A stretch of 35,814 nucleotides of DNA from NCBI GenBank assembly GCA_964512155.1, contig CAZEHL010000005.1, positions 1-35,814 of the forward strand. The letters are read 5' to 3'. The stretch comes from an uncultured Gammaproteobacteria bacterium. Lineage in GTDB: Bacteria > Patescibacteriota > Patescibacteriia > Patescibacteriales > JAGXOH01. Under the pieces are notes generated by a model. That model did no database searches and was not told where the DNA came from. It was given only the letters and a program-made list of their open reading frames with translations. Below, piece after piece: positions 1-35,814 of the stretch (the stretch's first letter is position 1; every line of letters begins with the position of its first letter). Made by a program: the position numbers and the translations under genes.

Positions 1-11
1 AGAGAATAAAT

Positions 12-43
12 AAATGTTTTACACTGGCCAGTGTGAAACATTT
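12..43. repeat. 32-bp near-perfect palindrome (copy 1 of 2)
   Basis: aaatgttttacactgg|ccagtgtgaaacattt: 16-bp arms with one T.G mismatch, centre TGGCCA. The same palindrome recurs perfectly at 19060-19089. Confidence 0.8.
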
Positions 44-266
44 AGAGAGGCTTTATAACAATCATCCTTTAATTTTAGTAGAATAAGCGTTTGAAGTATT
101 CGAAATAAATTGATAAACTCGGAGTATAAGTTTATTTATTAGATAGAAAAATAATACGGCGAATTTCGGAGAAAAGACCTTGTTAGTTTAGCGGAAGGCA
201 AGAAAAAGTCGCGGTTTTGGGCGATCGTTGAGGGTTTTTAAATAAAATTTTTTTATATATCATCCT

Positions 267-716
267 ATGTTTTTTTGGCAGAAGATAACGATAACGATGC
301 TTTTTGTTCTCTTTTTATTGATATTGTCGGGATGCGGTTTACTCGAAAACAATACCGGCTCCGCTGAATTGAGGATCGGTGGCGGGGTTTTTCAAGTGGA
401 AGTGGCTGGCACGCCCGGGGAAAAGGTGACAGGATTATCAGGCCGGGACGGTTTGGCCGAGGATGCGGGAATGCTTTTTGTATATGAAGAAGCGGACCGG
501 TATTCTTTTTGGATGAAGGATATGAATTTTCCCTTGGATTTTATTTGGATAAACGAAGATCGGGTGGTGGACTTGGATAAAAATATTACCCCGGAAGATG
601 TGCAGCCGCCAAAGGCCATTTCTCCCAAAGTCAAAGCGGACAAGGTATTGGAGGTTAAGGCCGGAAGCATTGAAAAGTATAATATAGAAACGGGCGATAG
701 GGTGCAATTATTTTAA
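267..716 (+). CDS. DUF192-family lipoprotein
   Basis: 149-aa ORF. Hydrophobic N-terminus ends in a lipobox-like LSGC (LFLLILSGCG). The core FWMKDMNFPLDFIWIN resembles DUF192 proteins. Confidence 0.75.
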   Translation: MFFWQKITITMLFVLFLLILSGCGLLENNTGSAELRIGGGVFQVEVAGTPGEKVTGLSGRDGLAEDAGMLFVYEEADRYSFWMKDMNFPLDFIWINEDRVVDLDKNITPEDVQPPKAISPKVKADKVLEVKAGSIEKYNIETGDRVQLF

Positions 717-883
717 AGGTTGTAATATCCAAGTAAGGATGTTTTTTGTTTGCTTCCAAAATTGGTATGAAATTTCCAAACAGGATAGCAAAATTTTAAG
801 AATTCCCTTGCATTATTTTCTTTTTTATGGTATTTATATTCAGTTAGCCGTTCTTTAAAAGTAAAAAAAAGAAGGAGGTATAT

Positions 884-1738
884 ATGGATAAAAAGGAGCT
901 GGAAGCGGAGCGGAGAGCGCTCCTCGATTCTCTCCCCATTTTGGTTTGGTATATGAGGGATGAAGAAACCTACGGGGAGGCCAACAAGAATTTTCTTAAT
1001 TTTTGGGGCTTTTCGGAAGATGTGGCGGGGAGAAAGCTGGATGAAATCTTAACCCCGGAATTGGCAAAATATAGCCGTTTTTCCAACAGAAAGGCGATCC
1101 GGGATAAAAAGGTGGTAGAACATAAAGTTTGGGTGACAGATGGCTATAAGAGGAAGAGGTTCCTCCACGTCTTTAGAACCCCGAAAATGAACAAAAAAGG
1201 AGATGTGGAGTATGTGATATGTTCCGCCGTGGACAATACCGGCATTCAAAAAAAGAATGAGGAATTGTTTCGTCAGAACAAGTATGATCCTTTGACCGGA
1301 TTATACAATAGGCAATATTTTGAAATACAAAAGAAAAAATTGGCCGACACCGAAAGAGGATCGATAACGATCTTTTGTTTCGATGTCGACGGTCTTAAAG
1401 AAATTAACGACAACTGCGGCCATCTTCAAGGAGACGAATTATTGCGGGCGGCTGCGGAATTCCTTCGGGATTGTTTCCGAGAGGATGATCTTCTCTTCCG
1501 AGTGGGAGGAGATGAATTTTGCGTTTTATTGCTCGGCTGCAACCAAAAGAGGGGGAGAGAAATAGAAAGGAGGATCGAAAAAAGGTTGAGTGAATACAAA
1601 GGAGAGCTCCCTCTGAAGTTATCCTTTGGATGGTCGACTGACGAAAGGGGAAGTGAAGATGATATCTGTAAAATTTTTCAAAAGGCGGATGCTAATATGT
1701 ACTTTCAAAAAAAAATCAAGAAAAAACTAAGATGTTGA
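884..1738 (+). CDS. PAS-like sensor / GGDEF diguanylate cyclase
   Basis: 284-aa ORF with AAGGAGG RBS about 7 nt upstream. C-terminal half carries DPLTGLYNR and an intact RVGGDEFCVLL (GGDEF active-site motif). Confidence 0.85.
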   Translation: MDKKELEAERRALLDSLPILVWYMRDEETYGEANKNFLNFWGFSEDVAGRKLDEILTPELAKYSRFSNRKAIRDKKVVEHKVWVTDGYKRKRFLHVFRTPKMNKKGDVEYVICSAVDNTGIQKKNEELFRQNKYDPLTGLYNRQYFEIQKKKLADTERGSITIFCFDVDGLKEINDNCGHLQGDELLRAAAEFLRDCFREDDLLFRVGGDEFCVLLLGCNQKRGREIERRIEKRLSEYKGELPLKLSFGWSTDERGSEDDICKIFQKADANMYFQKKIKKKLRC

Positions 1739-1748
1739 AGAATGTATG

Positions 1749-1773
1749 GCGGATCCTTTAGGGGTCCGCTTTT
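1749..1773 (+). terminator. intrinsic terminator after the GGDEF gene
   Basis: gcggatcc-tttag-gggtccgc: 8-bp stem (one G.U) followed by tttt, about 10 nt after the stop codon. Confidence 0.6.
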
Positions 1774-1824
1774 AAATTGGGTTTTATTTTCCCAATTAGA
1801 TTTTAATTCCGCTATGTTTTTTTC

Positions 1825-1876
1825 GGGTTTTGTCGTGGCAAAGTCTCTCGCTGAGGACTCTGCCACAACAAAACCG
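1825..1876. other. long imperfect hairpin (about 20-bp stem, 10-nt loop) in an intergenic region
   Basis: gggttttgtcgtggcaaagtc / gactctgccacaacaaaacc. The two mismatches are A.C on the plus strand but become G.U pairs on the minus strand. Confidence 0.4.
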
Positions 1877-1928
1877 GAGGAATTGTTATAGCTTCAAAAT
1901 GAAATAAGAGCAAGTTATTATTTAGGGG

Positions 1929-1966
1929 TTGACAATACTTTTTTCTTGTATTAATGTGTTAATACA
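1929..1966 (+). promoter_or_regulatory. candidate promoter with overlapping palindromic operator upstream of the TrpR/YerC-like gene
   Basis: TTGACA (1929-1934), 17-nt spacer, TAATGT (1952-1957). The inverted repeat tgtattaa-tgtg-ttaataca (1947-1966) overlaps the -10. Confidence 0.45.
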
Positions 1967-1981
1967 GTAAAACAAATATCT

Positions 1982-2305
1982 ATGACAAAGTTTAAATTCA
2001 ACAAAAAAACCTCCGAGCTATTCGAAGCTATTTTGAGCTTGAAGACCGTGAAAGAGGCAGAGGCCTTTTTTCGGGATCTTTGTACTGCCGAGGAGATAAG
2101 GGATATGGCGGACAGATGGCGGATAGCCCGAATGATAGACGAGGGCAGATCTTATCGCAAAATAGCCCAAGATCTGAGCACCAGCACCACTACCGTGGCG
2201 CGGGTTGCTTCGTGGTTGAACAACGGCCGGGGCGGTTATCGGTTGGTTTTGGACAGACAAGCCTCTCATCATCACAATTCCTCCTCGACCGGGAAAGGAA
2301 TGTGA
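1982..2305 (+). CDS. YerC/YecD (TrpR-like) family DNA-binding protein
   Basis: 107 aa. FFRDLCTAEEIRDMADRWRIARMIDEGRSYRKIAQDLSTSTTTVARV is the typical YerC/TrpR-like helix-turn-helix core. Confidence 0.8.
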   Translation: MTKFKFNKKTSELFEAILSLKTVKEAEAFFRDLCTAEEIRDMADRWRIARMIDEGRSYRKIAQDLSTSTTTVARVASWLNNGRGGYRLVLDRQASHHHNSSSTGKGM

Positions 2306-2389
2306 TGAATTTTGTTTCGGTTTATCTTATTCCCTTCCCGGCCGGGAAGGTTTTTTATTAACCGAAACAAAAACAGAAAGGAGGACAAA

Positions 2390-3001
2390 ATGTTTCAGTC
2401 GAACCTTCAATCACCCGTTCTTTTTTGCCCTTTAAATCTCAACCATTTAAGCAAGGATCTGTTGGAAGAGTGCGCTTCCGTGTATTGCCGGATCTGGAAG
2501 GAGCCGCCCTGGAACGAGAATTTTTGGACCGTTCCCGGGGTTATGGAGGATCTGCGAAGGGAAATGGCCAAAGACGGAGCCGCCGGTTTTCTGTCCCTGT
2601 CTTGGAGTAAAAGGACCGAGGTAACCGGATTTTCCTGGGGGTATCGCGTTAATGCCGAACAATTGGCCGATCTGGCCTCTGATCCGGAAATAAAGAAGTT
2701 CTTTAACCCCGGCGAAATGGCTTTTTATATCGATGAGCTCGGAGTGAGCCCCGGTTACAGAGACAGAGGCATAGGTAAAAGTTTGACCGGGCTACTGGTG
2801 GGACAAGCCCTTTACCGGCGAGCCGGAAAGATATTTTTAAGGACGGACAAGAAAGCTAAGGCGGCCAGAAGCGTTTACAGCGACCTGGGTTTTCGGGAGC
2901 TGGATCTGATGGACGGATCTTACAAAGAAAGAAGTTACTGGCTTTTGGACGCTCGAAGAAATAAGCTGATGTCTATTGGCCACTCTTTGATCCTTGTTTA
3001 A
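2390..3001 (+). CDS. GNAT-family N-acetyltransferase
   Basis: ORF 2312-3001. I prefer the ATG at 2390 because GGAGG lies about 7 nt upstream. Motif A-like IDELGVSPGYRDRGIGKSL. Confidence 0.7.
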   Translation: MFQSNLQSPVLFCPLNLNHLSKDLLEECASVYCRIWKEPPWNENFWTVPGVMEDLRREMAKDGAAGFLSLSWSKRTEVTGFSWGYRVNAEQLADLASDPEIKKFFNPGEMAFYIDELGVSPGYRDRGIGKSLTGLLVGQALYRRAGKIFLRTDKKAKAARSVYSDLGFRELDLMDGSYKERSYWLLDARRNKLMSIGHSLILV

Positions 3002-3099
3002 AAACAGCTAAACGGGGGGGGGTGTGCATTTTAAATGTGCATTTCCCCGCTTTTTATCATCACAAAAATTTAAAATATTTAAATATTAATCAAAAAATT

Positions 3100-3915
3100 A
3101 TGATTCAAGGTGTTACTAAAAAAACGGGAGGGAAACCCGGAAAAAAGTTGGCCGTTTTCGCCGGCGTGCACGGAGATGAAAGGGCCGGAGTTTTTGCGTT
3201 GGAAAAATTGATAAAGAACATTAAGCCCGAGGCCGGGGAAGTTTATTTTGTCTATGCCAACCTCGAGGCCATAGAGCGGGATGTCCGGTATACGGAAAAG
3301 AACTTGAATCGATGTTTCCTAAAGAAAGCGGGAACTGAAAGTTATGAGGAGAAGAGGGCCAAAGAGCTGATGCCGATACTGGATAAGTGCGACGCTCTCT
3401 TGGATCTGCACGCCAGCAACAACAAGGAGGCCACTCCTTTCATTATTTGCGGGGAGGATTGCCGGGATATCGTCGGGATCTTTGATTTTGATATTGTCTC
3501 TTTCGGCTGGGACGATATTGAGCCGGGAGCGACCGACGGCTATATGTACAATCAAGGCAAGCCGGGTATATGCCTGGAGTGCGGTTCTCTCTATCAGTCG
3601 GAAAAGAACGCCGATCTGGCCTATCTCTCGGCTTTGCGGTTTTTGGAGTATTTCGGGGCCGTAAAAAATGAAGCGGGGGAATACAACAAGAGACCCCAGA
3701 GATCGGTTCAGGTGGTCCGGGCTGTTAAAAAGAAGACCGAGGACTTCGGTTTTGTTAAGGATTTTGCCGATTTTGAAAAATTAACCTCGGGAGAAGTTTT
3801 TGCTTGGGACGGCAAAGAGAAATACGTGGCCGGAGAAGATGAATGTATAATCTTTCCCGACAGCAATCAAAAGATCGGGGACGAGGTGTTTGTTTTAGGT
3901 AGATTCATCCGGTAA
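3100..3915 (+). CDS. succinylglutamate desuccinylase/aspartoacylase (AstE/AspA, M14-like) family zinc hydrolase
   Basis: VFAGVHGDERAG, LDLHAS and ICLECG motifs. Start placed at the internal ATG 3100; the 5' extension to 3022 overlaps a terminator-like GGGG...CCCC hairpin. Confidence 0.7.
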   Translation: MIQGVTKKTGGKPGKKLAVFAGVHGDERAGVFALEKLIKNIKPEAGEVYFVYANLEAIERDVRYTEKNLNRCFLKKAGTESYEEKRAKELMPILDKCDALLDLHASNNKEATPFIICGEDCRDIVGIFDFDIVSFGWDDIEPGATDGYMYNQGKPGICLECGSLYQSEKNADLAYLSALRFLEYFGAVKNEAGEYNKRPQRSVQVVRAVKKKTEDFGFVKDFADFEKLTSGEVFAWDGKEKYVAGEDECIIFPDSNQKIGDEVFVLGRFIR

Positions 3916-4176
3916 GATCTCAAAGTCACCCCCAACCCCGATAGATAAAAAGTTGGCAAATAAACAATATTCCTTTGTAATGTATATATAAGTACAGGAA
4001 AAAGGGACGATACTTCAGATAGATTTAAAAAATTGGCCGAAATGGGCGAAGTGTTTTTTATGCGGGGCTATGGTTATGATAAAAAAATTGTGGAGGAGTA
4101 TTTCGATCAAAATATCGCGGACTTTTTAAAAAACCGGACGATTTTATAGACAAGAACATAATTCAAAGAACGATTG

Positions 4177-4202
4177 TAGGACATTTCTATTTTCCCTTTA
4201 CA
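4177..4202 (+). repeat. conserved intergenic box, copy A (core only)
   Basis: taggacatttctattttccctttaca matches the cores at 9620-9644 and 15670-15694. It lies 15 nt upstream of a -35-like TTGATT. Confidence 0.7.
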
Positions 4203-4217
4203 GACCAACACAAGATG

Positions 4218-4246
4218 TTGATTTTATTCTTAATATTAGTTAAATT
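4218..4246 (+). promoter_or_regulatory. candidate promoter of the small ORF
   Basis: TTGATT, 17-nt spacer, TAAATT, about 60 nt upstream of ATG 4306. Confidence 0.4.
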
Positions 4247-4305
4247 TTATATATAGAAAAAAAATCGCACTTTTCAAATAAATCCATAACCCAAGGAGGT
4301 GTTTT

Positions 4306-4476
4306 ATGGCGAAGAATCAACCCAGTAGGAATACCACCAAGCATGGCACTGATCGGTGCAGATCGGGTGGCGGCCCTTCCCACCATTCCCGTTCCGGCGG
4401 TTCTTCCGGAGGTTCGACCAAGAGCGGACGCACCGGCAACACCAAGGGCGGAGGATCCAAGAGGAGTAAACCCTAA
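4306..4476 (+). CDS. 56-aa basic Gly/Ser-rich small protein (below the ORF-track cutoff)
   Basis: AAGGAGG lies 7 nt upstream of the ATG. Translation: MAKNQPSRNTTKHGTDRCRSGGGPSHHSRSGGSSGGSTKSGRTGNTKGGGSKRSKP. A GC-rich hairpin follows 17 nt after the stop. Confidence 0.6.
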   Translation: MAKNQPSRNTTKHGTDRCRSGGGPSHHSRSGGSSGGSTKSGRTGNTKGGGSKRSKP

Positions 4477-4493
4477 TTAAACATCACCCCTTT

Positions 4494-4515
4494 GAGGGAG
4501 CTATTCGGCTCCCTC
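4494..4515. terminator. hairpin between convergent genes (small ORF and M16 peptidase)
   Basis: gagggagc-tattcg-gctccctc: perfect 8-bp stem, followed by a T-rich tract on the plus strand. Confidence 0.55.
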
Positions 4516-4518
4516 TTC

Positions 4519-5718
4519 TCATTTCATTTTAAAAATATAACAATTATTTTGGCTGAATATTTGTTTTTTTAATTTTTTTATCGTTTCATATTCTATTTCT
4601 TCTATTTTTTTCGCCTCTTCTTCCGGAGTAAATATTTTTTTCCGGCCGGCCAATTTATACAAGGCCAGAGAAGACAGGTCTTCAAGATTATCTTGTCTCA
4701 GTTTAAATTCTCGGGCTGTCAATTCTTTTATTTTTTCAAAAAAATCTCCGGAAATTTCTATCTCTTTTAATTGTCGCAACAGTTTTTGATCGGCTTTTTC
4801 GTTTTTTTCTCGGTCGAAAGAAGTAATAATTCTGAATTCGCCGGTGTGTAAAAAGTGGCGGTAAACAATATCTACATCATAGAATTCGCCGTTTTCTTGC
4901 CTTTGAGTTGATATTTTTTTCTCCATTAAATTTGCCAAGAGCAGGTATTGGAAATATTTTTCATCCCGCATTCCTTTTCCGGCCGGAAAAACTAATCCCA
5001 GATAGGTTTGGCTGAATTTATTTTTTTTAATCTCAAAAAAACCGGAGGAATCGTTGCATTTGAATTTTGGTAGATGGAATTCTTTTTTGTCTGCCCGGAA
5101 CTCAAAATTCGATAGCCTGCTTTCTGTTTTTTTGAGTATATATCCCGGGTCAAAGTTTCCGCTGACCGCTAATATCATATTGGCCGGATTATAAAAACGG
5201 AAATACCATTTTTTTATTTCTTCAAGTGTCAGGGAGTTTACAGTTTCTTTTGTTCCCAATATCGGAAGATTTAATGAGTCGTGATAAAATATTTTGTCTA
5301 TTTCTTCTTCCAAAATTTCAAAAGGGTTTTCTTCTTTTTCGTTTATTTCTTCCGAGATGATGTTTTTTTCATTTTCCAATTCTTGAGGTTTGAATTTTAT
5401 TTGTAGAATGTTGTCGAGTAAGACTTTTAGCATTTCTTTTGCATAATCCTTGTGATGGGAAATGGAAAAATAGACAAAATCCTTTCCGGACATTCCTTTG
5501 ATTTCCAAGTTGAATGGAAAGTGTTTTTTTAAATAAGGCTTCCCTTTTTGAGCTATTAGCAAATGTTCCAACAAGTGAGATATGCCGTTGTTTTGAGGCG
5601 ATTCATAAGCGGATCCGGTTTTGATGTATAAACTGATATCCACGGAATTTAAATTCGAGTTATGAATCAGCAATAGGGGCATATCGGAAGTGGTTTGTTT
5701 TTGTTTGATTTTGATCAT
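4519..5718 (-). CDS. M16 (pitrilysin/insulinase) family zinc peptidase
   Basis: 399 aa. Inverted zinc motif HxxEH present (GISHLLEHLL). Length and layout fit a two-domain M16 peptidase. Confidence 0.8.
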   Translation of the reverse strand: MIKIKQKQTTSDMPLLLIHNSNLNSVDISLYIKTGSAYESPQNNGISHLLEHLLIAQKGKPYLKKHFPFNLEIKGMSGKDFVYFSISHHKDYAKEMLKVLLDNILQIKFKPQELENEKNIISEEINEKEENPFEILEEEIDKIFYHDSLNLPILGTKETVNSLTLEEIKKWYFRFYNPANMILAVSGNFDPGYILKKTESRLSNFEFRADKKEFHLPKFKCNDSSGFFEIKKNKFSQTYLGLVFPAGKGMRDEKYFQYLLLANLMEKKISTQRQENGEFYDVDIVYRHFLHTGEFRIITSFDREKNEKADQKLLRQLKEIEISGDFFEKIKELTAREFKLRQDNLEDLSSLALYKLAGRKKIFTPEEEAKKIEEIEYETIKKLKKQIFSQNNCYIFKMK

Positions 5719-5948
5719 AAATGATGTTTTATCGAATATTCGAGCTCCTTAATTTTTTACTTCATTAAAATAATACTATCAAGAGTTACTCGTGTAAAGA
5801 ACTGAACAGGTTGGCTGTCCCGCTCGAAATGCGCTTGAATTTGTTCATTTAATCAAGGAATGAATACATCAATGATGATTTTTATTCATAAAAAGTAGTG
5901 GTCATTTTTAGCTAGGGTTGTAAACTCCGTTCTTAGCTAATTATACCG

Positions 5949-5990
5949 CTACTTTTTTTAGTTTTCCACCACACTAAATATTATAGAGCC
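5949..5990 (-). repeat. conserved intergenic element, copy D (distal part only, inverted)
   Basis: Reverse complement ggctctataatatttagtgtggtggaaaactaaaaaaagtag matches 9580-9621 and 15630-15671. It lies upstream of, and co-oriented with, the M16 gene. Confidence 0.7.
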
Positions 5991-5999
5991 TATATTTAT

Positions 6000-6029
6000 T
6001 TGACCATATCTTTAATTTCTTGGTATAAT
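6000..6029 (+). promoter_or_regulatory. strong sigma70-like promoter (extended -10)
   Basis: TTGACC, 18-nt spacer, TGgTATAAT. It sits about 310 nt upstream of the AsnRS-like gene. Confidence 0.55.
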
Positions 6030-6341
6030 TTAACGAAATAGGTTCGATTATCGTTGTTTCTACTGTGCTTAAATGAGTGTCCCTAAGGGCAAATATCAGG
6101 TTTTTAACCCCGGCGTTTACGTTTACGAGCGGGGAGGCGATTTTTATTCCATATTAAAATTTGACAAGATTACTTTTAGGCTCGCATTCTCTGTCATTAT
6201 TGTTTTTTAAAGATAGATACTTTCATTTGTGTTAGAATAACAGTTAATTTTATCTTTTATTTTAGTATAAACATTTTTCGTTTAAACCTTATTACATAAT
6301 TTTTCTTTTAAGTTAAACGGGTTTTCGAAGCTAGAATTTTT

Positions 6342-7460
6342 ATGTTGCCGAATAATATAAAAAAGGAATTAATAAAAGATGATTTAATTTTTACATCAGA
6401 GAAAAAAAGGTTTTCCACCCCCGAATATTCTCCAGTAGAACATTATAAACATCTTAGTTCCAGTCCATATTATCATGCTTTAGTTGTGTTCAGACATTAT
6501 ATTAAAGTTCTTTCTGATTATTATTTTGGAATAAAACAAAACGCAAAGAACGTTGATCTATTCATGTTCACTCCTTGCATTTCGTCACCCATGGGTCCAG
6601 GCTCAGACTCAGAGCCGATTTCCTTTAGATTTGGAGAATTTGATATTTGTTTAACTGATTCTTCTCAACTTGGTTTTGAGCCATTGTTATTAAATGGATT
6701 GGAGAAAGTGTATTGTTATTTGCCTTCAATGCGAGGAGAAGACAGTGATGAGCGCCATTTAAACCAGTTTTATCATTGCGAAATGGAAATGAAGGGCGAA
6801 TTCGAAGATTTGTTGCCAATAGTTGAGGGATATGTCAAGGCAATGACTAAAACTATTCTATCAATGGAAAATATCGTTAGCAAAATAAGTGACACTCCTG
6901 ATAAAACTTTTGAATATTTGAATAATATAATAAATACAAAAAAATTTCCTACGATTACTTTTGACGAAGCCATTGATATACTCCTCAAGAATGACAAAAA
7001 GAATTTGGTTAATTTCACTAAATATGGTAATGATATTAGTTCTGAAGGTGAAATTGAGCTCATGAATATCTTGAAAATTAAAACTCCTATGTGGATTTCT
7101 GGTTTTGATAGAGATAGGGTCCCGTTTTATCAAAAACCCGACCCTAAAAATCCAGAAAAAACTATTAATGCTGATTTACTTTTCCCGCCCATAACTAAAA
7201 ATTCATTTGGTGGGGAGATAGTGGGAGCCGGCCAACGTCAGGATGATGAAGAAGAGATGTATGAATCTTTTAGGAGGCAGAATAATCTCTCCTCAGAATC
7301 ATATGAATGGTATATTGATTTAAGAAGGCACCCAAATTATAAAATTACCTCCGGTTTTGGCTTGGGGGTAGAAAGATTCATTGCTTGGAGTCTAGGGAAG
7401 GTCAACATTCGAGATGTTGTTTTATACCCAAGAATAAAAGATGTTAATGTCTTACCGTAA
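6342..7460 (+). CDS. stand-alone class II aaRS catalytic core, AsnRS/AspRS-like (AsnA/AS-AR-like paralog), no anticodon-binding domain
   Basis: 372 aa. Motif-2-like SMRGEDSDERHLNQFYHCEMEM, GGEIVGAGQRQDD, and motif 3 GFGLGVERFIAWSLGKVNIRDVVLYPR. No N-terminal OB-fold segment. Confidence 0.8.
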   Translation: MLPNNIKKELIKDDLIFTSEKKRFSTPEYSPVEHYKHLSSSPYYHALVVFRHYIKVLSDYYFGIKQNAKNVDLFMFTPCISSPMGPGSDSEPISFRFGEFDICLTDSSQLGFEPLLLNGLEKVYCYLPSMRGEDSDERHLNQFYHCEMEMKGEFEDLLPIVEGYVKAMTKTILSMENIVSKISDTPDKTFEYLNNIINTKKFPTITFDEAIDILLKNDKKNLVNFTKYGNDISSEGEIELMNILKIKTPMWISGFDRDRVPFYQKPDPKNPEKTINADLLFPPITKNSFGGEIVGAGQRQDDEEEMYESFRRQNNLSSESYEWYIDLRRHPNYKITSGFGLGVERFIAWSLGKVNIRDVVLYPRIKDVNVLP

Positions 7461-7477
7461 AAATAAATGTAAAAAAT

Positions 7478-8317
7478 ATGAACAAACAAGAATTTGATAA
7501 TTTTTTTGAATCTTATGCTAAAAATGTTGATAATGCTAATAGGCAGGGTTTTTGGAAGTTGTCTGATGCTTTAATTATGCAAATAATTAAAGATAATATT
7601 TCTATGGATATAGGCAGTCGGCAAGTAATTCTAGATGCAGGTGGGGGAACGGGAAGATGGGTGTGCGATTTGAGTAAAATGTATAAAGCGAAATTTATAA
7701 TCTATGATTTATCAATAGATATGATCAGAAAAGCGAAGGAAAATATTAAAAAAGCTCAAATAGAAAATAGGGTTGATGTTATTCAGGGAAACTTAAAGAA
7801 CATGAAAGAGTTAGAGTCTGAGTCGGTTGATTTTATTATTAGTGTTTATAGCCCTATAAGTTTTGTTGACGAAAAAGAGAAGGTTTTCGAGGAACTTTGT
7901 AGGGTACTTAAGAAGGGTGGTAAGATTATGATAATGGGACATGGTTTCTTTAATGCTATTTTTTCAAAAATAAATAATTATTATGCAGAAGAAGGGGAGC
8001 TGTCTACTTTAGAGAGGGAAGAAGTGGTAAAATGGGATAATAATGTTCCAAGGTTAAATATTTTTTCCAAAGAAACGATGGAAAATCATTTATTGAAGGC
8101 AGGGTTTTATATTGAGAAAACTTATGGCGTGCCAGCTTTTGTCCAACCTCAACAGGAAGATTTTGATCCTGAAAATATTAAAAAGAGTCGCATTTCTCAA
8201 GCTTTAGAAGACGGAAATTTTTTTAAAAAAGTGTTTGAACTGGAAATGAAATATAATTGTAAACCAACTGTTGCAAACAGGGGGGTAAATATATTCAGTG
8301 TAGCTACTAAAAAATAA
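7478..8317 (+). CDS. class I SAM-dependent methyltransferase
   Basis: 279 aa. Motif I ILDAGGGTGRW and post-I IIYDLS. 17-nt gap from the upstream gene. Confidence 0.8.
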   Translation: MNKQEFDNFFESYAKNVDNANRQGFWKLSDALIMQIIKDNISMDIGSRQVILDAGGGTGRWVCDLSKMYKAKFIIYDLSIDMIRKAKENIKKAQIENRVDVIQGNLKNMKELESESVDFIISVYSPISFVDEKEKVFEELCRVLKKGGKIMIMGHGFFNAIFSKINNYYAEEGELSTLEREEVVKWDNNVPRLNIFSKETMENHLLKAGFYIEKTYGVPAFVQPQQEDFDPENIKKSRISQALEDGNFFKKVFELEMKYNCKPTVANRGVNIFSVATKK

Positions 8318-8326
8318 AATAAGTAT

Positions 8327-9358
8327 ATGAAATTGTGTAATCCTGCAAAGCTAGAAAAGGGTGACACTATCGGAATAGTTTCCCCTTCATCCGGATTAGC
8401 TAATTTATTCCCCCATAGAGTAGAAAAAGGGAAGAGAATGTTGGAAGAGATGGGGTTTAATGTTGTTTTTTCTAAACATTCTCTTGAGAAGTGGGGCTGG
8501 ACATCAGGTTCTCCTTTCGATCGTACAAATGATTTGCATGAAATGTTTTCCCGGCGGGATATCAAGGCTATCATTTGTACCATTGGAGGAAATCATTCAA
8601 ATCAATTATTAAAATATATAGACTTTGATCTGGTAGCTAAAAATAAAAAAATATTTTTAGGCTATTCAGATATTACTGTTTTACATTATGCATTTGCGCA
8701 AAAATCAAATTTAAGAACTTTTTATGGACCCTGTCTTATGCCTGAATTTGGGGAGTATCCAGAAATACTTCCTTACACCTTAAAATTTTTTAAGAGTGCT
8801 TTAATGAAAACTGATCCAATAGGAAAGATTGTTCAATCTGATACTTGGACCGATGAATTTTTAGATTGGTTTAAAAAAGAGGATTTGACCCGCCCCAGAA
8901 CTATGAATGAATCAAAGGGGTATGAATGGTGGCAAGAAGGTAAAGCTGAAGGTCAAATAATAGGAGGAGCGATTCCCACTTTAACATATTTGGCCGGCAC
9001 TGAATATTGGATCGATCCTAAGGGTAAACTTTTTTTTATAGATATTCCGGAGGGGGATTATCCGGGAGAACCATTCAGCAAATCTTGGCTAGATACATTT
9101 TTGTCTAATATGGACAATCTTGGTGTCTTTAGTTCCATCTCTGGATTAATTATTGGTAGGCCTTATGGTTATCAAAATAAGGACAATGAAGAGCTGAAAG
9201 AGATCATGGGAAAATATACTAAAGATCATAATTTCCCTATATTGTTCAATGTTAATCTAGGTCATACATCTCCAATTATAACTTTACCGTTTGGAGCTAA
9301 AGCTATTATTGACTCTGAAAATAATAATTTCGAAATTTTGGAATCAGGAGTAAAATAA
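8327..9358 (+). CDS. S66 LD-carboxypeptidase / MccF-like serine peptidase
   Basis: 343 aa. GDTIGIVSPSSG N-terminus, nucleophile context GYSDITVLH, NLGHTSP histidine. 9-nt gap from the methyltransferase. Confidence 0.85.
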   Translation: MKLCNPAKLEKGDTIGIVSPSSGLANLFPHRVEKGKRMLEEMGFNVVFSKHSLEKWGWTSGSPFDRTNDLHEMFSRRDIKAIICTIGGNHSNQLLKYIDFDLVAKNKKIFLGYSDITVLHYAFAQKSNLRTFYGPCLMPEFGEYPEILPYTLKFFKSALMKTDPIGKIVQSDTWTDEFLDWFKKEDLTRPRTMNESKGYEWWQEGKAEGQIIGGAIPTLTYLAGTEYWIDPKGKLFFIDIPEGDYPGEPFSKSWLDTFLSNMDNLGVFSSISGLIIGRPYGYQNKDNEELKEIMGKYTKDHNFPILFNVNLGHTSPIITLPFGAKAIIDSENNNFEILESGVK

Positions 9359-9359
9359 A

Positions 9360-9389
9360 CCCCTCGATTTTATTCAACCGAGGGGTTTT
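9360..9389 (+). terminator. intrinsic terminator of the AsnRS-like/MTase/S66 operon
   Basis: cccctcg-12 nt-cgagggg followed by tttt, starting 2 nt after the stop. Confidence 0.7.
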
Positions 9390-9393
9390 GTAG

Positions 9394-9639
9394 TTATTCT
9401 CCGATATCCGTTCGATAATCAAGAGCGTTGGGTACAACTTCCTTTAAAACCTCATAAATTCTTTTTCTTGCCTCCTTCATCGTTTTATTGGAATGTTCGA
9501 ATAATAAAACAGGGGAATTCTGGAGTTGTAATGTGCGATAATCATTATCTTCTTCAATTGCATCCACCCATCCAGTAAAGGCTCTATAATATTTAGCGTG
9601 GTGGAAAGCTAAAAAAAGCAGGACATTTCTATTTCCCCT
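9394..9639 (-). pseudogene. start-less 81-codon open frame, possible 3' gene remnant
   Basis: Open from stop to stop (...FHHAKYYRAFTGWVDAIEEDNDYRTLQLQNSPVLLFEHSNKTMKEARKRIYEVLKEV...GE*) with no plausible start or RBS. Its 5' part coincides with repeat copy B. Confidence 0.2.
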
Positions 9640-9644
9640 TTACA
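9580..9644 (+). repeat. conserved intergenic element, copy B (distal part plus core; proximal part displaced to 10965 onward by the IS)
   Basis: ggctctataatatttagcgtggtggaaagctaaaaaaagcaggacatttctatttcccctttaca aligns at roughly 80 percent (by eye) with copy C at 15630-15694. Confidence 0.75.
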
Positions 9645-9650
9645 AGCAAG

Positions 9651-10964
9651 TCACTAGTGTCCGAGATAATTTTCACCAGAAACTCATTTGAGGATTTTCA
9701 ACCCTCTTTATTTTAAAAACGGTTTGGCTGTCCAAGGATAATAAATCAATTAAATTCCTCCTGATCATCAAAGTTTCTCTGATCATTCTGGTTAGCTCAA
9801 GCAGGGATTTGGAAAATTTAGTCTGAAATTTGATGTAAACAAGTAACAAATAATAGATCATGGCTATCCAGATCTGCGTCATAACCGCATTTTTACCGGT
9901 TCCCAGGAAAGTTTTGATTTTCAAATTCTGTTTTATCCATTTAAAAAATAACTCTATCTGCCACCTATCTTTGTAGATATCAGCAACCTGCTTAGCTGAT
10001 AATTCAAAATTATTTGTTAAATAGACATACTTCTTTTTAGTTTCCTTGTCCCAATATTTAATTCTTCTCAATCTATCGGGGTATTTTTTGTAATGCATAA
10101 CACTGTAATCCCCGAATATCACCATTTCATCGGCTAATATTCCTTTTTCCATTTTTTTGCCCTCATGCTGTCCGACAACAAAGATATTTTGATTGGTTTT
10201 TGCTCTTGAGACGAAAAATAGCCCCTTCTCATTCATTTTCTTCCACTGTTCATAATCAATGTAGGCGCGGTCAAAAGTCAATATACTGCCTTTTTCAAGC
10301 CTGTCTAGGTCTATTTGCTTAAATACGGATACATCTGCGCTTTTACCATCTGTGATATTAACTAACTCCGGAATTGCTGTCCGATTGTTTAGGAGTGTAT
10401 GAATTTTGAGTGCTCCTTTGGTGGTTCTGTATTTGGCCCAGTCGAACATGGACAGGCATAATTGGATTGTGGTGGAGTCGAAACTGTATAAGGGGTTGTT
10501 GAAGCTAAATTTTTCATTGTTCCCGGAAGCCATTTCCCGGCATTGATCCAATAACTGGTAAAACAATTTTTCATAAATTCGATAGTCCCGCCTGGCATTG
10601 GCGTCCGACAGAGTGGATTTGGCTGAAGTTTTCACTCCCAAATGATACCAGCTACCCTCATGCATATCAAAGCCTGTCTCTATTTCTCTTAAACTCTCTT
10701 TGCCCGTGGCTTGGGCAAAAAGCATCAGGATAAATTGATTCCAGGCATTCATTTTTTTAGTGGATTTATCAGCGTTATGTTCTTTTACAAATTGTTCAAA
10801 TTTGTATTTAGGTAGAAAACCTAGTAATTGGTTAAAGATTGTGTTAGTGTATTTATACATAGAAGTCCGAATTTTTAGAGTTAATAATAGTTTCGACACC
10901 TATATTATACCCTAAAATCGGGCTTCTTTTAATTTTTGGTGAAAATTATCTCGGACACTAGTGA
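9651..10964 (-). mobile_element. complete IS4-family-like insertion sequence (1314 bp)
   Basis: Perfect 28-bp terminal inverted repeats: tcactagtgtccgagataattttcacca at 9651-9678 and its reverse complement at 10937-10964. A single transposase ORF fills the element. No clean target-site duplication seen. Confidence 0.85.
9673..10860 (-). CDS. IS4-like DDE transposase (DUF4372-type N-terminus)
   Basis: The N-terminus MYKYTNTIFNQLLGFLPKYKFEQFV...FILMLFAQATGKESLREIE is typical of DUF4372+DDE_Tnp_1 transposases. The ORF track extends to a GTG at 10899; ATG 10860 is preferred. Confidence 0.85.
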   Translation of the reverse strand: MYKYTNTIFNQLLGFLPKYKFEQFVKEHNADKSTKKMNAWNQFILMLFAQATGKESLREIETGFDMHEGSWYHLGVKTSAKSTLSDANARRDYRIYEKLFYQLLDQCREMASGNNEKFSFNNPLYSFDSTTIQLCLSMFDWAKYRTTKGALKIHTLLNNRTAIPELVNITDGKSADVSVFKQIDLDRLEKGSILTFDRAYIDYEQWKKMNEKGLFFVSRAKTNQNIFVVGQHEGKKMEKGILADEMVIFGDYSVMHYKKYPDRLRRIKYWDKETKKKYVYLTNNFELSAKQVADIYKDRWQIELFFKWIKQNLKIKTFLGTGKNAVMTQIWIAMIYYLLLVYIKFQTKFSKSLLELTRMIRETLMIRRNLIDLLSLDSQTVFKIKRVENPQMSFW

Positions 10965-10980
10965 TAGAGCCCTGCGACAT

Positions 10981-11008
10981 TTGACTTTTAAATATAATAT
11001 GGTAAAAT
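10981..11008 (+). promoter_or_regulatory. candidate cysS promoter (extended -10)
   Basis: TTGACT, 16-nt spacer, TGgTAAAAT. Homologous in position and sequence to the promoter after repeat copy C. Confidence 0.45.
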
Positions 11009-11021
11009 TAAACAAAAATTT

Positions 11022-11087
11022 AAAGGAAAAGAAAATGAAATAATGTCATAAAATAAAGGAAAAGAAAATGAAATAATGTCATAAAAC
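11022..11087 (+). repeat. 33-bp tandem direct duplication in the cysS leader
   Basis: aaaggaaaagaaaatgaaataatgtcataaaat repeated twice (32/33 identical), ending 30 nt before the cysS ATG. Confidence 0.85.
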
Positions 11088-11117
11088 TAGACACGAAAGA
11101 AAAATAATAATTAGATT

Positions 11118-12566
11118 ATGATAAAAATATATAATTCTTTGAGTAGAAAAAAGGAAGAATTTAAGCCTGTACAAGAACAAGAAGTTAATATGTATGCTTG
11201 CGGGGTTACTCCTTATGCCGATATCCATGTCGGCCATGCCAGGCAAGCAATTGTGTATGATATTATTAGAGCTTATTTTAAGTATCGTGGTTATAATGTA
11301 AATTATATACGTAATTTTACTGATGTGGATGACAAAATAATCGATAAAGCCAATAAAGAAAAAAAAGAAAGTGGTCATATCAGTGAATATTATATCCAGG
11401 AAAACACCAAAGACCTGGATTCACTTAAAGTCCATCGAGCCACTCATGAACCAAAAGTTACTGATTGCATCCCGGAGATAATCGAATTCATTCAAAAATT
11501 GATTGACAAGGGATATGCTTACGAAGCAGGTGGAGATATTTTTTTTGAGATTAATAAATACAGTGAGTATGGAAAATTGTCTAATCGAAAAAAAGAAGAC
11601 TTGATAAATTCGGATGAATCTCCGAACAAGAGAAATAGCAATGACTTTGTTTTATGGAAATCACATAAACCAGGAGAGCCATATTGGGAATCACCGTGGT
11701 CCAAGGGACGCCCAGGTTGGCACATTGAGTGCTCTGTGATGGCCCATAAGTATTTAGGGAGTGAAATAGATATTCATGGTGGAGGATTAGACCTAATTTT
11801 TCCTCATCATGAAAATGAAATTGCGCAAAGTGAAGCCTATTCCGGTAAAAAATTCGCTCATTATTGGGTTCATAACGGCACAGTAATGATTGAAGGAGCT
11901 AAGATGAGCAAAAGTGAGGGTAATTTCCTAATAGTCAAAGATATATTAACTGAATTTTTCCCGGATGAGATTAGATATGCTATTTTGGCCCATCACTACA
12001 ACTCAAATATGGATTTTTCTTATGAATTACTTTTGAATGCGCGAAAACGAGTATATTATTTTTATAAAAGTTTGGACAAATTTGCTAATATTGCGAATAG
12101 AAAGAATGAGAAGATTGATATAAATAAAGATAAGTTACCAGCAAGCATTACCAATTTCGAGAAAAAATTCGTAGAGTATATGGATAATGACTTTAACACG
12201 CCCAAAGTATTTTCCGAACTCTCCGAGGCTTTCAAGATTTTAAACAAGATTGCTGATTCCCAAGAATATTCATCCGCTGAGAAGAGCTCTGTTTTTAATA
12301 TTTTCTTTGAGCAATTCAATAAAATTTCAGCTGTTCTCAGGTTGTTTGATGAAAATCCAAAAAAATATCTGGCACAATTTAAAAGAAAATTCTTGCAGGA
12401 TCAAGGGGTGAATGAACAATATATAGAGCGGAAAATAATCGAGCGACAAAAGGCTAAAAAAGAAAAGGACTATACAAAGGCGGACCATATCAAGGAGGAA
12501 CTTTTGGAAAAGGGGATTTCAGTGCAAGATCTACCTTATTCCACAAGTTGGGATATAATATTATGA
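11118..12566 (+). CDS. cysS: cysteine--tRNA ligase
   Basis: 482 aa. HIGH-type motif HVGHARQA and KMSKS motif (AKMSKSEGN). Class I CysRS length and layout. Confidence 0.92.
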   Translation: MIKIYNSLSRKKEEFKPVQEQEVNMYACGVTPYADIHVGHARQAIVYDIIRAYFKYRGYNVNYIRNFTDVDDKIIDKANKEKKESGHISEYYIQENTKDLDSLKVHRATHEPKVTDCIPEIIEFIQKLIDKGYAYEAGGDIFFEINKYSEYGKLSNRKKEDLINSDESPNKRNSNDFVLWKSHKPGEPYWESPWSKGRPGWHIECSVMAHKYLGSEIDIHGGGLDLIFPHHENEIAQSEAYSGKKFAHYWVHNGTVMIEGAKMSKSEGNFLIVKDILTEFFPDEIRYAILAHHYNSNMDFSYELLLNARKRVYYFYKSLDKFANIANRKNEKIDINKDKLPASITNFEKKFVEYMDNDFNTPKVFSELSEAFKILNKIADSQEYSSAEKSSVFNIFFEQFNKISAVLRLFDENPKKYLAQFKRKFLQDQGVNEQYIERKIIERQKAKKEKDYTKADHIKEELLEKGISVQDLPYSTSWDIIL

Positions 12567-12839
12567 TCTTCTGTAAATTAGAGGGGCAAGTTTTATTGCA
12601 ACAGAGTTGTCGCCGGGGACTTATAAGTAGAATTTTCGAAAATATTGTGCTACTCCAGTTTATTTAGACACCAAGCCATTATTAAGTGGGGTCTACTGAC
12701 AAAGTCAGCCAGGAGATAAGAATTTTAATAATAAAGAAAAATTATTTTCCTTACATCAAGAGAAAGAAAAGAAATAATTTTTCAGGACTTGTTAATTTTT
12801 TTGAAAAATTAGCAATCCCCTTAATTAATTTATAGCATT

Positions 12840-13340
12840 ATGGAAAAAATAAAAAAAATGGAAGAAGAAAATAGCAAAGAATCGATTAATTTATCTTTCC
12901 GGGAGGCTGGTAATGATGAGTTGGAAAGCATAACAGAAATATGGTGGGAAAATATTGCACAAGATGGGAGAGACTTAAAAGAAGATGCTAAAGAGCAACG
13001 GCTTAGAGAATATCAAGATAGAATTGAGAGCGAAGATGATTGTTTTATTTTGGCAGAGGCAGAGACAAAAGGGGTGGTAGGATATATCCATTGTGTTTTA
13101 GAAAGTAACAAATATGAATCCAAAGAAGGGGAAGATGTTACCGGATGGATAAAAACATTAGCGGTTGACAAAGAAATGCAGGGGCAAAGAATCGGAAGTA
13201 AATTAATTAAACAAGCGGAAGAGTATTTTAAAAAGAAGGGGGTAAGTAAAGTGTATATAAAAACCAATCAAGTTGATTTTTATGAAAAAGCGGGGTTTGA
13301 AAAATTTACTTATATATTAAAAAAGAATCTTGAAAATTAA
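12840..13340 (+). CDS. GNAT-family N-acetyltransferase
   Basis: 166 aa. Motif A LAVDKEMQGQRIGSKLIKQAEEYFKKKG. Confidence 0.75.
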   Translation: MEKIKKMEEENSKESINLSFREAGNDELESITEIWWENIAQDGRDLKEDAKEQRLREYQDRIESEDDCFILAEAETKGVVGYIHCVLESNKYESKEGEDVTGWIKTLAVDKEMQGQRIGSKLIKQAEEYFKKKGVSKVYIKTNQVDFYEKAGFEKFTYILKKNLEN

Positions 13341-14484
13341 ATTAATAGAAAATATGAATGAGGATAATGTAAATAAACAATTTCCTTCTACAAAAAAAAG
13401 GTTGCATGTTGAACTTACGGGTAAATGCAATTTAAAGTGCGTGTATTGCTTCCAGTCTTCGTGGAATACCCCTGAAAAAGTCAAGCAAGAATTGTCATCG
13501 GACGATTTTAAAAAAATCATAGATCAAGCTCAAGAAATTGGATGTGAAGTGGTAACTATCACAGGAGGAGAGCCTTTTTTAAGACGAGATATTTGGGATA
13601 TAATCAGATATTGCGAAGGACTTAAAGTGGAGATATTGACCAACAGTGAACTTTTACAAAAGAGCGATATTAGGTATATAGGAGAAAATTTACCTCAGGT
13701 AAAAGTGCTCAAGATAAGTATAGATGGCACAGAAGGACATGATATTACACGGAAGGGGAGTAGTTACACGAAAATTTTAGAGAATTTTTATTTATTTAAA
13801 CAATACACACAATGTAAGTTAATTGCCAATACTATTATCACTTATTTTACTGCTAGGGACCTACTTTCATTATATAAAGAGTTGAAAAAAGTCCCGATTG
13901 ATACCTGGCGGATAGATCTTCCTTTCTTGTCGGGTAGATATGTTGAGAACAGAGAGAATTATGAGATTTCACCGGGGAAAAGCATGGAGTTTATTATCCC
14001 TTTATTAAAGGAATATTTTGATGATAGAAAACCTTTTGAGCTTGAGCTATTTAATTTATATAAGTCCGGGATTATTACTAATGAATTATTTGAATTTGAC
14101 GTAAATTTGCACCCATGTTCCTATAGCGGATGGCGGACTTTATGCATCAAGCCCAATGGTGATTTAATTTTTTGTCCATCTTTGTTAACTCCTTTTTCCA
14201 ATATTAAAAATAAATATGGAGAGATTAATATATCGAAAGCAATTGAAGATGCTAAAAAAAATAATTTCTTTCAAATAAGTGTAGGAGACATTGAAAAATG
14301 TAAAAATTGTAAATATTTAAATATATGCGGAAGTGGGTGTAGGGCGGATGCGCTATATTGGGAGAATGACATTTTAGCCCCCGACCCGGTTGCCTGTAAA
14401 TATATGGAGTTGATGGAAAAGAGAGTTCTACCAATTTTGCCGCAAGAGGAGTCCGTTTATCTTAGTAAATTAATTAAACAATGA
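13330..14484 (+). CDS. radical SAM / SPASM-domain enzyme 1
   Basis: CNLKCVYC (CxxxCxxC) cluster near the N-terminus, GGEP motif, and C-terminal Cys-rich SPASM-like CKNCKYLNICGSGCRADA. The start is ambiguous: TTG at 13330 overlaps the GNAT stop, and an ATG lies at 13354. Confidence 0.85.
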   Translation: MKIKLIENMNEDNVNKQFPSTKKRLHVELTGKCNLKCVYCFQSSWNTPEKVKQELSSDDFKKIIDQAQEIGCEVVTITGGEPFLRRDIWDIIRYCEGLKVEILTNSELLQKSDIRYIGENLPQVKVLKISIDGTEGHDITRKGSSYTKILENFYLFKQYTQCKLIANTIITYFTARDLLSLYKELKKVPIDTWRIDLPFLSGRYVENRENYEISPGKSMEFIIPLLKEYFDDRKPFELELFNLYKSGIITNELFEFDVNLHPCSYSGWRTLCIKPNGDLIFCPSLLTPFSNIKNKYGEINISKAIEDAKKNNFFQISVGDIEKCKNCKYLNICGSGCRADALYWENDILAPDPVACKYMELMEKRVLPILPQEESVYLSKLIKQ

Positions 14485-15500
14485 GTTTGCAATTTATTCC
14501 CAAAATATTATCGGTAGATATAACTAATAAATGCAACAATAATTGTAAATATTGTAGAGATATACACAACAATATTAGTCGAAAATTGTCCAATAAAACT
14601 TTTAAAAGAAGAATAAAAAATATAGTTGGACAGATAGAGGGGGTGAAATGGATGAAATTGTCGGGTGGCGAACCTTTGTTAGAGTTGGATACAGTAAAAG
14701 ATTTTGTAAATTTTTGTTCCCAGAGGGGTATAAATACACTTTTACAGACGAACGGATTTCTTTTGAATAACGAAACTGTCCTTTCATTGAAAAAAGCCGG
14801 CATTTCAAAAATTCAAATAAGCATTGACGGTGGAAAAAGAAAACATGATGAGTTGCGGGGCAGAGGATCATATAAAAAAATAATTAATGCTTTAGAGCGA
14901 TGCATGAAACATGATATAATTTTTCAGTTAAAATGCACCATAACCAACAAGAATAAAGATAGTTTAGAAGATATATTTAGGATTGCTCTATATTATCCTC
15001 CGGAAAGGTTGAATTTTAGATTTCTGTTGCCCATAGGAAGGGCAAACAGTAAAGAGTTTAAAGAAATTGACTCCTCTAAGAGAAAAGAGATAATAGATCA
15101 ACTTTATACATTGTCCAACAATTACGGAGTGGAAATAATCACCGGAGATCCATGTTCATACTTATATCTATTTAAGCATTTAAAGAGCAAACAATTTTCT
15201 TATTATGAGAGTGCTTGTAATATTGGAATAGATTCTATACATATTTCATCAGATGGATTCTTAAAACCTTGTTCAATGATTGATTATAGTTTAGGGGATA
15301 TATTAAAGGATGATTTTTGGGACATTTGGAAGAACAATGATTTTCTTAAAAAAAATAGAGAAAAGAACTTTGTTAAATGCGGTATTTGTAGGTATAAATA
15401 TAATTGTGGCGGTTGCAGGGCGGTTGCCTTCGCGAATTACGGGAGTTATTTTGAAAAAGATAATTCATGTTTTATGTTTTGCAAGGAGAATAATTTATAA
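14481..15500 (+). CDS. radical SAM / SPASM-domain enzyme 2
   Basis: CNNNCKYC cluster, SGGEPLL, and C-terminal CGICRYKYNCGGCRAVA. The start overlaps the upstream stop (ATGA), indicating translational coupling. Confidence 0.85.
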   Translation: MSLQFIPKILSVDITNKCNNNCKYCRDIHNNISRKLSNKTFKRRIKNIVGQIEGVKWMKLSGGEPLLELDTVKDFVNFCSQRGINTLLQTNGFLLNNETVLSLKKAGISKIQISIDGGKRKHDELRGRGSYKKIINALERCMKHDIIFQLKCTITNKNKDSLEDIFRIALYYPPERLNFRFLLPIGRANSKEFKEIDSSKRKEIIDQLYTLSNNYGVEIITGDPCSYLYLFKHLKSKQFSYYESACNIGIDSIHISSDGFLKPCSMIDYSLGDILKDDFWDIWKNNDFLKKNREKNFVKCGICRYKYNCGGCRAVAFANYGSYFEKDNSCFMFCKENNL

Positions 15501-15505
15501 TAATT

Positions 15506-15540
15506 TTCTATTTATTAAAAAATAATTTTAATAAATAGAA
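15506..15540 (+). terminator. perfect AT-only hairpin directly after rSAM-2
   Basis: ttctatttattaaaa-aataa-ttttaataaatagaa: 15-bp perfect arms. The stem is all A/T, so terminator function is uncertain. Confidence 0.3.
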
Positions 15541-15550
15541 AGAAAAAATT

Positions 15551-15586
15551 ATGCAATCTTTGAAAGGACATTGTATGGATTGTTAA
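15551..15586 (+). CDS. 11-codon Cys-containing mini-ORF (MQSLKGHCMDC), speculative
   Basis: ATG 15551, TAA 15584-15586. Sits between the AT hairpin and a GC-rich terminator. Only a weak purine-rich stretch lies upstream. Confidence 0.12.
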   Translation: MQSLKGHCMDC

Positions 15587-15591
15587 TCCTT

Positions 15592-15620
15592 ACAAACGCC
15601 CACTTTAAGTGGGCGTTTGT
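15592..15620 (+). terminator. intrinsic terminator-like hairpin ending the GNAT/rSAM unit
   Basis: acaaacgcccac-tttaa-gtgggcgtttgt: perfect 12-bp stem. Only a short T tract follows. Confidence 0.6.
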
Positions 15621-15629
15621 GATTCTTGG

Positions 15630-15713
15630 AGCTCTACAATATTTAATGTGATGCAAAGTTAAAAAAAGTAGGACATTTCTGTTCCCCCTTTACATAGAGC
15701 TGCAACTCTTGAC
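15630..15713 (+). repeat. conserved intergenic element, copy C (complete, uninterrupted)
   Basis: agctctacaatatttaatgtgatgcaaagttaaaaaaagtaggacatttctgttccccctttacatagagctgcaactcttgac. Aligns with copy B on both sides of the IS insertion point. Confidence 0.75.
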
Positions 15714-15737
15714 TTATTTTGAATAAATTGTTATATT
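15709..15737 (+). promoter_or_regulatory. candidate promoter downstream of repeat copy C
   Basis: TTGACT, 17-nt spacer, TATATT. Confidence 0.45.
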
Positions 15738-15858
15738 AAAAGTGTTAGTGCCACTAACACTTTTTAAAAACAAAAAGGAGGGAATAAAACAAAAACTTTG
15801 TTTGTTTTATTTTATTTGTCCTTTGACAATACCAACCAAAATTACAGGAGGTATAAAT

Positions 15859-16800
15859 ATGTTGTTTGTGAATAATGGGTTTTTAGCTCGAAGACTAATG
15901 AAGAAGGAAGAGGTAGCCCTTGAAAATTTAAATTTCGAATTTTCTAAAAAGGGTTATATGCTCCGTCTAATGGTAATGCATATTTTAGTTGTATGGGTCT
16001 TTATAAAGAAAAAGACTCTAAAAATGTTTAGTAGAAATCCTAAAGTAAACACCTATTGGGTTGATGGCTTTAGTGAATTAACTAACGCCATCAAAGAGGG
16101 TGCTCAGTCTTGGAAGGCTCTTGATATAATTTATAATTATCGCTTTCGAGAAGAAGGAGGTATGCATAACAAATGGGAAGATTGGTGGTTGCGTATCGCT
16201 AACGCTCGGGCAGTCAGAAATCGACTGAAGTTGGTTTCCCATTTATTAGAAGCAGAAATCCTTAGAATAGCTCGAGAACAGGGAAAAACCGAGGTAAAGG
16301 TTTTTTCCATAGCATCCGGGTCCGCCCAGGCTGTTTTAAGTGCTGCTTTAACTGTAAAGAAGCATGGGATAAAAACCAAGATAACATTATTAGATTTGGA
16401 TCAAGAAGCTTTGGAGTATAGCAAGAATTTATCTAAAAAGTACGGTTTGAATGGTGATATTGTTACTATTCAAAGCGCCACCAACGGATTTGAAAAAAAG
16501 GTAGAAAGTCCGGATATAATAGAAATGGTAGGATTTCTTGATTACAGGCCACACGCCAAGGCCGTAAAATTACTAAAGAGGATCAAAGAATTCCTTCCTT
16601 CTTACGGCTCTTTCATTACAGCCAATATTATGCATAATCCGGAAAAGTGGTTTATGCATATTGTATTGAATTGGCCGATGCTTCATAGGAAGCGAAATGA
16701 GTTTGAAAAAGTACTTGAAGAAGCAGATTTTGCTTCTTTTCAAACAGTAGTGGAACCTTATAACATTCATGTTGTGGGAGTATGCTACAAAAAAAATTGA
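15859..16800 (+). CDS. putative class I SAM-dependent methyltransferase-like protein
   Basis: ORF track starts at GTG 15742. I prefer ATG 15859 because AGGAGG lies 7 nt upstream. VKVFSIASGSAQAV...LLDLDQEALEYS resembles Rossmann motif I/II of SAM methyltransferases. The family assignment is tentative. Confidence 0.55.
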   Translation: MLFVNNGFLARRLMKKEEVALENLNFEFSKKGYMLRLMVMHILVVWVFIKKKTLKMFSRNPKVNTYWVDGFSELTNAIKEGAQSWKALDIIYNYRFREEGGMHNKWEDWWLRIANARAVRNRLKLVSHLLEAEILRIAREQGKTEVKVFSIASGSAQAVLSAALTVKKHGIKTKITLLDLDQEALEYSKNLSKKYGLNGDIVTIQSATNGFEKKVESPDIIEMVGFLDYRPHAKAVKLLKRIKEFLPSYGSFITANIMHNPEKWFMHIVLNWPMLHRKRNEFEKVLEEADFASFQTVVEPYNIHVVGVCYKKN

Positions 16801-16806
16801 TTTCTT

Positions 16807-16863
16807 CCCCCCGAATATGTTATAATTTAATAATTTAAATTATAACAGTTCGGGGGCTTTTTT
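16807..16863 (+). terminator. long hairpin plus T-run terminator abutting the histidine-kinase start
   Basis: ccccccgaa...ttcggggg closes a roughly 20-bp imperfect stem, followed by cttttttATG. Confidence 0.6.
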
Positions 16864-19035
16864 ATGTTATTTTATGTTATAACAGGACTTATTAACGGTA
16901 TTACCAGTGTTGTATTGGGATGGTTTATATTAAGAAGACGATTTCATTCAAAGATAAGTATTGTTTTTGCTTTGGTTTGTTTTGTGATGGCTATATGGAG
17001 TTTTGGTTATTTTTTTTGGATGATGAGTGATAGTTATGAAATGGCATTATTTTGGGTTAGGGTTTTGATGGCCGGTGCCATTTTTATTCCGGTTACTTTT
17101 CTGCATTTTATAATTTTATTTTTGGAGATCGATAAATTCGAGAAATGGATGAAATGGTTGTATTTGTTTTTCTTTGGGTTTTTAATATTAAATTTTACCC
17201 CTTGGTTTATTAAAGATCTGGAGCCGGTAAGTTTTTTAACTTATTGGCCTCGAGCCGGTATGGCATTCCATTTATTTTTGTTTTTTTGGATATTAATATG
17301 GTTTTTATGTTTTGGTTTGCTTTGCGAAAAAATGTGTTTCAATAAAAAAGCAGATCATCGTAAACAAAAACAAATTATCGTTCTTTTTATTGGAGCAATA
17401 GTAGCAGTGGTGGGTGGTAGCACCAATTATTTTCTCTGGTATGATATTCCCATTCCGCCGGTAGGTAATATTTTGGTTTTGGTATTTATTTTTTCCACTT
17501 TCTTCGCCATTGCCAAATACCAACTCATGGACATCAAGCTCGTTCTCCGCAAGTCCACGGTCTTCCTTTTTTCCATCCTCACCGTCATCCTGGCCGGCAT
17601 CGGCATCAAATTCGCTTATGAGGCGGTAATAGGTTTGGGGATTTACACCGGCGATATCTTGATGCTTATAACCGCCGTCATTCTCTACGACCCTCTCAAA
17701 AAACGTTATTTCATTCTGGCCAACAAATATTTCTTTTCTTCCTACTATGACAGCCGAAAAGTAATTTCGGATATCAGTGAAAATTTGAGGAAATTTTTGG
17801 ATACTGAAAAGATTTATGATTATATTTACAAAAAACTGGGAGACGCTTTTCATTTCACTTCCTTCGGAGTTCTTTCCTATGATGAAGAAAAGAAAGAATA
17901 CCGGGCCATGTACAACCGGGGTTTTGATATCGGTAATAAACAATTATTCCGAGGAGATAAAATTTTGCGGAAAAAATTCATCAACCGGAATAAGCCGATC
18001 ATAGTGGAAGAGGTTAAGAATATGTATAAAGGAGGGCATGTAAAGAAGCTGATCGACTATCTGGAAAAAACCGGAGTGGAAGTGATCGCTCCCTTGTATA
18101 GCCAGGATAAAAATATCGGTCTTTTGGTGTTCGGCCCCAAAGAGTCTGGGGATATGTATAATGAAGAGGATCTGGAAGTTATAAAAATAGTCGGAGCCCA
18201 GGCTGCGGTTACTTTGGAAAACGCCCGGCTTTATGAAAAAACTAAAGATTTCAATGTTAAATTAAGGAAAGAAGTGGAGCGGGCCACCAAAAATTTAAAA
18301 GCGGCCAATAGGAGGCTGCGCCAGATGGATAAAATTAAAACCGATTTTTTGTCCATTGCTTCTCATCAGCTTCGTACCCCGTTAACCATTATTAAAGGAT
18401 ATATTTCCATGCTTTTGGACGGGACTTTCGGCAAGTTGGGCAAGAAGCAACAAGGGGCCTTGGAAAAAGTGTTCGAGTCCTCGGATCGGCTGATAGATCT
18501 GGTGGAGGATCTGCTTAATATTTCCAGAATAGAATCCGGACGGATGGAATACAATAAACGCCTTGTTCAAATGAGGGAGATAGTGGAGGGCGTCCATGAA
18601 GAGTTGAAGACCGCGGCCGAAAAGAAAGGGTTGCGGTTCTTTTTTAATGAGCCGAAAAAACAGCTTCCCAAAGTGAATATAGATCCGGAAAAGATAAGGC
18701 AGGTGGTGATGAATTTGACAGACAATGCCATCAAATACACCGAGGAAGGAAGTGTTTCTTTAAGTTTGGACAAAACCAAAGAAGGTGTAAAATTCTGTGT
18801 GGAGGATACCGGCCGGGGCATAGCCAAAGATGAAATGGGCAATTTATTCCAAAAATTTTCCCGCAACGAGGGTTCTGACCTGGTCCACACCGAAGGCACC
18901 GGTTTGGGGTTGTATGTGGCCAAGCAAATAGTGGAGGGCCACGGAGGCAAGATCCGGGCGGAAAGCAAGGGGAAAGGCAAGGGAAGCAGGTTTATTTTTA
19001 TTATGCCGACAAGTAATAATTCCAAGAAAAAATAA
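16864..19035 (+). CDS. sensor histidine kinase (N-terminal multi-TM domain, GAF-like, HisKA, HATPase_c)
   Basis: 723 aa. About 7 hydrophobic segments at the N-terminus, H-box FLSIASHQLRTPL, N-box NLTDNAIKYT, G-boxes DTGRGI and GTGLGLY. The start codon is uncertain: no RBS, and it is directly preceded by a terminator. Confidence 0.88.
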   Translation: MLFYVITGLINGITSVVLGWFILRRRFHSKISIVFALVCFVMAIWSFGYFFWMMSDSYEMALFWVRVLMAGAIFIPVTFLHFIILFLEIDKFEKWMKWLYLFFFGFLILNFTPWFIKDLEPVSFLTYWPRAGMAFHLFLFFWILIWFLCFGLLCEKMCFNKKADHRKQKQIIVLFIGAIVAVVGGSTNYFLWYDIPIPPVGNILVLVFIFSTFFAIAKYQLMDIKLVLRKSTVFLFSILTVILAGIGIKFAYEAVIGLGIYTGDILMLITAVILYDPLKKRYFILANKYFFSSYYDSRKVISDISENLRKFLDTEKIYDYIYKKLGDAFHFTSFGVLSYDEEKKEYRAMYNRGFDIGNKQLFRGDKILRKKFINRNKPIIVEEVKNMYKGGHVKKLIDYLEKTGVEVIAPLYSQDKNIGLLVFGPKESGDMYNEEDLEVIKIVGAQAAVTLENARLYEKTKDFNVKLRKEVERATKNLKAANRRLRQMDKIKTDFLSIASHQLRTPLTIIKGYISMLLDGTFGKLGKKQQGALEKVFESSDRLIDLVEDLLNISRIESGRMEYNKRLVQMREIVEGVHEELKTAAEKKGLRFFFNEPKKQLPKVNIDPEKIRQVVMNLTDNAIKYTEEGSVSLSLDKTKEGVKFCVEDTGRGIAKDEMGNLFQKFSRNEGSDLVHTEGTGLGLYVAKQIVEGHGGKIRAESKGKGKGSRFIFIMPTSNNSKKK

Positions 19036-19059
19036 AATATCCGCTTAATTTTTAAAATA

Positions 19060-19089
19060 AATGTTTCACACTGGCCAGTGTGAAACATT
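19060..19089. repeat. 30-bp perfect palindrome (copy 2 of 2), probable terminator of the kinase gene
   Basis: aatgtttcacactgg|ccagtgtgaaacatt, 25 nt after the kinase stop. Same sequence as 12-43. Confidence 0.8.
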
Positions 19090-19210
19090 AAAGTAACCGC
19101 TGAAAAATACACAAAAGAACCCGGTCAAGTGGATTTTACAGAGCTAAAAGAAAATGGGATTTGTCACAACAGCTTGGTCCTATGAGAGTTACAATCAATT
19201 TTAACCCCCT

Positions 19211-19543
19211 TTAGTCAAACTTTTCTCTTAATTGCTTAAGGCGTGCACCATACTTTTCATGCCATTCAGGAATTTTCTTGTTAATTTTTTCAATCTTCCT
19301 AGAATAAGCAGATTGCAAATCAATATTGTATGAATCGCAAATAGAAAAGAGACTAAAAAGAACATCGGCAGCTTCATCTTCAAGCTCTTCTTGCCTTGAT
19401 CCTTCATACATCTCTATTTCCATAATTTCTTTTGACAGCTCTCCGACCTCCTCAAACAACCCCAAGGTATTTCCAAGTCTTGGGTGCTCAATGCCGGTAA
19501 GAAGTTTTTTTTGTTCTTCTTGCAATTTTTGCAGTGATTTCAT
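19211..19543 (-). CDS. MazG-like nucleotide pyrophosphohydrolase
   Basis: 110 aa. LFEEVGELSKEI...EDEAADVLFSLFSICD is the all-alpha NTP-PPase (MazG) signature. Confidence 0.75.
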   Translation of the reverse strand: MKSLQKLQEEQKKLLTGIEHPRLGNTLGLFEEVGELSKEIMEIEMYEGSRQEELEDEAADVLFSLFSICDSYNIDLQSAYSRKIEKINKKIPEWHEKYGARLKQLREKFD

Positions 19544-19655
19544 AGTTTTACCTTAATTATTTATGTTCAGATTATCACACGGAGCCGAAGTTGTAAAAAA
19601 GGGAGCTGATAGTGTAAAATAAAAGGTCGCAAATTAAACAAAAAAGGAGATAAAA

Positions 19656-21329
19656 ATGAACAAAGAAAATCAAAAAAGAAAAATCTTGATAGGAGCGGCT
19701 TGGCCTTACGCTAACGGATCCTTGCATTTGGGGCACGTGTCCGCGCTTTTAGGATCTGATATACTGGCCAGGTATTTCAGGTTGAACGGAGATTCCGTAT
19801 TATTTGTATCCGGAAGCGATTGTCATGGAACCCCCATAGTTTTAAAGGCTCATGACAATGGTGTTCATCCTTCCGAAATCGCGGATAAATATCACAAAGA
19901 ATTCACTGAGACTCTTATAGAGGGCTTATCATTTTCTTATGATATTTATACAACAACCACAACCGACAATCATCACAAGGTAGTGCAAGATCTTTTTGCT
20001 GATTTGTACAAAAAAGGATTCATCTATACTAAGATCGAAGAATTGCCTTATTGTGTTAATTGTTCCAGGTTTTTGCCGGATAGATATATCGAAGGAGAAT
20101 GTCCGATATGCCAATATGACGGAGCCAGGGGGGATCAATGCGACAGTTGCGGAAATCTGTTGGACGCCAATCAACTAAAAAAACCGAGATGTAAAATATG
20201 CGGGCAATCTCCGGAATGGCGTGAAACAGAGCATTTTTTCTTAAAGCTAACAGCTTTCAGGGATAATTTGATCGAATGGGTCAAAGAAAGTAAAAAATGG
20301 AGGTCAAATGCTAGAAATTTTACCCTTGAATTATTAAAACAAGGATTAATTGATCGAGCCATTACTCGGGATACGGAATGGGGAGTGCCCGTGCCTTTCC
20401 AGGGATATGAATCCAAGAGGATTTATGTATGGTTCGAGGCCGTTTGTGGCTATTTATCCGCCAGCAAGGAATGGTCCTCCATTCAGGAGAATAACGGAAA
20501 ATGGGAAGAGTTTTGGTATAATAACCAAGCCGTGCATTATTATGTGCACGGTAAAGATAATATTCCTTTCCATACCATTATTTGGCCGGCGATATTGTTA
20601 GGGGATTCGAAGTTGCATCTCCCGGATAGAATAGTCTCTTCGGAATATCTTACATTGGAGAAAAAGCAATTTTCCAAGAGTAGAAAATGGGCGGTATGGC
20701 TCCCCGATTTTCTTTCCAAGTTTGATTCTGAAACTCTGAGATATTATCTTGTAGCCGGCGGTTCTGAAACGGCGGATGCGGATTTTTCCTGGGAAGAATA
20801 TGCTTTAAGAACCAATAGCGAGTTGATAGGTAATTTCGGGAATTATGTTCACCGGGTACTTTCTTTTGTGCAAAAGAATTTCCCCGAGGGTGTTAATTTT
20901 CCTGAAGAATTGGATTCTCTTGAATCCGATATCCTGCAAAAAGCCCGCAATACTTTCAATTCGGCCGGTGATCACCTCGAGGAAGCTAATTTTAAAAAGG
21001 GCCTACGTCAAATATTTGAATTGGTGGAAGAAGGGAATCGTTATTTTAATACCGCCGCCCCTTGGAAAACGATCAAAACCGATGTCAAAAAAGCGGAGGG
21101 AGATTTGGCCGTGGCGGTTCATGTTGTCAAATGCTTAGCCATTCTCATTAATCCTTTTTTGCCGAAAAGTTCCGAAAAGATATACTCTCAGATAGAAGCG
21201 GATTCTTTTCGATGTAAATGGGGATATCCAATTCATTCCTTTACAAAAGCAAAGAATCCGAAACCTTTGTATAAAAGAATAGAAAGGGAGGATATAGAAA
21301 GAGAGCGTTCTTTGTTGGGAAGAGGATGA
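19656..21329 (+). CDS. metG: methionine--tRNA ligase
   Basis: 557 aa. AAGGAG RBS, HIGH-type PYANGSLHLGH, zinc knuckles CPICQ...CDSCG, and KMSKS-type KFSKSRK. Confidence 0.92.
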   Translation: MNKENQKRKILIGAAWPYANGSLHLGHVSALLGSDILARYFRLNGDSVLFVSGSDCHGTPIVLKAHDNGVHPSEIADKYHKEFTETLIEGLSFSYDIYTTTTTDNHHKVVQDLFADLYKKGFIYTKIEELPYCVNCSRFLPDRYIEGECPICQYDGARGDQCDSCGNLLDANQLKKPRCKICGQSPEWRETEHFFLKLTAFRDNLIEWVKESKKWRSNARNFTLELLKQGLIDRAITRDTEWGVPVPFQGYESKRIYVWFEAVCGYLSASKEWSSIQENNGKWEEFWYNNQAVHYYVHGKDNIPFHTIIWPAILLGDSKLHLPDRIVSSEYLTLEKKQFSKSRKWAVWLPDFLSKFDSETLRYYLVAGGSETADADFSWEEYALRTNSELIGNFGNYVHRVLSFVQKNFPEGVNFPEELDSLESDILQKARNTFNSAGDHLEEANFKKGLRQIFELVEEGNRYFNTAAPWKTIKTDVKKAEGDLAVAVHVVKCLAILINPFLPKSSEKIYSQIEADSFRCKWGYPIHSFTKAKNPKPLYKRIEREDIERERSLLGRG

Positions 21330-21580
21330 TTTGCAATGAATTAGATTTTTTAGTTTTTTGTTAATTTATGGATAATCCCGGAATGAAACATGAATTTGCG
21401 ATATTTCGGAACAAAACAAAAACAGTTATTTGCCGGCCAAGGTGAAGTAGAGCATGCTGTTTATTAACGTGACGGGATTTTACAATTGTTTAGTTTTATG
21501 AAATTATTAACGGTATAAATAAAGTGAAAAATATTTGAAAATTTTTCGGATACGCAAGATTCTATACAACAAAGGAAGTT

Positions 21581-22996
21581 ATGGAAAAAAATAAGAAAAC
21601 AATTTCGGAGCAATTTTTGGATTACGCCAAAAAGGCGGAATTATTTGATTACGGCCCTTTTAAAGGTTCAATAGTGATTCGTCCTTATGCTTATTCTATT
21701 TGGGAAACATGCCAAACCTATTTGGACGCGGAAATAAAGAAAATGAATTGCGACAATATCTATTTTCCTTGCTTGATTCCGGAGAAGTTATTGTCCAAAG
21801 AAAAGGAGCATGTAGAGGGATTTTCTCCCGAGTTGGCGATGGTGACCCACGGAGGAGGCGAAGAATTGGCCGAGAAATTGGCGGTTCGCCCCACTTCGGA
21901 AACTTTAATGTATCATTATTTTGCTAAATGGATATCTTCCTGGAGAGATCTTCCTTTTAAAGTTAATCAGTGGTCGAATGTTATCAGGTGGGAATTAAGG
22001 CCGTTTCCGTTTTTGAGAACCTCGGAATTTCTTTGGCAAGAAGGACATACCGCTCACTCCACTTATGAAGAGGCGGAGGAGCAGGCCTTTAATTCTTTAA
22101 AAGCTTATGAAAAATTATTCCGAGAGGTTTTGGCAATGCCCGTTTTTATCGGCAAAAAGTCGGAAAAGGAAAAATTCGCCGGCGCTCTTTATTCTATGAG
22201 TTGCGAGTCCATGCTTTTGGACGGGAATGCTCTGCAAGCGGCCACTTCTCATAATTTGGGTCAGAATTTTTCCCGGGTTTTCGGAGTCGATTTTCACAAC
22301 AAAGACGGAGAGAAAGATTATGTCTGGCAGACCAGTTGGGGGCTGTCCACCAGGGCGTTGGGAGGAATGTTTTTGACTCATATGGATGAAAAGGGATTGG
22401 TTATCCCGCCCAAAGCGGCTCCGGTTCAAGTAATTATAATTCCCATAGGAGCAGAAAAGAAAAAAGAAGTTTTAGAATCGAGCGGGAAGATAAAACTGGA
22501 ATTGGAGAATGCCGGTATAAAGGTTAAAATCGATAACCGAGAACAGTCTCCCGGCTGGAAATTCAATGATGCCGAATTAAAAGGAGTGCCGGTTAGATTG
22601 GAAATCGGTCCCAAGGATATAGAAAAAGGGGTGGCGGAAGTGGTAAGAAGAGATACCGGTGAGAAGAATTCTACGTCTTCCGAGCAGTTAACCTCCAATA
22701 TTCAAAATTTATTGGAGGAAATTCAAAGTAATTTGTATATGAAGGCGCAACAATTCATCGAGAAAAACAGTTATAAAGTAAACAGTTATAAGGAATTTAA
22801 AGAGATAATACAAGGAAGCAGAGGTTTTATTTGGGCGGATTGGTGTGGAGATCGAGAATGTGAAGAAGCCGTTAAAACCGAAACTAAGGCGACCACCAGA
22901 TGCATTCCGTTTGAAAATAAATCGTTTAATACCGGCAAATGTTTCTATTGCGGACGAGAGGCGCATTATCGTCCTATTTGGGCAAGAGCTTATTAA
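21581..22996 (+). CDS. proS: proline--tRNA ligase, archaeal/eukaryote-like type
   Basis: 471 aa. Class II motifs (RPTSE, FLRTSEFLWQEGHTAH), an anticodon-binding segment, and a C-terminal Cys-containing domain ending in the characteristic terminal Tyr (IWARAY). Confidence 0.9.
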   Translation: MEKNKKTISEQFLDYAKKAELFDYGPFKGSIVIRPYAYSIWETCQTYLDAEIKKMNCDNIYFPCLIPEKLLSKEKEHVEGFSPELAMVTHGGGEELAEKLAVRPTSETLMYHYFAKWISSWRDLPFKVNQWSNVIRWELRPFPFLRTSEFLWQEGHTAHSTYEEAEEQAFNSLKAYEKLFREVLAMPVFIGKKSEKEKFAGALYSMSCESMLLDGNALQAATSHNLGQNFSRVFGVDFHNKDGEKDYVWQTSWGLSTRALGGMFLTHMDEKGLVIPPKAAPVQVIIIPIGAEKKKEVLESSGKIKLELENAGIKVKIDNREQSPGWKFNDAELKGVPVRLEIGPKDIEKGVAEVVRRDTGEKNSTSSEQLTSNIQNLLEEIQSNLYMKAQQFIEKNSYKVNSYKEFKEIIQGSRGFIWADWCGDRECEEAVKTETKATTRCIPFENKSFNTGKCFYCGREAHYRPIWARAY

Positions 22997-23021
22997 GGAT
23001 CGGAATATTATTTACATCAAA

Positions 23022-23048
23022 GGCGTAAAATCATTTTTTGCGCCTTTT
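23022..23048 (+). terminator. intrinsic terminator after proS
   Basis: ggcgtaaaa-tcatt-ttttgcgcc: 9-bp stem (one G.U) followed by tttt. Confidence 0.6.
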
Positions 23049-23124
23049 ATCTTATTCGGTTTTTAATAGTTGTAATAAATCGGGCTTATTTTCGTATAAT
23101 TATACAGAAGAATTAAGATGCGGT

Positions 23125-23165
23125 AGCACCCCGCCTCTCACACAAAAGGGGCGGGGTGCCTTTTT
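23125..23165 (+). terminator. strong GC hairpin plus T-run 15 nt upstream of the ABC exporter ATG (second terminator or leader attenuator)
   Basis: gcaccccgcc-14 nt-ggcggggtgc followed by cttttt. A possible TATAAT lies at 23095-23100. Confidence 0.55.
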
Positions 23166-23179
23166 CCGTTTCCATTCTT

Positions 23180-24976
23180 ATGGCAAAAAATAAAAACGGA
23201 CAATCACAGCGGACGGCCGGTTCCAAGAGGTTTTGGAAGCAGTTTTGGAGCATGCTCGAGCCTTCCCATAAGCAAATAAAGATTTTGTTTGTTTTTATCG
23301 CGGCTTTCCGTTTATCCCAATTGGCCGCCCCTTATATTTTAAAATTGATAGTGGATGAGCTTTCCCATTTTGATGCGGAGCAAATTTCTTACCTTTTGCT
23401 TCTTATCGCCGTTTTTTTCGCCAGTGAGCAATTTACTTCCATTTTGGGTTATTTTAAAGATAAAAGAACTTTTTCCATGGTAGTGGATGCGGAATATTAT
23501 CTTCCCACCCGCATTCAAGAAAAATTGGTTAACCTTTCGCTGGATTATCATGAACGGGAAAATACCGGCAATAAAATAATTAAGACCGAAAGAGGGGTGT
23601 ATAAAATAGCCGACCTATTGGCCAATTTGGCCTTTGAGGTGGTTCCCACTTTGGTCCAGCTGGTTGTTACTTTGATCGCTTTAAGTGTTTTGGATTGGCG
23701 CATCGGCCTTTCTTTCGCTTTCTTTTCTCCTCTTTTTATTTATATCACTTTCAAAGTGAACAAGAGGCTTTATCCGGTTAGAAAGAAAAGATATAAAAAG
23801 CATGAAGATTCTTCCGGCAAAATGGGCCAGTCCATTATCAATATCAATACGGTTAAATCCTTTTCTCAAGAATCAAGAGAAAAAAAGGAGTACGGGAGTA
23901 TGAGGCAAAAGTTGAGGAAATGGGAGTTGTTCGAATGGTTCAGTTTGTTGAAATGGAATTTAGGCAGGAATTTGATAATCGATTTGGGCAGGGTCAGTAT
24001 TCTGGTTTTGAGCGTGTATTTGGCTTGGCAAGGCGAGGTTACTATCGGTTCTTTGGTGTTTGCCGTTACTTTGTCCGAGAAGGCCTACTTTTCCTTGTAT
24101 CGGCTTTCCCGGTTTTATGACCGCATGGAGGAAGGAGCGGAGGCGGTGAATCGATTCGCGGATATAATAAACGAAGAGCCGAGCATTAAAAGCCCGGAAA
24201 ACGGCATAAAGCCGTCCAAGATAGAAGGAAGAGTGGAATTTAAGAACGTGGATTTCAGCTATGATAGCCGGGTTTCCAAACATTTTAAGGCCTTAAAGGA
24301 TGTGAATTTGGATATAAAGCCGGGCGGAGTTACGGCCCTGGTCGGTCCTTCGGGCGGAGGCAAGACCACTATCGCCAAGATGATCTATCGCCATTATGAT
24401 CCCCAAAAAGGACAGGTGCTATTGGATGGACGGGATCTTAGGGAGTATGACTTGAAAATTTTAAGAGGGTCCATAGCTATTGTTCCCCAAGAAGTGGAAG
24501 TTTTTGATGTAAGCGTGAAACACAATATCTCTTATGCCAAGCCGAACGCTTCTTTCTCTGAAATAAAAGAAGCGGCCCAAGTGGCCAATGCGGATGAATT
24601 CATTAATAACCTGCCGGACGGATACAATACTTTGGTGGGCGAGCGGGGCATGAAGCTTTCCGGCGGACAAAGGCAGAGGATCGGCATTGCCCGGGCGGTT
24701 TTGGCCGACCCGTCCATTCTTATTTTTGACGAGGCCACCAGTAATTTGGACAGTTACAGCGAAAAATTGATCCAAGAGTCTATGGAAAAGATCGGCCGGG
24801 GCAGGACGATGATCATCATCGCCCATCGATTGAGTACCATTAATAAAGCGGATAAGATCATAGTGTTGGAAGACGGCCGGGTGGTGGAGCAAGGCGACCA
24901 TAATGAATTGGCTCGGAATAAAGGCGGTCTATACCGGAAATTATTGGACCTGCAGAAGACAGGGAATGTGGATTAA
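23180..24976 (+). CDS. ABC exporter, fused permease/ATPase (MsbA/MdlB-like)
   Basis: N-terminal 6-TM region, Walker A GPSGGGKTT, signature LSGGQRQR, Walker B ILIFDEATS. The ORF-track start 23156 lies inside the hairpin, so ATG 23180 is preferred. Confidence 0.9.
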   Translation: MAKNKNGQSQRTAGSKRFWKQFWSMLEPSHKQIKILFVFIAAFRLSQLAAPYILKLIVDELSHFDAEQISYLLLLIAVFFASEQFTSILGYFKDKRTFSMVVDAEYYLPTRIQEKLVNLSLDYHERENTGNKIIKTERGVYKIADLLANLAFEVVPTLVQLVVTLIALSVLDWRIGLSFAFFSPLFIYITFKVNKRLYPVRKKRYKKHEDSSGKMGQSIININTVKSFSQESREKKEYGSMRQKLRKWELFEWFSLLKWNLGRNLIIDLGRVSILVLSVYLAWQGEVTIGSLVFAVTLSEKAYFSLYRLSRFYDRMEEGAEAVNRFADIINEEPSIKSPENGIKPSKIEGRVEFKNVDFSYDSRVSKHFKALKDVNLDIKPGGVTALVGPSGGGKTTIAKMIYRHYDPQKGQVLLDGRDLREYDLKILRGSIAIVPQEVEVFDVSVKHNISYAKPNASFSEIKEAAQVANADEFINNLPDGYNTLVGERGMKLSGGQRQRIGIARAVLADPSILIFDEATSNLDSYSEKLIQESMEKIGRGRTMIIIAHRLSTINKADKIIVLEDGRVVEQGDHNELARNKGGLYRKLLDLQKTGNVD

Positions 24977-24993
24977 AAGATAAATTTTGAATT

Positions 24994-25023
24994 AAAAACC
25001 CCGTGAGCATCACGGGGTTTTTT
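24994..25023. terminator. bidirectional intrinsic terminator between the convergent ABC exporter and the DHH-like gene
   Basis: aaaaaccccgtg-agcat-cacggggtttttt: 7-bp GC stem flanked by an A-run and a T-run. Confidence 0.8.
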
Positions 25024-25037
25024 GTTAGTTGAAAGAG

Positions 25038-26366
25038 CTAGTTGTTTTTTCTTTTAAAGAAACATTTTTTCAGTTGCCACTGAAAAATAGAACATTTTTT
25101 GCATTCGCCGGGAGTACAGCCATGCGGGAAATATTCTCTGTCCACCGCATGTCTGATAATCTCCGCCAGTCTTTCCAATATTTTCGATGCCGTATTGCCG
25201 AAATCTTTAGCCGGCGGAGCCGGGATTTTCAAACTTCCCCAAAGAATGTTGGAAAAGCCGGTTTCCACTTTGTTGTAATATAAAGGTTCGGTCCCGCTTA
25301 AGACTCCGTCTTTTATCAATTCTTGCCAATGGGGAATTTTATTTCCTCTTCTGAGAAGAATTTCGGCCCTTAAGGCTTTTATTATTTCCGGGAAAATGGC
25401 TTGCCCGATCTTTTTACCGGCGTTTACGAAGATTTGAAAGTTTTTGGTTTCCGGATCCACTTTTATTAGGATCCAAGGGCTGTTTCTGTTTTTTATTTTA
25501 CTTTGAAGCAAGGGATGGGAATTTTCCTTGTCGGAATAGATCATGTATCTGGCCGCCCGCAGAAAGGTGGGACTGGAATTCAAGGAGGTTATAACCGGTA
25601 TATCTCCGAAGATGCGCACTTGAGATTCGACAAAATCACGCGTATCTTTCAGAAACATCGATTGTTCATTGTAAACCGCTTCCAATACCAAACTTGTCCA
25701 TTTTCCTACTTGTTCCGAATCCAGATAAATGAAATAGTGGCAGAAGTTTCGAGGTGAGGCTTTAAACAATTTTTCCGGATCTTCCATTCTTTCTATCCAT
25801 CTTTGCACTGTGTCTATGCCCGGCATGTCCGGATCTTTGTGGATGAATTGTCGGGCTTTGTCCCGGAATATTTCCAAATTGCGATTTAGGTTTGGAGGAT
25901 TATCAAAGAAAGCGTCAAAGATGGGAAGGAAACATTTTTGGTATATTTCCTTGTCGCCCATCGTAAGATGCAGTCTTTTAAGGATCCGGGCGATGTCCAT
26001 GTCATCATTTTCGGTTTTTTTATCTCCCATTTCCACCAATTTTTGCCATTGTTTGACCTTGTTTTCCTCCAATCCCATTGTTCCCTTGTAGCTCAGAAGA
26101 ATATCAAAGGCGGTAGACCGCCTCTCCTCTTTATCTTCCGCTTGGTGATGGTCAAAAATTTCCACCTCCGGTCCTTCACTTATTTCTTCCGGCGCGATAT
26201 CGGCGAAGATAAGTTTTTTTATATCTCCTTTTTTAAGTTTTTCTTTTACCGCTTCCATTCCGAAAACTTTTTCTTGTATCAGATCATTTCTTTCCAATAA
26301 TCTTAAACAGCTTCCGCCGTCAAAGTCGAACTGCTGATGGGTTACCCCTACTATTTTTTTGTTCAT
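25038..26366 (-). CDS. DHH-like phosphoesterase N-terminal domain fused to an uncharacterised about 370-aa region
   Basis: 442 aa. VGVTHQQFDFDGGSCLRLL (motif I DxD plus GS), LIFADIAP (motif II), EIFDHHQ (DHH motif). No obvious DHHA1 GGGH. C-terminal Cys cluster HGCTPGECKKC. GGAGG RBS; 16 nt after the helicase stop. Confidence 0.6.
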   Translation of the reverse strand: MNKKIVGVTHQQFDFDGGSCLRLLERNDLIQEKVFGMEAVKEKLKKGDIKKLIFADIAPEEISEGPEVEIFDHHQAEDKEERRSTAFDILLSYKGTMGLEENKVKQWQKLVEMGDKKTENDDMDIARILKRLHLTMGDKEIYQKCFLPIFDAFFDNPPNLNRNLEIFRDKARQFIHKDPDMPGIDTVQRWIERMEDPEKLFKASPRNFCHYFIYLDSEQVGKWTSLVLEAVYNEQSMFLKDTRDFVESQVRIFGDIPVITSLNSSPTFLRAARYMIYSDKENSHPLLQSKIKNRNSPWILIKVDPETKNFQIFVNAGKKIGQAIFPEIIKALRAEILLRRGNKIPHWQELIKDGVLSGTEPLYYNKVETGFSNILWGSLKIPAPPAKDFGNTASKILERLAEIIRHAVDREYFPHGCTPGECKKCSIFQWQLKKCFFKRKNN

Positions 26367-26382
26367 GAGTTGACCTCCGTTT

Positions 26383-29300
26383 TCAGTTCTCTTCCTTTTT
26401 TTCTTTCAATTTCTTTTCGCTAAGTATTATTTTTCCTTTTTCTCGATCAACATTAATAACCAGAAAAGTTAGGACATCTCCCATTTGAGGCAGGTCTTTT
26501 TCCGGATCCTGTTCGTTTTTCAACGCCATTTCCCCCAAAGGGACGAATCCGTTTAACTTGATATTTTCCCGCAGTATTTTTACTGTGAGACCGGAAATGT
26601 TGCCGCTTTGTTTGTAAGTCATTATTCGGTCGATCTCCGCGTCCACCACATCCCCTTCGTTTAAACTTTTTCCGGCTTTGGCATAGTCGAAATTGGTTTT
26701 AAACGCGTAGGTCCAGGAGTGTTTTACTATTTTTTCTTTATCTTGATCGCTTGCCTCCCAGGTTTCCAGATCCTCCATGGTTAGAAAAAAAGGGAAATGT
26801 AAACATTCGAGATTTTCATCATATTCCCATCCTTTTTCCGCCGGTAGACTGGATCTTTCATATGTTTTTAATTTTTTGAACATATAACAACGATCGTCTT
26901 TTCTTAAGCTTACGGTTATCGGGATTTGGCTGTTTTTCGACAACTCTTGAGGGATGCTTTTGGAAAAAACAGTAAAAAAATGAATTATTTCCGGATTTTG
27001 CCAAGTATAGACGATAACCTTGTTTCGGTCCCGGTCTATTTTTTCCACAAAACCGGCCATTTCTTTTTGGCCGTATTTTTCCGCTTCCAGCTTGATCTCT
27101 TTCAGGTCATCTAAAAAAAGGTTCAATCTGGAAAAGATGGGAAAACCTTCCAAGTTTTTATCTATTACCGGTAAAGTCAGCCAAGTGCCCTCCAAAAGTT
27201 TAAGGGCATTGCCGAAATAAGAAAGACTAATTTCGCCGATGTCCAGCGGAAATTCCAATCCATCTTCCGTTTCCGTTAACACCCATCCTCTCGGGTCTTG
27301 GTAGGATTGAAACACTCCTTTAATTCGAATTCGAATTCGGCCGGCCGATATTATTTCTTTTAAAGATTGGTTGATATCAAACGGTTCCGCTATGGCGAAA
27401 ATGTTTCCGTTATTTCGTTTCCATCCCCGCAGTAGAGCTTTTTTGCCTTTTCTTTCATCTTTCCATCTTACTTCGATTTTACGGTTGATATTGTTAAAAT
27501 TTTCGGCTATCTCCTCGGTTCGATAGTTTATTTGGGGAACGTAGTCGGCCCGCAAATAGTTGTCCATCAACATGGCAAAATCCAGTTCTTCGCCGTATTC
27601 TACCCGCAGTTGGGTCGGTGCTTGCAATAGTTTTCCGATATAGTATTTTCCTCCTTTGGGATAAACCAACAGTCTGCTTCCCGGAGGGATGATTTGATCC
27701 GGGAACAATTCCGGAGTAAAATCGGAGTTTATATCCGGTTTCATTAAAGCGCAAGCCACCGATACCATTTTTTCTTCGCCGTTTACCAATCCTTTTTTCT
27801 TGGTGGCGGTTAATAGAATGGCCCTATCTCCTTCTTGCCAATTGCCGGCGCAAGCATCGGAAATAAATCCGGTTACTTTTTCGTTTTCTTTTAGTTGATA
27901 GATCAATCCTTTTTCGCTTCCTTTTATTTCCACTTCTCTTCCTTTCAAAATTTCGGATAGTATAAGCCGTAATTTGGATACCCTGGTCAAATCTATTTCC
28001 CGAGGGGATCTGTTTTCGGCTTTGGCCAAAAATATTTCTCTTATTTCCAGATATTTATCGAGTATTTCTTGGAGGGCGGAGTTGTTAACAAAGTTTTTGG
28101 TCGCCCAATCTTTGTCCTTACCTTCTTCTCGGGATCTTTTAAAGCAGTAAATTATTTTCAGGAGAAATTCCAGATCGTCGCGACATCCGATTTGCAAGGC
28201 ATCCAGAATTTTTGATACCCGCATTTTGGTTTCGGCGGTCCACCTGGGATCCCAAACCAAAATTCCATGCATGGGATGAGAACTTTCGGCTCCGGTTCTG
28301 GCCTCTCCTTTATCCGTTTCCAGGGAGGAAATTAAAGCCAACATTTCCTCCAAACATCCTTGATGATCCGCCGTATCCAAAAGGATTTTCTTTTGAATGG
28401 TTAAGGGTATCCGAAAGGATTCCAGTCCGTCTTCGGTTACGTTTCCTTGATCATCCACGTACTTCCCTTGAAAAAGAGAGGAAAGGGATCTGTCCATTTC
28501 ATAACCGAAAGCATGGTCGTTGGCATTTTCTCCGATAAAAGAGAAATTGTCACGGATGCCGGCGGATTTAATGTTAAGGAGAACTTCATCGGCTTGACTT
28601 CGGAATACTTCCGGGACGGTTTGGTCCCGGAAGGCGTTGAATTGTTCTCGGCTATACAGGCAATATACATATCCTTTGGCGTTTCTCCCCACTCTGCCGA
28701 ATCTTTGTTTGCACCCGGCTTGGCTGTGCCGAATATTGGGGAGGGTGGAAGTCAGACTTTCCGGGTCCCATTGGGATTGTTTGATAAAACCGGATTCCAC
28801 TAAAAAAACAATGTCATCCAAAGTATGGGAGGTTTCCGCAATGTCGGTAGTAAGCAAGACTCTTCTGACTTTGCCTTTTTTGTTGAATCTCCTTGAAACT
28901 TCTTCTTCTCCTAAGCGGCTAAAAATAGGCAGAATCGGAATTTTATTTCCGCCCGGAATATTGACTATTTTTTCTTCGATCAATTCTCGGGATCTTTCGA
29001 TCACCGCTTCCCCGGGAAGAAATACCAGAATACTTCCCGTTTTAGTGTTTTTTAAGATCTCGATCACATAAGAAGCGGCCGCTTGGGGTAATTGCCCCTC
29101 TTCGGGAGGGGATTCCATGAATTTCCAGAAGTTTTTCCTGATTTTTTCCTTGCGGCATAGCCAGCAATCGCAATCCTTTTTAGGCCCGTCTTGCCAAAAA
29201 TGGACGGTATAGTCGGTTTTTTCTTCCAAGTCTTGGGAGAGATCCAGAACATCGGTATCTATTCCTTTGTTTTCGAAAGCGTTTTTGAATTCTTTAATGT

Positions 29301-30099
29301 TTATAGTGGCCGAGGCTATAATGGCCTTTAAATGGGGGTGCAAAGGAAGCTTGTATTGAAGAAGAGCTAAAAGACTATCTATATTCAAGCTTCTTTTATG
29401 TGCTTCATCCACCATAATAAGGCTGTATCGGCCTATGTGTCCGTCCCTTATCCAATTTCTCAAGGATCCGTCGGTTACTACCACTCCCAAGTTATGATTG
29501 TCATAGTCCTCTCTCCCTCGATGTCTTAGTCCCAATATTCCCAAAGGTTTAACCGAAGATTGTTTCAGCTCTTTTTCACTGACCACCTCCGGTATTCTTT
29601 CCACCGCCGCGCTTAAAGGTTGGGTTTGGATAACCTGGCCTTGATGCAACAAGTCGTCGATAAAACTGCCTTGATATTGCGGGGGAGGGTCCAGTAATCT
29701 ATACAGGACGTAAACGGATTTACCGGTGCCGGTGGGACTGGCCAAAACCACTACCTGGTTCTTTTCAAGTTTTTCATATAATTGCTCGATATGATCATCG
29801 GTCATTCTAACCCTTAAGCCGGATTCTTCCTTTGATTCGGGGATCTCGGTATAGCTTCGATCTCCGTGGGAAGCATAATTGCTCCGGCAATAAAGAGAGG
29901 GGATCATAACCCGCCGGGAAGGAAGTTGACGAAAATAACTTATTCTTATTTCCCTTTTATCCTTCCGCCGACTTTTCCTGCATTTGTCACATCTTTCCGG
30001 GAGACTTTCTCCTTTTTCCGTCATATACTCCAACACTTTGGTGGAGATAACCACCATATTCTGACAACTTTTACACCTATAGCTCAATTCTTTTGTCAT
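26383..30099 (-). CDS. DEAH/RHA-type (HrpA-like) helicase with N-terminal zinc ribbon and C-terminal S1 domain
   Basis: 1238 aa. CKSCQ...CDKC ribbon, motif I ASPTGTGKS, II MVDEAHKRS, III ASAT, V TDIAETSHT, VI QRFGRVGR. C-terminal S1-like GDVVDAEIDRI...GFVPLGEM...GDVLTFLVINVDREKGKIILSEKK. Confidence 0.88.
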   Translation of the reverse strand: MTKELSYRCKSCQNMVVISTKVLEYMTEKGESLPERCDKCRKSRRKDKREIRISYFRQLPSRRVMIPSLYCRSNYASHGDRSYTEIPESKEESGLRVRMTDDHIEQLYEKLEKNQVVVLASPTGTGKSVYVLYRLLDPPPQYQGSFIDDLLHQGQVIQTQPLSAAVERIPEVVSEKELKQSSVKPLGILGLRHRGREDYDNHNLGVVVTDGSLRNWIRDGHIGRYSLIMVDEAHKRSLNIDSLLALLQYKLPLHPHLKAIIASATINIKEFKNAFENKGIDTDVLDLSQDLEEKTDYTVHFWQDGPKKDCDCWLCRKEKIRKNFWKFMESPPEEGQLPQAAASYVIEILKNTKTGSILVFLPGEAVIERSRELIEEKIVNIPGGNKIPILPIFSRLGEEEVSRRFNKKGKVRRVLLTTDIAETSHTLDDIVFLVESGFIKQSQWDPESLTSTLPNIRHSQAGCKQRFGRVGRNAKGYVYCLYSREQFNAFRDQTVPEVFRSQADEVLLNIKSAGIRDNFSFIGENANDHAFGYEMDRSLSSLFQGKYVDDQGNVTEDGLESFRIPLTIQKKILLDTADHQGCLEEMLALISSLETDKGEARTGAESSHPMHGILVWDPRWTAETKMRVSKILDALQIGCRDDLEFLLKIIYCFKRSREEGKDKDWATKNFVNNSALQEILDKYLEIREIFLAKAENRSPREIDLTRVSKLRLILSEILKGREVEIKGSEKGLIYQLKENEKVTGFISDACAGNWQEGDRAILLTATKKKGLVNGEEKMVSVACALMKPDINSDFTPELFPDQIIPPGSRLLVYPKGGKYYIGKLLQAPTQLRVEYGEELDFAMLMDNYLRADYVPQINYRTEEIAENFNNINRKIEVRWKDERKGKKALLRGWKRNNGNIFAIAEPFDINQSLKEIISAGRIRIRIKGVFQSYQDPRGWVLTETEDGLEFPLDIGEISLSYFGNALKLLEGTWLTLPVIDKNLEGFPIFSRLNLFLDDLKEIKLEAEKYGQKEMAGFVEKIDRDRNKVIVYTWQNPEIIHFFTVFSKSIPQELSKNSQIPITVSLRKDDRCYMFKKLKTYERSSLPAEKGWEYDENLECLHFPFFLTMEDLETWEASDQDKEKIVKHSWTYAFKTNFDYAKAGKSLNEGDVVDAEIDRIMTYKQSGNISGLTVKILRENIKLNGFVPLGEMALKNEQDPEKDLPQMGDVLTFLVINVDREKGKIILSEKKLKEKKEEN

Positions 30100-30117
30100 T
30101 TTTTGCCTCCTTTGTGA

Positions 30118-32955
30118 TCAATACCAAGGATCCCCCTTTTTATAATAACCGCCGGGGGTCAAAATTCTCGGGGTAACGATCAATTCTCCTTGATATTTCT
30201 TTAATAGATCAAGTATAGCCCTGTAAACACCTATTTCCGCCGATTCCAAACCGGTAGTATGGTATAATTGGAGACTTAAGCCGGACCAATTCCGATTCTT
30301 AATGATGGGAATATAATCCAAAAGGATCCGCATATTTAAACTCAGATCATCTTTCGCGGTTAGATCACCTCTTAGAAATTTTAAGATCTCTTCTACCGAG
30401 TTCCAAGTTCGGCTATAAGCCAGATTCTCTTGATCAGCCGAATTTTCTCTATGCTGGATTTCTCTGTTCCTGATCAGATAACGATCCACGAATTTATCAG
30501 CTTCCATATGGCGGCAAGATACAGTGCCTATATTATACCGAAACAGATCAAGATGATTGTCAGGTCTCTCTAAGGAGGGTAAAGAGAATAAATTAAGAGG
30601 GCCGCCTTGGCTTCCATCTCCATAAGAGATAAAGAGATTCAACTCTTTAGAGGAAGGTAGAGCCCGGATATAATCCCGGATCATCTCCACAAAGACATTG
30701 GCCCGAATTTTACCCAATAAAGAAGCCAATCCGTAAGGAACGCCGATTTTTAACGACTCCCTTAATATCGAATGAGCTTTATCGATCTCCTTCCAGTTAC
30801 CGGCATAGATCCTTTCTTGTTTTTTCCGACTAATATTCTGGTCAACAGAATTCCGAAGCGAAGCGGAAAAGGTAAAGCTTTCCTGATGGAGTTCGGTAGT
30901 CGCTTGTCGGGGCGGTAGGTATTCTTGCTCCCAATGCTTAACTACCACCACTATTCCGCCGGTAACTTCCCGAAGGGGAGATAATAAGGATTCGTTTTTT
31001 ATTTTTTCCTTAAAACCATCCATCTCTTCGGGCCGGACAAAAGGAAGGGTGATGCCTTCCATTTTTCTTTCCCGTTTTAAAGCGGACTCCAATTCTAAGG
31101 AAAGCTCGCCTTCAACATCGGCTATTATCCGATGATTTTGGCTCGCCTCCCTTTCCATAACTTCGCACATTAAAGAGAATTCATGGCCGTAACGCTTCAC
31201 CTCTCTTTTATGGAGTAATTGATAAGCAAACATTACCGCGCTTTCGGAAGCGTTTTGAATGGCGCGATTGGCCCGGGACTCTTCGGATACGTTCCAATAT
31301 TCCTCCGGCACTTCTATTATTTGCAGTTTCTTTTCCTCTTTTCGGGAGGAAAATTGAGCCAAACTCTTAACTTTATACATTCTGTTTTTTATTTCTTCGT
31401 CCAAATAAACATCCATTCGAGCGGGGGCAAAAAATACCTCCACTCCTTTATCCCGAGCTTTTTGAACGAATTTCTCCATTTGTTGCCAATAAGGACAATA
31501 ATAAGGAGAAATATATTCATTGCTTAGAACTAAACATTTGGCTTGGACTCTGCCGCGATCGTTATGAAGTTGTTTTAGGTAACCGACCAACCTGGGTAAT
31601 TCCCGATCCATATTGTGGGGAACAAAAGGTTGGCACAACATCAATATCGGCTCTTCAGCTTTGAACCATCTCTTTTCTCGAAGGTTTTTATGAGAAGGAA
31701 AAGGGAAGCAAAAATCTTGATCACAACTAAGGGTCCACAACCTGTTTTCCTGGGGTTCCAGAAAGCAATGGGCTTTGGCGTTCTCGGTATCTTCCAAAGA
31801 CAATCCCTGATTCATCTCCGCCATAATAGCGTCCCGCAACCGGGTGGCCATAAAAGCGGAGCGTCCGAAATTAAGAGACTCGGCATAAGACAACCTATCC
31901 CCGAAATGATCGGACCCCAAGATCAGAGCTTCCGGCCTGGAAGCATTAAGAAAAGCCCAGACCACTTCTTCCCGAGTCCAAACATTGGTGTAAACCAATT
32001 CGGTTATCACTTCTTTTTTGGCGAATCCCGCTTTTTCCAGCTCCTCAATCCTTTGAATCGCCTTTTCCGGGAGATCCAAAGTCCGAAACCAAAGCTCGAC
32101 CGCCTCGTAATGTTCAATAACTCCTTTATCCGCGCCGGATAAAGAAGTTCCATACTCGGCGGCCAATTCGGTTATCTCCTCGGGAACCGCAACCGGGATC
32201 CGCCATCCTTTTAAGGGATTACCCCGACCGGTGTTATATTCCTGTTTGATCTTGTCCCAATCTTTTTTGGGGGTTATCCTACCGTTCTCATCTTCCCTGA
32301 TATCGCGAGTAAAAGTTAACTTTAGACATCCGCAATAATCACGGCCCCGGGCGAAGGCCTCGCTTAAGAGAATCTTAACCGGATCCCGGGCTGCCACATT
32401 GGGTTGAGGAATAGGAAAAAATTCATCTATTTCCAAACACCCTTCAATAAAACTAAACCGAAAGGCGCCCAAAGCTACCACATAATCCTGGACTTTAAAA
32501 ACAGGGGTACTCCAATCTTGAATAGTGGAACTCCCGGTTTCTTTTTGGCGGTTCCTGATCCGTTGCCAGGCCACTTGGGACCTTGCTTCCAGGTTTTGAT
32601 GATACTCCAGCCATTCGGAGAAAGTATAACCAATATCCAACGGAGCATCCTTTTCCTGCAAGGATACTTCCGCTAAAGGAGCGTCTCCGTTGGCGGAGCG
32701 GGAGATGTCCAAGCAAACGGCCTTACTCTTTATGAAAACGACCGGAACCAAAGTAGATGGCAGATCCGGCCTTTCATGCCGGAGAAGACTGGTGGCTTGG
32801 ATAATATTAATGGGCACCTCCTTGGTGGAGATACCCATAACCTGAAAGCCGTCGATGATCGCGGAACCTTGACTAGATAGAAATTCTCTATAACTCAAGG
32901 GAAACTTTACTTTCAACTGAAGCTGAATTTCTTCCAAGGTGTTTTCTGTAATCAT
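30118..32955 (-). CDS. 945-aa protein: N-terminal SUKH (SMI1/KNR4) domain fused to about 800 aa with no motif recognisable by eye
   Basis: N-terminus LEEIQLQLKVKFPLSYREFLSSQGSAIIDGF...VCLDISRS...YTFSEWLEYH matches the SUKH pattern seen in the three neighbouring small paralogs. GGAGG RBS. 18-nt gaps on both sides. Confidence 0.75.
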   Translation of the reverse strand: MITENTLEEIQLQLKVKFPLSYREFLSSQGSAIIDGFQVMGISTKEVPINIIQATSLLRHERPDLPSTLVPVVFIKSKAVCLDISRSANGDAPLAEVSLQEKDAPLDIGYTFSEWLEYHQNLEARSQVAWQRIRNRQKETGSSTIQDWSTPVFKVQDYVVALGAFRFSFIEGCLEIDEFFPIPQPNVAARDPVKILLSEAFARGRDYCGCLKLTFTRDIREDENGRITPKKDWDKIKQEYNTGRGNPLKGWRIPVAVPEEITELAAEYGTSLSGADKGVIEHYEAVELWFRTLDLPEKAIQRIEELEKAGFAKKEVITELVYTNVWTREEVVWAFLNASRPEALILGSDHFGDRLSYAESLNFGRSAFMATRLRDAIMAEMNQGLSLEDTENAKAHCFLEPQENRLWTLSCDQDFCFPFPSHKNLREKRWFKAEEPILMLCQPFVPHNMDRELPRLVGYLKQLHNDRGRVQAKCLVLSNEYISPYYCPYWQQMEKFVQKARDKGVEVFFAPARMDVYLDEEIKNRMYKVKSLAQFSSRKEEKKLQIIEVPEEYWNVSEESRANRAIQNASESAVMFAYQLLHKREVKRYGHEFSLMCEVMEREASQNHRIIADVEGELSLELESALKRERKMEGITLPFVRPEEMDGFKEKIKNESLLSPLREVTGGIVVVVKHWEQEYLPPRQATTELHQESFTFSASLRNSVDQNISRKKQERIYAGNWKEIDKAHSILRESLKIGVPYGLASLLGKIRANVFVEMIRDYIRALPSSKELNLFISYGDGSQGGPLNLFSLPSLERPDNHLDLFRYNIGTVSCRHMEADKFVDRYLIRNREIQHRENSADQENLAYSRTWNSVEEILKFLRGDLTAKDDLSLNMRILLDYIPIIKNRNWSGLSLQLYHTTGLESAEIGVYRAILDLLKKYQGELIVTPRILTPGGYYKKGDPWY

Positions 32956-32973
32956 TGGTTTACCTCCTTTGCA

Positions 32974-33453
32974 TTAAAATTCTTCTCTTATTTCTCTTTC
33001 TAACTCCATCCTTTTTAGTAGCCATGTCCAGAAATCAGAGGCTTCTAACCAGAAATCCTTGCTTTTTTCTTGAGGGGTGTTGGGATAAGTTTCTTCACTC
33101 GGTGCATCATGTTGCCAAAAAATGACTTTTCCGTGATCTTCGCCTCCGCAAACAAGACAATGATAATCACCGTTACCAATATCATTGAGGGGAATAAGAT
33201 TTTTGGGGAATCTTTCAGGGTGATATTTTTGAAGATCAAGGGCTTCCTTAACTCCTTCTTTTCCTCCAAGTTGTCCTTCCCCCACTGAGAGCCATCCATA
33301 AATTCGTAAAAATTCCTTATACTGTTCGGGGTACTTCACTCCTAAAGCTTCTTCATTTTTCTGAATCTCTTGCTTGCTTAATGGCTCATCATGAGCAAGT
33401 TTCAATCTTACCACTAACTCTTTAACCCGGTTGATTTTTTGTTGCTTGGTCAT
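32974..33453 (-). CDS. SUKH (SMI1/KNR4) family immunity protein
   Basis: 159 aa. EIQKNEEALGVKYPEQYKEFLRIYGW...GNGDYHCLVCGGEDHGKVIFWQHD...KDFWLEASDFWTWLLKRM. Starts 4 nt after the toxin stop. Confidence 0.85.
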   Translation of the reverse strand: MTKQQKINRVKELVVRLKLAHDEPLSKQEIQKNEEALGVKYPEQYKEFLRIYGWLSVGEGQLGGKEGVKEALDLQKYHPERFPKNLIPLNDIGNGDYHCLVCGGEDHGKVIFWQHDAPSEETYPNTPQEKSKDFWLEASDFWTWLLKRMELEREIREEF

Positions 33454-33457
33454 ATAG

Positions 33458-34255
33458 TTAAGTGTTACTTTTTCTTCTTAATTGTTTAGCCTCTTCTACT
33501 TTTTCGTATAAAGCATCAATTACTTTTTTGTGTTTACTATAACCCCCTAAAAAATCTTTAGTCAGCTTTTTCATTATATTTGGCTGCATTCTTTCCCATT
33601 CTTGTCTATTCTCCTCACCTAACTTTTTGCCTTTTTCATGCATCACACCATAATCTTGTCTTCCGTGCGATTTCATAGTTACGACACCAATATTATCTTT
33701 TTCTTGTTCAATATGGTGCCAAGTTACCTTATCATCCCACGGATTATAAGGGTTTCTGCCGGCTAACAGGTTACCCAGATTTTCAATTGTGGGTTGAACA
33801 GGAGAATAGACTTTGATCTCCGGCCATTCTTCTGTTTCCTTGTTTTTATCTGAATCTTCTTCGTCATCCTGAAAAAACTCCACTTTATCACCAGCATCAT
33901 TAAATCCGGGAGTAAAGAAAGGAGAAGGATCTTCTTCTCTTGAGATCAAGAGAGCATCATTGGGGTTGCTGTTTTTTATCCTCTCTGCCAATCTATCCGC
34001 CTCTTGCTCACTAACATCGCCTCTCTCGTATTCTATTATAACATCATTAATTGGCTTGGCGCCATAAATATCTTTCATTTTTTGCATCTGTCTATCAATT
34101 CGCTCTTTTTCTTGTTGTGGCTCCTTTATGTTTTTGTTGACCTCTTCCCATTTTTCCGCGGTAAGATAACTTTTATCTAAACCGCCGTGCTTACCTTGCC
34201 TCGCTTCCTCGATCTTTCTAAAATCTTCATTAGTCACCTCATTGCCACATCCCAT
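33458..34255 (-). CDS. WHH-type HNH/EndoVII-fold nuclease toxin (no recognisable trafficking domain)
   Basis: C-terminal NPWDDKVTWHHIEQEKDNIGVVTMKSHGRQDYGVMHEKG fits the WHH nuclease signature (WHH plus two downstream His). Start placed at ATG 34255 (AGGAGG 7 nt upstream); the track start 34288 overlaps the -10. Confidence 0.7.
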   Translation of the reverse strand: MGCGNEVTNEDFRKIEEARQGKHGGLDKSYLTAEKWEEVNKNIKEPQQEKERIDRQMQKMKDIYGAKPINDVIIEYERGDVSEQEADRLAERIKNSNPNDALLISREEDPSPFFTPGFNDAGDKVEFFQDDEEDSDKNKETEEWPEIKVYSPVQPTIENLGNLLAGRNPYNPWDDKVTWHHIEQEKDNIGVVTMKSHGRQDYGVMHEKGKKLGEENRQEWERMQPNIMKKLTKDFLGGYSKHKKVIDALYEKVEEAKQLRRKSNT

Positions 34256-34289
34256 TTTCGGCCTCCTGTTGGCTTTTAGGTTTAACAAT

Positions 34290-34318
34290 ATTTAACCGTT
34301 TGTTCTTTTGGTTGTCAA
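34290..34318 (-). promoter_or_regulatory. candidate promoter of the toxin-helicase operon
   Basis: Minus-strand reading: TTGACA (34318-34313), 17-nt spacer, TTAAAT (34295-34290), about 35 nt upstream of ATG 34255. Confidence 0.5.
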
Positions 34319-34443
34319 AGAACATTTTGATATTCAAATTTTAGCCAAAACAATACAAAAAATCTTTAACGAAAAAATTTGAATATCATTAGAGATTTAA
34401 CATAAAATCGGAAAAAAATCAATAGTTCTTTATAATAAAATAA

Positions 34444-34476
34444 TAAAAAACAACCCCGGTGATATCCGAGGCTGTT
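34444..34476 (-). terminator. intrinsic terminator after the tandem SUKH pair
   Basis: Minus strand: caacagcctcgg-atatca-ccggggttg (bulged, about 9 bp) followed by ttttttatt. Confidence 0.5.
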
Positions 34477-34522
34477 GCAAAGTTACATTCTTTTTATTTT
34501 TTTGAAGTTGTTAGTTTTAGTT

Positions 34523-35113
34523 TTATGAATTTAAATTATTTCTCCCTTCCTTTTCTTTTTCGTTCGCATCCTTGATCTCTTGGAATTTCCTGAAAAGGTA
34601 ATCCCAGAAATCATATCCTTCCAGCCAGAAGTCTTCCTTTTTGCCGTTGATGTGAGTGATGGTCCAGCTAGGATGATTCTGAAACCATTCTTCCGTAGGA
34701 ATATTGGGATAGGCTTGATCCGGAACACAATAAGAGTCCCAATAGACCACTTGGCCAAATCTTTCTCCTTTGCCAACCACACAGTAATATCCGCCCATGC
34801 CATCCAGATTTACTATTATAAGGTCATCGGGTAGTTCTAGGCCATCTCTTAACTCCAGTGTCATCCCTAGGGCGGACCATAAATACTCTCCAGAATTTAA
34901 TAAAGCATCACTATCTTCCGGAATCACACTACCTAATAAATCCATAGAGGGGATACACCCGTAATTGAGCAGAAATTCCCTGTATTCCGGAGGAGTTTTC
35001 AGGTCCAACTTTTTCTCTATTTCCTGAATTCCGTCCTCGGTCATTGGTTCCCCGAAATCCAGATTTGATTCCCGGGTCCAAGCGTTCATTTTTTGTTTGA
35101 TTTCTTGATTCAT
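34523..35113 (-). CDS. SUKH (SMI1/KNR4) family immunity protein, tandem paralog 1
   Basis: 196 aa. GIQEIEKKLDLKTPPEYREFLLNYGC...LDGMGGYYCVVGKGERFGQVVYWD...EDFWLEGYDFWDYLFRKF. Confidence 0.85.
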   Translation of the reverse strand: MNQEIKQKMNAWTRESNLDFGEPMTEDGIQEIEKKLDLKTPPEYREFLLNYGCIPSMDLLGSVIPEDSDALLNSGEYLWSALGMTLELRDGLELPDDLIIVNLDGMGGYYCVVGKGERFGQVVYWDSYCVPDQAYPNIPTEEWFQNHPSWTITHINGKKEDFWLEGYDFWDYLFRKFQEIKDANEKEKEGRNNLNS

Positions 35114-35116
35114 AAT

Positions 35117-35719
35117 TTAGTCTTTACTGTTTTTATCGCCTTCCTCTTCCTTTTCCTTTTCCTTTTCGTTCGCATCCTTAATCTTCTGGAATTTCCTGAA
35201 TAGATAATCCCAGAAATCATAGCCCCTCAACCAAAAGTCTTCTTTTTTGCTGTTGATGTGGCCGACAGTCCAGTTAGGGTGCCTCTGAAACCAATTCTCT
35301 GTAGGGATATTGGGATAAACCTGATCCGGGACGCAATAAGAGTCCCAATAGACCACTTGGCCAAATCTTTCTCCTTTGCCAACCACACAGTAATATCCGC
35401 CCATGCCATCCAGATTTACTATTATAAGGTCATCGGGTAGTTCTAGGCCATCTCTTAACTCCAGTGTCATCCCTAGGGCGGACCATAAATACTCTCCAGA
35501 ATTTAATAAAGCATCACTATCTTCCGGAATCACACTACCTAATAAATCCATAGAGGGGATACACCCGTAATTGAGCAGAAATTCCCTGTATTCCGGAGGA
35601 GTTTTCAGGTCCAACTTTTTCTCTATTTCCTGAATTCCGTCCTCGGTCATTGGTTCCCCGAAATCCAGATTTAATTCCCGGGTCCAAGCGTTCATTTTTT
35701 GTTTGATCTCTTGGTTCAT
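35117..35719 (-). CDS. SUKH (SMI1/KNR4) family immunity protein, tandem paralog 2
   Basis: Identical to paralog 1 except one residue (L for S at position 15) until position 143 (V for A), then divergent. Start set at ATG 35719 (GGAG RBS) rather than the track start 35767. Confidence 0.85.
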   Translation of the reverse strand: MNQEIKQKMNAWTRELNLDFGEPMTEDGIQEIEKKLDLKTPPEYREFLLNYGCIPSMDLLGSVIPEDSDALLNSGEYLWSALGMTLELRDGLELPDDLIIVNLDGMGGYYCVVGKGERFGQVVYWDSYCVPDQVYPNIPTENWFQRHPNWTVGHINSKKEDFWLRGYDFWDYLFRKFQKIKDANEKEKEKEEEGDKNSKD

Positions 35720-35732
35720 AATTATTCTCCTT

Positions 35733-35814
35733 TTAAGATTGATTGTTTTCTTCCTTAATTGATTCAATAAAGTCCTCTGTCCAATCGCCCAAATGTTGCC
35801 TTAACGCAAACTCA
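35733..35814 (-). CDS. 3' end of a further minus-strand gene running off the window
   Basis: Open frame to the window edge, ending ...EFALRQHLGDWTEDFIESIKEENNQS*. The stop is 13 nt before the next ATG and overlaps its RBS. Confidence 0.4.
   Translation of the reverse strand, partial: EFALRQHLGDWTEDFIESIKEENNQS

Follow-up and report, generated by a model that had tools for sequence, protein, structure and literature searches.

A three-gene cassette resembling the agrocin 84 aminoacyl-nucleotide system in a CPR bacterium

Agrocin 84, encoded by the agn cluster of plasmid pAgK84 in Rhizobium rhizogenes K84, and microcin C, encoded by the mcc system of E. coli, are "Trojan-horse" antibiotics. 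In pAgK84, agnA is followed by a SAM-dependent transferase (MT) gene, with agnC5 further on. AgnA, the "agrocin 84 synthetase", is described as a truncated AsnRS homolog lacking the anticodon domain and is proposed, although neither it nor any other enzyme of its family has been characterized biochemically and the agrocin 84 pathway is still called "unknown" (PMC8323819), to attach the pentanamide precursor to AMP through the phosphoramide bond (PMC4392301, PMC8323819). In the mcc system, MccD alkylates the phosphoramidate of microcin C, and MccF, an S66 hydrolase, provides self-immunity. Stand-alone class IIb catalytic cores without an anticodon-binding domain are also found in ordinary amino acid biosynthesis, as in archaeal asparagine synthetase AS-AR and bacterial AsnA.

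Here, we examined a 35,814-nucleotide stretch of DNA from a Patescibacteria (CPR) bacterium (contig CAZEHL010000005.1, assembly GCA_964512155.1; hereafter, the window), in which a first-pass annotation had noted three linked genes for an AsnRS-like catalytic core, a methyltransferase, and an MccF/LdcA-type S66 peptidase. We found that these genes are relatives of the core enzymes that make and cleave agrocin 84 and microcin C, and that the same trio recurs in about a hundred mostly uncultured lineages, pointing to an undescribed family of nucleotide-type compounds that mimic charged amino acids. We found no paper describing this cassette.

Three linked genes and their predicted products

The operon has the following parts:
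6000 to 6029, plus strand: candidate promoter (TTGACC, 18 nt, TG-TATAAT; 11/12 match), 313 nt upstream of the start codon
6342 to 7460, plus strand: AgnA-family protein of 372 aa, a stand-alone AsnRS-like class IIb catalytic core without an anticodon-binding domain, presumed to be the amino-acid/ATP-dependent nucleotidyl-transferring enzyme
7478 to 8317, plus strand: class I SAM-dependent transferase of 279 aa, of a subfamily here called window type, in the decorating-enzyme slot of the cassette
8327 to 9358, plus strand: MccF/AgnC5-clade S66 serine hydrolase of 343 aa, presumed to cleave the acyl-N bond of aminoacyl/N-acyl-phosphoramidate nucleotides
9357 to 9388: bidirectional hairpin terminator closing the operon, which also ends a convergent 57-aa ORF (9394 to 9567, minus strand)

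The three-gene operon described in the first-pass annotation is real: the genes are codirectional, separated by 17 and 9 nt, and share one terminator, and the end assigned to the feature (9389) is right. The hairpin, a G+C-rich 13-bp stem with 6 G-C pairs and T-runs on both strands, is the only terminator-like site after the third gene. The transcription unit probably starts further upstream than the first gene, since a strong sigma-70-like site lies at 6000 to 6029, next to an interspersed repeat copy (5949 to 5994); however, this is weak evidence, as it rests on a consensus scan only. No Rfam element and no convincing small ORF were found in the 620-nt leader.

The first gene product contains tRNA-synt_2 (PF00152, residues 96 to 365, E 3e-34) but no PF01336 OB-fold, and class II motif 2 (SMRGE...RHLNQFYHCE) and motif 3 (GFGLGVERF) are present and invariant in the family. 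Its AlphaFold model (pLDDT 84.5) has a helical N-terminus, not a beta-barrel, and matches AsnRS catalytic domains best (1x54, TM 0.76, 30% identity). The protein aligns end to end with AgnA, with 31% identity over 337 aa by BLASTP (E 7e-48, residues 31 to 364), a probability of 100% by hhalign (E 8.5e-48, 339 columns), and 200.6 bits for AgnA against the family HMM (AgnA residues 6 to 345). The shared motifs are SSPMGxGSDS, DSxQ, RGE, PFYQ, GE..GAGxR, and GFGLGxERF, and both proteins show the same sub-threshold NCBIfam profile. The observation is far beyond chance: homologs reach E 1e-181, and the gene trio recurs in about 80 independent loci. The protein has 2377 homologs, of which the top 120 are all about 372 aa.

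The second gene product matches Methyltransf_25/11/31 (E 1e-16 to 3e-19), with only generic similarity to solved structures (CmoM 8joz, 35 bits). It is not of the AgnB1/MccD type: the AgnB1-type HMM scores AgnB1 at 270 bits, MccD at 148 bits, and the window MT at only 55 bits, whereas the window-type HMM scores AgnB1 and MccD at 27 and 25 bits, and BLASTP comparisons were generic or gave nothing, with no similarity to MccD. The window MT shares the position but not the subfamily. A PADLOC search for known anti-phage defense systems returned no hits for the first and third genes and only a generic MT-domain hit (mad2) for the second.

The third gene product has the N- and C-terminal Peptidase_S66 domains and belongs to the MccF/AgnC5 clade rather than with LdcA. 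It scores 220 bits to B. anthracis BA3275, 195 to BA5613, and 165 to 172 to MccF, but at most 63 to LdcA structures, and the NCBIfam LdcA model NF008424 scores 87 against a cutoff of 378. It is 35% identical to AgnC5 over 340 aa (E 5e-69) and 32% identical to plasmid MccF by tblastn. Trp181 aligns with the adenine-stacking W186 of MccF (PMC8323819) and is conserved in AgnC5 and in 68/71 cassette S66 proteins, and Trp174 corresponds to W179. Ser114 and His313, equivalent to MccF S118 (PMC8323819) and H311, are conserved in 71/71 family members. The acid position, E243 in MccF, is Asp239 in the window (Glu in 52 family members, Asp in 19), a conservative change that, judged from sequence alone and with H311 and E243 placed by their sequence context in MccF, is probably functional.

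A recurrent and variable cassette

Across 83 non-redundant loci, mostly from Patescibacteria, the AgnA-like gene is accompanied by an S66 gene in 77 (93%), on the same strand in 72/77, by an MT gene in 72 (87%), and by both in 66. The window-type MT is the commonest subtype in the cassettes, with 34 proteins, while 20 sister-cassette MTs are AgnB1-type, including full-length AgnB1 orthologs (best, 38% identity over 276 aa, E 1e-69). Only about 100 of 185,579 species representatives carry the cassette, with a sporadic, HGT-like distribution at 49 to 71% identity across CPR classes, plus records labelled Micavibrio, Bdellovibrionales, a Calothrix plasmid, and archaea. Moreover, the cassette appears truncated or mosaic in some natural populations.

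The window carries the minimal three-gene form, whereas its closest relatives, in a five-gene form, add an RlmN/Cfr-like radical SAM enzyme and a LysRS paralog. In 58/83 loci there is a variable second ligase-like gene, encoding X3 (a cassette-associated protein), a type-2 373-aa protein, the LysRS paralog, or an ATP-grasp enzyme; X3 and the type-2 protein have only marginal class II aaRS-like hits (E 3e-4 and 8e-3) and no detectable relation to AgnC1. MccE1-like PLP decarboxylases, similar to the MccE N-terminus (E 3e-14), follow the cassette in 3 loci. Other accessory genes are typical of small-molecule pathways, including ATP-grasp ligases of the BacD/DdaF type, a kinase, an HD hydrolase, ABC exporters, and LeuRS, MetRS, or LysRS-like genes beside some cassettes. 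However, exporters are adjacent in only about 6 loci, and the ABC exporter of the window (23156 to 24976) is 14 kb away.

What the cassette may make

The first-pass annotation had proposed a small aminoacyl-nucleotide biosynthesis/immunity cassette or a protection module against such inhibitors, and our analyses support this interpretation, with biosynthesis plus immunity or processing favored over pure protection. Two outcomes named in advance as refuting it were not observed: the core protein does not group tightly with AsnA or AS-AR and the trio is co-conserved, and the S66 protein groups with MccF-type enzymes rather than murein LD-carboxypeptidases.

With moderate confidence, we suggest that the three genes form an operon that is the conserved core of a compact, horizontally mobile cassette, evolutionarily tied to the agn and mcc systems, that makes and cleaves an aminoacyl-adenylate-like (N-acyl phosphoramidate) nucleotide. 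In this view, the AgnA-like enzyme, which keeps every ATP- and amino-acid-binding motif and the AsnRS-type Glu (Q+4 in DSSQLGFE) and Arg (GAGQR) pair, would bind asparagine, or another carboxamide-bearing acid, together with ATP and build an amino-acid-AMP linkage. Because AgnA is the enzyme proposed to make the N-acyl phosphoramidate bond of agrocin 84, the product is most likely a non-hydrolysable aminoacyl-adenylate mimic and not a transient adenylate. The SAM-dependent transferase would then decorate this nucleotide, in the slot filled by AgnB1/MccD-type enzymes in sister cassettes. The MccF/AgnC5-type hydrolase would cleave the carboxamide bond between the acyl or aminoacyl part and the nucleotide, either to keep the producer's own tRNA synthetase free of inhibitor, as MccF does, or as a processing step. 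What our data establish are the homologies, the motif conservation, the shared position of the transferase, and the clade membership of the hydrolase with its conserved catalytic Ser and His and adenine-stacking residues; the substrates, the formation of the N-P bond, the acceptor atom and group transferred by the MT, the hydrolytic activity and its role, and the product itself are all inferred. Several features weigh against this model. Nothing in the window encodes an obvious uptake carrier moiety, the operon contains no exporter or resistant aaRS, and its MT is not AgnB1/MccD-type. In addition, a hydrolase co-transcribed with the synthetase would cause a futile cycle unless it is selective for a particular form, CPR bacteria are not known producers of antibiotics, and, as noted above, the cassette appears truncated or mosaic in some natural populations.

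A possible but less likely alternative is that the S66 enzyme is biosynthetic and not an immunity factor. The AsnRS-like enzyme would use asparagine as nitrogen donor to form an aspartamide-N-AMP, following the logic of MccB, and the MccF-like hydrolase would then remove aspartate to leave adenosine 5'-phosphoramidate, which the MT may methylate and which, in larger cassettes, a second ligase would re-acylate with another (amino) acid to set target specificity. MccF cleavage of processed McC indeed releases (aminopropyl-)adenosine phosphoramide (PMC9239234), and the near-universal, tightly coupled pairing of the AgnA-like and S66 genes is easier to explain as consecutive steps than as toxin plus antidote in one transcript. 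This reading would also explain why an AsnRS-like enzyme serves a leucine-mimic pathway and why most loci add a variable second ligase-like gene. Moreover, agnC5 sits in the biosynthetic agnC operon, and the published review lists only agnB2 and agnG as immunity genes. However, this is pure inference, as no such pathway has been reported, the candidate second ligases have only the marginal similarities given above, and the window lacks a second ligase, so its end product would be a bare phosphoramidate of unknown use. In its broadest and equally tentative form, the pair would be a general, previously unrecognized two-enzyme machine for making P-N nucleotides, with a swappable ligase giving mimics of different aminoacyl-adenylates (Leu in agrocin 84, perhaps Lys in the five-gene form). 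If true, this would solve the open agrocin 84 pathway and mean that ultra-small episymbiotic CPR bacteria deploy a programmable family of tRNA-synthetase inhibitors.

A protection-only module, in which the S66 enzyme hydrolyses imported aminoacyl-nucleotide antibiotics, the MT modifies them, and the AsnRS-like core acts as a decoy or binder, is unlikely. Stand-alone MccF homologs confer McC resistance (PMC8323819), CPR bacteria depend on importing peptides and nucleotides and so are exposed to Trojan-horse compounds, and the window operon has no exporter or carrier gene. However, the catalytic motifs of the AgnA-like protein (motif 2 Arg/Glu, motif 3 Arg, the GE..G.G.R block) are invariant across the family, which a passive decoy would not need; AgnA is annotated as a biosynthetic enzyme; and the MccD/MccE1-type decoration enzymes, ATP-grasp ligases, and radical SAM enzymes of sister cassettes are biosynthetic and not detoxifying.

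Ordinary metabolism, with an AS-AR-type asparagine synthetase, a murein LD-carboxypeptidase, and an unrelated methyltransferase linked incidentally or through cell-wall peptide amidation, is very unlikely. One-step Asn synthesis would be useful to CPR genomes with few amino-acid pathways, the S66 family includes LdcA, and the asparagine synthetase A model NF005055 aligns over the full length, but the model scores and S66 relationships argue otherwise, co-occurrence of 93% and 87% across phyla cannot be incidental, and the rarity of the cassette does not fit housekeeping. Equally improbable is macromolecule modification, in which, as for GluQRS (tRNA) or EpmA (EF-P), the core would aminoacylate a tRNA nucleoside or a protein, the MT cap the added residue, and the S66 carboxypeptidase remove it: although EpmA models hit the LysRS-like accessory protein, the five-gene form has an RlmN/Cfr-like RNA methylase, and the best named MT hit is the tRNA methyltransferase CmoM (only 62 bits against a cutoff of 366), no target gene is co-conserved, the RlmN-like protein lacks the N-terminal domain of RlmN (matching model positions 82 to 341), the family pI ranges from 5 to 9.5 with no consistent basic surface signal, and the clear homologs AgnA and AgnC5 belong to a small-molecule pathway.

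Relation to described systems

Compared to canonical AsnRS, which has the closest fold, motifs 2 and 3, and the Asn-type Glu/Arg pair in the amino-acid pocket, the AgnA-like protein has no OB-fold anticodon-binding domain, and it scores 168 bits against the asnS cutoff of 343 and 169 against the PRK03932 cutoff of 414. In addition, its distinctive, invariant SSPMGPGSDS loop is shared with AgnA and differs from the P. horikoshii AsnRS sequence in the aligned region. Compared to AS-AR and AsnA, it is likewise a stand-alone class IIb core, but it scores 162 bits against the NF005055 cutoff of 389 and 121 against the NF005053 cutoff of 322. PDB AS-AR matches only the C-terminal part at 42 bits, E. 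coli AsnA gives no hit, and the Foldseek top 50 are all AsnRS/AspRS. AS-AR and AsnA are also not known to travel with an MccF-type hydrolase and an MT.

The microcin C system shares with the cassette its MccF-clade enzyme, the MccD-related and MccE1-like enzymes of sister cassettes, and, in our model, its overall logic of an adenylating enzyme, a SAM-dependent decorator, and an acyl-N hydrolase acting on an aspartyl/asparaginyl-nucleotide. However, no MccB homolog was found in the 83 loci at E 1e-3, Pfam scans of the larger ORFs of the window show no ThiF-type domain, and no MccA-type heptapeptide gene, MFS pump, or MccE2-type GNAT is present, the two GNATs of the window not matching MccE. The adenylating enzyme is aaRS-derived and would act on a free amino acid, not on a ribosomal peptide.

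Compared to the agn cluster, the first and third genes are full-length homologs of AgnA (31% for the window protein, up to 35% in the family) and AgnC5, and, as in pAgK84, the AgnA-type gene is immediately followed by a SAM-dependent transferase. A class I aaRS gene lies beside 5 cassettes (at least three look like LeuRS, and one is MetRS-like), recalling AgnB2. In contrast, the window MT is of a different class I subfamily, the window has no homologs of AgnC1-C4, C6, C7, D, E, or F, the AgnG pump, or a resistant LeuRS, the cassette has 3 genes and not 17, its hosts are CPR bacteria and not Rhizobiaceae, and its amino-acid moiety is probably not the leucine-like pentanamide.

The three genes and their protein families

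The first-pass annotation had described an operon of an AsnRS-like catalytic core without an anticodon-binding domain, a SAM methyltransferase (MT) and an S66 peptidase, with short intergenic gaps and a common terminator, and this observation is confirmed in the sequence. The open reading frames lie exactly where they had been placed, separated by 17 and 9 nt:

6342-7460 (+), gene 1 (A), 372 aa, class II D/K/N-type synthetase core without an OB anticodon domain
7478-8317 (+), gene 2 (M), 279 aa, class I SAM methyltransferase fold
8327-9358 (+), gene 3 (S), 343 aa, with both S66 peptidase domains
9357-9388, 13-bp G+C-rich hairpin with T-runs on both sides, the only terminator-like site after the third gene

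These domain assignments are confirmed by Pfam. All NCBIfam equivalog hits (asnS, archaeal asparagine synthetase A, and LdcA) fall far below their curated cutoffs, so none of the three is an ordinary member of those families. Upstream of the operon, no credible Rfam hit or small ORF was found that would suggest a riboswitch, T-box, or leader peptide.

By sequence, gene 1 matches AsnRS catalytic domains best (P. horikoshii 1x54, 125 bits), whereas it matches archaeal AS-AR only weakly (42 bits, C-terminus) and E. coli AsnA not at all. The AlphaFold model (pLDDT 84.5, pTM 0.88) has a predicted helical N-terminus in place of a beta-barrel, and its top 50 Foldseek neighbors are all AsnRS or AspRS, with 1x54 at TM 0.76. 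Motif 2, motif 3, the GE..GAGQR block, and a Glu at Q+4 of the DSSQ motif are invariant in the family. A Glu at that position is the AsnRS pattern, whereas AspRS has a Lys at Q+3. An acidic motif-2 loop or overall charge was considered as evidence against RNA binding but was dropped, since the family pI ranges from 5 to 9.5.

Gene 3 scores 220, 195, and 165-172 bits against the MccF-type structures BA3275, BA5613, and MccF, respectively, and at most 63 bits against LdcA structures. Gene 2 has only generic class I methyltransferase similarity, its best named structure being CmoM at 35 bits.

Distribution and layouts of the cassette

The 372-aa protein has thousands of homologs, of which the best 120 are all about 372 aa and 58-71% identical and are named in the sources only "amino acid--tRNA ligase-related protein". 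A scan of one genome per species found 106 carriers among 185,579 species. They are overwhelmingly Patescibacteria, including Saccharibacteria, Paceibacteria, Moranbacteria, Gracilibacteria, and many others, with a few records labeled Micavibrio, Bdellovibrionales, Calothrix (including a complete plasmid, AP018229), Gammaproteobacteria, and archaea. This is a sporadic distribution of the kind that horizontal transfer produces.

Unbiased clustering of all ORFs within 5 kb in 83 non-redundant loci shows a true S66 gene in 77 and a class I MT in 72, with both in 66. In the 51 loci with at least 3 kb of flank on both sides, the corresponding figures are 48, 47, and 44. The S66 gene is on the same strand in 72 of 77 loci. 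Three main layouts are found:

A-M-S, as in the window, often followed by a ~385-aa protein (here called protein X3) and sometimes with a second MT
HD-hydrolase, MT, a 373-aa protein (here called the type-2 protein), S66, then A
A-M-S followed by an RlmN/Cfr-like radical SAM enzyme and a divergent LysRS paralog, sometimes next to the true LysRS (the five-gene layout)

The closest relatives of the window (about 70% identity) have the five-gene layout, including an assembly labeled Desulfonauticus submarinus. The five-gene form is found, for example, in assembly GCA_053937255.1 and in the Moranbacteria assembly GCA_000989885.1. In the window itself, tblastn found no remnant of protein X3 and no radical SAM or LysRS-like gene there.

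The extended cassettes (locus L001, 9026-11286, and loci L003, L005, L033, L039, L042, L063, and L089) carry an RlmN/Cfr-like radical SAM adenine C-methyltransferase of 301 aa that lacks the N-terminal domain (RlmN model positions 82-341, 197 bits against a cutoff of 290). They also carry the LysRS paralog, which has a degenerate OB domain (286 bits against 468) and in three loci is directly followed by the bona fide LysRS. This may be a resistant or substrate-activating LysRS copy together with nucleobase methylation of a small molecule. In locus L001, from the Moranbacteria genome, the five-gene cassette sits directly downstream of a TraG/TrwB-type coupling protein, a DUF8128 protein, a sigma-70-like factor, and DnaB (936-5242), suggesting carriage on an integrative or conjugative element.

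Protein X3 (26 loci; for example, locus L067, 4986-6140, minus strand) and the type-2 protein (24 proteins; for example, locus L024, 4879-5997) recur inside the cassettes as two unassigned families of about 373-385 aa. They were examined as possible AgnC1 relatives or class II aaRS cores, but both identities were set aside, since Pfam and NCBIfam gave only marginal class II aaRS-like hits (HisRS/HisZ, E 3e-4; AlaRS, E 8e-3) and hhalign shows no relation to AgnC1, to each other, or to the A family. They remain candidates for a second ligase.

Genomic context in the window

The window is a whole 35.8-kb contig from a patescibacterium, and the surroundings of the operon contain mobile and repeated DNA as well as other gene groups:

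2312-3915, a GNAT acetyltransferase followed 20 nt later by an AstE/AspA-family (aspartoacylase/succinylglutamate desuccinylase) protein, an acylase and deacylase pair upstream of the cassette
4307-4480 and 9394-9567 (minus strand), two small ORFs without a family assignment, one a 57-aa Gly/Ser/Arg/Lys-rich basic protein behind a repeat copy, the other a 57-aa ORF convergent with the operon that shares its terminator
5949-5989 (inverted), 9581-9644, 15631-15694, and 4176-4202 (second half only), copies of a ~65-nt interspersed repeat (GCTCTATAATATTTAGCGTGGTGGAAAGCTAAAAAAAGCAGGACATTTCTATTTCCCCTTTACA)
8-42 and 19055-19089, a 35-nt palindromic sequence (AAATAAATGTTT(T/C)ACACTGGCCAGTGTGAAACATT) occurring twice, 19 kb apart, which may be a terminator or protein-binding palindrome, or a repeat element
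9651-10964, an IS4-family insertion sequence (408-aa DDE transposase with DUF4372, minus strand; 32-nt terminal inverted repeats, 97% match), 260 nt downstream of the operon, between it and cysS
11118-12566, CysRS
12840-13340, GNAT
13330-14484, radical SAM
14481-15500, radical SAM with SPASM
15742-16800, Methyltransf_20
16864-19035, 7TM-GAF histidine kinase
19656-21329, MetRS, 59-64% identical to named Falkowbacteria, Paceibacterota, and Parcubacteria enzymes
21581-22996, archaeal-type ProRS
23156-24976, ABC exporter
30118-35767 (minus strand), an array of SUKH/SMI1-KNR4 immunity-type proteins (32974-33453, plus 34523-35113 and 35117-35767, which are tandem duplicates 89% identical over 300 nt), with a 945-aa protein carrying an N-terminal SUKH domain next to a 1238-aa DEAD-helicase/S1 protein, suggesting a polymorphic-toxin immunity island

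A 46-nt inverted repeat brackets the operon (5949-5994 and 9576-9621) and was considered as a pair of transposon ends. However, it is part of the ~65-nt interspersed element, whose further copies lie elsewhere, so it is not a cassette-specific boundary. Each copy of the element lies upstream of a gene in the same orientation and contains a TATAAT, and assembly depth around 5719-6035 is 6-9 times that of the flanks in metagenome run X1, so it is multi-copy. It may be a shared promoter or regulatory module, or a MITE-like element. The depth of the IS4-family element is about 2-6 times that of the flanks in several metagenomes, so it is multi-copy and probably active.

Near-identical DNA occurs in microbial-mat, hypersaline-lake, oil-field, and subsurface metagenomes. 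In three of those runs (X3, X4, and X9; oil-field and subsurface), contigs match 7901-9644 at about 98% identity but diverge completely to the left of 7901, inside the MT gene. These populations keep the S66 gene and the MT 3' end, while gene 1 and the 5' two-thirds of the MT are lacking or replaced by unrelated sequence, indicating recombination or decay of the cassette in nature.

The density of translation and modification genes at 11118-24976 is unusual, and the overlapping GNAT, radical SAM, and radical SAM-SPASM genes, with the Methyltransf_20 gene 240 nt further on, look like a separate peptide- or cofactor-modifying operon. None of the downstream genes from CysRS to the ABC exporter matches Agn or Mcc proteins, and the window GNATs, including the one at 2312-3915, were considered as MccE2-like but show no significant match to MccE. 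Apart from sporadic kinases, exporters, and aaRS genes, these genes do not recur next to the cassette in other loci.

Relation to agrocin 84 and microcin C and the inferred pathway

A tblastn search of plasmids with the S66 protein hit agnC5 ("MccF-like protein") on pAgK84, the agrocin 84 plasmid. In that record agnA ("Agrocin84-synthetase", 353 aa) is immediately followed by a SAM-dependent methyltransferase and then by the resistant LeuRS agnB2. Gene 1 of the window aligns with AgnA over its whole length (31% identity, E 7e-48), including the distinctive SSPMG(P/L)GSDS loop. The family profile gives AgnA an hhalign probability of 100% and 200.6 HMM bits, against 16-21 bits for LysRS-type proteins, and AgnA shows the same sub-threshold pattern on curated models as the window protein. 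AgnA is described as a truncated AsnRS homolog lacking the anticodon-binding domain and is proposed to attach the pentanamide precursor to AMP through the phosphoramide bond, although the pathway itself is stated to be unknown (PMC4392301, PMC8323819).

The S66 protein is 35% identical to AgnC5 over 340 aa. Aligned with E. coli MccF from a plasmid mcc cluster, it keeps the nucleophile Ser114 (S118), His313 (H311), and both loop tryptophans, including Trp181, the equivalent of W186, which stacks on the adenine of processed microcin C (PMC8323819). The triad acid is Asp239 where MccF has Glu. Across the S66 proteins of the cassette, Ser and His are invariant, the W186 equivalent is present in 68 of 71, and the acid is Glu in 52 and Asp in 19.

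In sister cassettes, 20 MT proteins belong to a subfamily whose profile scores AgnB1 at 270 bits and MccD, the SAM-dependent aminocarboxypropyl transferase of microcin C, at 148 bits. The best member is 38% identical to AgnB1 over 276 aa, and in three of these loci a PLP decarboxylase related to the MccE N-terminal domain follows. The MT of the window belongs to a different and more common subfamily (34 proteins) and fails the AgnB1/MccD profile test, so it shares the position, not the family.

The first-pass annotation had interpreted the three genes as a possible small aminoacyl-nucleotide (Trojan-horse type) biosynthesis/immunity cassette, or a protection module against such inhibitors, and our analysis supports this interpretation, with protection alone disfavored. 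The operon structure, the family membership of genes 1 and 3, the conservation of their catalytic and ligand-contacting residues (with Asp at the acid position of gene 3), and the very strong co-occurrence of the three functions are established by the analysis, whereas the chemistry that follows is inferred. In this view, the AsnRS-derived enzyme would use ATP and an Asn-like substrate to build an aminoacyl- or N-acyl-AMP linkage, probably a phosphoramidate as proposed for AgnA, the SAM enzyme would decorate that nucleotide, and the MccF-type enzyme would cleave the acyl-N bond.

Two roles are possible for this last step, namely self-immunity, as for MccF, or a genuine pathway step. MccF cleavage leaves adenosine phosphoramide (PMC9239234), so an AgnA-like and MccF-like pair could convert Asn + ATP into Asp + adenosine 5'-phosphoramidate, whose nitrogen a second, variable ligase could re-acylate. 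That reading would explain why an AsnRS-like enzyme serves a leucine-mimic pathway, why the pair is almost inseparable, and why 58 of 83 loci add a variable ligase-like gene. It rests on inference alone, and we regard it separately as tentative and rather unlikely.

A protection-only module is disfavored because gene 1 keeps all catalytic motifs and the sister cassettes carry biosynthetic-type accessory enzymes. Plain asparagine synthesis plus murein recycling is disfavored by the failed family tests, the MccF-clade placement, the co-conservation, and the sporadic distribution. Modification of tRNA or protein has no co-conserved target, and the clear small-molecule homologs argue against it. 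As for a known anti-phage defense system, no PADLOC model matches genes 1 or 3.

Only a handful of natural phosphoramidate nucleotides are known, namely agrocin 84, microcin C-like compounds, phosmidosines, and dinogunellins (PMC6429109). A 2021 review found agn-like clusters in RefSeq only in one Ensifer strain and some Actinobacteria (PMC8323819), and our literature searches found no description of this cassette or of agn-like clusters in CPR bacteria, although their coverage was incomplete and a description elsewhere cannot be excluded. The cassette shows that the AgnA and MccF-like pair is the conserved heart of a much larger family, distributed through the Candidate Phyla Radiation and a few other lineages in the manner that horizontal transfer produces. 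It offers a minimal, three-gene system in which the key, unsolved N-P bond-forming step could be reconstituted, and it gives the stand-alone "amino acid--tRNA ligase-related" proteins of CPR genomes a testable function. It also raises the possibility that genome-reduced episymbionts make or handle aaRS-inhibitor-type molecules in their dealings with hosts or competitors. The kinds of enzyme are already known, being AgnA-like, MccF-like, and SAM-dependent decorators of aminoacyl-nucleotide antibiotics, whereas the compact three-gene cassette, its own MT subfamily, its modular accessory set, and its wide spread in CPR bacteria appear to be new.

Follow-up and report, generated by a model that had tools for sequence, protein, structure and literature searches.

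The repeat that lies upstream of several genes in the AT-rich block of the window is read here as a mosaic of insertion sequence (IS) termini and not as a regulatory site, and its association with promoters as a consequence of the target choice of the IS. We put the probability of this reading at about 85%. The window is the whole stretch of DNA analysed, 35,814 nucleotides in length, and is the entire contig C5 of a 950-kb assembly in 84 contigs. Below, C, G, and L numbers refer to contigs, genomes, and loci.

Copies of the Repeat in the Window

Four copies (A, B, C, and D) had been described at 4177, 5949 (inverted), 9580, and 15630, and sequence reading and BLAST confirm all of them. They had been taken as full or partial copies of a single element of about 85 bp. 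The repeat is instead composed of two unrelated modules, which are joined in B and C and are also found apart, the distal module alone in D and the core alone in A and on contig C70. Copy B (9581-9644) and copy C (15631-15694) are 86% identical over 64 nucleotides. A 27-nucleotide core is common to A (4176-4202), B (9618-9644), and C (15668-15694) with 89-100% identity, and the distal part of B shows 91% complementarity to D (5949-5994, minus strand). As described earlier, A holds the core only and D the distal part only. The sequence of the 24-nucleotide core is GGACATTTCTaTTyCCCCTTTACA. The predicted features are listed below.

4176-4202, plus strand: copy A, solo right-end tip of an IS1202-family IS (GTA and the 24-nucleotide terminal inverted repeat)
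4203-4246, plus strand: flank of A, with 15 nucleotides at the position of the former target duplication, TTGATT (4218-4223), 17 nucleotides, and TAAATT (4241-4246)
5887-5991, minus strand: copy D, relic left end of an ISL3-family IS
9580-9620, plus strand: distal module of copy B, first 41 nucleotides of an ISL3-family terminal repeat
9618-9644, plus strand: core of copy B, IS1202-family right-end tip
9651-10964, minus strand: intact IS4-family IS between the core and the promoter of B
10965-11008, plus strand: right part of B, with the 16 nucleotides TAGAGCCCTGCGACAT, TTGACT (10981-10986), and TAAAAT (11003-11008)
15630-15670, plus strand: distal module of copy C, ISL3-family terminal repeat, 41 nucleotides, 85% identical to D
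15668-15694, plus strand: core of copy C, IS1202-family right-end tip
15695-15737, plus strand: flank of C, with the 14 nucleotides TAGAGCTGCAACTC, TTGACT (15709-15714), 17 nucleotides, and TATATT (15732-15737)

Copy A has none of the IS body, inner unit, or left end remaining, and a profile of the full IS matches it only at model positions 1488-1514 (nhmmer). Copy D begins with the tip GGCTCTATAATATTTAGTGTGG... on the minus strand, followed by approximately 105 nucleotides of IS leader; the transposase gene is lost. The extension of D to about 5887 was judged by eye on printed sequences, and the segment from about 5917 to 5991 by copies with 95% identity.

Each core is followed by a predicted promoter. 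The flank of A would serve a 56-amino-acid ORF (4306-4476), the right part of B the cysS copy of the island (11118-12566), and the flank of C a Methyltransf_20-like gene (ATG at 15859). The -35-like hexamer reported 14-16 nucleotides past the core is present, as TTGATT at 15 nucleotides in A, TTGACT at 14 nucleotides in C, and TTGACT at 16 nucleotides in B, where the spacing is uncertain since it is counted after removal of the IS4-family element and of the sequence AGCAAG. The 16 nucleotides of B occupy the position of the former duplication and start with TAGAGCC, which resembles an ISL3 tip. The 14-nucleotide flank of C is homologous to the flank of B. A promoter scan placed the promoters of B and C among the best consensus matches (10 out of 12 with TG), and the region overall showed no enrichment over shuffled sequences (60 found, mean of 53 in shuffles). 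The argument for promoters is based on the comparative flank logo presented below and not on the generic scan.

The IS4-family element that interrupts B is 1314 bp in length, with 32-bp inverted ends and a 408-amino-acid transposase (9673-10899; NF033592, E 1.6e-83). It has a single copy in the assembly, and B resumes at 10965. No target duplication was seen around it (9651-10964). The six bases to its left, AGCAAG (9645-9650), are unexplained.

The Core as the Right End of an IS1202-Family Element

With no more than two mismatches allowed, the 24-nucleotide core matched 75 sites among 316 genomes of the same Patescibacteria order; these sites come from 40 genomes, in 26 of 96 genera. The reversed control pattern has no match in the same 316 genomes. 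In loci L002, L025, L042, L046, L050, L068, L069, and L094 the core closes an element of 1.39-1.48 kb that contains a transposase ORF of 415-441 amino acids. The ORFs of L025 and L002, the two copies scanned, match the NCBIfam model NF033594 (ISNCY transposase) with E values of 3e-107 and 8e-114 and with 359-381 bits against a curated cutoff of 250. Pfam identified HTH_29, HTH_28, and HTH_32 domains in L002, L025, and L042. In tblastn searches, annotated plasmid transposases of ISNCY and "IS1202-like ISEsa1" elements share 37-40% identity with the transposase across 91-98% of its length. A phmmer search against PDB sequences found no meaningful solved structure for the transposase.

The full copies have left ends TGTG... 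or TGTC..., right ends ...TTTACA or ...TTGACA, and terminal inverted arms of 19-31 nucleotides (78-95%). The left end consists of the inverted motif, TGT...GATAATGTCC(T/A)..., and an inner unit. The inner unit of the right end, GTAGGACATTTCTAAAT, is found approximately 30 nucleotides inside the right terminal inverted repeat (IRR), and the inner unit TAGAAATGTCCTA is found inside the left one (IRL). Perfect direct repeats of 15-16 bp (one possibly of 17 bp) were verified at 15 insertions. From copy to copy the transposase is only 42-67% identical, and yet the tip hardly varies; conservation of the tip therefore reflects recognition by the transposase. In Aliivibrio salmonicida, an annotated ISNCY element has the same motif, GTGACATTTCTAACTTGCTTTAACA, at its end, together with the same inner unit. 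Several contigs begin with a core that ends at nucleotide 54, 55, or 96-99, which is the k-1 overlap of the assembler. The boundary of the repeat is thus the 3' end of the core, exactly at ...TTTACA.

Members of the IS1202 family have TGT/ACA tips, terminal repeats of 24-26 bp, and, near each end, an additional internal site for the transposase. They are divided into duplication-length classes that include a 15-17-bp subgroup, ISTde1 (Harmer, Pong, and Hall 2023, PMC10132070; Siguier et al. 2022, bioRxiv 10.1101/2022.12.17.520857). The element found here shares with the IS1202 family (formerly the IS1202 group of ISNCY) and its ISTde1 subgroup the length of about 1.4-1.5 kb, a single HTH and DDE transposase, the 5'-TGT...ACA-3' tips, imperfect repeats of about 24 bp, internal repeats, and a duplication of 15-17 bp. 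It differs in that its hosts are Patescibacteria, that the window has solo right-end tips only and no IS of this kind, that the duplication abuts a -35 hexamer, and that the end facing the promoter is specific to the subfamily. By homology, the core is identified as the IRR of an IS1202-family (ISNCY) element of approximately 1.4 kb that is widespread in this Patescibacteria order. Placement with the ISTde1-like subgroup is an assignment by the 15-16-bp duplication length only.

The Distal Module and the Junction in Copies B and C

G002 and G007 contain copies that resemble D with 95% identity over 74-75 nucleotides; several of these copies are located at the ends of contigs. At L053 the same end is followed by a 406-amino-acid ORF that matches NF033550 (ISL3 transposase) with an E value of 7e-76. 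The left end of the L053 element is GGCTCTATAATATT... and its right end is ...CACAGAGCC, the inverted GGCTCT tip. Judged by this match, the distal 41 nucleotides are the terminal repeat of an ISL3-family IS. The module begins with the GGCTCT tip typical of that family, and relatives carry its zinc-finger-containing transposase (NF033550). Unlike a complete ISL3 member, the window retains 41-105 nucleotides of one end (about 105 of the left end in D, 41 in B and in C) with no transposase and no visible 8-bp duplication; in particular, no 8-bp repeat flanks B or C. The contigs that hold ISL3 copies in relatives break inside the element.

In B and C the core is fused to the ISL3 end at the common heptamer AAAG(C/T)AG. 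The B/C junction, ...AAAAAAAG(C/T)AG/GACATTT..., falls within the heptamer AAAGTAG, which is found at nucleotides 35-41 of the ISL3 end and which full copies also have directly in front of the IS1202-type tip. Past the core, the sequence resembles the ISL3 tip again, as TAGAGCC in B and TAGAGCT in C. These junctions point to nested or adjacent IS insertions upstream of one promoter, after which a microhomology deletion at the AAAGYAG heptamer would have removed both IS bodies. A junction piece of about 95 bp, including the TTGACTT of the promoter, may then have been duplicated to give B and C. Such a duplication would account for the homologous flanks of B and C next to the unrelated flanks of A, C70, and C48. 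Solo IRR tips thus occur independently at A, C70, and C48, and solo ISL3 ends at D and C56. A miniature element mobilized by ISL3 was considered for B and C; these copies have no 8-bp duplication and their homology continues into the promoter, and segmental duplication is preferred.

Pairing between parts of the repeat was weighed as a sign of a structured RNA, such as a leader, a riboswitch, or a small RNA, and of an attC-type integron hairpin recombination site. B and C have an outer stem of 7-8 bp (GGCTCTAT/ATAGAGCC), and an inner stem TTTAGC/GCTAAA shows apparently compensating changes among B, C, and D. The outer "stem" is accounted for by ISL3 tip sequences on both sides. The window contains no Rfam match at the gathering score and no tRNA (ARAGORN), and the fold z-scores of -0.5, -0.8, +1.0, and -0.6 show no unusual stability for an RNA in the range from -0.8 to +1.0. 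The element also lies upstream of the predicted promoters, and its modules occur separately. For attC, there is no GTTRRRY-type core on the copies read, and no integrase appeared when 20 of the larger ORFs in the window were scanned with Pfam. Either form of this explanation is highly improbable.

Other Copies in the Same Assembly

BLAST against the whole assembly and a PWM scan identified a perfect core at C70:260-283 with TTGACA 15 nucleotides on. Degenerate cores are located at C48:1724-1747 and on contig C49. The PWM scan gives six clear sites above 22 bits; what is left at a threshold of 12 is at noise level, with two forward hits and six in reversed-sequence controls. Every copy that could be evaluated has a -35-like hexamer 14-16 nucleotides beyond the core.

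With three transposases as tblastn queries, no IS1202-type transposase was matched in the assembly at E values up to 1. No decayed transposase was found beside A or B, where nothing past the tip was matched (tblastn E up to 1; nhmmer). A stretch upstream of B, "ASTHPVK," resembles the transposase C-terminus; the similarity is weak and non-significant, and it was rejected. Only the last 27-29 nucleotides of the IS1202-type element are retained in the assembly (nhmmer), with no IRL or inner unit. A, B, and C are relics and not complete IS1202-family members, as they have neither the two ends nor the transposase gene, a status that depends on 24-41 nucleotides of homology to element ends in other genomes. 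They probably have no function now.

For ISL3, tblastn found no credible transposase match in the assembly (best E 0.079). The first 54 nucleotides of C56 are identical to D (window 5938-5991 exactly), and divergence begins at the ISL3 tip. The end of C33 has 13 codons that resemble the C-terminus of the ISL3 transposase (weak tblastn match, E 0.73). C56 and C33 suggest, and do not establish, that ISL3 copies exist in the organism and were collapsed in the assembly.

Insertion Next to the -35 Hexamer

From the 75 distinct core sites collected, 57 independent right flanks of the ...TTTACA-tipped subfamily were analyzed. TTGACA, with no more than one mismatch, is present at an offset of 14-17 nucleotides in 37 of the 57, compared with a background of 2.1% (binomial p ~4e-48). 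At exactly 15 nucleotides it is present in 26 of the 57, compared with 0.5% per single offset (p ~4e-44). Approximately one third of the flanks have no good -35 at the expected offset. The logo of the flanks is N15-TTGACA-N14-TG-N-TAnnnT, with uninformative first 15 nucleotides and an extended -10 spacing. The combination of a -35 with an extended -10 indicates real sigma-70-type promoters and not stray hexamers.

The duplication abuts the -35 directly in 14 of the 15 insertions with a verified duplication. As the hexamer lies beyond the duplication, it is part of the target DNA. Examples are L002 (GAGATAGTAAAATAGA followed directly by TTGACA), L025, three copies in G007, and copies in G058, G301, and G055. 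Bursts of identical copies within one genome obey the same rule, in four of four copies in G058, two of two in G301, and three of four TTTACA-tipped copies in G274. An empty site is available for the rpsO promoter, TTGATT-N17-TGTTATTGT, which has no IS or core in G005, G003, and G006, while in G007 the IS is inserted 15 bp upstream of it. The rpsO promoter was used for this comparison; the cysS of the window is a divergent second copy that has no orthologues at this position.

A sister subfamily has the left tip TGTC... and the right tip ...CCTTGACA (L050, L068, L069, L112, L119, and L128; G220, G099, G013, and G274). On its right side, the expected offset has a -35 in 0 of 13 copies. On the left, all six verified copies and two further left ends have TTGAC(A/T) as its reverse complement directly beside the duplication, and a -10 follows in the three copies read further. 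The promoter of the sister subfamily thus reads away from the left end. In this subfamily the left end is the one placed 15 bp from the -35, and the orientation is reversed relative to the subfamily that left the window relics. The tip of the IS itself ends in TTTACA or TTGACA and so resembles its own target.

These data are consistent with an IS family that picks its target next to the -35 hexamer of sigma-70 promoters. Staggered cuts would duplicate the 15-16 bp directly upstream of TTGACA. The tip would then lie in one orientation, some 15 bp away from the -35, and the core promoter would stay intact. By analogy to ISAjo2-type relatives, the -35 may be read by the transposase or by its complex with promoter-bound sigma factor or RNA polymerase. 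The insertions analyzed are natural ones that have survived selection, many of the assemblies are fragmented MAGs, and all of the evidence is comparative. On this evidence, mechanistic targeting of the -35 is the most likely cause of the promoter adjacency. It is favored because purifying selection alone could not produce a fixed distance and orientation, and because the ISAjo2-type elements set a precedent.

The competing explanation by survivorship holds that insertion is random and that harmless sites upstream of promoters are those that persist. Most random insertions would be lethal in gene-dense genomes of about 1 Mb, and the third of flanks that have no canonical -35 at the expected offset fits this account. 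Selection is indifferent to distance and orientation, however, yet 26 of 57 flanks have the hexamer at exactly 15 nucleotides and the orientation is fixed per subfamily. Recent multi-copy bursts in single genomes follow the same rule (G058, G274, G301, and G007), and ISAjo2-type relatives are known site-hunters whose duplication abuts a recognized site (PMC10132070). Survivorship as the only cause is therefore very unlikely.

The fixed distance between core and -35 had been read as typical of an activator site or UP-like module. The distance is real; it reflects where the IS lands. In its present form, the regulatory explanation would have the core as a cis-regulatory module, class-I-type or UP-like and centered near -62, that was kept after loss of the IS body and is bound by a putative host factor or by the alpha subunit of RNA polymerase. 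The position fixed relative to the -35 agrees with such a module, as do about 16 solo tips that combine a sharp inner boundary with near-perfect conservation of the 24 nucleotides in the absence of a transposase, and the retention of a solo tip by two congeneric species (L007 and L095). The same 24 nucleotides are, however, recognized by a transposase as the terminal inverted repeat of the mobile element that, in related genomes, encodes it and makes target duplications. This recognition is sufficient to explain the conservation, and the fixed distance equals the length of the target duplication. The core spans about -51 to -74 and has no A/T-tract UP element, no candidate regulator was found, and orthologous promoters in related genomes have no core. 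A shared role is also not apparent among the genes downstream of core sites, which are rpsF (twice), rpsO, an rpoD-like gene, metG, clpP, secE-nusG-rplK (twice), the cysS of the island, and genes of unknown function; they are often housekeeping genes and have no common functional theme. A regulatory module is accordingly considered unlikely. The alternative offered in the preliminary description, junction scars of an accretion process, was close to the truth, as the copies are relics of IS ends that lie between gene modules of the AT-rich block.

Relics of the same IS family are found upstream of secE-nusG-rplK at L031 (G028) and L035 (G146), and upstream of rpsF-ssb at L001 (G002) and L033 (G139), in each case in different families of the order. 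The independent relics at the same operons suggest repeated hits on strong housekeeping promoters.

Comparison with Other Targeting Elements

ISAjo2-type elements insert with a 5-bp duplication directly beside a XerC-bound site (PMC10132070). The ISAjo2/ISAba32-type elements, which home to dif and pdif sites of XerC/XerD, resemble the element described here in their orientation-specific insertion, in a duplication located beside a short recognized site, and in the use of a single transposase with no Tn7-like accessory targeting proteins. They differ in having duplications of 5-6 bp and the IRL next to the XerC half-site, whereas the element here has a 15-16-bp duplication next to a TTGACA promoter element. 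Given the different target and duplication, the recognized partner, either DNA alone or sigma factor and RNA polymerase, must differ.

Targeting of transcription units is also found among yeast retrotransposons, where Ty3 and Ty1 target Pol III genes and Tf1 targets Pol II promoters. These elements likewise inhabit compact genomes, and they integrate upstream of transcription units at a short and constant distance. Coding sequence and core promoter are spared in such a "safe haven." Their integration machinery is unrelated and is tethered to eukaryotic transcription factors, and the analogy is one of strategy only.

The TTTACA or TTGACA at the tip is a likeness to putative mobile promoters and to outward promoters carried by IS. 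In contrast to these, the functional -35 and -10 for the element here are in the target DNA past the duplication and already exist in empty sites; the IS does not bring the promoter. An outward-facing -35-like hexamer in the IS end has been noted for copy-out-paste-in IS (bioRxiv 10.1101/2022.12.17.520857).

Published surveys name no target for the long-duplication IS1202 subgroups, and Harmer et al. state that none was found (PMC10132070; bioRxiv 10.1101/2022.12.17.520857). Our search of the literature on the IS1202 family found no description of a target preference for these subgroups. The IS1202 and ISL3 families and IS relics are known, and homing next to the -35 by an IS1202-family element in Patescibacteria, as indicated by the flanks, looks new. 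It supplies a testable rule for one long-duplication IS1202 lineage, namely a 15-16-bp duplication that abuts TTGACA in a fixed orientation. Parking just upstream of core promoters would be a neat solution in gene-dense genomes of about 1 Mb, and an insertion could rewire the upstream regulation of housekeeping operons (rpsF, rpsO, secE-nusG, and clpP). The tips may also help to locate real promoters in uncultured Patescibacteria, whose promoters are poorly annotated.

Solo Tips

Approximately 16 solo tips were identified across the genomes, four of them in this assembly (A, B, C, and C70), and only 24-29 nucleotides of the right end are kept in each. The solo tips stop sharply at the inner edge of the repeat, where decay by random deletion would give ragged edges. 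The sharp edge could be due to selective retention, through promoter modulation or protection against re-insertion, or could be the footprint of an excision or a step in it. Many copies also have a palindrome, AAATGTCC-N5-GGACATTT, directly inside the tip, and it may have stimulated a deletion there.

A 53-bp miniature is present at L090 (G282:C22, about 12100-12200). It is composed of a 29-nucleotide right-subterminal piece and the 24-nucleotide tip, with a perfect direct repeat of 16 bp, GACTTAAAAAGTAGAG, on either side. The miniature demonstrates that short derivatives are able to move or to arise precisely.

Exaptation of the solo tips is not expected and is given a low chance. A combined reading, in which a Patescibacteria IS1202 lineage homes to sigma-70 promoters by way of the -35 (read directly or through bound sigma factor or RNA polymerase) and the solo tips are also kept for a function, is drawn partly by analogy with Acinetobacter relatives that read XerC-bound dif sites and is doubtful. 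If true, the lineage would do in bacteria what Ty3 and Tf1 do in yeast by promoter-tethered integration, and the solo tips would modulate the promoter or block re-insertion in the manner of target immunity.

Neighboring Features of the Window

For the window itself, the "conserved upstream box" of an AT-rich, biosynthetic-looking island is best regarded as IS debris that marks assembly seams, and a false lead is thereby removed. The cysS gene of this block (11118-12566) shares only 38% identity with the copy at G000:C16:4781-6208 and 37-41% with cysS genes from related genomes, and is thus a second, divergent cysteinyl-tRNA synthetase gene. Its neighbors are an agrocin-84-like cassette, a GNAT gene, and two radical-SAM/SPASM genes. 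This cysS could be a self-resistance copy against an inhibitor of the aminoacyl-tRNA synthetase.

A 35-nucleotide palindromic sequence, AAATAAATGTTTyACACTGGCCAGTGTGAAACATT, occurs in near-identical form at 8-44 and 19055-19089, 19 kb apart, and looks like a REP-like element or a shared terminator. A 300-nucleotide direct repeat with 89% identity (34547-34846 and 35153-35452) extends across two adjacent minus-strand ORFs of 196 and 216 amino acids, which appear to be tandem paralogues.

Follow-up and report, generated by a model that had tools for sequence, protein, structure and literature searches.

A Patescibacteria operon represents a conserved and apparently undescribed conflict system that links swappable toxins to a helicase

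The operon analyzed here, from a member of the Patescibacteria, is well supported as a representative of a conserved, apparently undescribed, helicase-linked conflict system with swappable toxins. It lies in a stretch of 35,814 nucleotides (the window), whose remaining genes are housekeeping (aminoacyl-tRNA synthetases, an ABC transporter) and in which we found no other defence genes. The system is probably an intracellular one in which a helicase gates the effector. We hold this mechanism and the conflict-system identity, taken together as one explanation, tentatively, with our judgment close to balanced but leaning slightly against.

Operon anatomy and control sites

Five genes lie on the minus strand. 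The first, g1 (33458-34255; 265 amino acids [aa] from ATG), encodes a WHH (HNH-type) effector, and g2 (32974-33453; 159 aa) its cognate SUKH immunity protein. They are followed by g3 (30118-32955; 945 aa), a core protein with a SUKH head; g4 (26383-30099; 1238 aa), a zinc-ribbon DEAH/RHA helicase with an S1 domain; and g5 (25038-26366; 442 aa), a DHH/DHHA1 phosphoesterase. The preliminary description, made from the sequence alone, gave five co-directional genes separated by 4, 18, 18, and 16 nt, and open reading frame analysis returned exactly these coordinates. The GGAGG sites it placed ahead of g3, g4, and g5 are present, and g1 is also preceded by one. A 276-aa version of g1 starting from TTG was rejected as an over-extension; the NCBI gene call (P0067) likewise has 265 aa.

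The operon sits between the two strongest terminator-like sites of the region. At its 3' end, the hairpin described earlier is present at 24994-25022, with a 13-pair stem. It can be read as a bidirectional intrinsic terminator because the stem has both an A-run and a T-run at its sides, and it is common to the operon and a convergent ABC-transporter gene. The other terminator (34449-34476, minus strand), an 11-pair stem with six GC pairs followed by a T-run, divides an upstream effector module from the five-gene operon. Between this hairpin and the body of g1, the segment 34178-34402 (minus strand) comprises promoter, 5' UTR, and leader-coding sequence. The hexamers of the proposed promoter are there (TTGACA at 34318-34313, a 17-nt spacer, TTAAAT at 34295-34290), but a consensus scan made no call and the -10 element lacks A at position 2. 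The -35 element and the entire 5' UTR are conserved ahead of effector genes in three other loci, with the -35 element invariant in all four.

Effectors, immunity genes, and cassette exchange

The g1 protein begins with a leader (aa 1-42; 34130-34255; leader hidden Markov model [HMM] 5e-23), and continues through a charged linker to an HNH/EndoVII "WHH" domain (about aa 155-217; 33605-33793). Residues W179, H180, H181, Q184, H197, and H206 are invariant in its family, which upholds the earlier assignment as a WHH-type toxin even though the Pfam LHH and WHH matches of g1 itself fall below threshold (LHH at 0.01); LHH matches seven of the eight family members. The preliminary description went wrong in stating that the toxin lacks a secretion or trafficking domain, since all effectors start with a conserved leader of about 40 aa, M-x(1-3)-C..., whose Cys is invariant (29 unique leaders aligned). 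An HMM built from seven loci found N-terminal matches in independent loci. A leader shared in this way characterizes a polymorphic effector family that one apparatus would serve. Behind it stand at least five types of C-terminal toxin domain, including HNH-type domains (Pfam LHH 2e-6, WHH 0.003), one type bearing a PD-(D/E)xK-like motif, and another bearing an HExxH...E motif, in proteins of 210-370 aa. A nucleic-acid repair module, the alternative offered earlier, is unlikely because the effector chemistries differ in this way. In some loci, two or three complete effector genes stand in an array, every one under a promoter of its own.

Segments equivalent to 34178-34402 recur ahead of every effector gene in these multi-effector loci, and in L028 also ahead of g3; some copies contain palindromes. 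Such repetition would suit a regulated toxin-antitoxin or addiction module, in which the helicase and g3 control the translation or stability of effector mRNA through the conserved 5' UTR and leader, with no sensing of invaders. The RNA-remodelling DEAH/RHA class of g4, here with S1, fits this reading, as do the sigma-70-like genes that adjoin the system in two CPR loci. However, across phyla the leader peptide stays conserved although its DNA diverges, and copies differ mostly at synonymous sites, so the peptide is under selection. In addition, the 5' UTR and leader RNA of the window shows no unusual structure (z = -1.5), an Rfam search gave no hits, and the 945-aa multi-domain g3 is left unexplained. 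We therefore consider such a module very unlikely.

The toxin/SUKH immunity pair proposed earlier is borne out by a Pfam SMI1_KNR4 match in g2 (3.6e-16), directly downstream of g1, and the gene after a WHH effector in L010 is 72% identical to g2. Immunity tracks effector type, with SUKH genes after HNH types and a "KLK[IL]YG" family after others. Type 4 effectors have no immunity gene ahead of g3; most effectors, not all, come with a separate cognate immunity gene.

The locus extends rightward through two further SUKH genes to the 3' portion of another effector gene at the contig end. The last 26 codons of this LHH-type gene (35737-35814, minus strand, cut by the contig end) translate to EFALRQHLGDWTEDFIESIKEENNQS*, which matches the C-termini of P0074 and P0075, an effector type with a Pfam LHH match of 2e-6. 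The SUKH gene u2 (35117-35719, minus strand; Pfam SUKH_5 3.5e-14; start taken as the ATG following AAGGAG) is 94-97% identical to SUKH genes after the LHH-type effector in L001. Its tandem paralogue u1 (34523-35113, minus strand; SUKH_5 1.6e-14) follows after 3 nt. A 5'-truncated orphan SUKH gene is kept in L010.

Comparison with a sister strain locates a variable cassette at 32887-34177 (minus strand), made up of the g1 toxin domain, g2, and g3 up to codon ~23. The core at 23610-32886 is 98.6% identical in the sister strain, and blastn homology to L022 and L024 breaks at 34178 and 32886; a different toxin/immunity cassette has been swapped in between the leader and codon ~24 of g3. The segment 34178-34402 is ~90% identical to that ahead of a different effector in the sister-strain locus L022 and forms the 5' recombination arm of the cassette. 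Recombination exchanges effector/immunity cassettes, with the repeated promoter-leader segment on one side and the 5' end of g3 on the other.

Patescibacteria, to which many of the hosts belong, live attached to other cells. An alternative is an interbacterial polymorphic toxin system, whose leader would be a trafficking or loading signal for export or contact-dependent delivery, whose small immunity proteins (SUKH and others) would protect kin, and whose g3, g4, and g5 would form a cytoplasmic loading, chaperoning, or regulatory apparatus. The architecture is the one that defines polymorphic toxins, in which the N-terminus is conserved, the toxin at the C-terminus varies, and an immunity gene lies downstream (framework in PMC3482391 and PMC3113570); such systems typically pair WHH and LHH toxins with SUKH immunity (PMC3113570). 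Tandem u1/u2, cassette replacement between sister strains, and effector arrays are classic interbacterial traits, unusual for abortive-infection systems. Immunity duplication, strain-level swapping, and complete-effector arrays fit interbacterial competition equally well. The orphan SUKH gene of L010 could be added, but it is 5'-truncated and so not obviously maintained by selection. Other evidence points away from export. No protein of the system has a Pfam match to a secretion or trafficking domain; inspection of the effector and other system proteins revealed no hydrophobic N-terminal segment; and no secretion or membrane genes are conserved near the system across lineages. The system also occurs in free-living lineages, e.g., Atribacteria, Dehalococcoidia, and Thermotogae, and we know of no role in protein export for an ATP-dependent RNA-type helicase such as g4. 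In all, we judge interbacterial delivery unlikely.

The core proteins and their distribution

In g3, Pfam matches the SUKH domain alone (aa 2-117; 32605-32952), and the remaining ~800 aa belong to no sequence family, as described earlier. These ~800 aa are nonetheless confidently folded in an AlphaFold2 model (pLDDT 86.9, pTM 0.82), for which Foldseek returned YobK and, weakly, Cap4. Homologues number ~120 cluster representatives at E<=1e-30, with a family size of ~930-1150 aa. The SUKH head is the same in strains with different toxins and is therefore not toxin-specific, which points to a generic docking role; the g3 protein of L013 carries an additional fused SUKH domain.

The preliminary description of g4 is confirmed by Pfam, with the zinc ribbon (aa 7-48; 29956-30081) found through a weak treble-clef match. 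The DEAH/RHA core spans about aa 100-597 (28309-29802; Pfam DEAD and Helicase_C), and a family-specific C-terminal region precedes the S1 domain (aa 1147-1227; 26419-26661). PDB matches include Prp16, Prp43, DHX8, and HrpA (1e-44 with the single sequence, 1e-78 with a profile). Invariant C9, C12, C37, GTGKS, DEAH, SAT, and QRxGRxGR leave the helicase motifs intact and predict enzymatic competence.

A Pfam search of g5 gave no match, including to DHH and DHHA1. Its DHH-type nature, suggested earlier, is supported by invariant motif residues (H10, D14, D16, D56, D72, H74, with H73 nearly invariant) and by the AlphaFold2 model (pLDDT 91.3), for which the best PDB matches are without exception DHH/DHHA1 proteins (Foldseek: RecJ-Cdc45, PAP phosphatase, RecJ2, PggH, and NrN, 1.5e-7 to 1e-4). 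With its catalytic residues invariant, g5 is predicted to be catalytically competent. It also has a C-terminal four-Cys cluster (C417, C425, and C435 invariant, C422 nearly so).

The structural models bring in another explanation, in which g3 would be a Cap4-like receptor (SAVED/CARF-like, possibly with its own nuclease domain) for a nucleotide or short-RNA ligand made during infection, ligand binding would free the effectors, and the DHH/DHHA1 enzyme would degrade the ligand. Foldseek matched the g3 model to 13 Cap4 SAVED/CARF receptor chains (E 4e-5 to 7e-4, probability <=0.97) and, more weakly, to Cap5 and Can2; this likeness is a hint that g3 senses a nucleotide ligand and does not simply tether. 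The fold of g5 matches DHH phosphodiesterases of signalling nucleotides (PggH, GdpP, and NrN with SAM-AMP). However, TM-scores of g3 against Cap4 are just 0.12 and 0.23 (rmsd >20 Å), none of 29 g3 members carries a SAVED or CARF sequence signal (Pfam, PADLOC), and g3 has no detectable internal duplication. No CD-NTase, Cas10, or SMODS cyclase was found in any locus, and most loci lack g5. Altogether, ligand sensing by g3 seems quite unlikely.

Our census covers 34 non-redundant loci (g3 clusters at 90% identity) in at least seven lineages: Patescibacteria, Nealsonbacteria, Saccharibacteria, Atribacteria, Thermotogae, Dehalococcoidia, and Pirellulales. Of 28 assessable loci, 26 have the helicase gene beside g3 or close to it; in two clusters, L051/L057 (7.9-kb flanks) and L045, no nearby g4 is detectable. 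A leader-bearing effector adjoins g3, upstream in nearly all cases, in 24/24 clusters whose sequence reaches ~1.2 kb or more beyond the start of g3. Identities of g3 and g4 drop in parallel (91/76, 60/66, 48/48, 40/39, 30/31, and 25/28%). One might still ask whether these are chance neighbours, an ordinary toxin/immunity pair beside a housekeeping HrpA-like helicase and an NrnA/RecJ-like DHH enzyme, given a helicase core resembling HrpA and HrpB, the commonness of housekeeping DHH nucleases, and the housekeeping character of the rest of the window. Yet the helicase falls far short of the equivalog thresholds (HrpA, 176 of 723 bits; HrpB, 134 of 546), and the families of g3, g4, and g5 are uncommon and patchily distributed, occurring just with one another and with leader-bearing effector genes, the majority of which have an immunity gene. 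Their genomic contexts differ between lineages. The census contradicts chance juxtaposition, which is barely credible, and the genes form a conserved, non-housekeeping unit, as first proposed.

That unit is not the fixed set of five. Effector, g3, and helicase recur, but g5 is present in ~6/16 assessable loci and S1 is detected solely in this branch, so the core is effector, g3, and helicase, usually with a separate immunity gene; g5 and the S1 domain are clade-specific accessories. In four loci the system borders on known defence genes: DruE in L003 (6e-85), type II methyltransferases in L008 and L032, and an MzaA-like gene in L026. No copies were found in the IMG/VR viral contigs scanned. 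Nothing in the system matches a known defence system in PADLOC, nor is it covered by Pfam or NCBIfam models or the searchable literature, in keeping with its earlier designation as a candidate undescribed conflict system.

Proposed mechanism and relation to known systems

Of the earlier interpretation as a whole, the conserved, non-housekeeping, undescribed unit stands, the absence of trafficking and the fixed five-gene core do not, and the repair module is unlikely. We propose that the system acts within the producing cell. The toxin would be kept silent by the free immunity protein, the g3 SUKH head, or both, and we speculate that the leader might dock the encoded effector, of any type, onto a g3-g4 complex. 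The helicase would move 3'->5' on RNA or single-stranded nucleic acid, with S1 assisting here; its engagement of invader-derived or aberrant nucleic acid could, purely conjecturally, be the trigger. ATP-driven remodelling would then release or activate the effector, and the infected cell would stop growing or die. Where present, the DHH enzyme may degrade the unwound strand or short oligonucleotides, or reset the system. Such an abortive-infection-type release is plausible.

The closest parallels to the effectors are polymorphic toxin-immunity systems whose immunity proteins are of the SUKH type (Zhang, Iyer & Aravind 2011, PMC3113570; Zhang et al. 2012, PMC3482391). Both have a conserved N-terminal module with a variable C-terminal toxin domain (WHH and LHH HNH/EndoVII nucleases, REase-like and zincin-like motifs), an immunity gene directly downstream, recombinational cassette exchange, and duplicated immunity genes. 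In contrast, the N-terminal module here measures just ~40 aa, has an invariant Cys, and matches none of the known secretion or trafficking domains; the toxins, at 210-370 aa, are small. Array members are complete genes with their own promoter and leader rather than 5'-less orphans, and the partners are a cytoplasmic SUKH-headed giant and a DEAH/RHA helicase rather than a secretion system.

In Hachiman, one of the defence systems that combine a helicase with an effector, the HamA nuclease is held by the HamB helicase, of a Ski2/Hel308-like clade. Both systems encode a superfamily-2 helicase with a nuclease effector, and the proposed logic is similar, a nucleic-acid-sensing helicase unleashing an otherwise silent toxin. 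However, the helicase here is of the DEAH/RHA type with a zinc ribbon, the effectors are polymorphic and paired with immunity proteins of their own, a ~945-aa scaffold protein is encoded as well, and no PADLOC model matches. CBASS Cap4 (an endonuclease with a SAVED receptor), the best non-SUKH structural match of g3, is likewise a multi-domain cytoplasmic protein of a conflict system, but g3 superposes poorly on it, shares no sequence similarity, is twice its size and SUKH-headed, and has no cyclase in its locus.

The helicase shares its RecA1/RecA2/winged-helix core and all motifs with HrpA, HrpB, Prp16, Prp43, and DHX8. It aligns with them over aa ~100-597 alone, whereas its N-terminal zinc ribbon and ~550-aa C-terminal region are family-specific, and HA2 ratchet and OB domains are undetected in the family, bar a weak HA2_C hit in nine members. 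Similarly, g5 has the two-domain fold and DHH motifs I-III of archaeal RecJ/Cdc45, NrnA/PAP phosphatase, PggH, and NrN, and its pairing with a helicase recalls RecJ-RecQ and Cdc45-MCM. It differs in its low identity to any solved structure (~10-13%), a large helical insertion, and the four-Cys cluster.

Finally, Kaur et al. (2020, PMC7159879) described NTP-dependent conflict systems with effector-associated adaptor domains. SUKH, DEAH, and DHH are absent from the main text of that paper; the cores of those systems are STAND or other NTPases, their adaptors are Death-like or other defined domains, and their effectors come without dedicated immunity proteins. In the present system, a short, shared N-terminal adaptor would likewise couple diverse effectors to one NTPase core.

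A gene set conserved between lineages

The operon is one example of a conserved gene set that has passed from lineage to lineage and that includes a family of leader-tagged polymorphic effectors, most of them with a matched immunity gene. Its five genes run on the minus strand in the order g1 (effector, 33458-34255; 265 aa from the ATG that follows AGGAGG, as in the NCBI product), g2 (SUKH immunity protein, 32974-33453; 159 aa), g3 (SUKH-headed protein, 30118-32955; 945 aa), g4 (DEAH/RHA helicase, 26383-30099; 1238 aa) and g5 (DHH/DHHA1 phosphoesterase, 25038-26366; 442 aa). The gaps between them measure 4, 18, 18 and 16 nt, GGAGG lies 5' of g1, g3, g4 and g5, and the unit is flanked by the region's two best terminator-like sites, hairpins at 34476-34449 (minus strand) and 24994-25022. 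The TTGACA-17-TTAAAT promoter is present in the sequence and went uncalled in a consensus scan because its -10 element is weak; the -35 element and 5' UTR are kept upstream of effector genes in three related loci (L022, L001 and L010). These features bear out the five-gene minus-strand operon proposed in the preliminary description. The GC content of the genes is 0.38 to 0.445, against 0.387 for the contig, whose full 35,814 bp make up the window, and no Rfam families or tRNAs were found in the window. The 5' UTR and leader RNA are not unusually structured (z = -1.5); that the locus is a toxin-antitoxin module regulated at the mRNA level is quite improbable.

The surroundings are otherwise housekeeping in character, and the window's sole mobile-element gene is an IS4-type DDE transposase (DDE_Tnp_1 plus DUF4372; 9673-10899, minus strand). 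At 12840-15500 (plus strand), a gene for a GNAT acetyltransferase precedes a pair of radical-SAM genes, of which one product has a SPASM domain; these genes might form a small cluster for maturing a peptide or cofactor, and are unconnected with the operon. The 372-aa class II aminoacyl-tRNA-synthetase-like protein encoded at 6342-7460 (plus strand) has the tRNA-synt_2 catalytic part only and might be a paralogue of the AsnA or EpmA type instead of a complete synthetase.

Homologues of g3 number 28 in a set of 5.8 billion proteins, and an exhaustive search yielded ~120 cluster representatives at E<=1e-30, many of them as separate N-terminal and C-terminal halves. For the census, HMMs built for g3, g4, g5, leader and SUKH served to annotate 57 further loci, and g3 was clustered at 90% identity into 34 clusters. 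A g4 gene lies beside g3 in 26 of the 28 assessable clusters, usually directly downstream (upstream or divergent in L008, L049 and L058), and g3 and g4 diverge in parallel. All 24 clusters with at least ~1.2 kb upstream of g3 encode an effector of 210-370 aa beside it, upstream in nearly all. The preliminary description had tied g3 and g4 to a toxin/immunity pair, and this linkage to effectors is conserved well beyond the window. Chance adjacency to housekeeping genes is contradicted by this co-occurrence and is extremely improbable. Of the 16 clusters assessable for the phosphoesterase g5, only ~6 have it, and these all belong to the clade nearest the window.

The two clusters without g4 near g3 are L045 and L051/L057. 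In the latter, on a 75-kb contig, an effector, a gene of the small-protein family that we call 'KLK[IL]YG' and g3 occupy 6113-10877, and the 7.9 kb to each side contain no helicase, which is either encoded elsewhere or lost. Hosts of the system include Patescibacteria (among them Saccharibacteria and a complete 689-kb Nealsonbacteria genome), Atribacteria, Thermotogae, Dehalococcoidia and Pirellulales, and the flanking genes vary from lineage to lineage. A scan of IMG/VR viral contigs found no copies of the system. Known defence genes abut it in four loci (DruE, type II methyltransferases and an MzaA-like gene), an anecdotal association with defence islands. In the Atribacteria locus L003 (12059-16888), the system is followed by a 774-aa gene without assigned function and then by a DruE-like helicase (PADLOC DruE, 6e-85); these neighbours look like a Druantia-type defence system and suggest a defence island.

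Leader-tagged effectors and cassette exchange

The effectors share an N-terminal leader of ~40 aa with the pattern M-x(1-3)-C-[GNQT]..., an acidic helix and G...PE[IV], in which the Cys is invariant across 29 unique effectors; the common N-terminus is seen both in their alignment and with the leader HMM. Copies of the leader differ mostly by synonymous changes, and the peptide is therefore under selection. A eukaryote-style N-myristoylation/palmitoylation signal, as 'MGC...' might be read, was rejected because Gly2 varies (MPC, MAIC and MATEC occur) and the Cys alone is conserved.

At least five unrelated C-terminal types sit behind this leader. HNH domains occur in two forms, WHH in the window and in L010 and LHH in L001 and L022 (Pfam LHH 2e-6, 28.3 bits, which passes the cutoff); a further type with an HExxH...E motif has 15 members, another carries E...D...DxK, suggestive of a PD-(D/E)xK nuclease, and two more have unrecognised folds. 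Effector types 1 and 4 matched nothing among PDB sequences and are assigned by motifs alone. The match of g1 itself to Pfam LHH is sub-threshold (0.01, 16 bits against a 23.3-bit cutoff), as is its WHH match; LHH matches occur in seven of the eight members of its family (best 0.0011), the WHH...H...H pattern is invariant in that family, and g1 is probably an HNH/EndoVII nuclease. The preliminary description suggested a nucleic-acid repair module as an alternative; repair of toxin damage by g3 to g5 was rejected as unlikely, because non-nuclease (HExxH) effectors share the same leader.

Immunity tracks toxin type. SUKH genes follow the HNH types, the gene after types 3 and 5 is from the new 'KLK[IL]YG' family, and type 4 effectors have no free immunity gene, the SUKH-headed g3 coming directly next. 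In two CPR loci, sigma-70-like genes adjoin the system (L006, 9028-9882, minus strand; L015, 6545-7354, minus strand). The L006 protein appears, by eye, to be a fusion to a 'KLK[IL]YG' domain, the putative immunity protein of non-SUKH effector types, which hints at a transcriptional output.

Sister-strain contigs reveal how the effector genes are exchanged. From about codon 24 of g3, through g5 and into an ABC-transporter gene, contigs L022-L024 share 98.6% identity with the window; in place of g1 and g2 they have genes for an LHH-type effector and a single SUKH protein. Identity is again ~90% over the promoter, the 5' UTR and the first 26 codons, i.e., the leader. Given these conserved arms around differing genes, the variable cassette is window 32887-34177, with the leader on one side and the beginning of g3 on the other. 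An orphan, 5'-truncated SUKH gene in L010 (6752-7177), ~80% identical to the two SUKH genes u1 and u2 upstream of the operon and without an LHH-type effector beside it, is probably the relic of a displaced cassette.

The locus reaches past the 25038-34318 interval of the preliminary description. At the contig end, which cuts the gene short, 35737-35814 (minus strand) codes for the C-terminal 26 residues of an LHH-type effector, followed by u2 (SUKH, 35117-35719, minus strand) and then by its tandem SUKH paralogue u1 (34523-35113, minus strand); in L001 the LHH-type effector is paired with SUKH genes to which u2 and u1 show 94-97% identity. The window thus holds two tandem effector/immunity modules, and the contig probably breaks at the second effector because leader or SUKH sequences are repeated. 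Where loci have two or three effectors, a repeated promoter-UTR-leader segment stands before every one of them and, in L028, before g3 as well. This is a direct repeat of 150-300 nt with a TTGACA-type promoter, a palindrome (e.g., TAGTTGTTTAAAGCAACTA) and leader codons, seen in L028 (1656-7998), L054 (1925-10207) and L026 (722-5886); the palindrome could be the operator for a regulator.

Duplicated immunity genes, cassette turnover at the strain level and multi-effector arrays all favor a role in interbacterial antagonism through an unrecognised export route, but no secretion feature was found, and we regard this explanation as unlikely. The effectors have no Pfam match to known trafficking domains, the leader is short and, by eye, hydrophilic, and no secretion genes near the system are conserved across the loci compared.

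The helicase, the phosphoesterase and the SUKH-headed protein

The GxGKS/T, DEAH, SAT and QRxGRxGR motifs are invariant in nine diverse g4 members, and the PDB matches of g4, over about aa 100-597, are to Prp16, Prp43, DHX8 and HrpA, down to 1e-44 with the single sequence and 1e-78 with a profile. An N-terminal CxxC...CxxC ribbon is also conserved, and an S1 domain (aa 1147-1227) scores above the Pfam threshold only in the window's branch. For the HA2 ratchet/OB domains, the PDB alignments end at about aa 597 and one of the nine members has a weak HA2_C match (0.006). Orthology to HrpA or HrpB was ruled out, as g4 scores under both NCBIfam equivalog cutoffs (176.5 bits against 722.75 for HrpA; 134 against 546 for HrpB).

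In g5, comparison of 38 homologues shows D14, D16, D56, D72 and H74 to be invariant and H73 nearly so, along with three invariant cysteines (C417, C425 and C435) and a nearly invariant one (C422). Pfam gives no match to g5 (PF01368 matches only a distant homologue, P0066), and its profile found nothing among PDB sequences; matches came from fold comparison alone. The top Foldseek matches of its model (pLDDT 91.3) belong exclusively to the DHH/DHHA1 family, with probability 1.0: archaeal RecJ-Cdc45 (1.5e-7), then PAP phosphatase, RecJ2, PggH and NrN. The protein has DHH motifs I-III and, in the model, the two-domain DHH/DHHA1 fold. Judging from their motifs, both the helicase and the phosphoesterase look catalytically competent.

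SUKH profile scores are above threshold for g2 (3.6e-16), u1 and u2 (1e-14) and aa 2-117 of g3 (3.3e-10), and the g3 head matches YobK (PDB 2prv) both by profile and, through Foldseek, by model. Beyond this head, g3 has nothing recognisable by sequence: Pfam and PADLOC scans of 29 members give SUKH only, and in profile searches against the PDB the SUKH head alone matched. The head is unchanged between strains with different toxins, which makes specificity for one toxin unlikely; a more general role, leader binding for example, is a reasonable inference. An extra SUKH domain is fused to g3 in L013. Many relatives have g3 split near residue 520 into an N-half of ~500-550 aa and a C-half of ~370-420 aa, as in L019 (9959-12567), L015 (13721-17831), L020 (10691-14817) and many proteins from the exhaustive search, and several CPR loci have g4 split near residue 527. 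These splits likely mark domain or subunit boundaries.

The AlphaFold2 model of g3 is confident (pLDDT 86.9, pTM 0.82), and Foldseek matched it to 13 chains of Cap4 (endonuclease plus SAVED) at E 4e-5 to 7e-4, with TM-scores of only 0.12 and 0.23. Neither these Cap4-like hints nor GNAT-like ones were localised to specific domains, and a search of BFVD gave no match at E <= 0.001 (best 7.7e-3, covering only a small protein of ~130 aa). We treat this predicted likeness to Cap4 as a lead, not a result. It would suit a Cap4-like g3 that senses a nucleotide or oligonucleotide ligand, with g5 as a phosphodiesterase, but g3 has no sequence support for this, hhalign found in it no internal repeat of the kind that a SAVED-like pseudo-dimer would predict, and no locus has a cyclase; we consider such ligand sensing improbable.

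Proposed function and comparison with known systems

Our functional readings draw on sequence, predicted structure and gene context. We propose that the leader docks effectors onto a g3-g4 complex, that immunity proteins and/or the g3 SUKH head would hold the toxins silent, and that effectors would be released or activated when g4 engages RNA or single-stranded nucleic acid that is foreign or aberrant. We offer this combination of docking, silencing and helicase-triggered release tentatively, its chances falling a little short of even. There is a real chance, though well short of even, that the system represents a hitherto unrecognised class of intracellular immunity, widespread in CPR/Patescibacteria and other subsurface lineages, in which polymorphic-toxin logic has been co-opted: the Cys tag would plug interchangeable toxins, each paired with an antidote, into a g3/g4 sensor, with the SUKH-headed scaffold possibly SAVED-like, for invader-triggered suicide.

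The immune repertoires of CPR bacteria are poorly known, and the system is a candidate conflict/defence system for these ultra-small bacteria, with one example in a complete genome of 689 kb. If the proposed function holds, polymorphic toxin/immunity and helicase-gated antiviral systems would be joined through a new adaptor principle, the 40-aa leader with its invariant Cys, and this modular leader could serve as a tag for loading proteins onto a complex. Were the system indeed an unrecognised class of intracellular immunity, no earlier defence would be built on a DEAH/RHA helicase, and no dedicated multi-effector defence would have been described in CPR bacteria before. The bodies of g3, the leaders and the DHH enzymes of the g5 type make three protein families that Pfam and NCBIfam lack; at least two effector domains and one immunity family are also new.

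As set out in passages of Zhang et al. (2012, PMC3482391), homologous polymorphic toxins share an N-terminus and differ in the C-terminal toxin domain, the cognate immunity gene lies just downstream, and diversification proceeds by recombination of toxin/immunity cassettes. In the same passages, the N-terminal domain sets the secretion or trafficking route (Sec, T5SS, T6SS, T7SS, MuF, PVC and others). The first three defining features, constant N-terminus with variable C-terminus, adjacent immunity gene and cassette recombination, are all found here; the fourth is missing, as neither a trafficking domain nor a secretion pathway could be recognised. No account of the gene set turned up in literature searches on SUKH, DEAH/DHH, helicase, anti-phage, Patescibacteria and polymorphic toxin. 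In passages of PMC3482391 and PMC7159879 the word helicase occurs, but not in a SUKH-, DEAH- or DHH-linked context, and it is absent from those of PMC3113570.

Pfam, NCBIfam and PADLOC hold no model of the g3 body, g5 or the leader. Against PADLOC-DB v2, g3 and g5 have no matches, g4 matches only at the P-loop level (DinG, 0.002) and g2 weakly matches PDC-M40A (2.8e-5). CBASS of the Cap4/SAVED kind combines a CD-NTase cyclase with an effector containing SAVED or CARF; here no locus has a cyclase, and SAVED is suggested only by the low-TM Foldseek match, not by sequence. Hachiman is a helicase-gated effector system, and the logic proposed here is similar. The proposed logic also resembles that of the adaptor-coupled NTPase systems, as portrayed in parts of Kaur et al. 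(2020, PMC7159879), though no protein family is held in common with these systems or with Hachiman. Taken together, we rate the system as one of polymorphic toxins and immunity proteins in which both the tag and the helicase-based partner apparatus are novel.

Follow-up and report, generated by a model that had tools for sequence, protein, structure and literature searches.

In the window, by which the whole analysed stretch of 35,814 nucleotides is meant, five genes follow one another on the reverse strand from 34255 to 25038 in the order effector, free SUKH protein, a 945-aa protein with an N-terminal SUKH domain, helicase and a 442-aa protein (Table 1). The 945-aa protein is referred to below as the scaffold. 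The intergenic gaps inside this group measure 4-18 nt, and together with the Shine-Dalgarno sequence and the flanking terminators they indicate that the five genes form an operon. The true start of the effector reads MGCGNE, with an AGGAGG Shine-Dalgarno sequence located 6 nt upstream of the ATG at 34255. The promoter-like site listed upstream of this gene is a consensus match, and such matches showed no enrichment in the region. The two tandem SUKH paralogues, located at 34523-35113 and 35117-35767, are probably a transcription unit of their own. The locus is chromosomal and adjoins aminoacyl-tRNA synthetase genes, and all components of the system are predicted to be soluble, with no membrane segments. 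When PADLOC-DB v2 was searched, the scaffold, the 442-aa protein and the effector remained unmatched, matches of the helicase were limited to marginal ones with the DinG/Cas3 P-loop, and PDC-M40A was matched over 30 aa by one small SUKH protein.

Gene order is nearly invariant in the family, with one to three small effectors followed by the scaffold and then the helicase. Among non-redundant loci, the helicase is present in 23 of the 24 whose downstream sequence is long enough, and an effector beginning with Met-Gly-Cys in 23 of the 24 whose upstream sequence is long enough. Hence the placement of the scaffold gene between toxin/immunity genes and a helicase, to which a first-pass annotation made from the DNA letters had drawn attention, is not accidental.

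Table 1. Positions of the genes, protein domains and signals in the window
Feature	Position	Strand	Basis and remarks
Bidirectional terminator-like hairpin, 13 bp stem	24994..25022	.	Operon end, after 442-aa gene
Accessory protein, 442 aa	25038..26366	-	Orthologues of 44-66% identity directly after helicase
Partner helicase, 1238 aa	26383..30099	-	Pfam DEAD, Helicase_C, S1
Scaffold protein ('BIG'), 945 aa	30118..32955	-	ATG start; SUKH plus large conserved body
Scaffold C-terminal region, aa 395-945	30121..31773	-	Cap4-like by Foldseek
Scaffold all-helical domain, aa 278-392	31780..32124	-	Alignment; motif NAPRPEALILGSD
Scaffold beta-rich domain, aa 148-270	32146..32514	-	Secondary structure of model; fold not assigned
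Scaffold SUKH (SMI1/KNR4) immunity-type domain, aa 1-125	32581..32955	-	Pfam; YobK 2prv by profile and Foldseek
Free SUKH immunity protein, 159 aa	32974..33453	-	Pfam SMI1_KNR4, 60.3 bits; between effector and scaffold
Effector/toxin, 265 aa	33458..34255	-	Met-Gly-Cys module plus WHH/LHH-type HNH nuclease domain
Shared effector N-terminal module, aa 1-50	34106..34255	-	Alignments; Met1 and Cys3 invariant
Promoter-like site, TTGACA-17 nt-TTAAAT	34290..34318	-	Upstream of effector gene; consensus match only
Terminator-like hairpin	34449-34476		Downstream of tandem SUKH paralogues
Tandem SUKH paralogues, 196 and 216 aa	34523..35767	-	Pfam; 95% identical by BLASTP

Domains of the scaffold

The N-terminal 125 aa of the scaffold belong to the SUKH superfamily by HMM as well as by fold. 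Pfam SUKH_5 matches aa 3-91 with an E-value of 3.3e-10 and 40.3 bits (cut-off 27), SMI1_KNR4 matches aa 2-117 with 30.6 bits (cut-off 25.4), the profile of the scaffold family matches the crystal structure of YobK (2prv) with an E-value of 8.8e-7, and the AlphaFold model of the scaffold (pLDDT 86.9, pTM 0.82) matches the same structure with a Foldseek probability of 1.0 and a target-normalised TM-score of 0.62-0.63. The N-terminal SUKH similarity proposed in the first-pass annotation is thus confirmed as significant, and so is the assignment of the three small neighbours to the SUKH type, since all three are recognized by Pfam. The SUKH HMM is matched by 28/29 fused family members, and the sole SUKH-type match found with the scaffold in a viral structure library is a small phage SUKH-like protein. 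In B. subtilis, YobK confers immunity to the YobL toxin. Classical members of this superfamily are stand-alone proteins of about 150 aa or tandem immunity repeats, whereas the scaffold combines SUKH with an 820-aa conserved body, the coupling of its SUKH domain to a DEAH helicase is strict, and TsiV apparently takes the place of SUKH in some relatives. Judged by mean pairwise identity, SUKH evolves fastest among the scaffold domains (45%, the lowest value, vs 52-59% for the body). Its identity to the nearest small SUKH neighbour is only 26%, and the fusion is therefore old and did not arise by recent local duplication.

The remainder of the protein was considered unassignable by sequence at first reading, and this view holds, as residues ~130-945 gave zero matches in Pfam, NCBIfam and PADLOC and no hydrophobic segment was found in them. 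The body is nevertheless colinear and conserved over its whole length in different phyla; about 40 of its residues are invariant, and many of these are polar. Its beta-rich domain carries the signature D157-Y...R166...L-E175-V-D177-x-F, composed of invariant columns of the family alignment. Weak matches to a GNAT-like fold (E ~0.1) recurred with Foldseek across PDB and viral libraries, and their placement at aa 148-270 is a guess, as the Foldseek output carries no residue ranges; assignment as an acyltransferase was rejected, since the loop expected to bind acetyl-CoA lacks conservation. The all-helical domain that follows is the most conserved part of the scaffold, with 59% mean pairwise identity and the invariant residues H282, W326, E330, W333, N337, R340, P341, E342, E359, R365, E388 and E391, and it matches no family and no structure.

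The C-terminal 550 aa, whose conserved motifs include YGDGSQGGP, S-x-R815-H816, N830, Q842-E and TTGLESA-x-x-G-x-YR, are predicted from the model to resemble Cap4, a CBASS effector composed of a DUF4297 nuclease and a SAVED/CARF receptor (6wan, 6wam, 6vm6). AbCap4 (6wan_F) is the best and sole significant structural match of aa 395-945, with a Foldseek E-value of 4.1e-5 and probability of 0.97 for the full scaffold model and of 1.9e-5 and 0.99 for the C-terminal sub-model, and the match spans the entire Cap4 chain; the TM-scores of this comparison are low (0.21-0.27, rmsd ~25 A), and EcCap4 is matched only with an E-value of 0.7. A Rossmann-like beta-loop-alpha element with the Gly-rich TTGLESA loop in the modelled scaffold would be compatible with nucleotide binding. 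However, the matching domain differs from Cap4 in the absence of the D...ExK nuclease motif, in the presence of large helical insertions and in the division of the Cap4-like region between two genes in many relatives. SAVED/CARF Pfam profiles gave no match at E<=10 among 29 fused and 91 split members. Alignment of aa 430-552 with aa 765-945 by hhalign gave a probability of 0.1% and hence no internal repeat, a weak negative given that known SAVED halves are also highly diverged. The gene calls and Pfam annotations of the examined loci contained no CD-NTase/Cas10 cyclase.

Distribution of the family and its N-terminal slot

Full-length homologues of the scaffold form 28 clusters of 25-91% identity in Atribacteria, CPR bacteria, Thermotogae and others, and a sensitive search extends the wider family to 748 representative clusters. 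In many relatives the N-half and the C-half of the body are encoded by two adjacent separate genes, and such split forms occur in Proteobacteria, Chloroflexi and Actinobacteria. By homology, the 945-aa protein therefore represents, in fused form, a widespread family without a name. Its initial description as an orphan is refuted by these clusters, and so is the idea of a peculiar local fusion, because the architecture is ancient, widespread and also found as two genes. A cultured actinomycete is also among the hosts of this family, and a locus lies around KALB_5241 in Kutzneria albida DSM 43870.

The N-terminal position itself is variable. Some relatives appear to carry TsiV, another immunity-type domain, in place of SUKH, as judged from matches of this slot in P0100, P0114 and P0125 with E-values of 0.037, 4.6e-4 and 2.3e-5, respectively, all of which fall under the Pfam cut-off (best 24.4 vs 25 bits). 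TsiV is an immunity protein against VRR-NUC toxins. A locus of the TsiV type (L060) retains the Met-Gly-Cys effector, the C-half and the helicase; the effector beside the TsiV-headed scaffold has the Met-Gly-Cys start and a C-terminus that could not be assigned to VRR-NUC. About 30% of relatives are without any immunity-type N-terminal domain, and hence toxin docking cannot be the sole role of the body.

The family is patchy across phyla, with two copies in one MAG (L013, L018), and is apparently sporadic, multi-copy and horizontally transferred. In a complete CPR genome (L004) the scaffold/helicase pair is located amid housekeeping genes. Tn7-like genes are the neighbours at another scaffold locus (L057), and two more loci adjoin a second large helicase system (L001) and a methyltransferase/HNH pair (L006), respectively.

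Partner helicase, accessory protein and effectors

The partner helicase of the window is composed of an N-terminal treble-clef zinc finger, a DEAH/RHA core, a long unassigned middle of about 500 aa and a C-terminal S1 domain, and partner helicases across the family are DEAH/RHA proteins of 1150-1850 aa with S1 (±KH) domains. The motifs GTGKS, DEAH, SAT and QRFGRVGR are all intact in its sequence. It matches the HrpA/HrpB NCBIfam models with E-values of 6e-52 to 6e-39 and the structures of Prp16/Prp2/Prp43/DHX8/HrpA with 1e-44 to 1e-36, and by these profile matches it is a member of the RNA-acting DEAH/RHA family. Likeness to HrpA/HrpB and to the eukaryotic helicases Prp43, Prp16 and DHX8 covers the core (aa 100-680), including the winged-helix/ratchet region. 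However, the protein falls far under the HrpA/HrpB equivalog cut-offs (176 vs 723 bits), and it differs from these helicases by the additional zinc finger, the ~500-aa region and S1/KH as well as by its operon linkage to the scaffold.

The 442-aa protein encoded after the helicase is confined to the clade nearest the window. It contains the DHH-like motifs H10, D14-x-D16 and D72-H73-H74 and a C-terminal Cys cluster, and it has no PDB match and no Pfam match at E<=10. Its assignment as a DHH phosphoesterase was rejected, as hhalign against a genuine DHH protein aligned 18 residues around DHH with a probability of 1%; thus, the apparent likeness to DHH phosphoesterases is at the motif level only.

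The effector of the window, encoded two genes upstream of the scaffold, is of the WHH/LHH type, with an HNH cluster and a conserved HH dyad; Pfam LHH matches it with an E-value of 0.011 and its L009 orthologue with 0.0025, both short of the cut-off. HNH toxins of this type are the classical partners of SUKH proteins (PMC3113570). An HMM built on the shared N-terminal module matches the window effector with an E-value of 1.2e-19 and 49 effector ORFs with E-values of 2e-24 to 7e-4. The C-termini of the effectors fall into at least four unrelated classes (HExxH peptidase-like, HE-type, restriction-endonuclease-like and HNH), and the N-module is found on every catalytic class and also in the split-form systems of other phyla. 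This pattern is characteristic of a constant core to which interchangeable effectors have been recruited. When the 50-aa profile of this module was searched against 5.8 billion proteins none reached an E-value of 0.01, because the profile is too short. A similarity of the module to UvsW.1 (E 0.003) was below threshold and was discarded.

One or two small SUKH genes follow the HNH-type effector in 5/6 loci carrying such effectors, and toxin-immunity cassettes are arranged in tandem arrays at three loci (L020, L022, L048). All five restriction-endonuclease-type effectors directly abut the scaffold with no free immunity gene, which leaves the scaffold SUKH as the only candidate neutraliser in those loci.

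A candidate conflict system and competing explanations

Taken together, the scaffold, the small toxin that varies between loci and the very large RNA-type helicase have the appearance of a so far undescribed conflict/defence system of bacteria. A literature search, itself incomplete, gave no account of a SUKH-helicase system, and a prior description elsewhere is possible. With confidence that we place at about even, the 945-aa protein serves as scaffold and regulatory subunit in a multi-gene conflict system that is conserved and cytoplasmic and whose most likely role is defence of the abortive-infection type, directed at phages or other mobile elements. In the mechanism that we infer, the defence role itself is a proposal, and so are the trigger, every physical interaction (including binding of toxin or helicase by the scaffold) and the direction in which regulation runs. 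The scaffold SUKH would dock the effector and keep the toxin inactive, either by clamping the toxin domain or by binding the shared N-terminal module, and the conserved body would contact the helicase. The role of the Cap4/SAVED-like C-terminal region may lie in binding a nucleotide or a ligand derived from RNA, or else in oligomerisation. Upon engagement of abnormal (foreign) RNA by the helicase, the toxin would then be freed or activated by a conformational change driven by ATP or by the binding of a ligand. The first-pass annotation had suggested a toxin-docking adaptor or sensor; this part of its proposal gains independent comparative support from the TsiV slot, from the restriction-endonuclease-type loci without an immunity gene and from the Cap4 likeness, while the accompanying notion of a local fusion is lost.

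In Hachiman (HamA/HamB) and PARIS (AriA/AriB), a helicase or ATPase keeps a nuclease inactive until a trigger is received. By analogy, the system proposed here would follow the same logic, in which an NTPase sensor is combined with a toxic effector kept sequestered until sensing releases it. However, it has no sequence or family relationship to them (PADLOC negative), its helicase is of the RNA-type DEAH/RHA family, and sequestration would employ a borrowed immunity-protein domain with interchangeable effectors. Several observations count against a defence reading, namely the tandem cassettes, which classically mark inter-bacterial polymorphic toxins and not abortive infection, the housekeeping neighbours in the CPR genome, the aminoacyl-tRNA synthetase genes at the window and the negative PADLOC result.

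Polymorphic toxin systems (among them CDI, Rhs and LXG/WXG; Zhang et al. 2012, PMC3482391) provide the nearest competing account, in which the Met-Gly-Cys module would be a trafficking signal for non-classical export or delivery, the scaffold and helicase a cytoplasmic chaperone/loader whose SUKH holds the toxin until export, and the small SUKH proteins a protection against kin toxin. The constant N-module, variable C-terminal toxins, adjacent immunity genes and tandem cassettes all fit the syntax of such systems (PMC3482391, PMC3113570), and so do the spare duplicated SUKH genes in the window. We nevertheless regard this account as rather unlikely, because roughly 60 loci contain no conserved membrane, secretion or phage-particle component, a signal peptide or a hydrophobic or transmembrane segment is found in none of 31 effectors and in none of the core proteins, an ATP-dependent S1/KH RNA helicase has no known role in protein export, and the restriction-endonuclease-type loci carry no free immunity gene. 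The effectors also differ from polymorphic toxins in being small (170-370 aa), soluble and without a known trafficking domain, and their constant partner would be a cytoplasmic helicase complex instead of a secretion system.

The ~30% of relatives without an immunity-type domain, the HrpA/Prp43-type helicase with its S1/KH RNA-binding domains, the DHH-like motifs of the 442-aa protein, which recall nanoRNases, and the pair amid translation genes in a CPR genome would be accommodated if the scaffold acted as cofactor to a helicase specialised in RNA metabolism, much as G-patch proteins activate DEAH helicases in eukaryotes, within an RNA quality-control or repair module whose link to toxins is secondary, for example in countering RNA/DNA damage by incoming toxins. 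Such a role is unlikely in view of the sporadic, multi-copy and apparently horizontally transferred distribution, the near-obligate association with polymorphic toxins (23/24 loci), the apparent swapping of immunity domains in the N-terminal slot and the failure of the DHH assignment in the profile test. It is highly improbable that the scaffold is a polyvalent ('polyimmunity') protein, in which SUKH and further unrecognised immunity domains neutralise several toxins with no functional tie to the helicase. Large polyimmunity proteins in which SUKH is joined to further immunity domains are known (PMC3482391) and the locus has several immunity genes, but polyimmunity proteins shuffle their domain content, whereas the scaffold body is colinear and conserved with its invariant residues, no second immunity family was detected in the 29 fused and 91 split members, the helicase co-occurs in 23/24 loci, and the body also exists without any immunity domain.

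A more specific version of the conflict-system reading, which we advance only tentatively, is that the scaffold headed by SUKH or TsiV, its C-half, the Met-Gly-Cys effectors and the DEAH/RHA helicase with S1/KH domains constitute an unrecognised, phylum-spanning class of RNA-sensing immune complexes, in which domains recruited from immunity proteins act as built-in 'safety catches' on interchangeable toxins and the effectors' invariant N-terminal Cys serves as a dedicated handle for tethering or processing that is read by the core. If true, this would be a modular bacterial immune machine with a constant helicase-based sensor and variable toxins restrained by borrowed immunity-protein domains, and a bacterial DEAH/RHA RNA helicase would join the immune sensors, in parallel to eukaryotic DHX-type sensors. 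The Met-Gly-Cys N-terminus would then represent a new effector-recruitment module, usable for finding further toxins. The family spans lineages that are hard to study, such as Atribacteria, CPR and Chloroflexi, and its member in a cultured actinomycete makes the system testable. Several hundred clusters of 'hypothetical' proteins without Pfam coverage would thereby receive a name and a function.

The putative scaffold, its family and its locus

The 945-aa open reading frame proposed in the first-pass annotation is real, lies on the minus strand and begins with the SUKH domain ascribed to it. This domain is significant by Pfam (SUKH_5, 40.3 bits with a curated cut-off of 27; SMI1_KNR4, 30.6 bits with a cut-off of 25.4), the profile of the scaffold family matches the structure of the immunity protein YobK (2prv, E 8.8e-7), and the AlphaFold model of this scaffold matches YobK in Foldseek with a probability of 1.0. 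Three small neighbours were also confirmed by Pfam as SUKH proteins. The fused SUKH shares only 26% identity with its nearest small SUKH neighbour. SUKH is the least conserved scaffold domain (45% mean pairwise identity vs 52-59% elsewhere), as expected of a partner-specific binder. As had been stated, the remaining body (residues ~130-945) lacks a recognisable motif, having no match in Pfam, NCBIfam or PADLOC, and no part of the scaffold has the hydrophobicity expected of a membrane-spanning segment.

The description of this protein as an orphan did not hold, since a word-indexed search identified 28 clusters of full-length homologues with 25-91% identity, of which those with source names belong to Atribacteria and CPR (Harrisonbacteria, Nealsonbacteria). 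Genome and metagenome scans added MAGs of Thermotogae, Saccharibacteria, Dehalococcoidia and Pirellulales and revealed one Patescibacteria MAG with two scaffold copies. A body profile (residues 135-945, SUKH left out) run against 1.84 billion representative proteins matched 748 clusters at E<=1e-3, of which 478 reach E<=1e-10. Many of the 748 are split forms, in which a ~500-aa N-half protein ends at profile position ~395 and a separate ~400-aa C-half protein starts at position ~404. The two genes are adjacent in Proteobacteria, Chloroflexi and the cultured actinomycete Kutzneria albida, and hence the scaffold of the window represents a fused N-half and C-half. All 105 C-half clusters from the word-indexed search are 'hypothetical' or unnamed and carry no Pfam domain, and no Pfam family besides SUKH recurs among 29 fused and 91 split members at E<=10. 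Some homologues (P0026, P0027 in L006 and P0024 in L004) contain zinc-ribbon insertions (CPxCG...CYxCY; Pfam DZR_2) in or after SUKH, or an N-terminal zinc ribbon; the partner helicase, too, starts with a treble-clef zinc finger.

In the window, genes for the effector (a small Met-Gly-Cys toxin), a free 159-aa SUKH protein, the scaffold, the helicase and a 442-aa protein follow in this order with gaps of only 4-18 nt (table). Protein identity within the tandem SUKH pair upstream points to a recent duplication. The remaining window is ordinary chromosome with CysRS, MetRS, ProRS, a histidine kinase, an ABC transporter and one IS4-type transposase, and contains no tRNA gene. The closest relative of this locus, with 91% protein identity and the same gene order (L010, CAZPEL010000017.1), comes from a MAG labelled 'uncultured Gammaproteobacteria', followed among relatives with source names by Atribacteria and CPR; the G+C content of the window is 30-49%, and the bin label may be unreliable.

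Features of the window and of related loci
Feature	Position	Strand	Remarks
Effector	33458-34255	minus	class 4
Effector N-terminal module	34106-34255	minus	
SUKH-159	32974-33453	minus	
Scaffold	30118-32955	minus	
Helicase	26383-30099	minus	
442-aa protein	25038-26366	minus	
Promoter-like TTGACA-17-TTAAAT			upstream of effector gene
Terminator-like hairpin	34449-34476		before promoter-like site; ends duplicated-SUKH unit, apart from effector operon
13-bp bidirectional hairpin			operon end
Tandem SUKH genes	34523-35113, 35117-35767	minus	proteins 95% identical
IS4-type DDE transposase (DDE_Tnp_1 + DUF4372)	9673-10899	minus	among housekeeping genes, about 14 kb from system
Truncated sigma-70-like genes	L020:1859-2581, L041:3422-4051, L013:6545-7354, L004:9028-9882	minus	9 more in family
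Split-form effector	L053:2756-3259		QQSHH motif
775-aa protein and second large helicase	L001:12059-16888		Atribacteria
Split-form system	L057:1-3942		proteobacterial MAG

Body and N-terminal slot of the scaffold

Besides YobK, the only significant PDB matches of the full-length scaffold model (pLDDT 86.9, pTM 0.82) in Foldseek are CBASS Cap4 receptors (E 4e-5 to 1e-3, probability up to 0.97), which consist of a nuclease and a SAVED domain; Cap5 and Can2 match more weakly. The result recurs when aa 395-945 are modelled alone (pLDDT 78.8), the alignment then covering the whole chain of AbCap4 (6wan_F, E 1.9e-5, probability 0.99). TM-scores of the Cap4 matches are only 0.21-0.27. Thus, on the predicted structures, this region may work like, or be built like, a Cap4-type receptor. 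We refrain from classing it with the SAVED proteins because of these low TM-scores, an E-value of only 0.7 for EcCap4, no SAVED or CARF profile match on the body in the 29 fused and 91 split members, no detected mutual similarity of its two alpha/beta domains and no nucleotide cyclase in the gene calls or Pfam annotation of the examined loci. Conservation is highest in a helical domain (aa 278-392) with NAPRPEALILGSD and a dozen polar residues that are invariant, a beta domain with the signature D157...L-E175-V-D177-x-F, and the C-terminal motifs DG, S-x-RH, N830, QE and TTGLESA-x-x-G-x-YR, the last of which is modelled at a beta-strand to helix junction, a position that would be compatible with phosphate binding. 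Weak matches to a GNAT-like fold were discarded, as no conserved cofactor loop lies behind them.

SUKH forms the start of 84 of the 122 relatives having the N-half body. Some of the others have no N-terminal extension, and several carry a short start module resembling the effector N-terminus (e.g. P0149, MGCNRLTT...; P0173, MAEWRLFT..DY; a Viridilinea protein in L058, MGTFRILTATDY). Another group has a ~300-aa N-terminal region, which in three independent proteins matches Pfam TsiV (E 2.3e-5, 4.6e-4 and 0.037; best match 24.4 bits, cut-off 25), and a pre-computed collection annotation also gives TsiV as a weak match on P0125. TsiV is known as a type VI immunity protein that acts against VRR-NUC nucleases. 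The TsiV-headed locus retains the order Met-Gly-Cys effector, N-half, C-half and helicase; this effector has a C-terminus without assignable family. The presence of two unrelated immunity-type domains is the strongest argument that the N-terminal slot binds toxins, suggestive rather than firm because the TsiV assignment is sub-threshold.

Effectors and the helicase partner

Upstream of the scaffold, one to three effector genes (170-370 aa) were found in 23 of 24 loci having at least 2 kb of upstream sequence, 19 by HMM alone and the rest by a permissive pattern. Their products share an acidic N-terminal module of ~50 residues (consensus MGCGNE-x-S/T-x-x-D-D...GK...DPE) with invariant Met1 and Cys3. 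In the window effector, the true start codon is an ATG at 34255 that lies six bases past a perfect AGGAGG, and hence the protein begins with MGCGNE as other effectors do. Split-form systems are beyond the reach of the HMM, yet their upstream gene begins with MGC in L053, L057, L060 and the Kutzneria locus L056. Effector genes of about 40 loci across phyla start with MGC, MPC or MGTEC, keeping Met1/Cys3 even where the remaining module is too diverged for the HMM; outwardly, this N-terminus resembles a eukaryotic dual-acylation motif.

Beyond the shared module, effectors differ in their C-terminal parts, which form unrelated classes. The largest carries HExxH and resembles zincin-type peptidases; an HE motif marks a second, and EAD...DFK, typical of restriction-endonuclease-fold nucleases, a third; the fourth, including the window gene, is a WHH/LHH-type HNH nuclease with a conserved HH dyad. 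One class-3 member weakly matches Pfam NA-iREase1 of the PD-(D/E)xK family, effectors of split-form L057 and L056 weakly match UPF0102, Cas4 and NucS (PD-(D/E)xK), and Pfam LHH on HNH-class effectors stays below threshold (E 0.011-0.0025). With 35.5 bits, the L053 effector exceeds the threshold of Pfam DUF2380 ('predicted lipoprotein'), and its QQSHH motif suggests that HNH-like toxin domains may form part of DUF2380. The immunity-gene layout varies with effector class. After HNH effectors come one or two small SUKH genes (in five of six loci) and next the scaffold, peptidase-like effectors often have a small SUKH gene in front and a convergent truncated sigma-70-like gene after them, and all five restriction-endonuclease-type effectors directly adjoin the scaffold (<=27 nt or overlapping) without a free immunity gene. 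The sigma-70-like proteins, whose genes stand right after the HExxH effectors, retain regions 1.2 and 2 (Pfam Sigma70_r2 up to 57 bits), sometimes also 3, but lack region 4, and could be target-mimic immunity proteins or a sign of peptidases attacking the housekeeping sigma factor.

When ORFs were called in about 60 loci and labelled by profiles made from window proteins, a very large helicase accompanied the scaffold in 23 of 24 non-redundant loci having at least 3 kb downstream, almost always as the next gene. Matches to Prp16, Prp2, Prp43, DHX8 and HrpA (E 1e-44 to 1e-36) place it in the DEAH/RHA family. The helicase of the window has motifs I, II, III and VI intact, a treble-clef zinc finger at the N-terminus and an S1 domain at the C-terminus; split-form helicases have S1 and KH domains. 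The 442-aa protein after the helicase is restricted to the clade closest to the window. It has invariant H10, D14-x-D16, D56 and D72-H73-H74, like DHH phosphoesterase motifs I-III, and a C-terminal CxxxCxxC...C cluster; profile comparison gives no confirmation of DHH membership. In the Atribacteria loci, a 775-aa protein and a 1621-aa DEAD/YjiV_N/Helicase_C/MZB helicase come after the system and may constitute a second defence-like module of the same island. The L057 system lies directly downstream of Tn7-like genes (TnsA-like/rve, TniB, TniQ) and therefore may be transposon cargo.

Proposed mode of action

We give about even chances to a mechanism in which the effector docks onto the immunity-type domain of the scaffold and is coupled by the scaffold to the helicase, with a trigger freeing or activating the toxin; the helicase engaging foreign RNA, or the Cap4-like region engaging a ligand, would provide this trigger. 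Such sequester-and-release logic is known from Hachiman and PARIS, to which the likeness is one of logic and not of family relationship. A system for inter-bacterial delivery of polymorphic toxins would fit the cassette arrays, but no conserved export component was found in roughly 60 loci, 31 effectors and the core proteins showed no export signal, and the helicase counts against it, making this reading unlikely. An RNA-metabolism helicase with the scaffold as its cofactor is a rather improbable explanation, and a plain polyimmunity protein is a very improbable one.

The founding SUKH paper mentions no helicase (PMC3113570), a 2012 survey has SUKH fusions only as polyimmunity proteins (PMC3482391), and full-text literature searches found no description of a SUKH-helicase type system. 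Taken singly, the immunity domain, the polymorphic toxins, the DEAH helicase and the receptor-like fold are of known kinds; their combination, the body family and the effector N-terminal module appear to be undescribed. There is a fair chance that this system deserves the name of a new system class within toxin-based conflict and defence systems.
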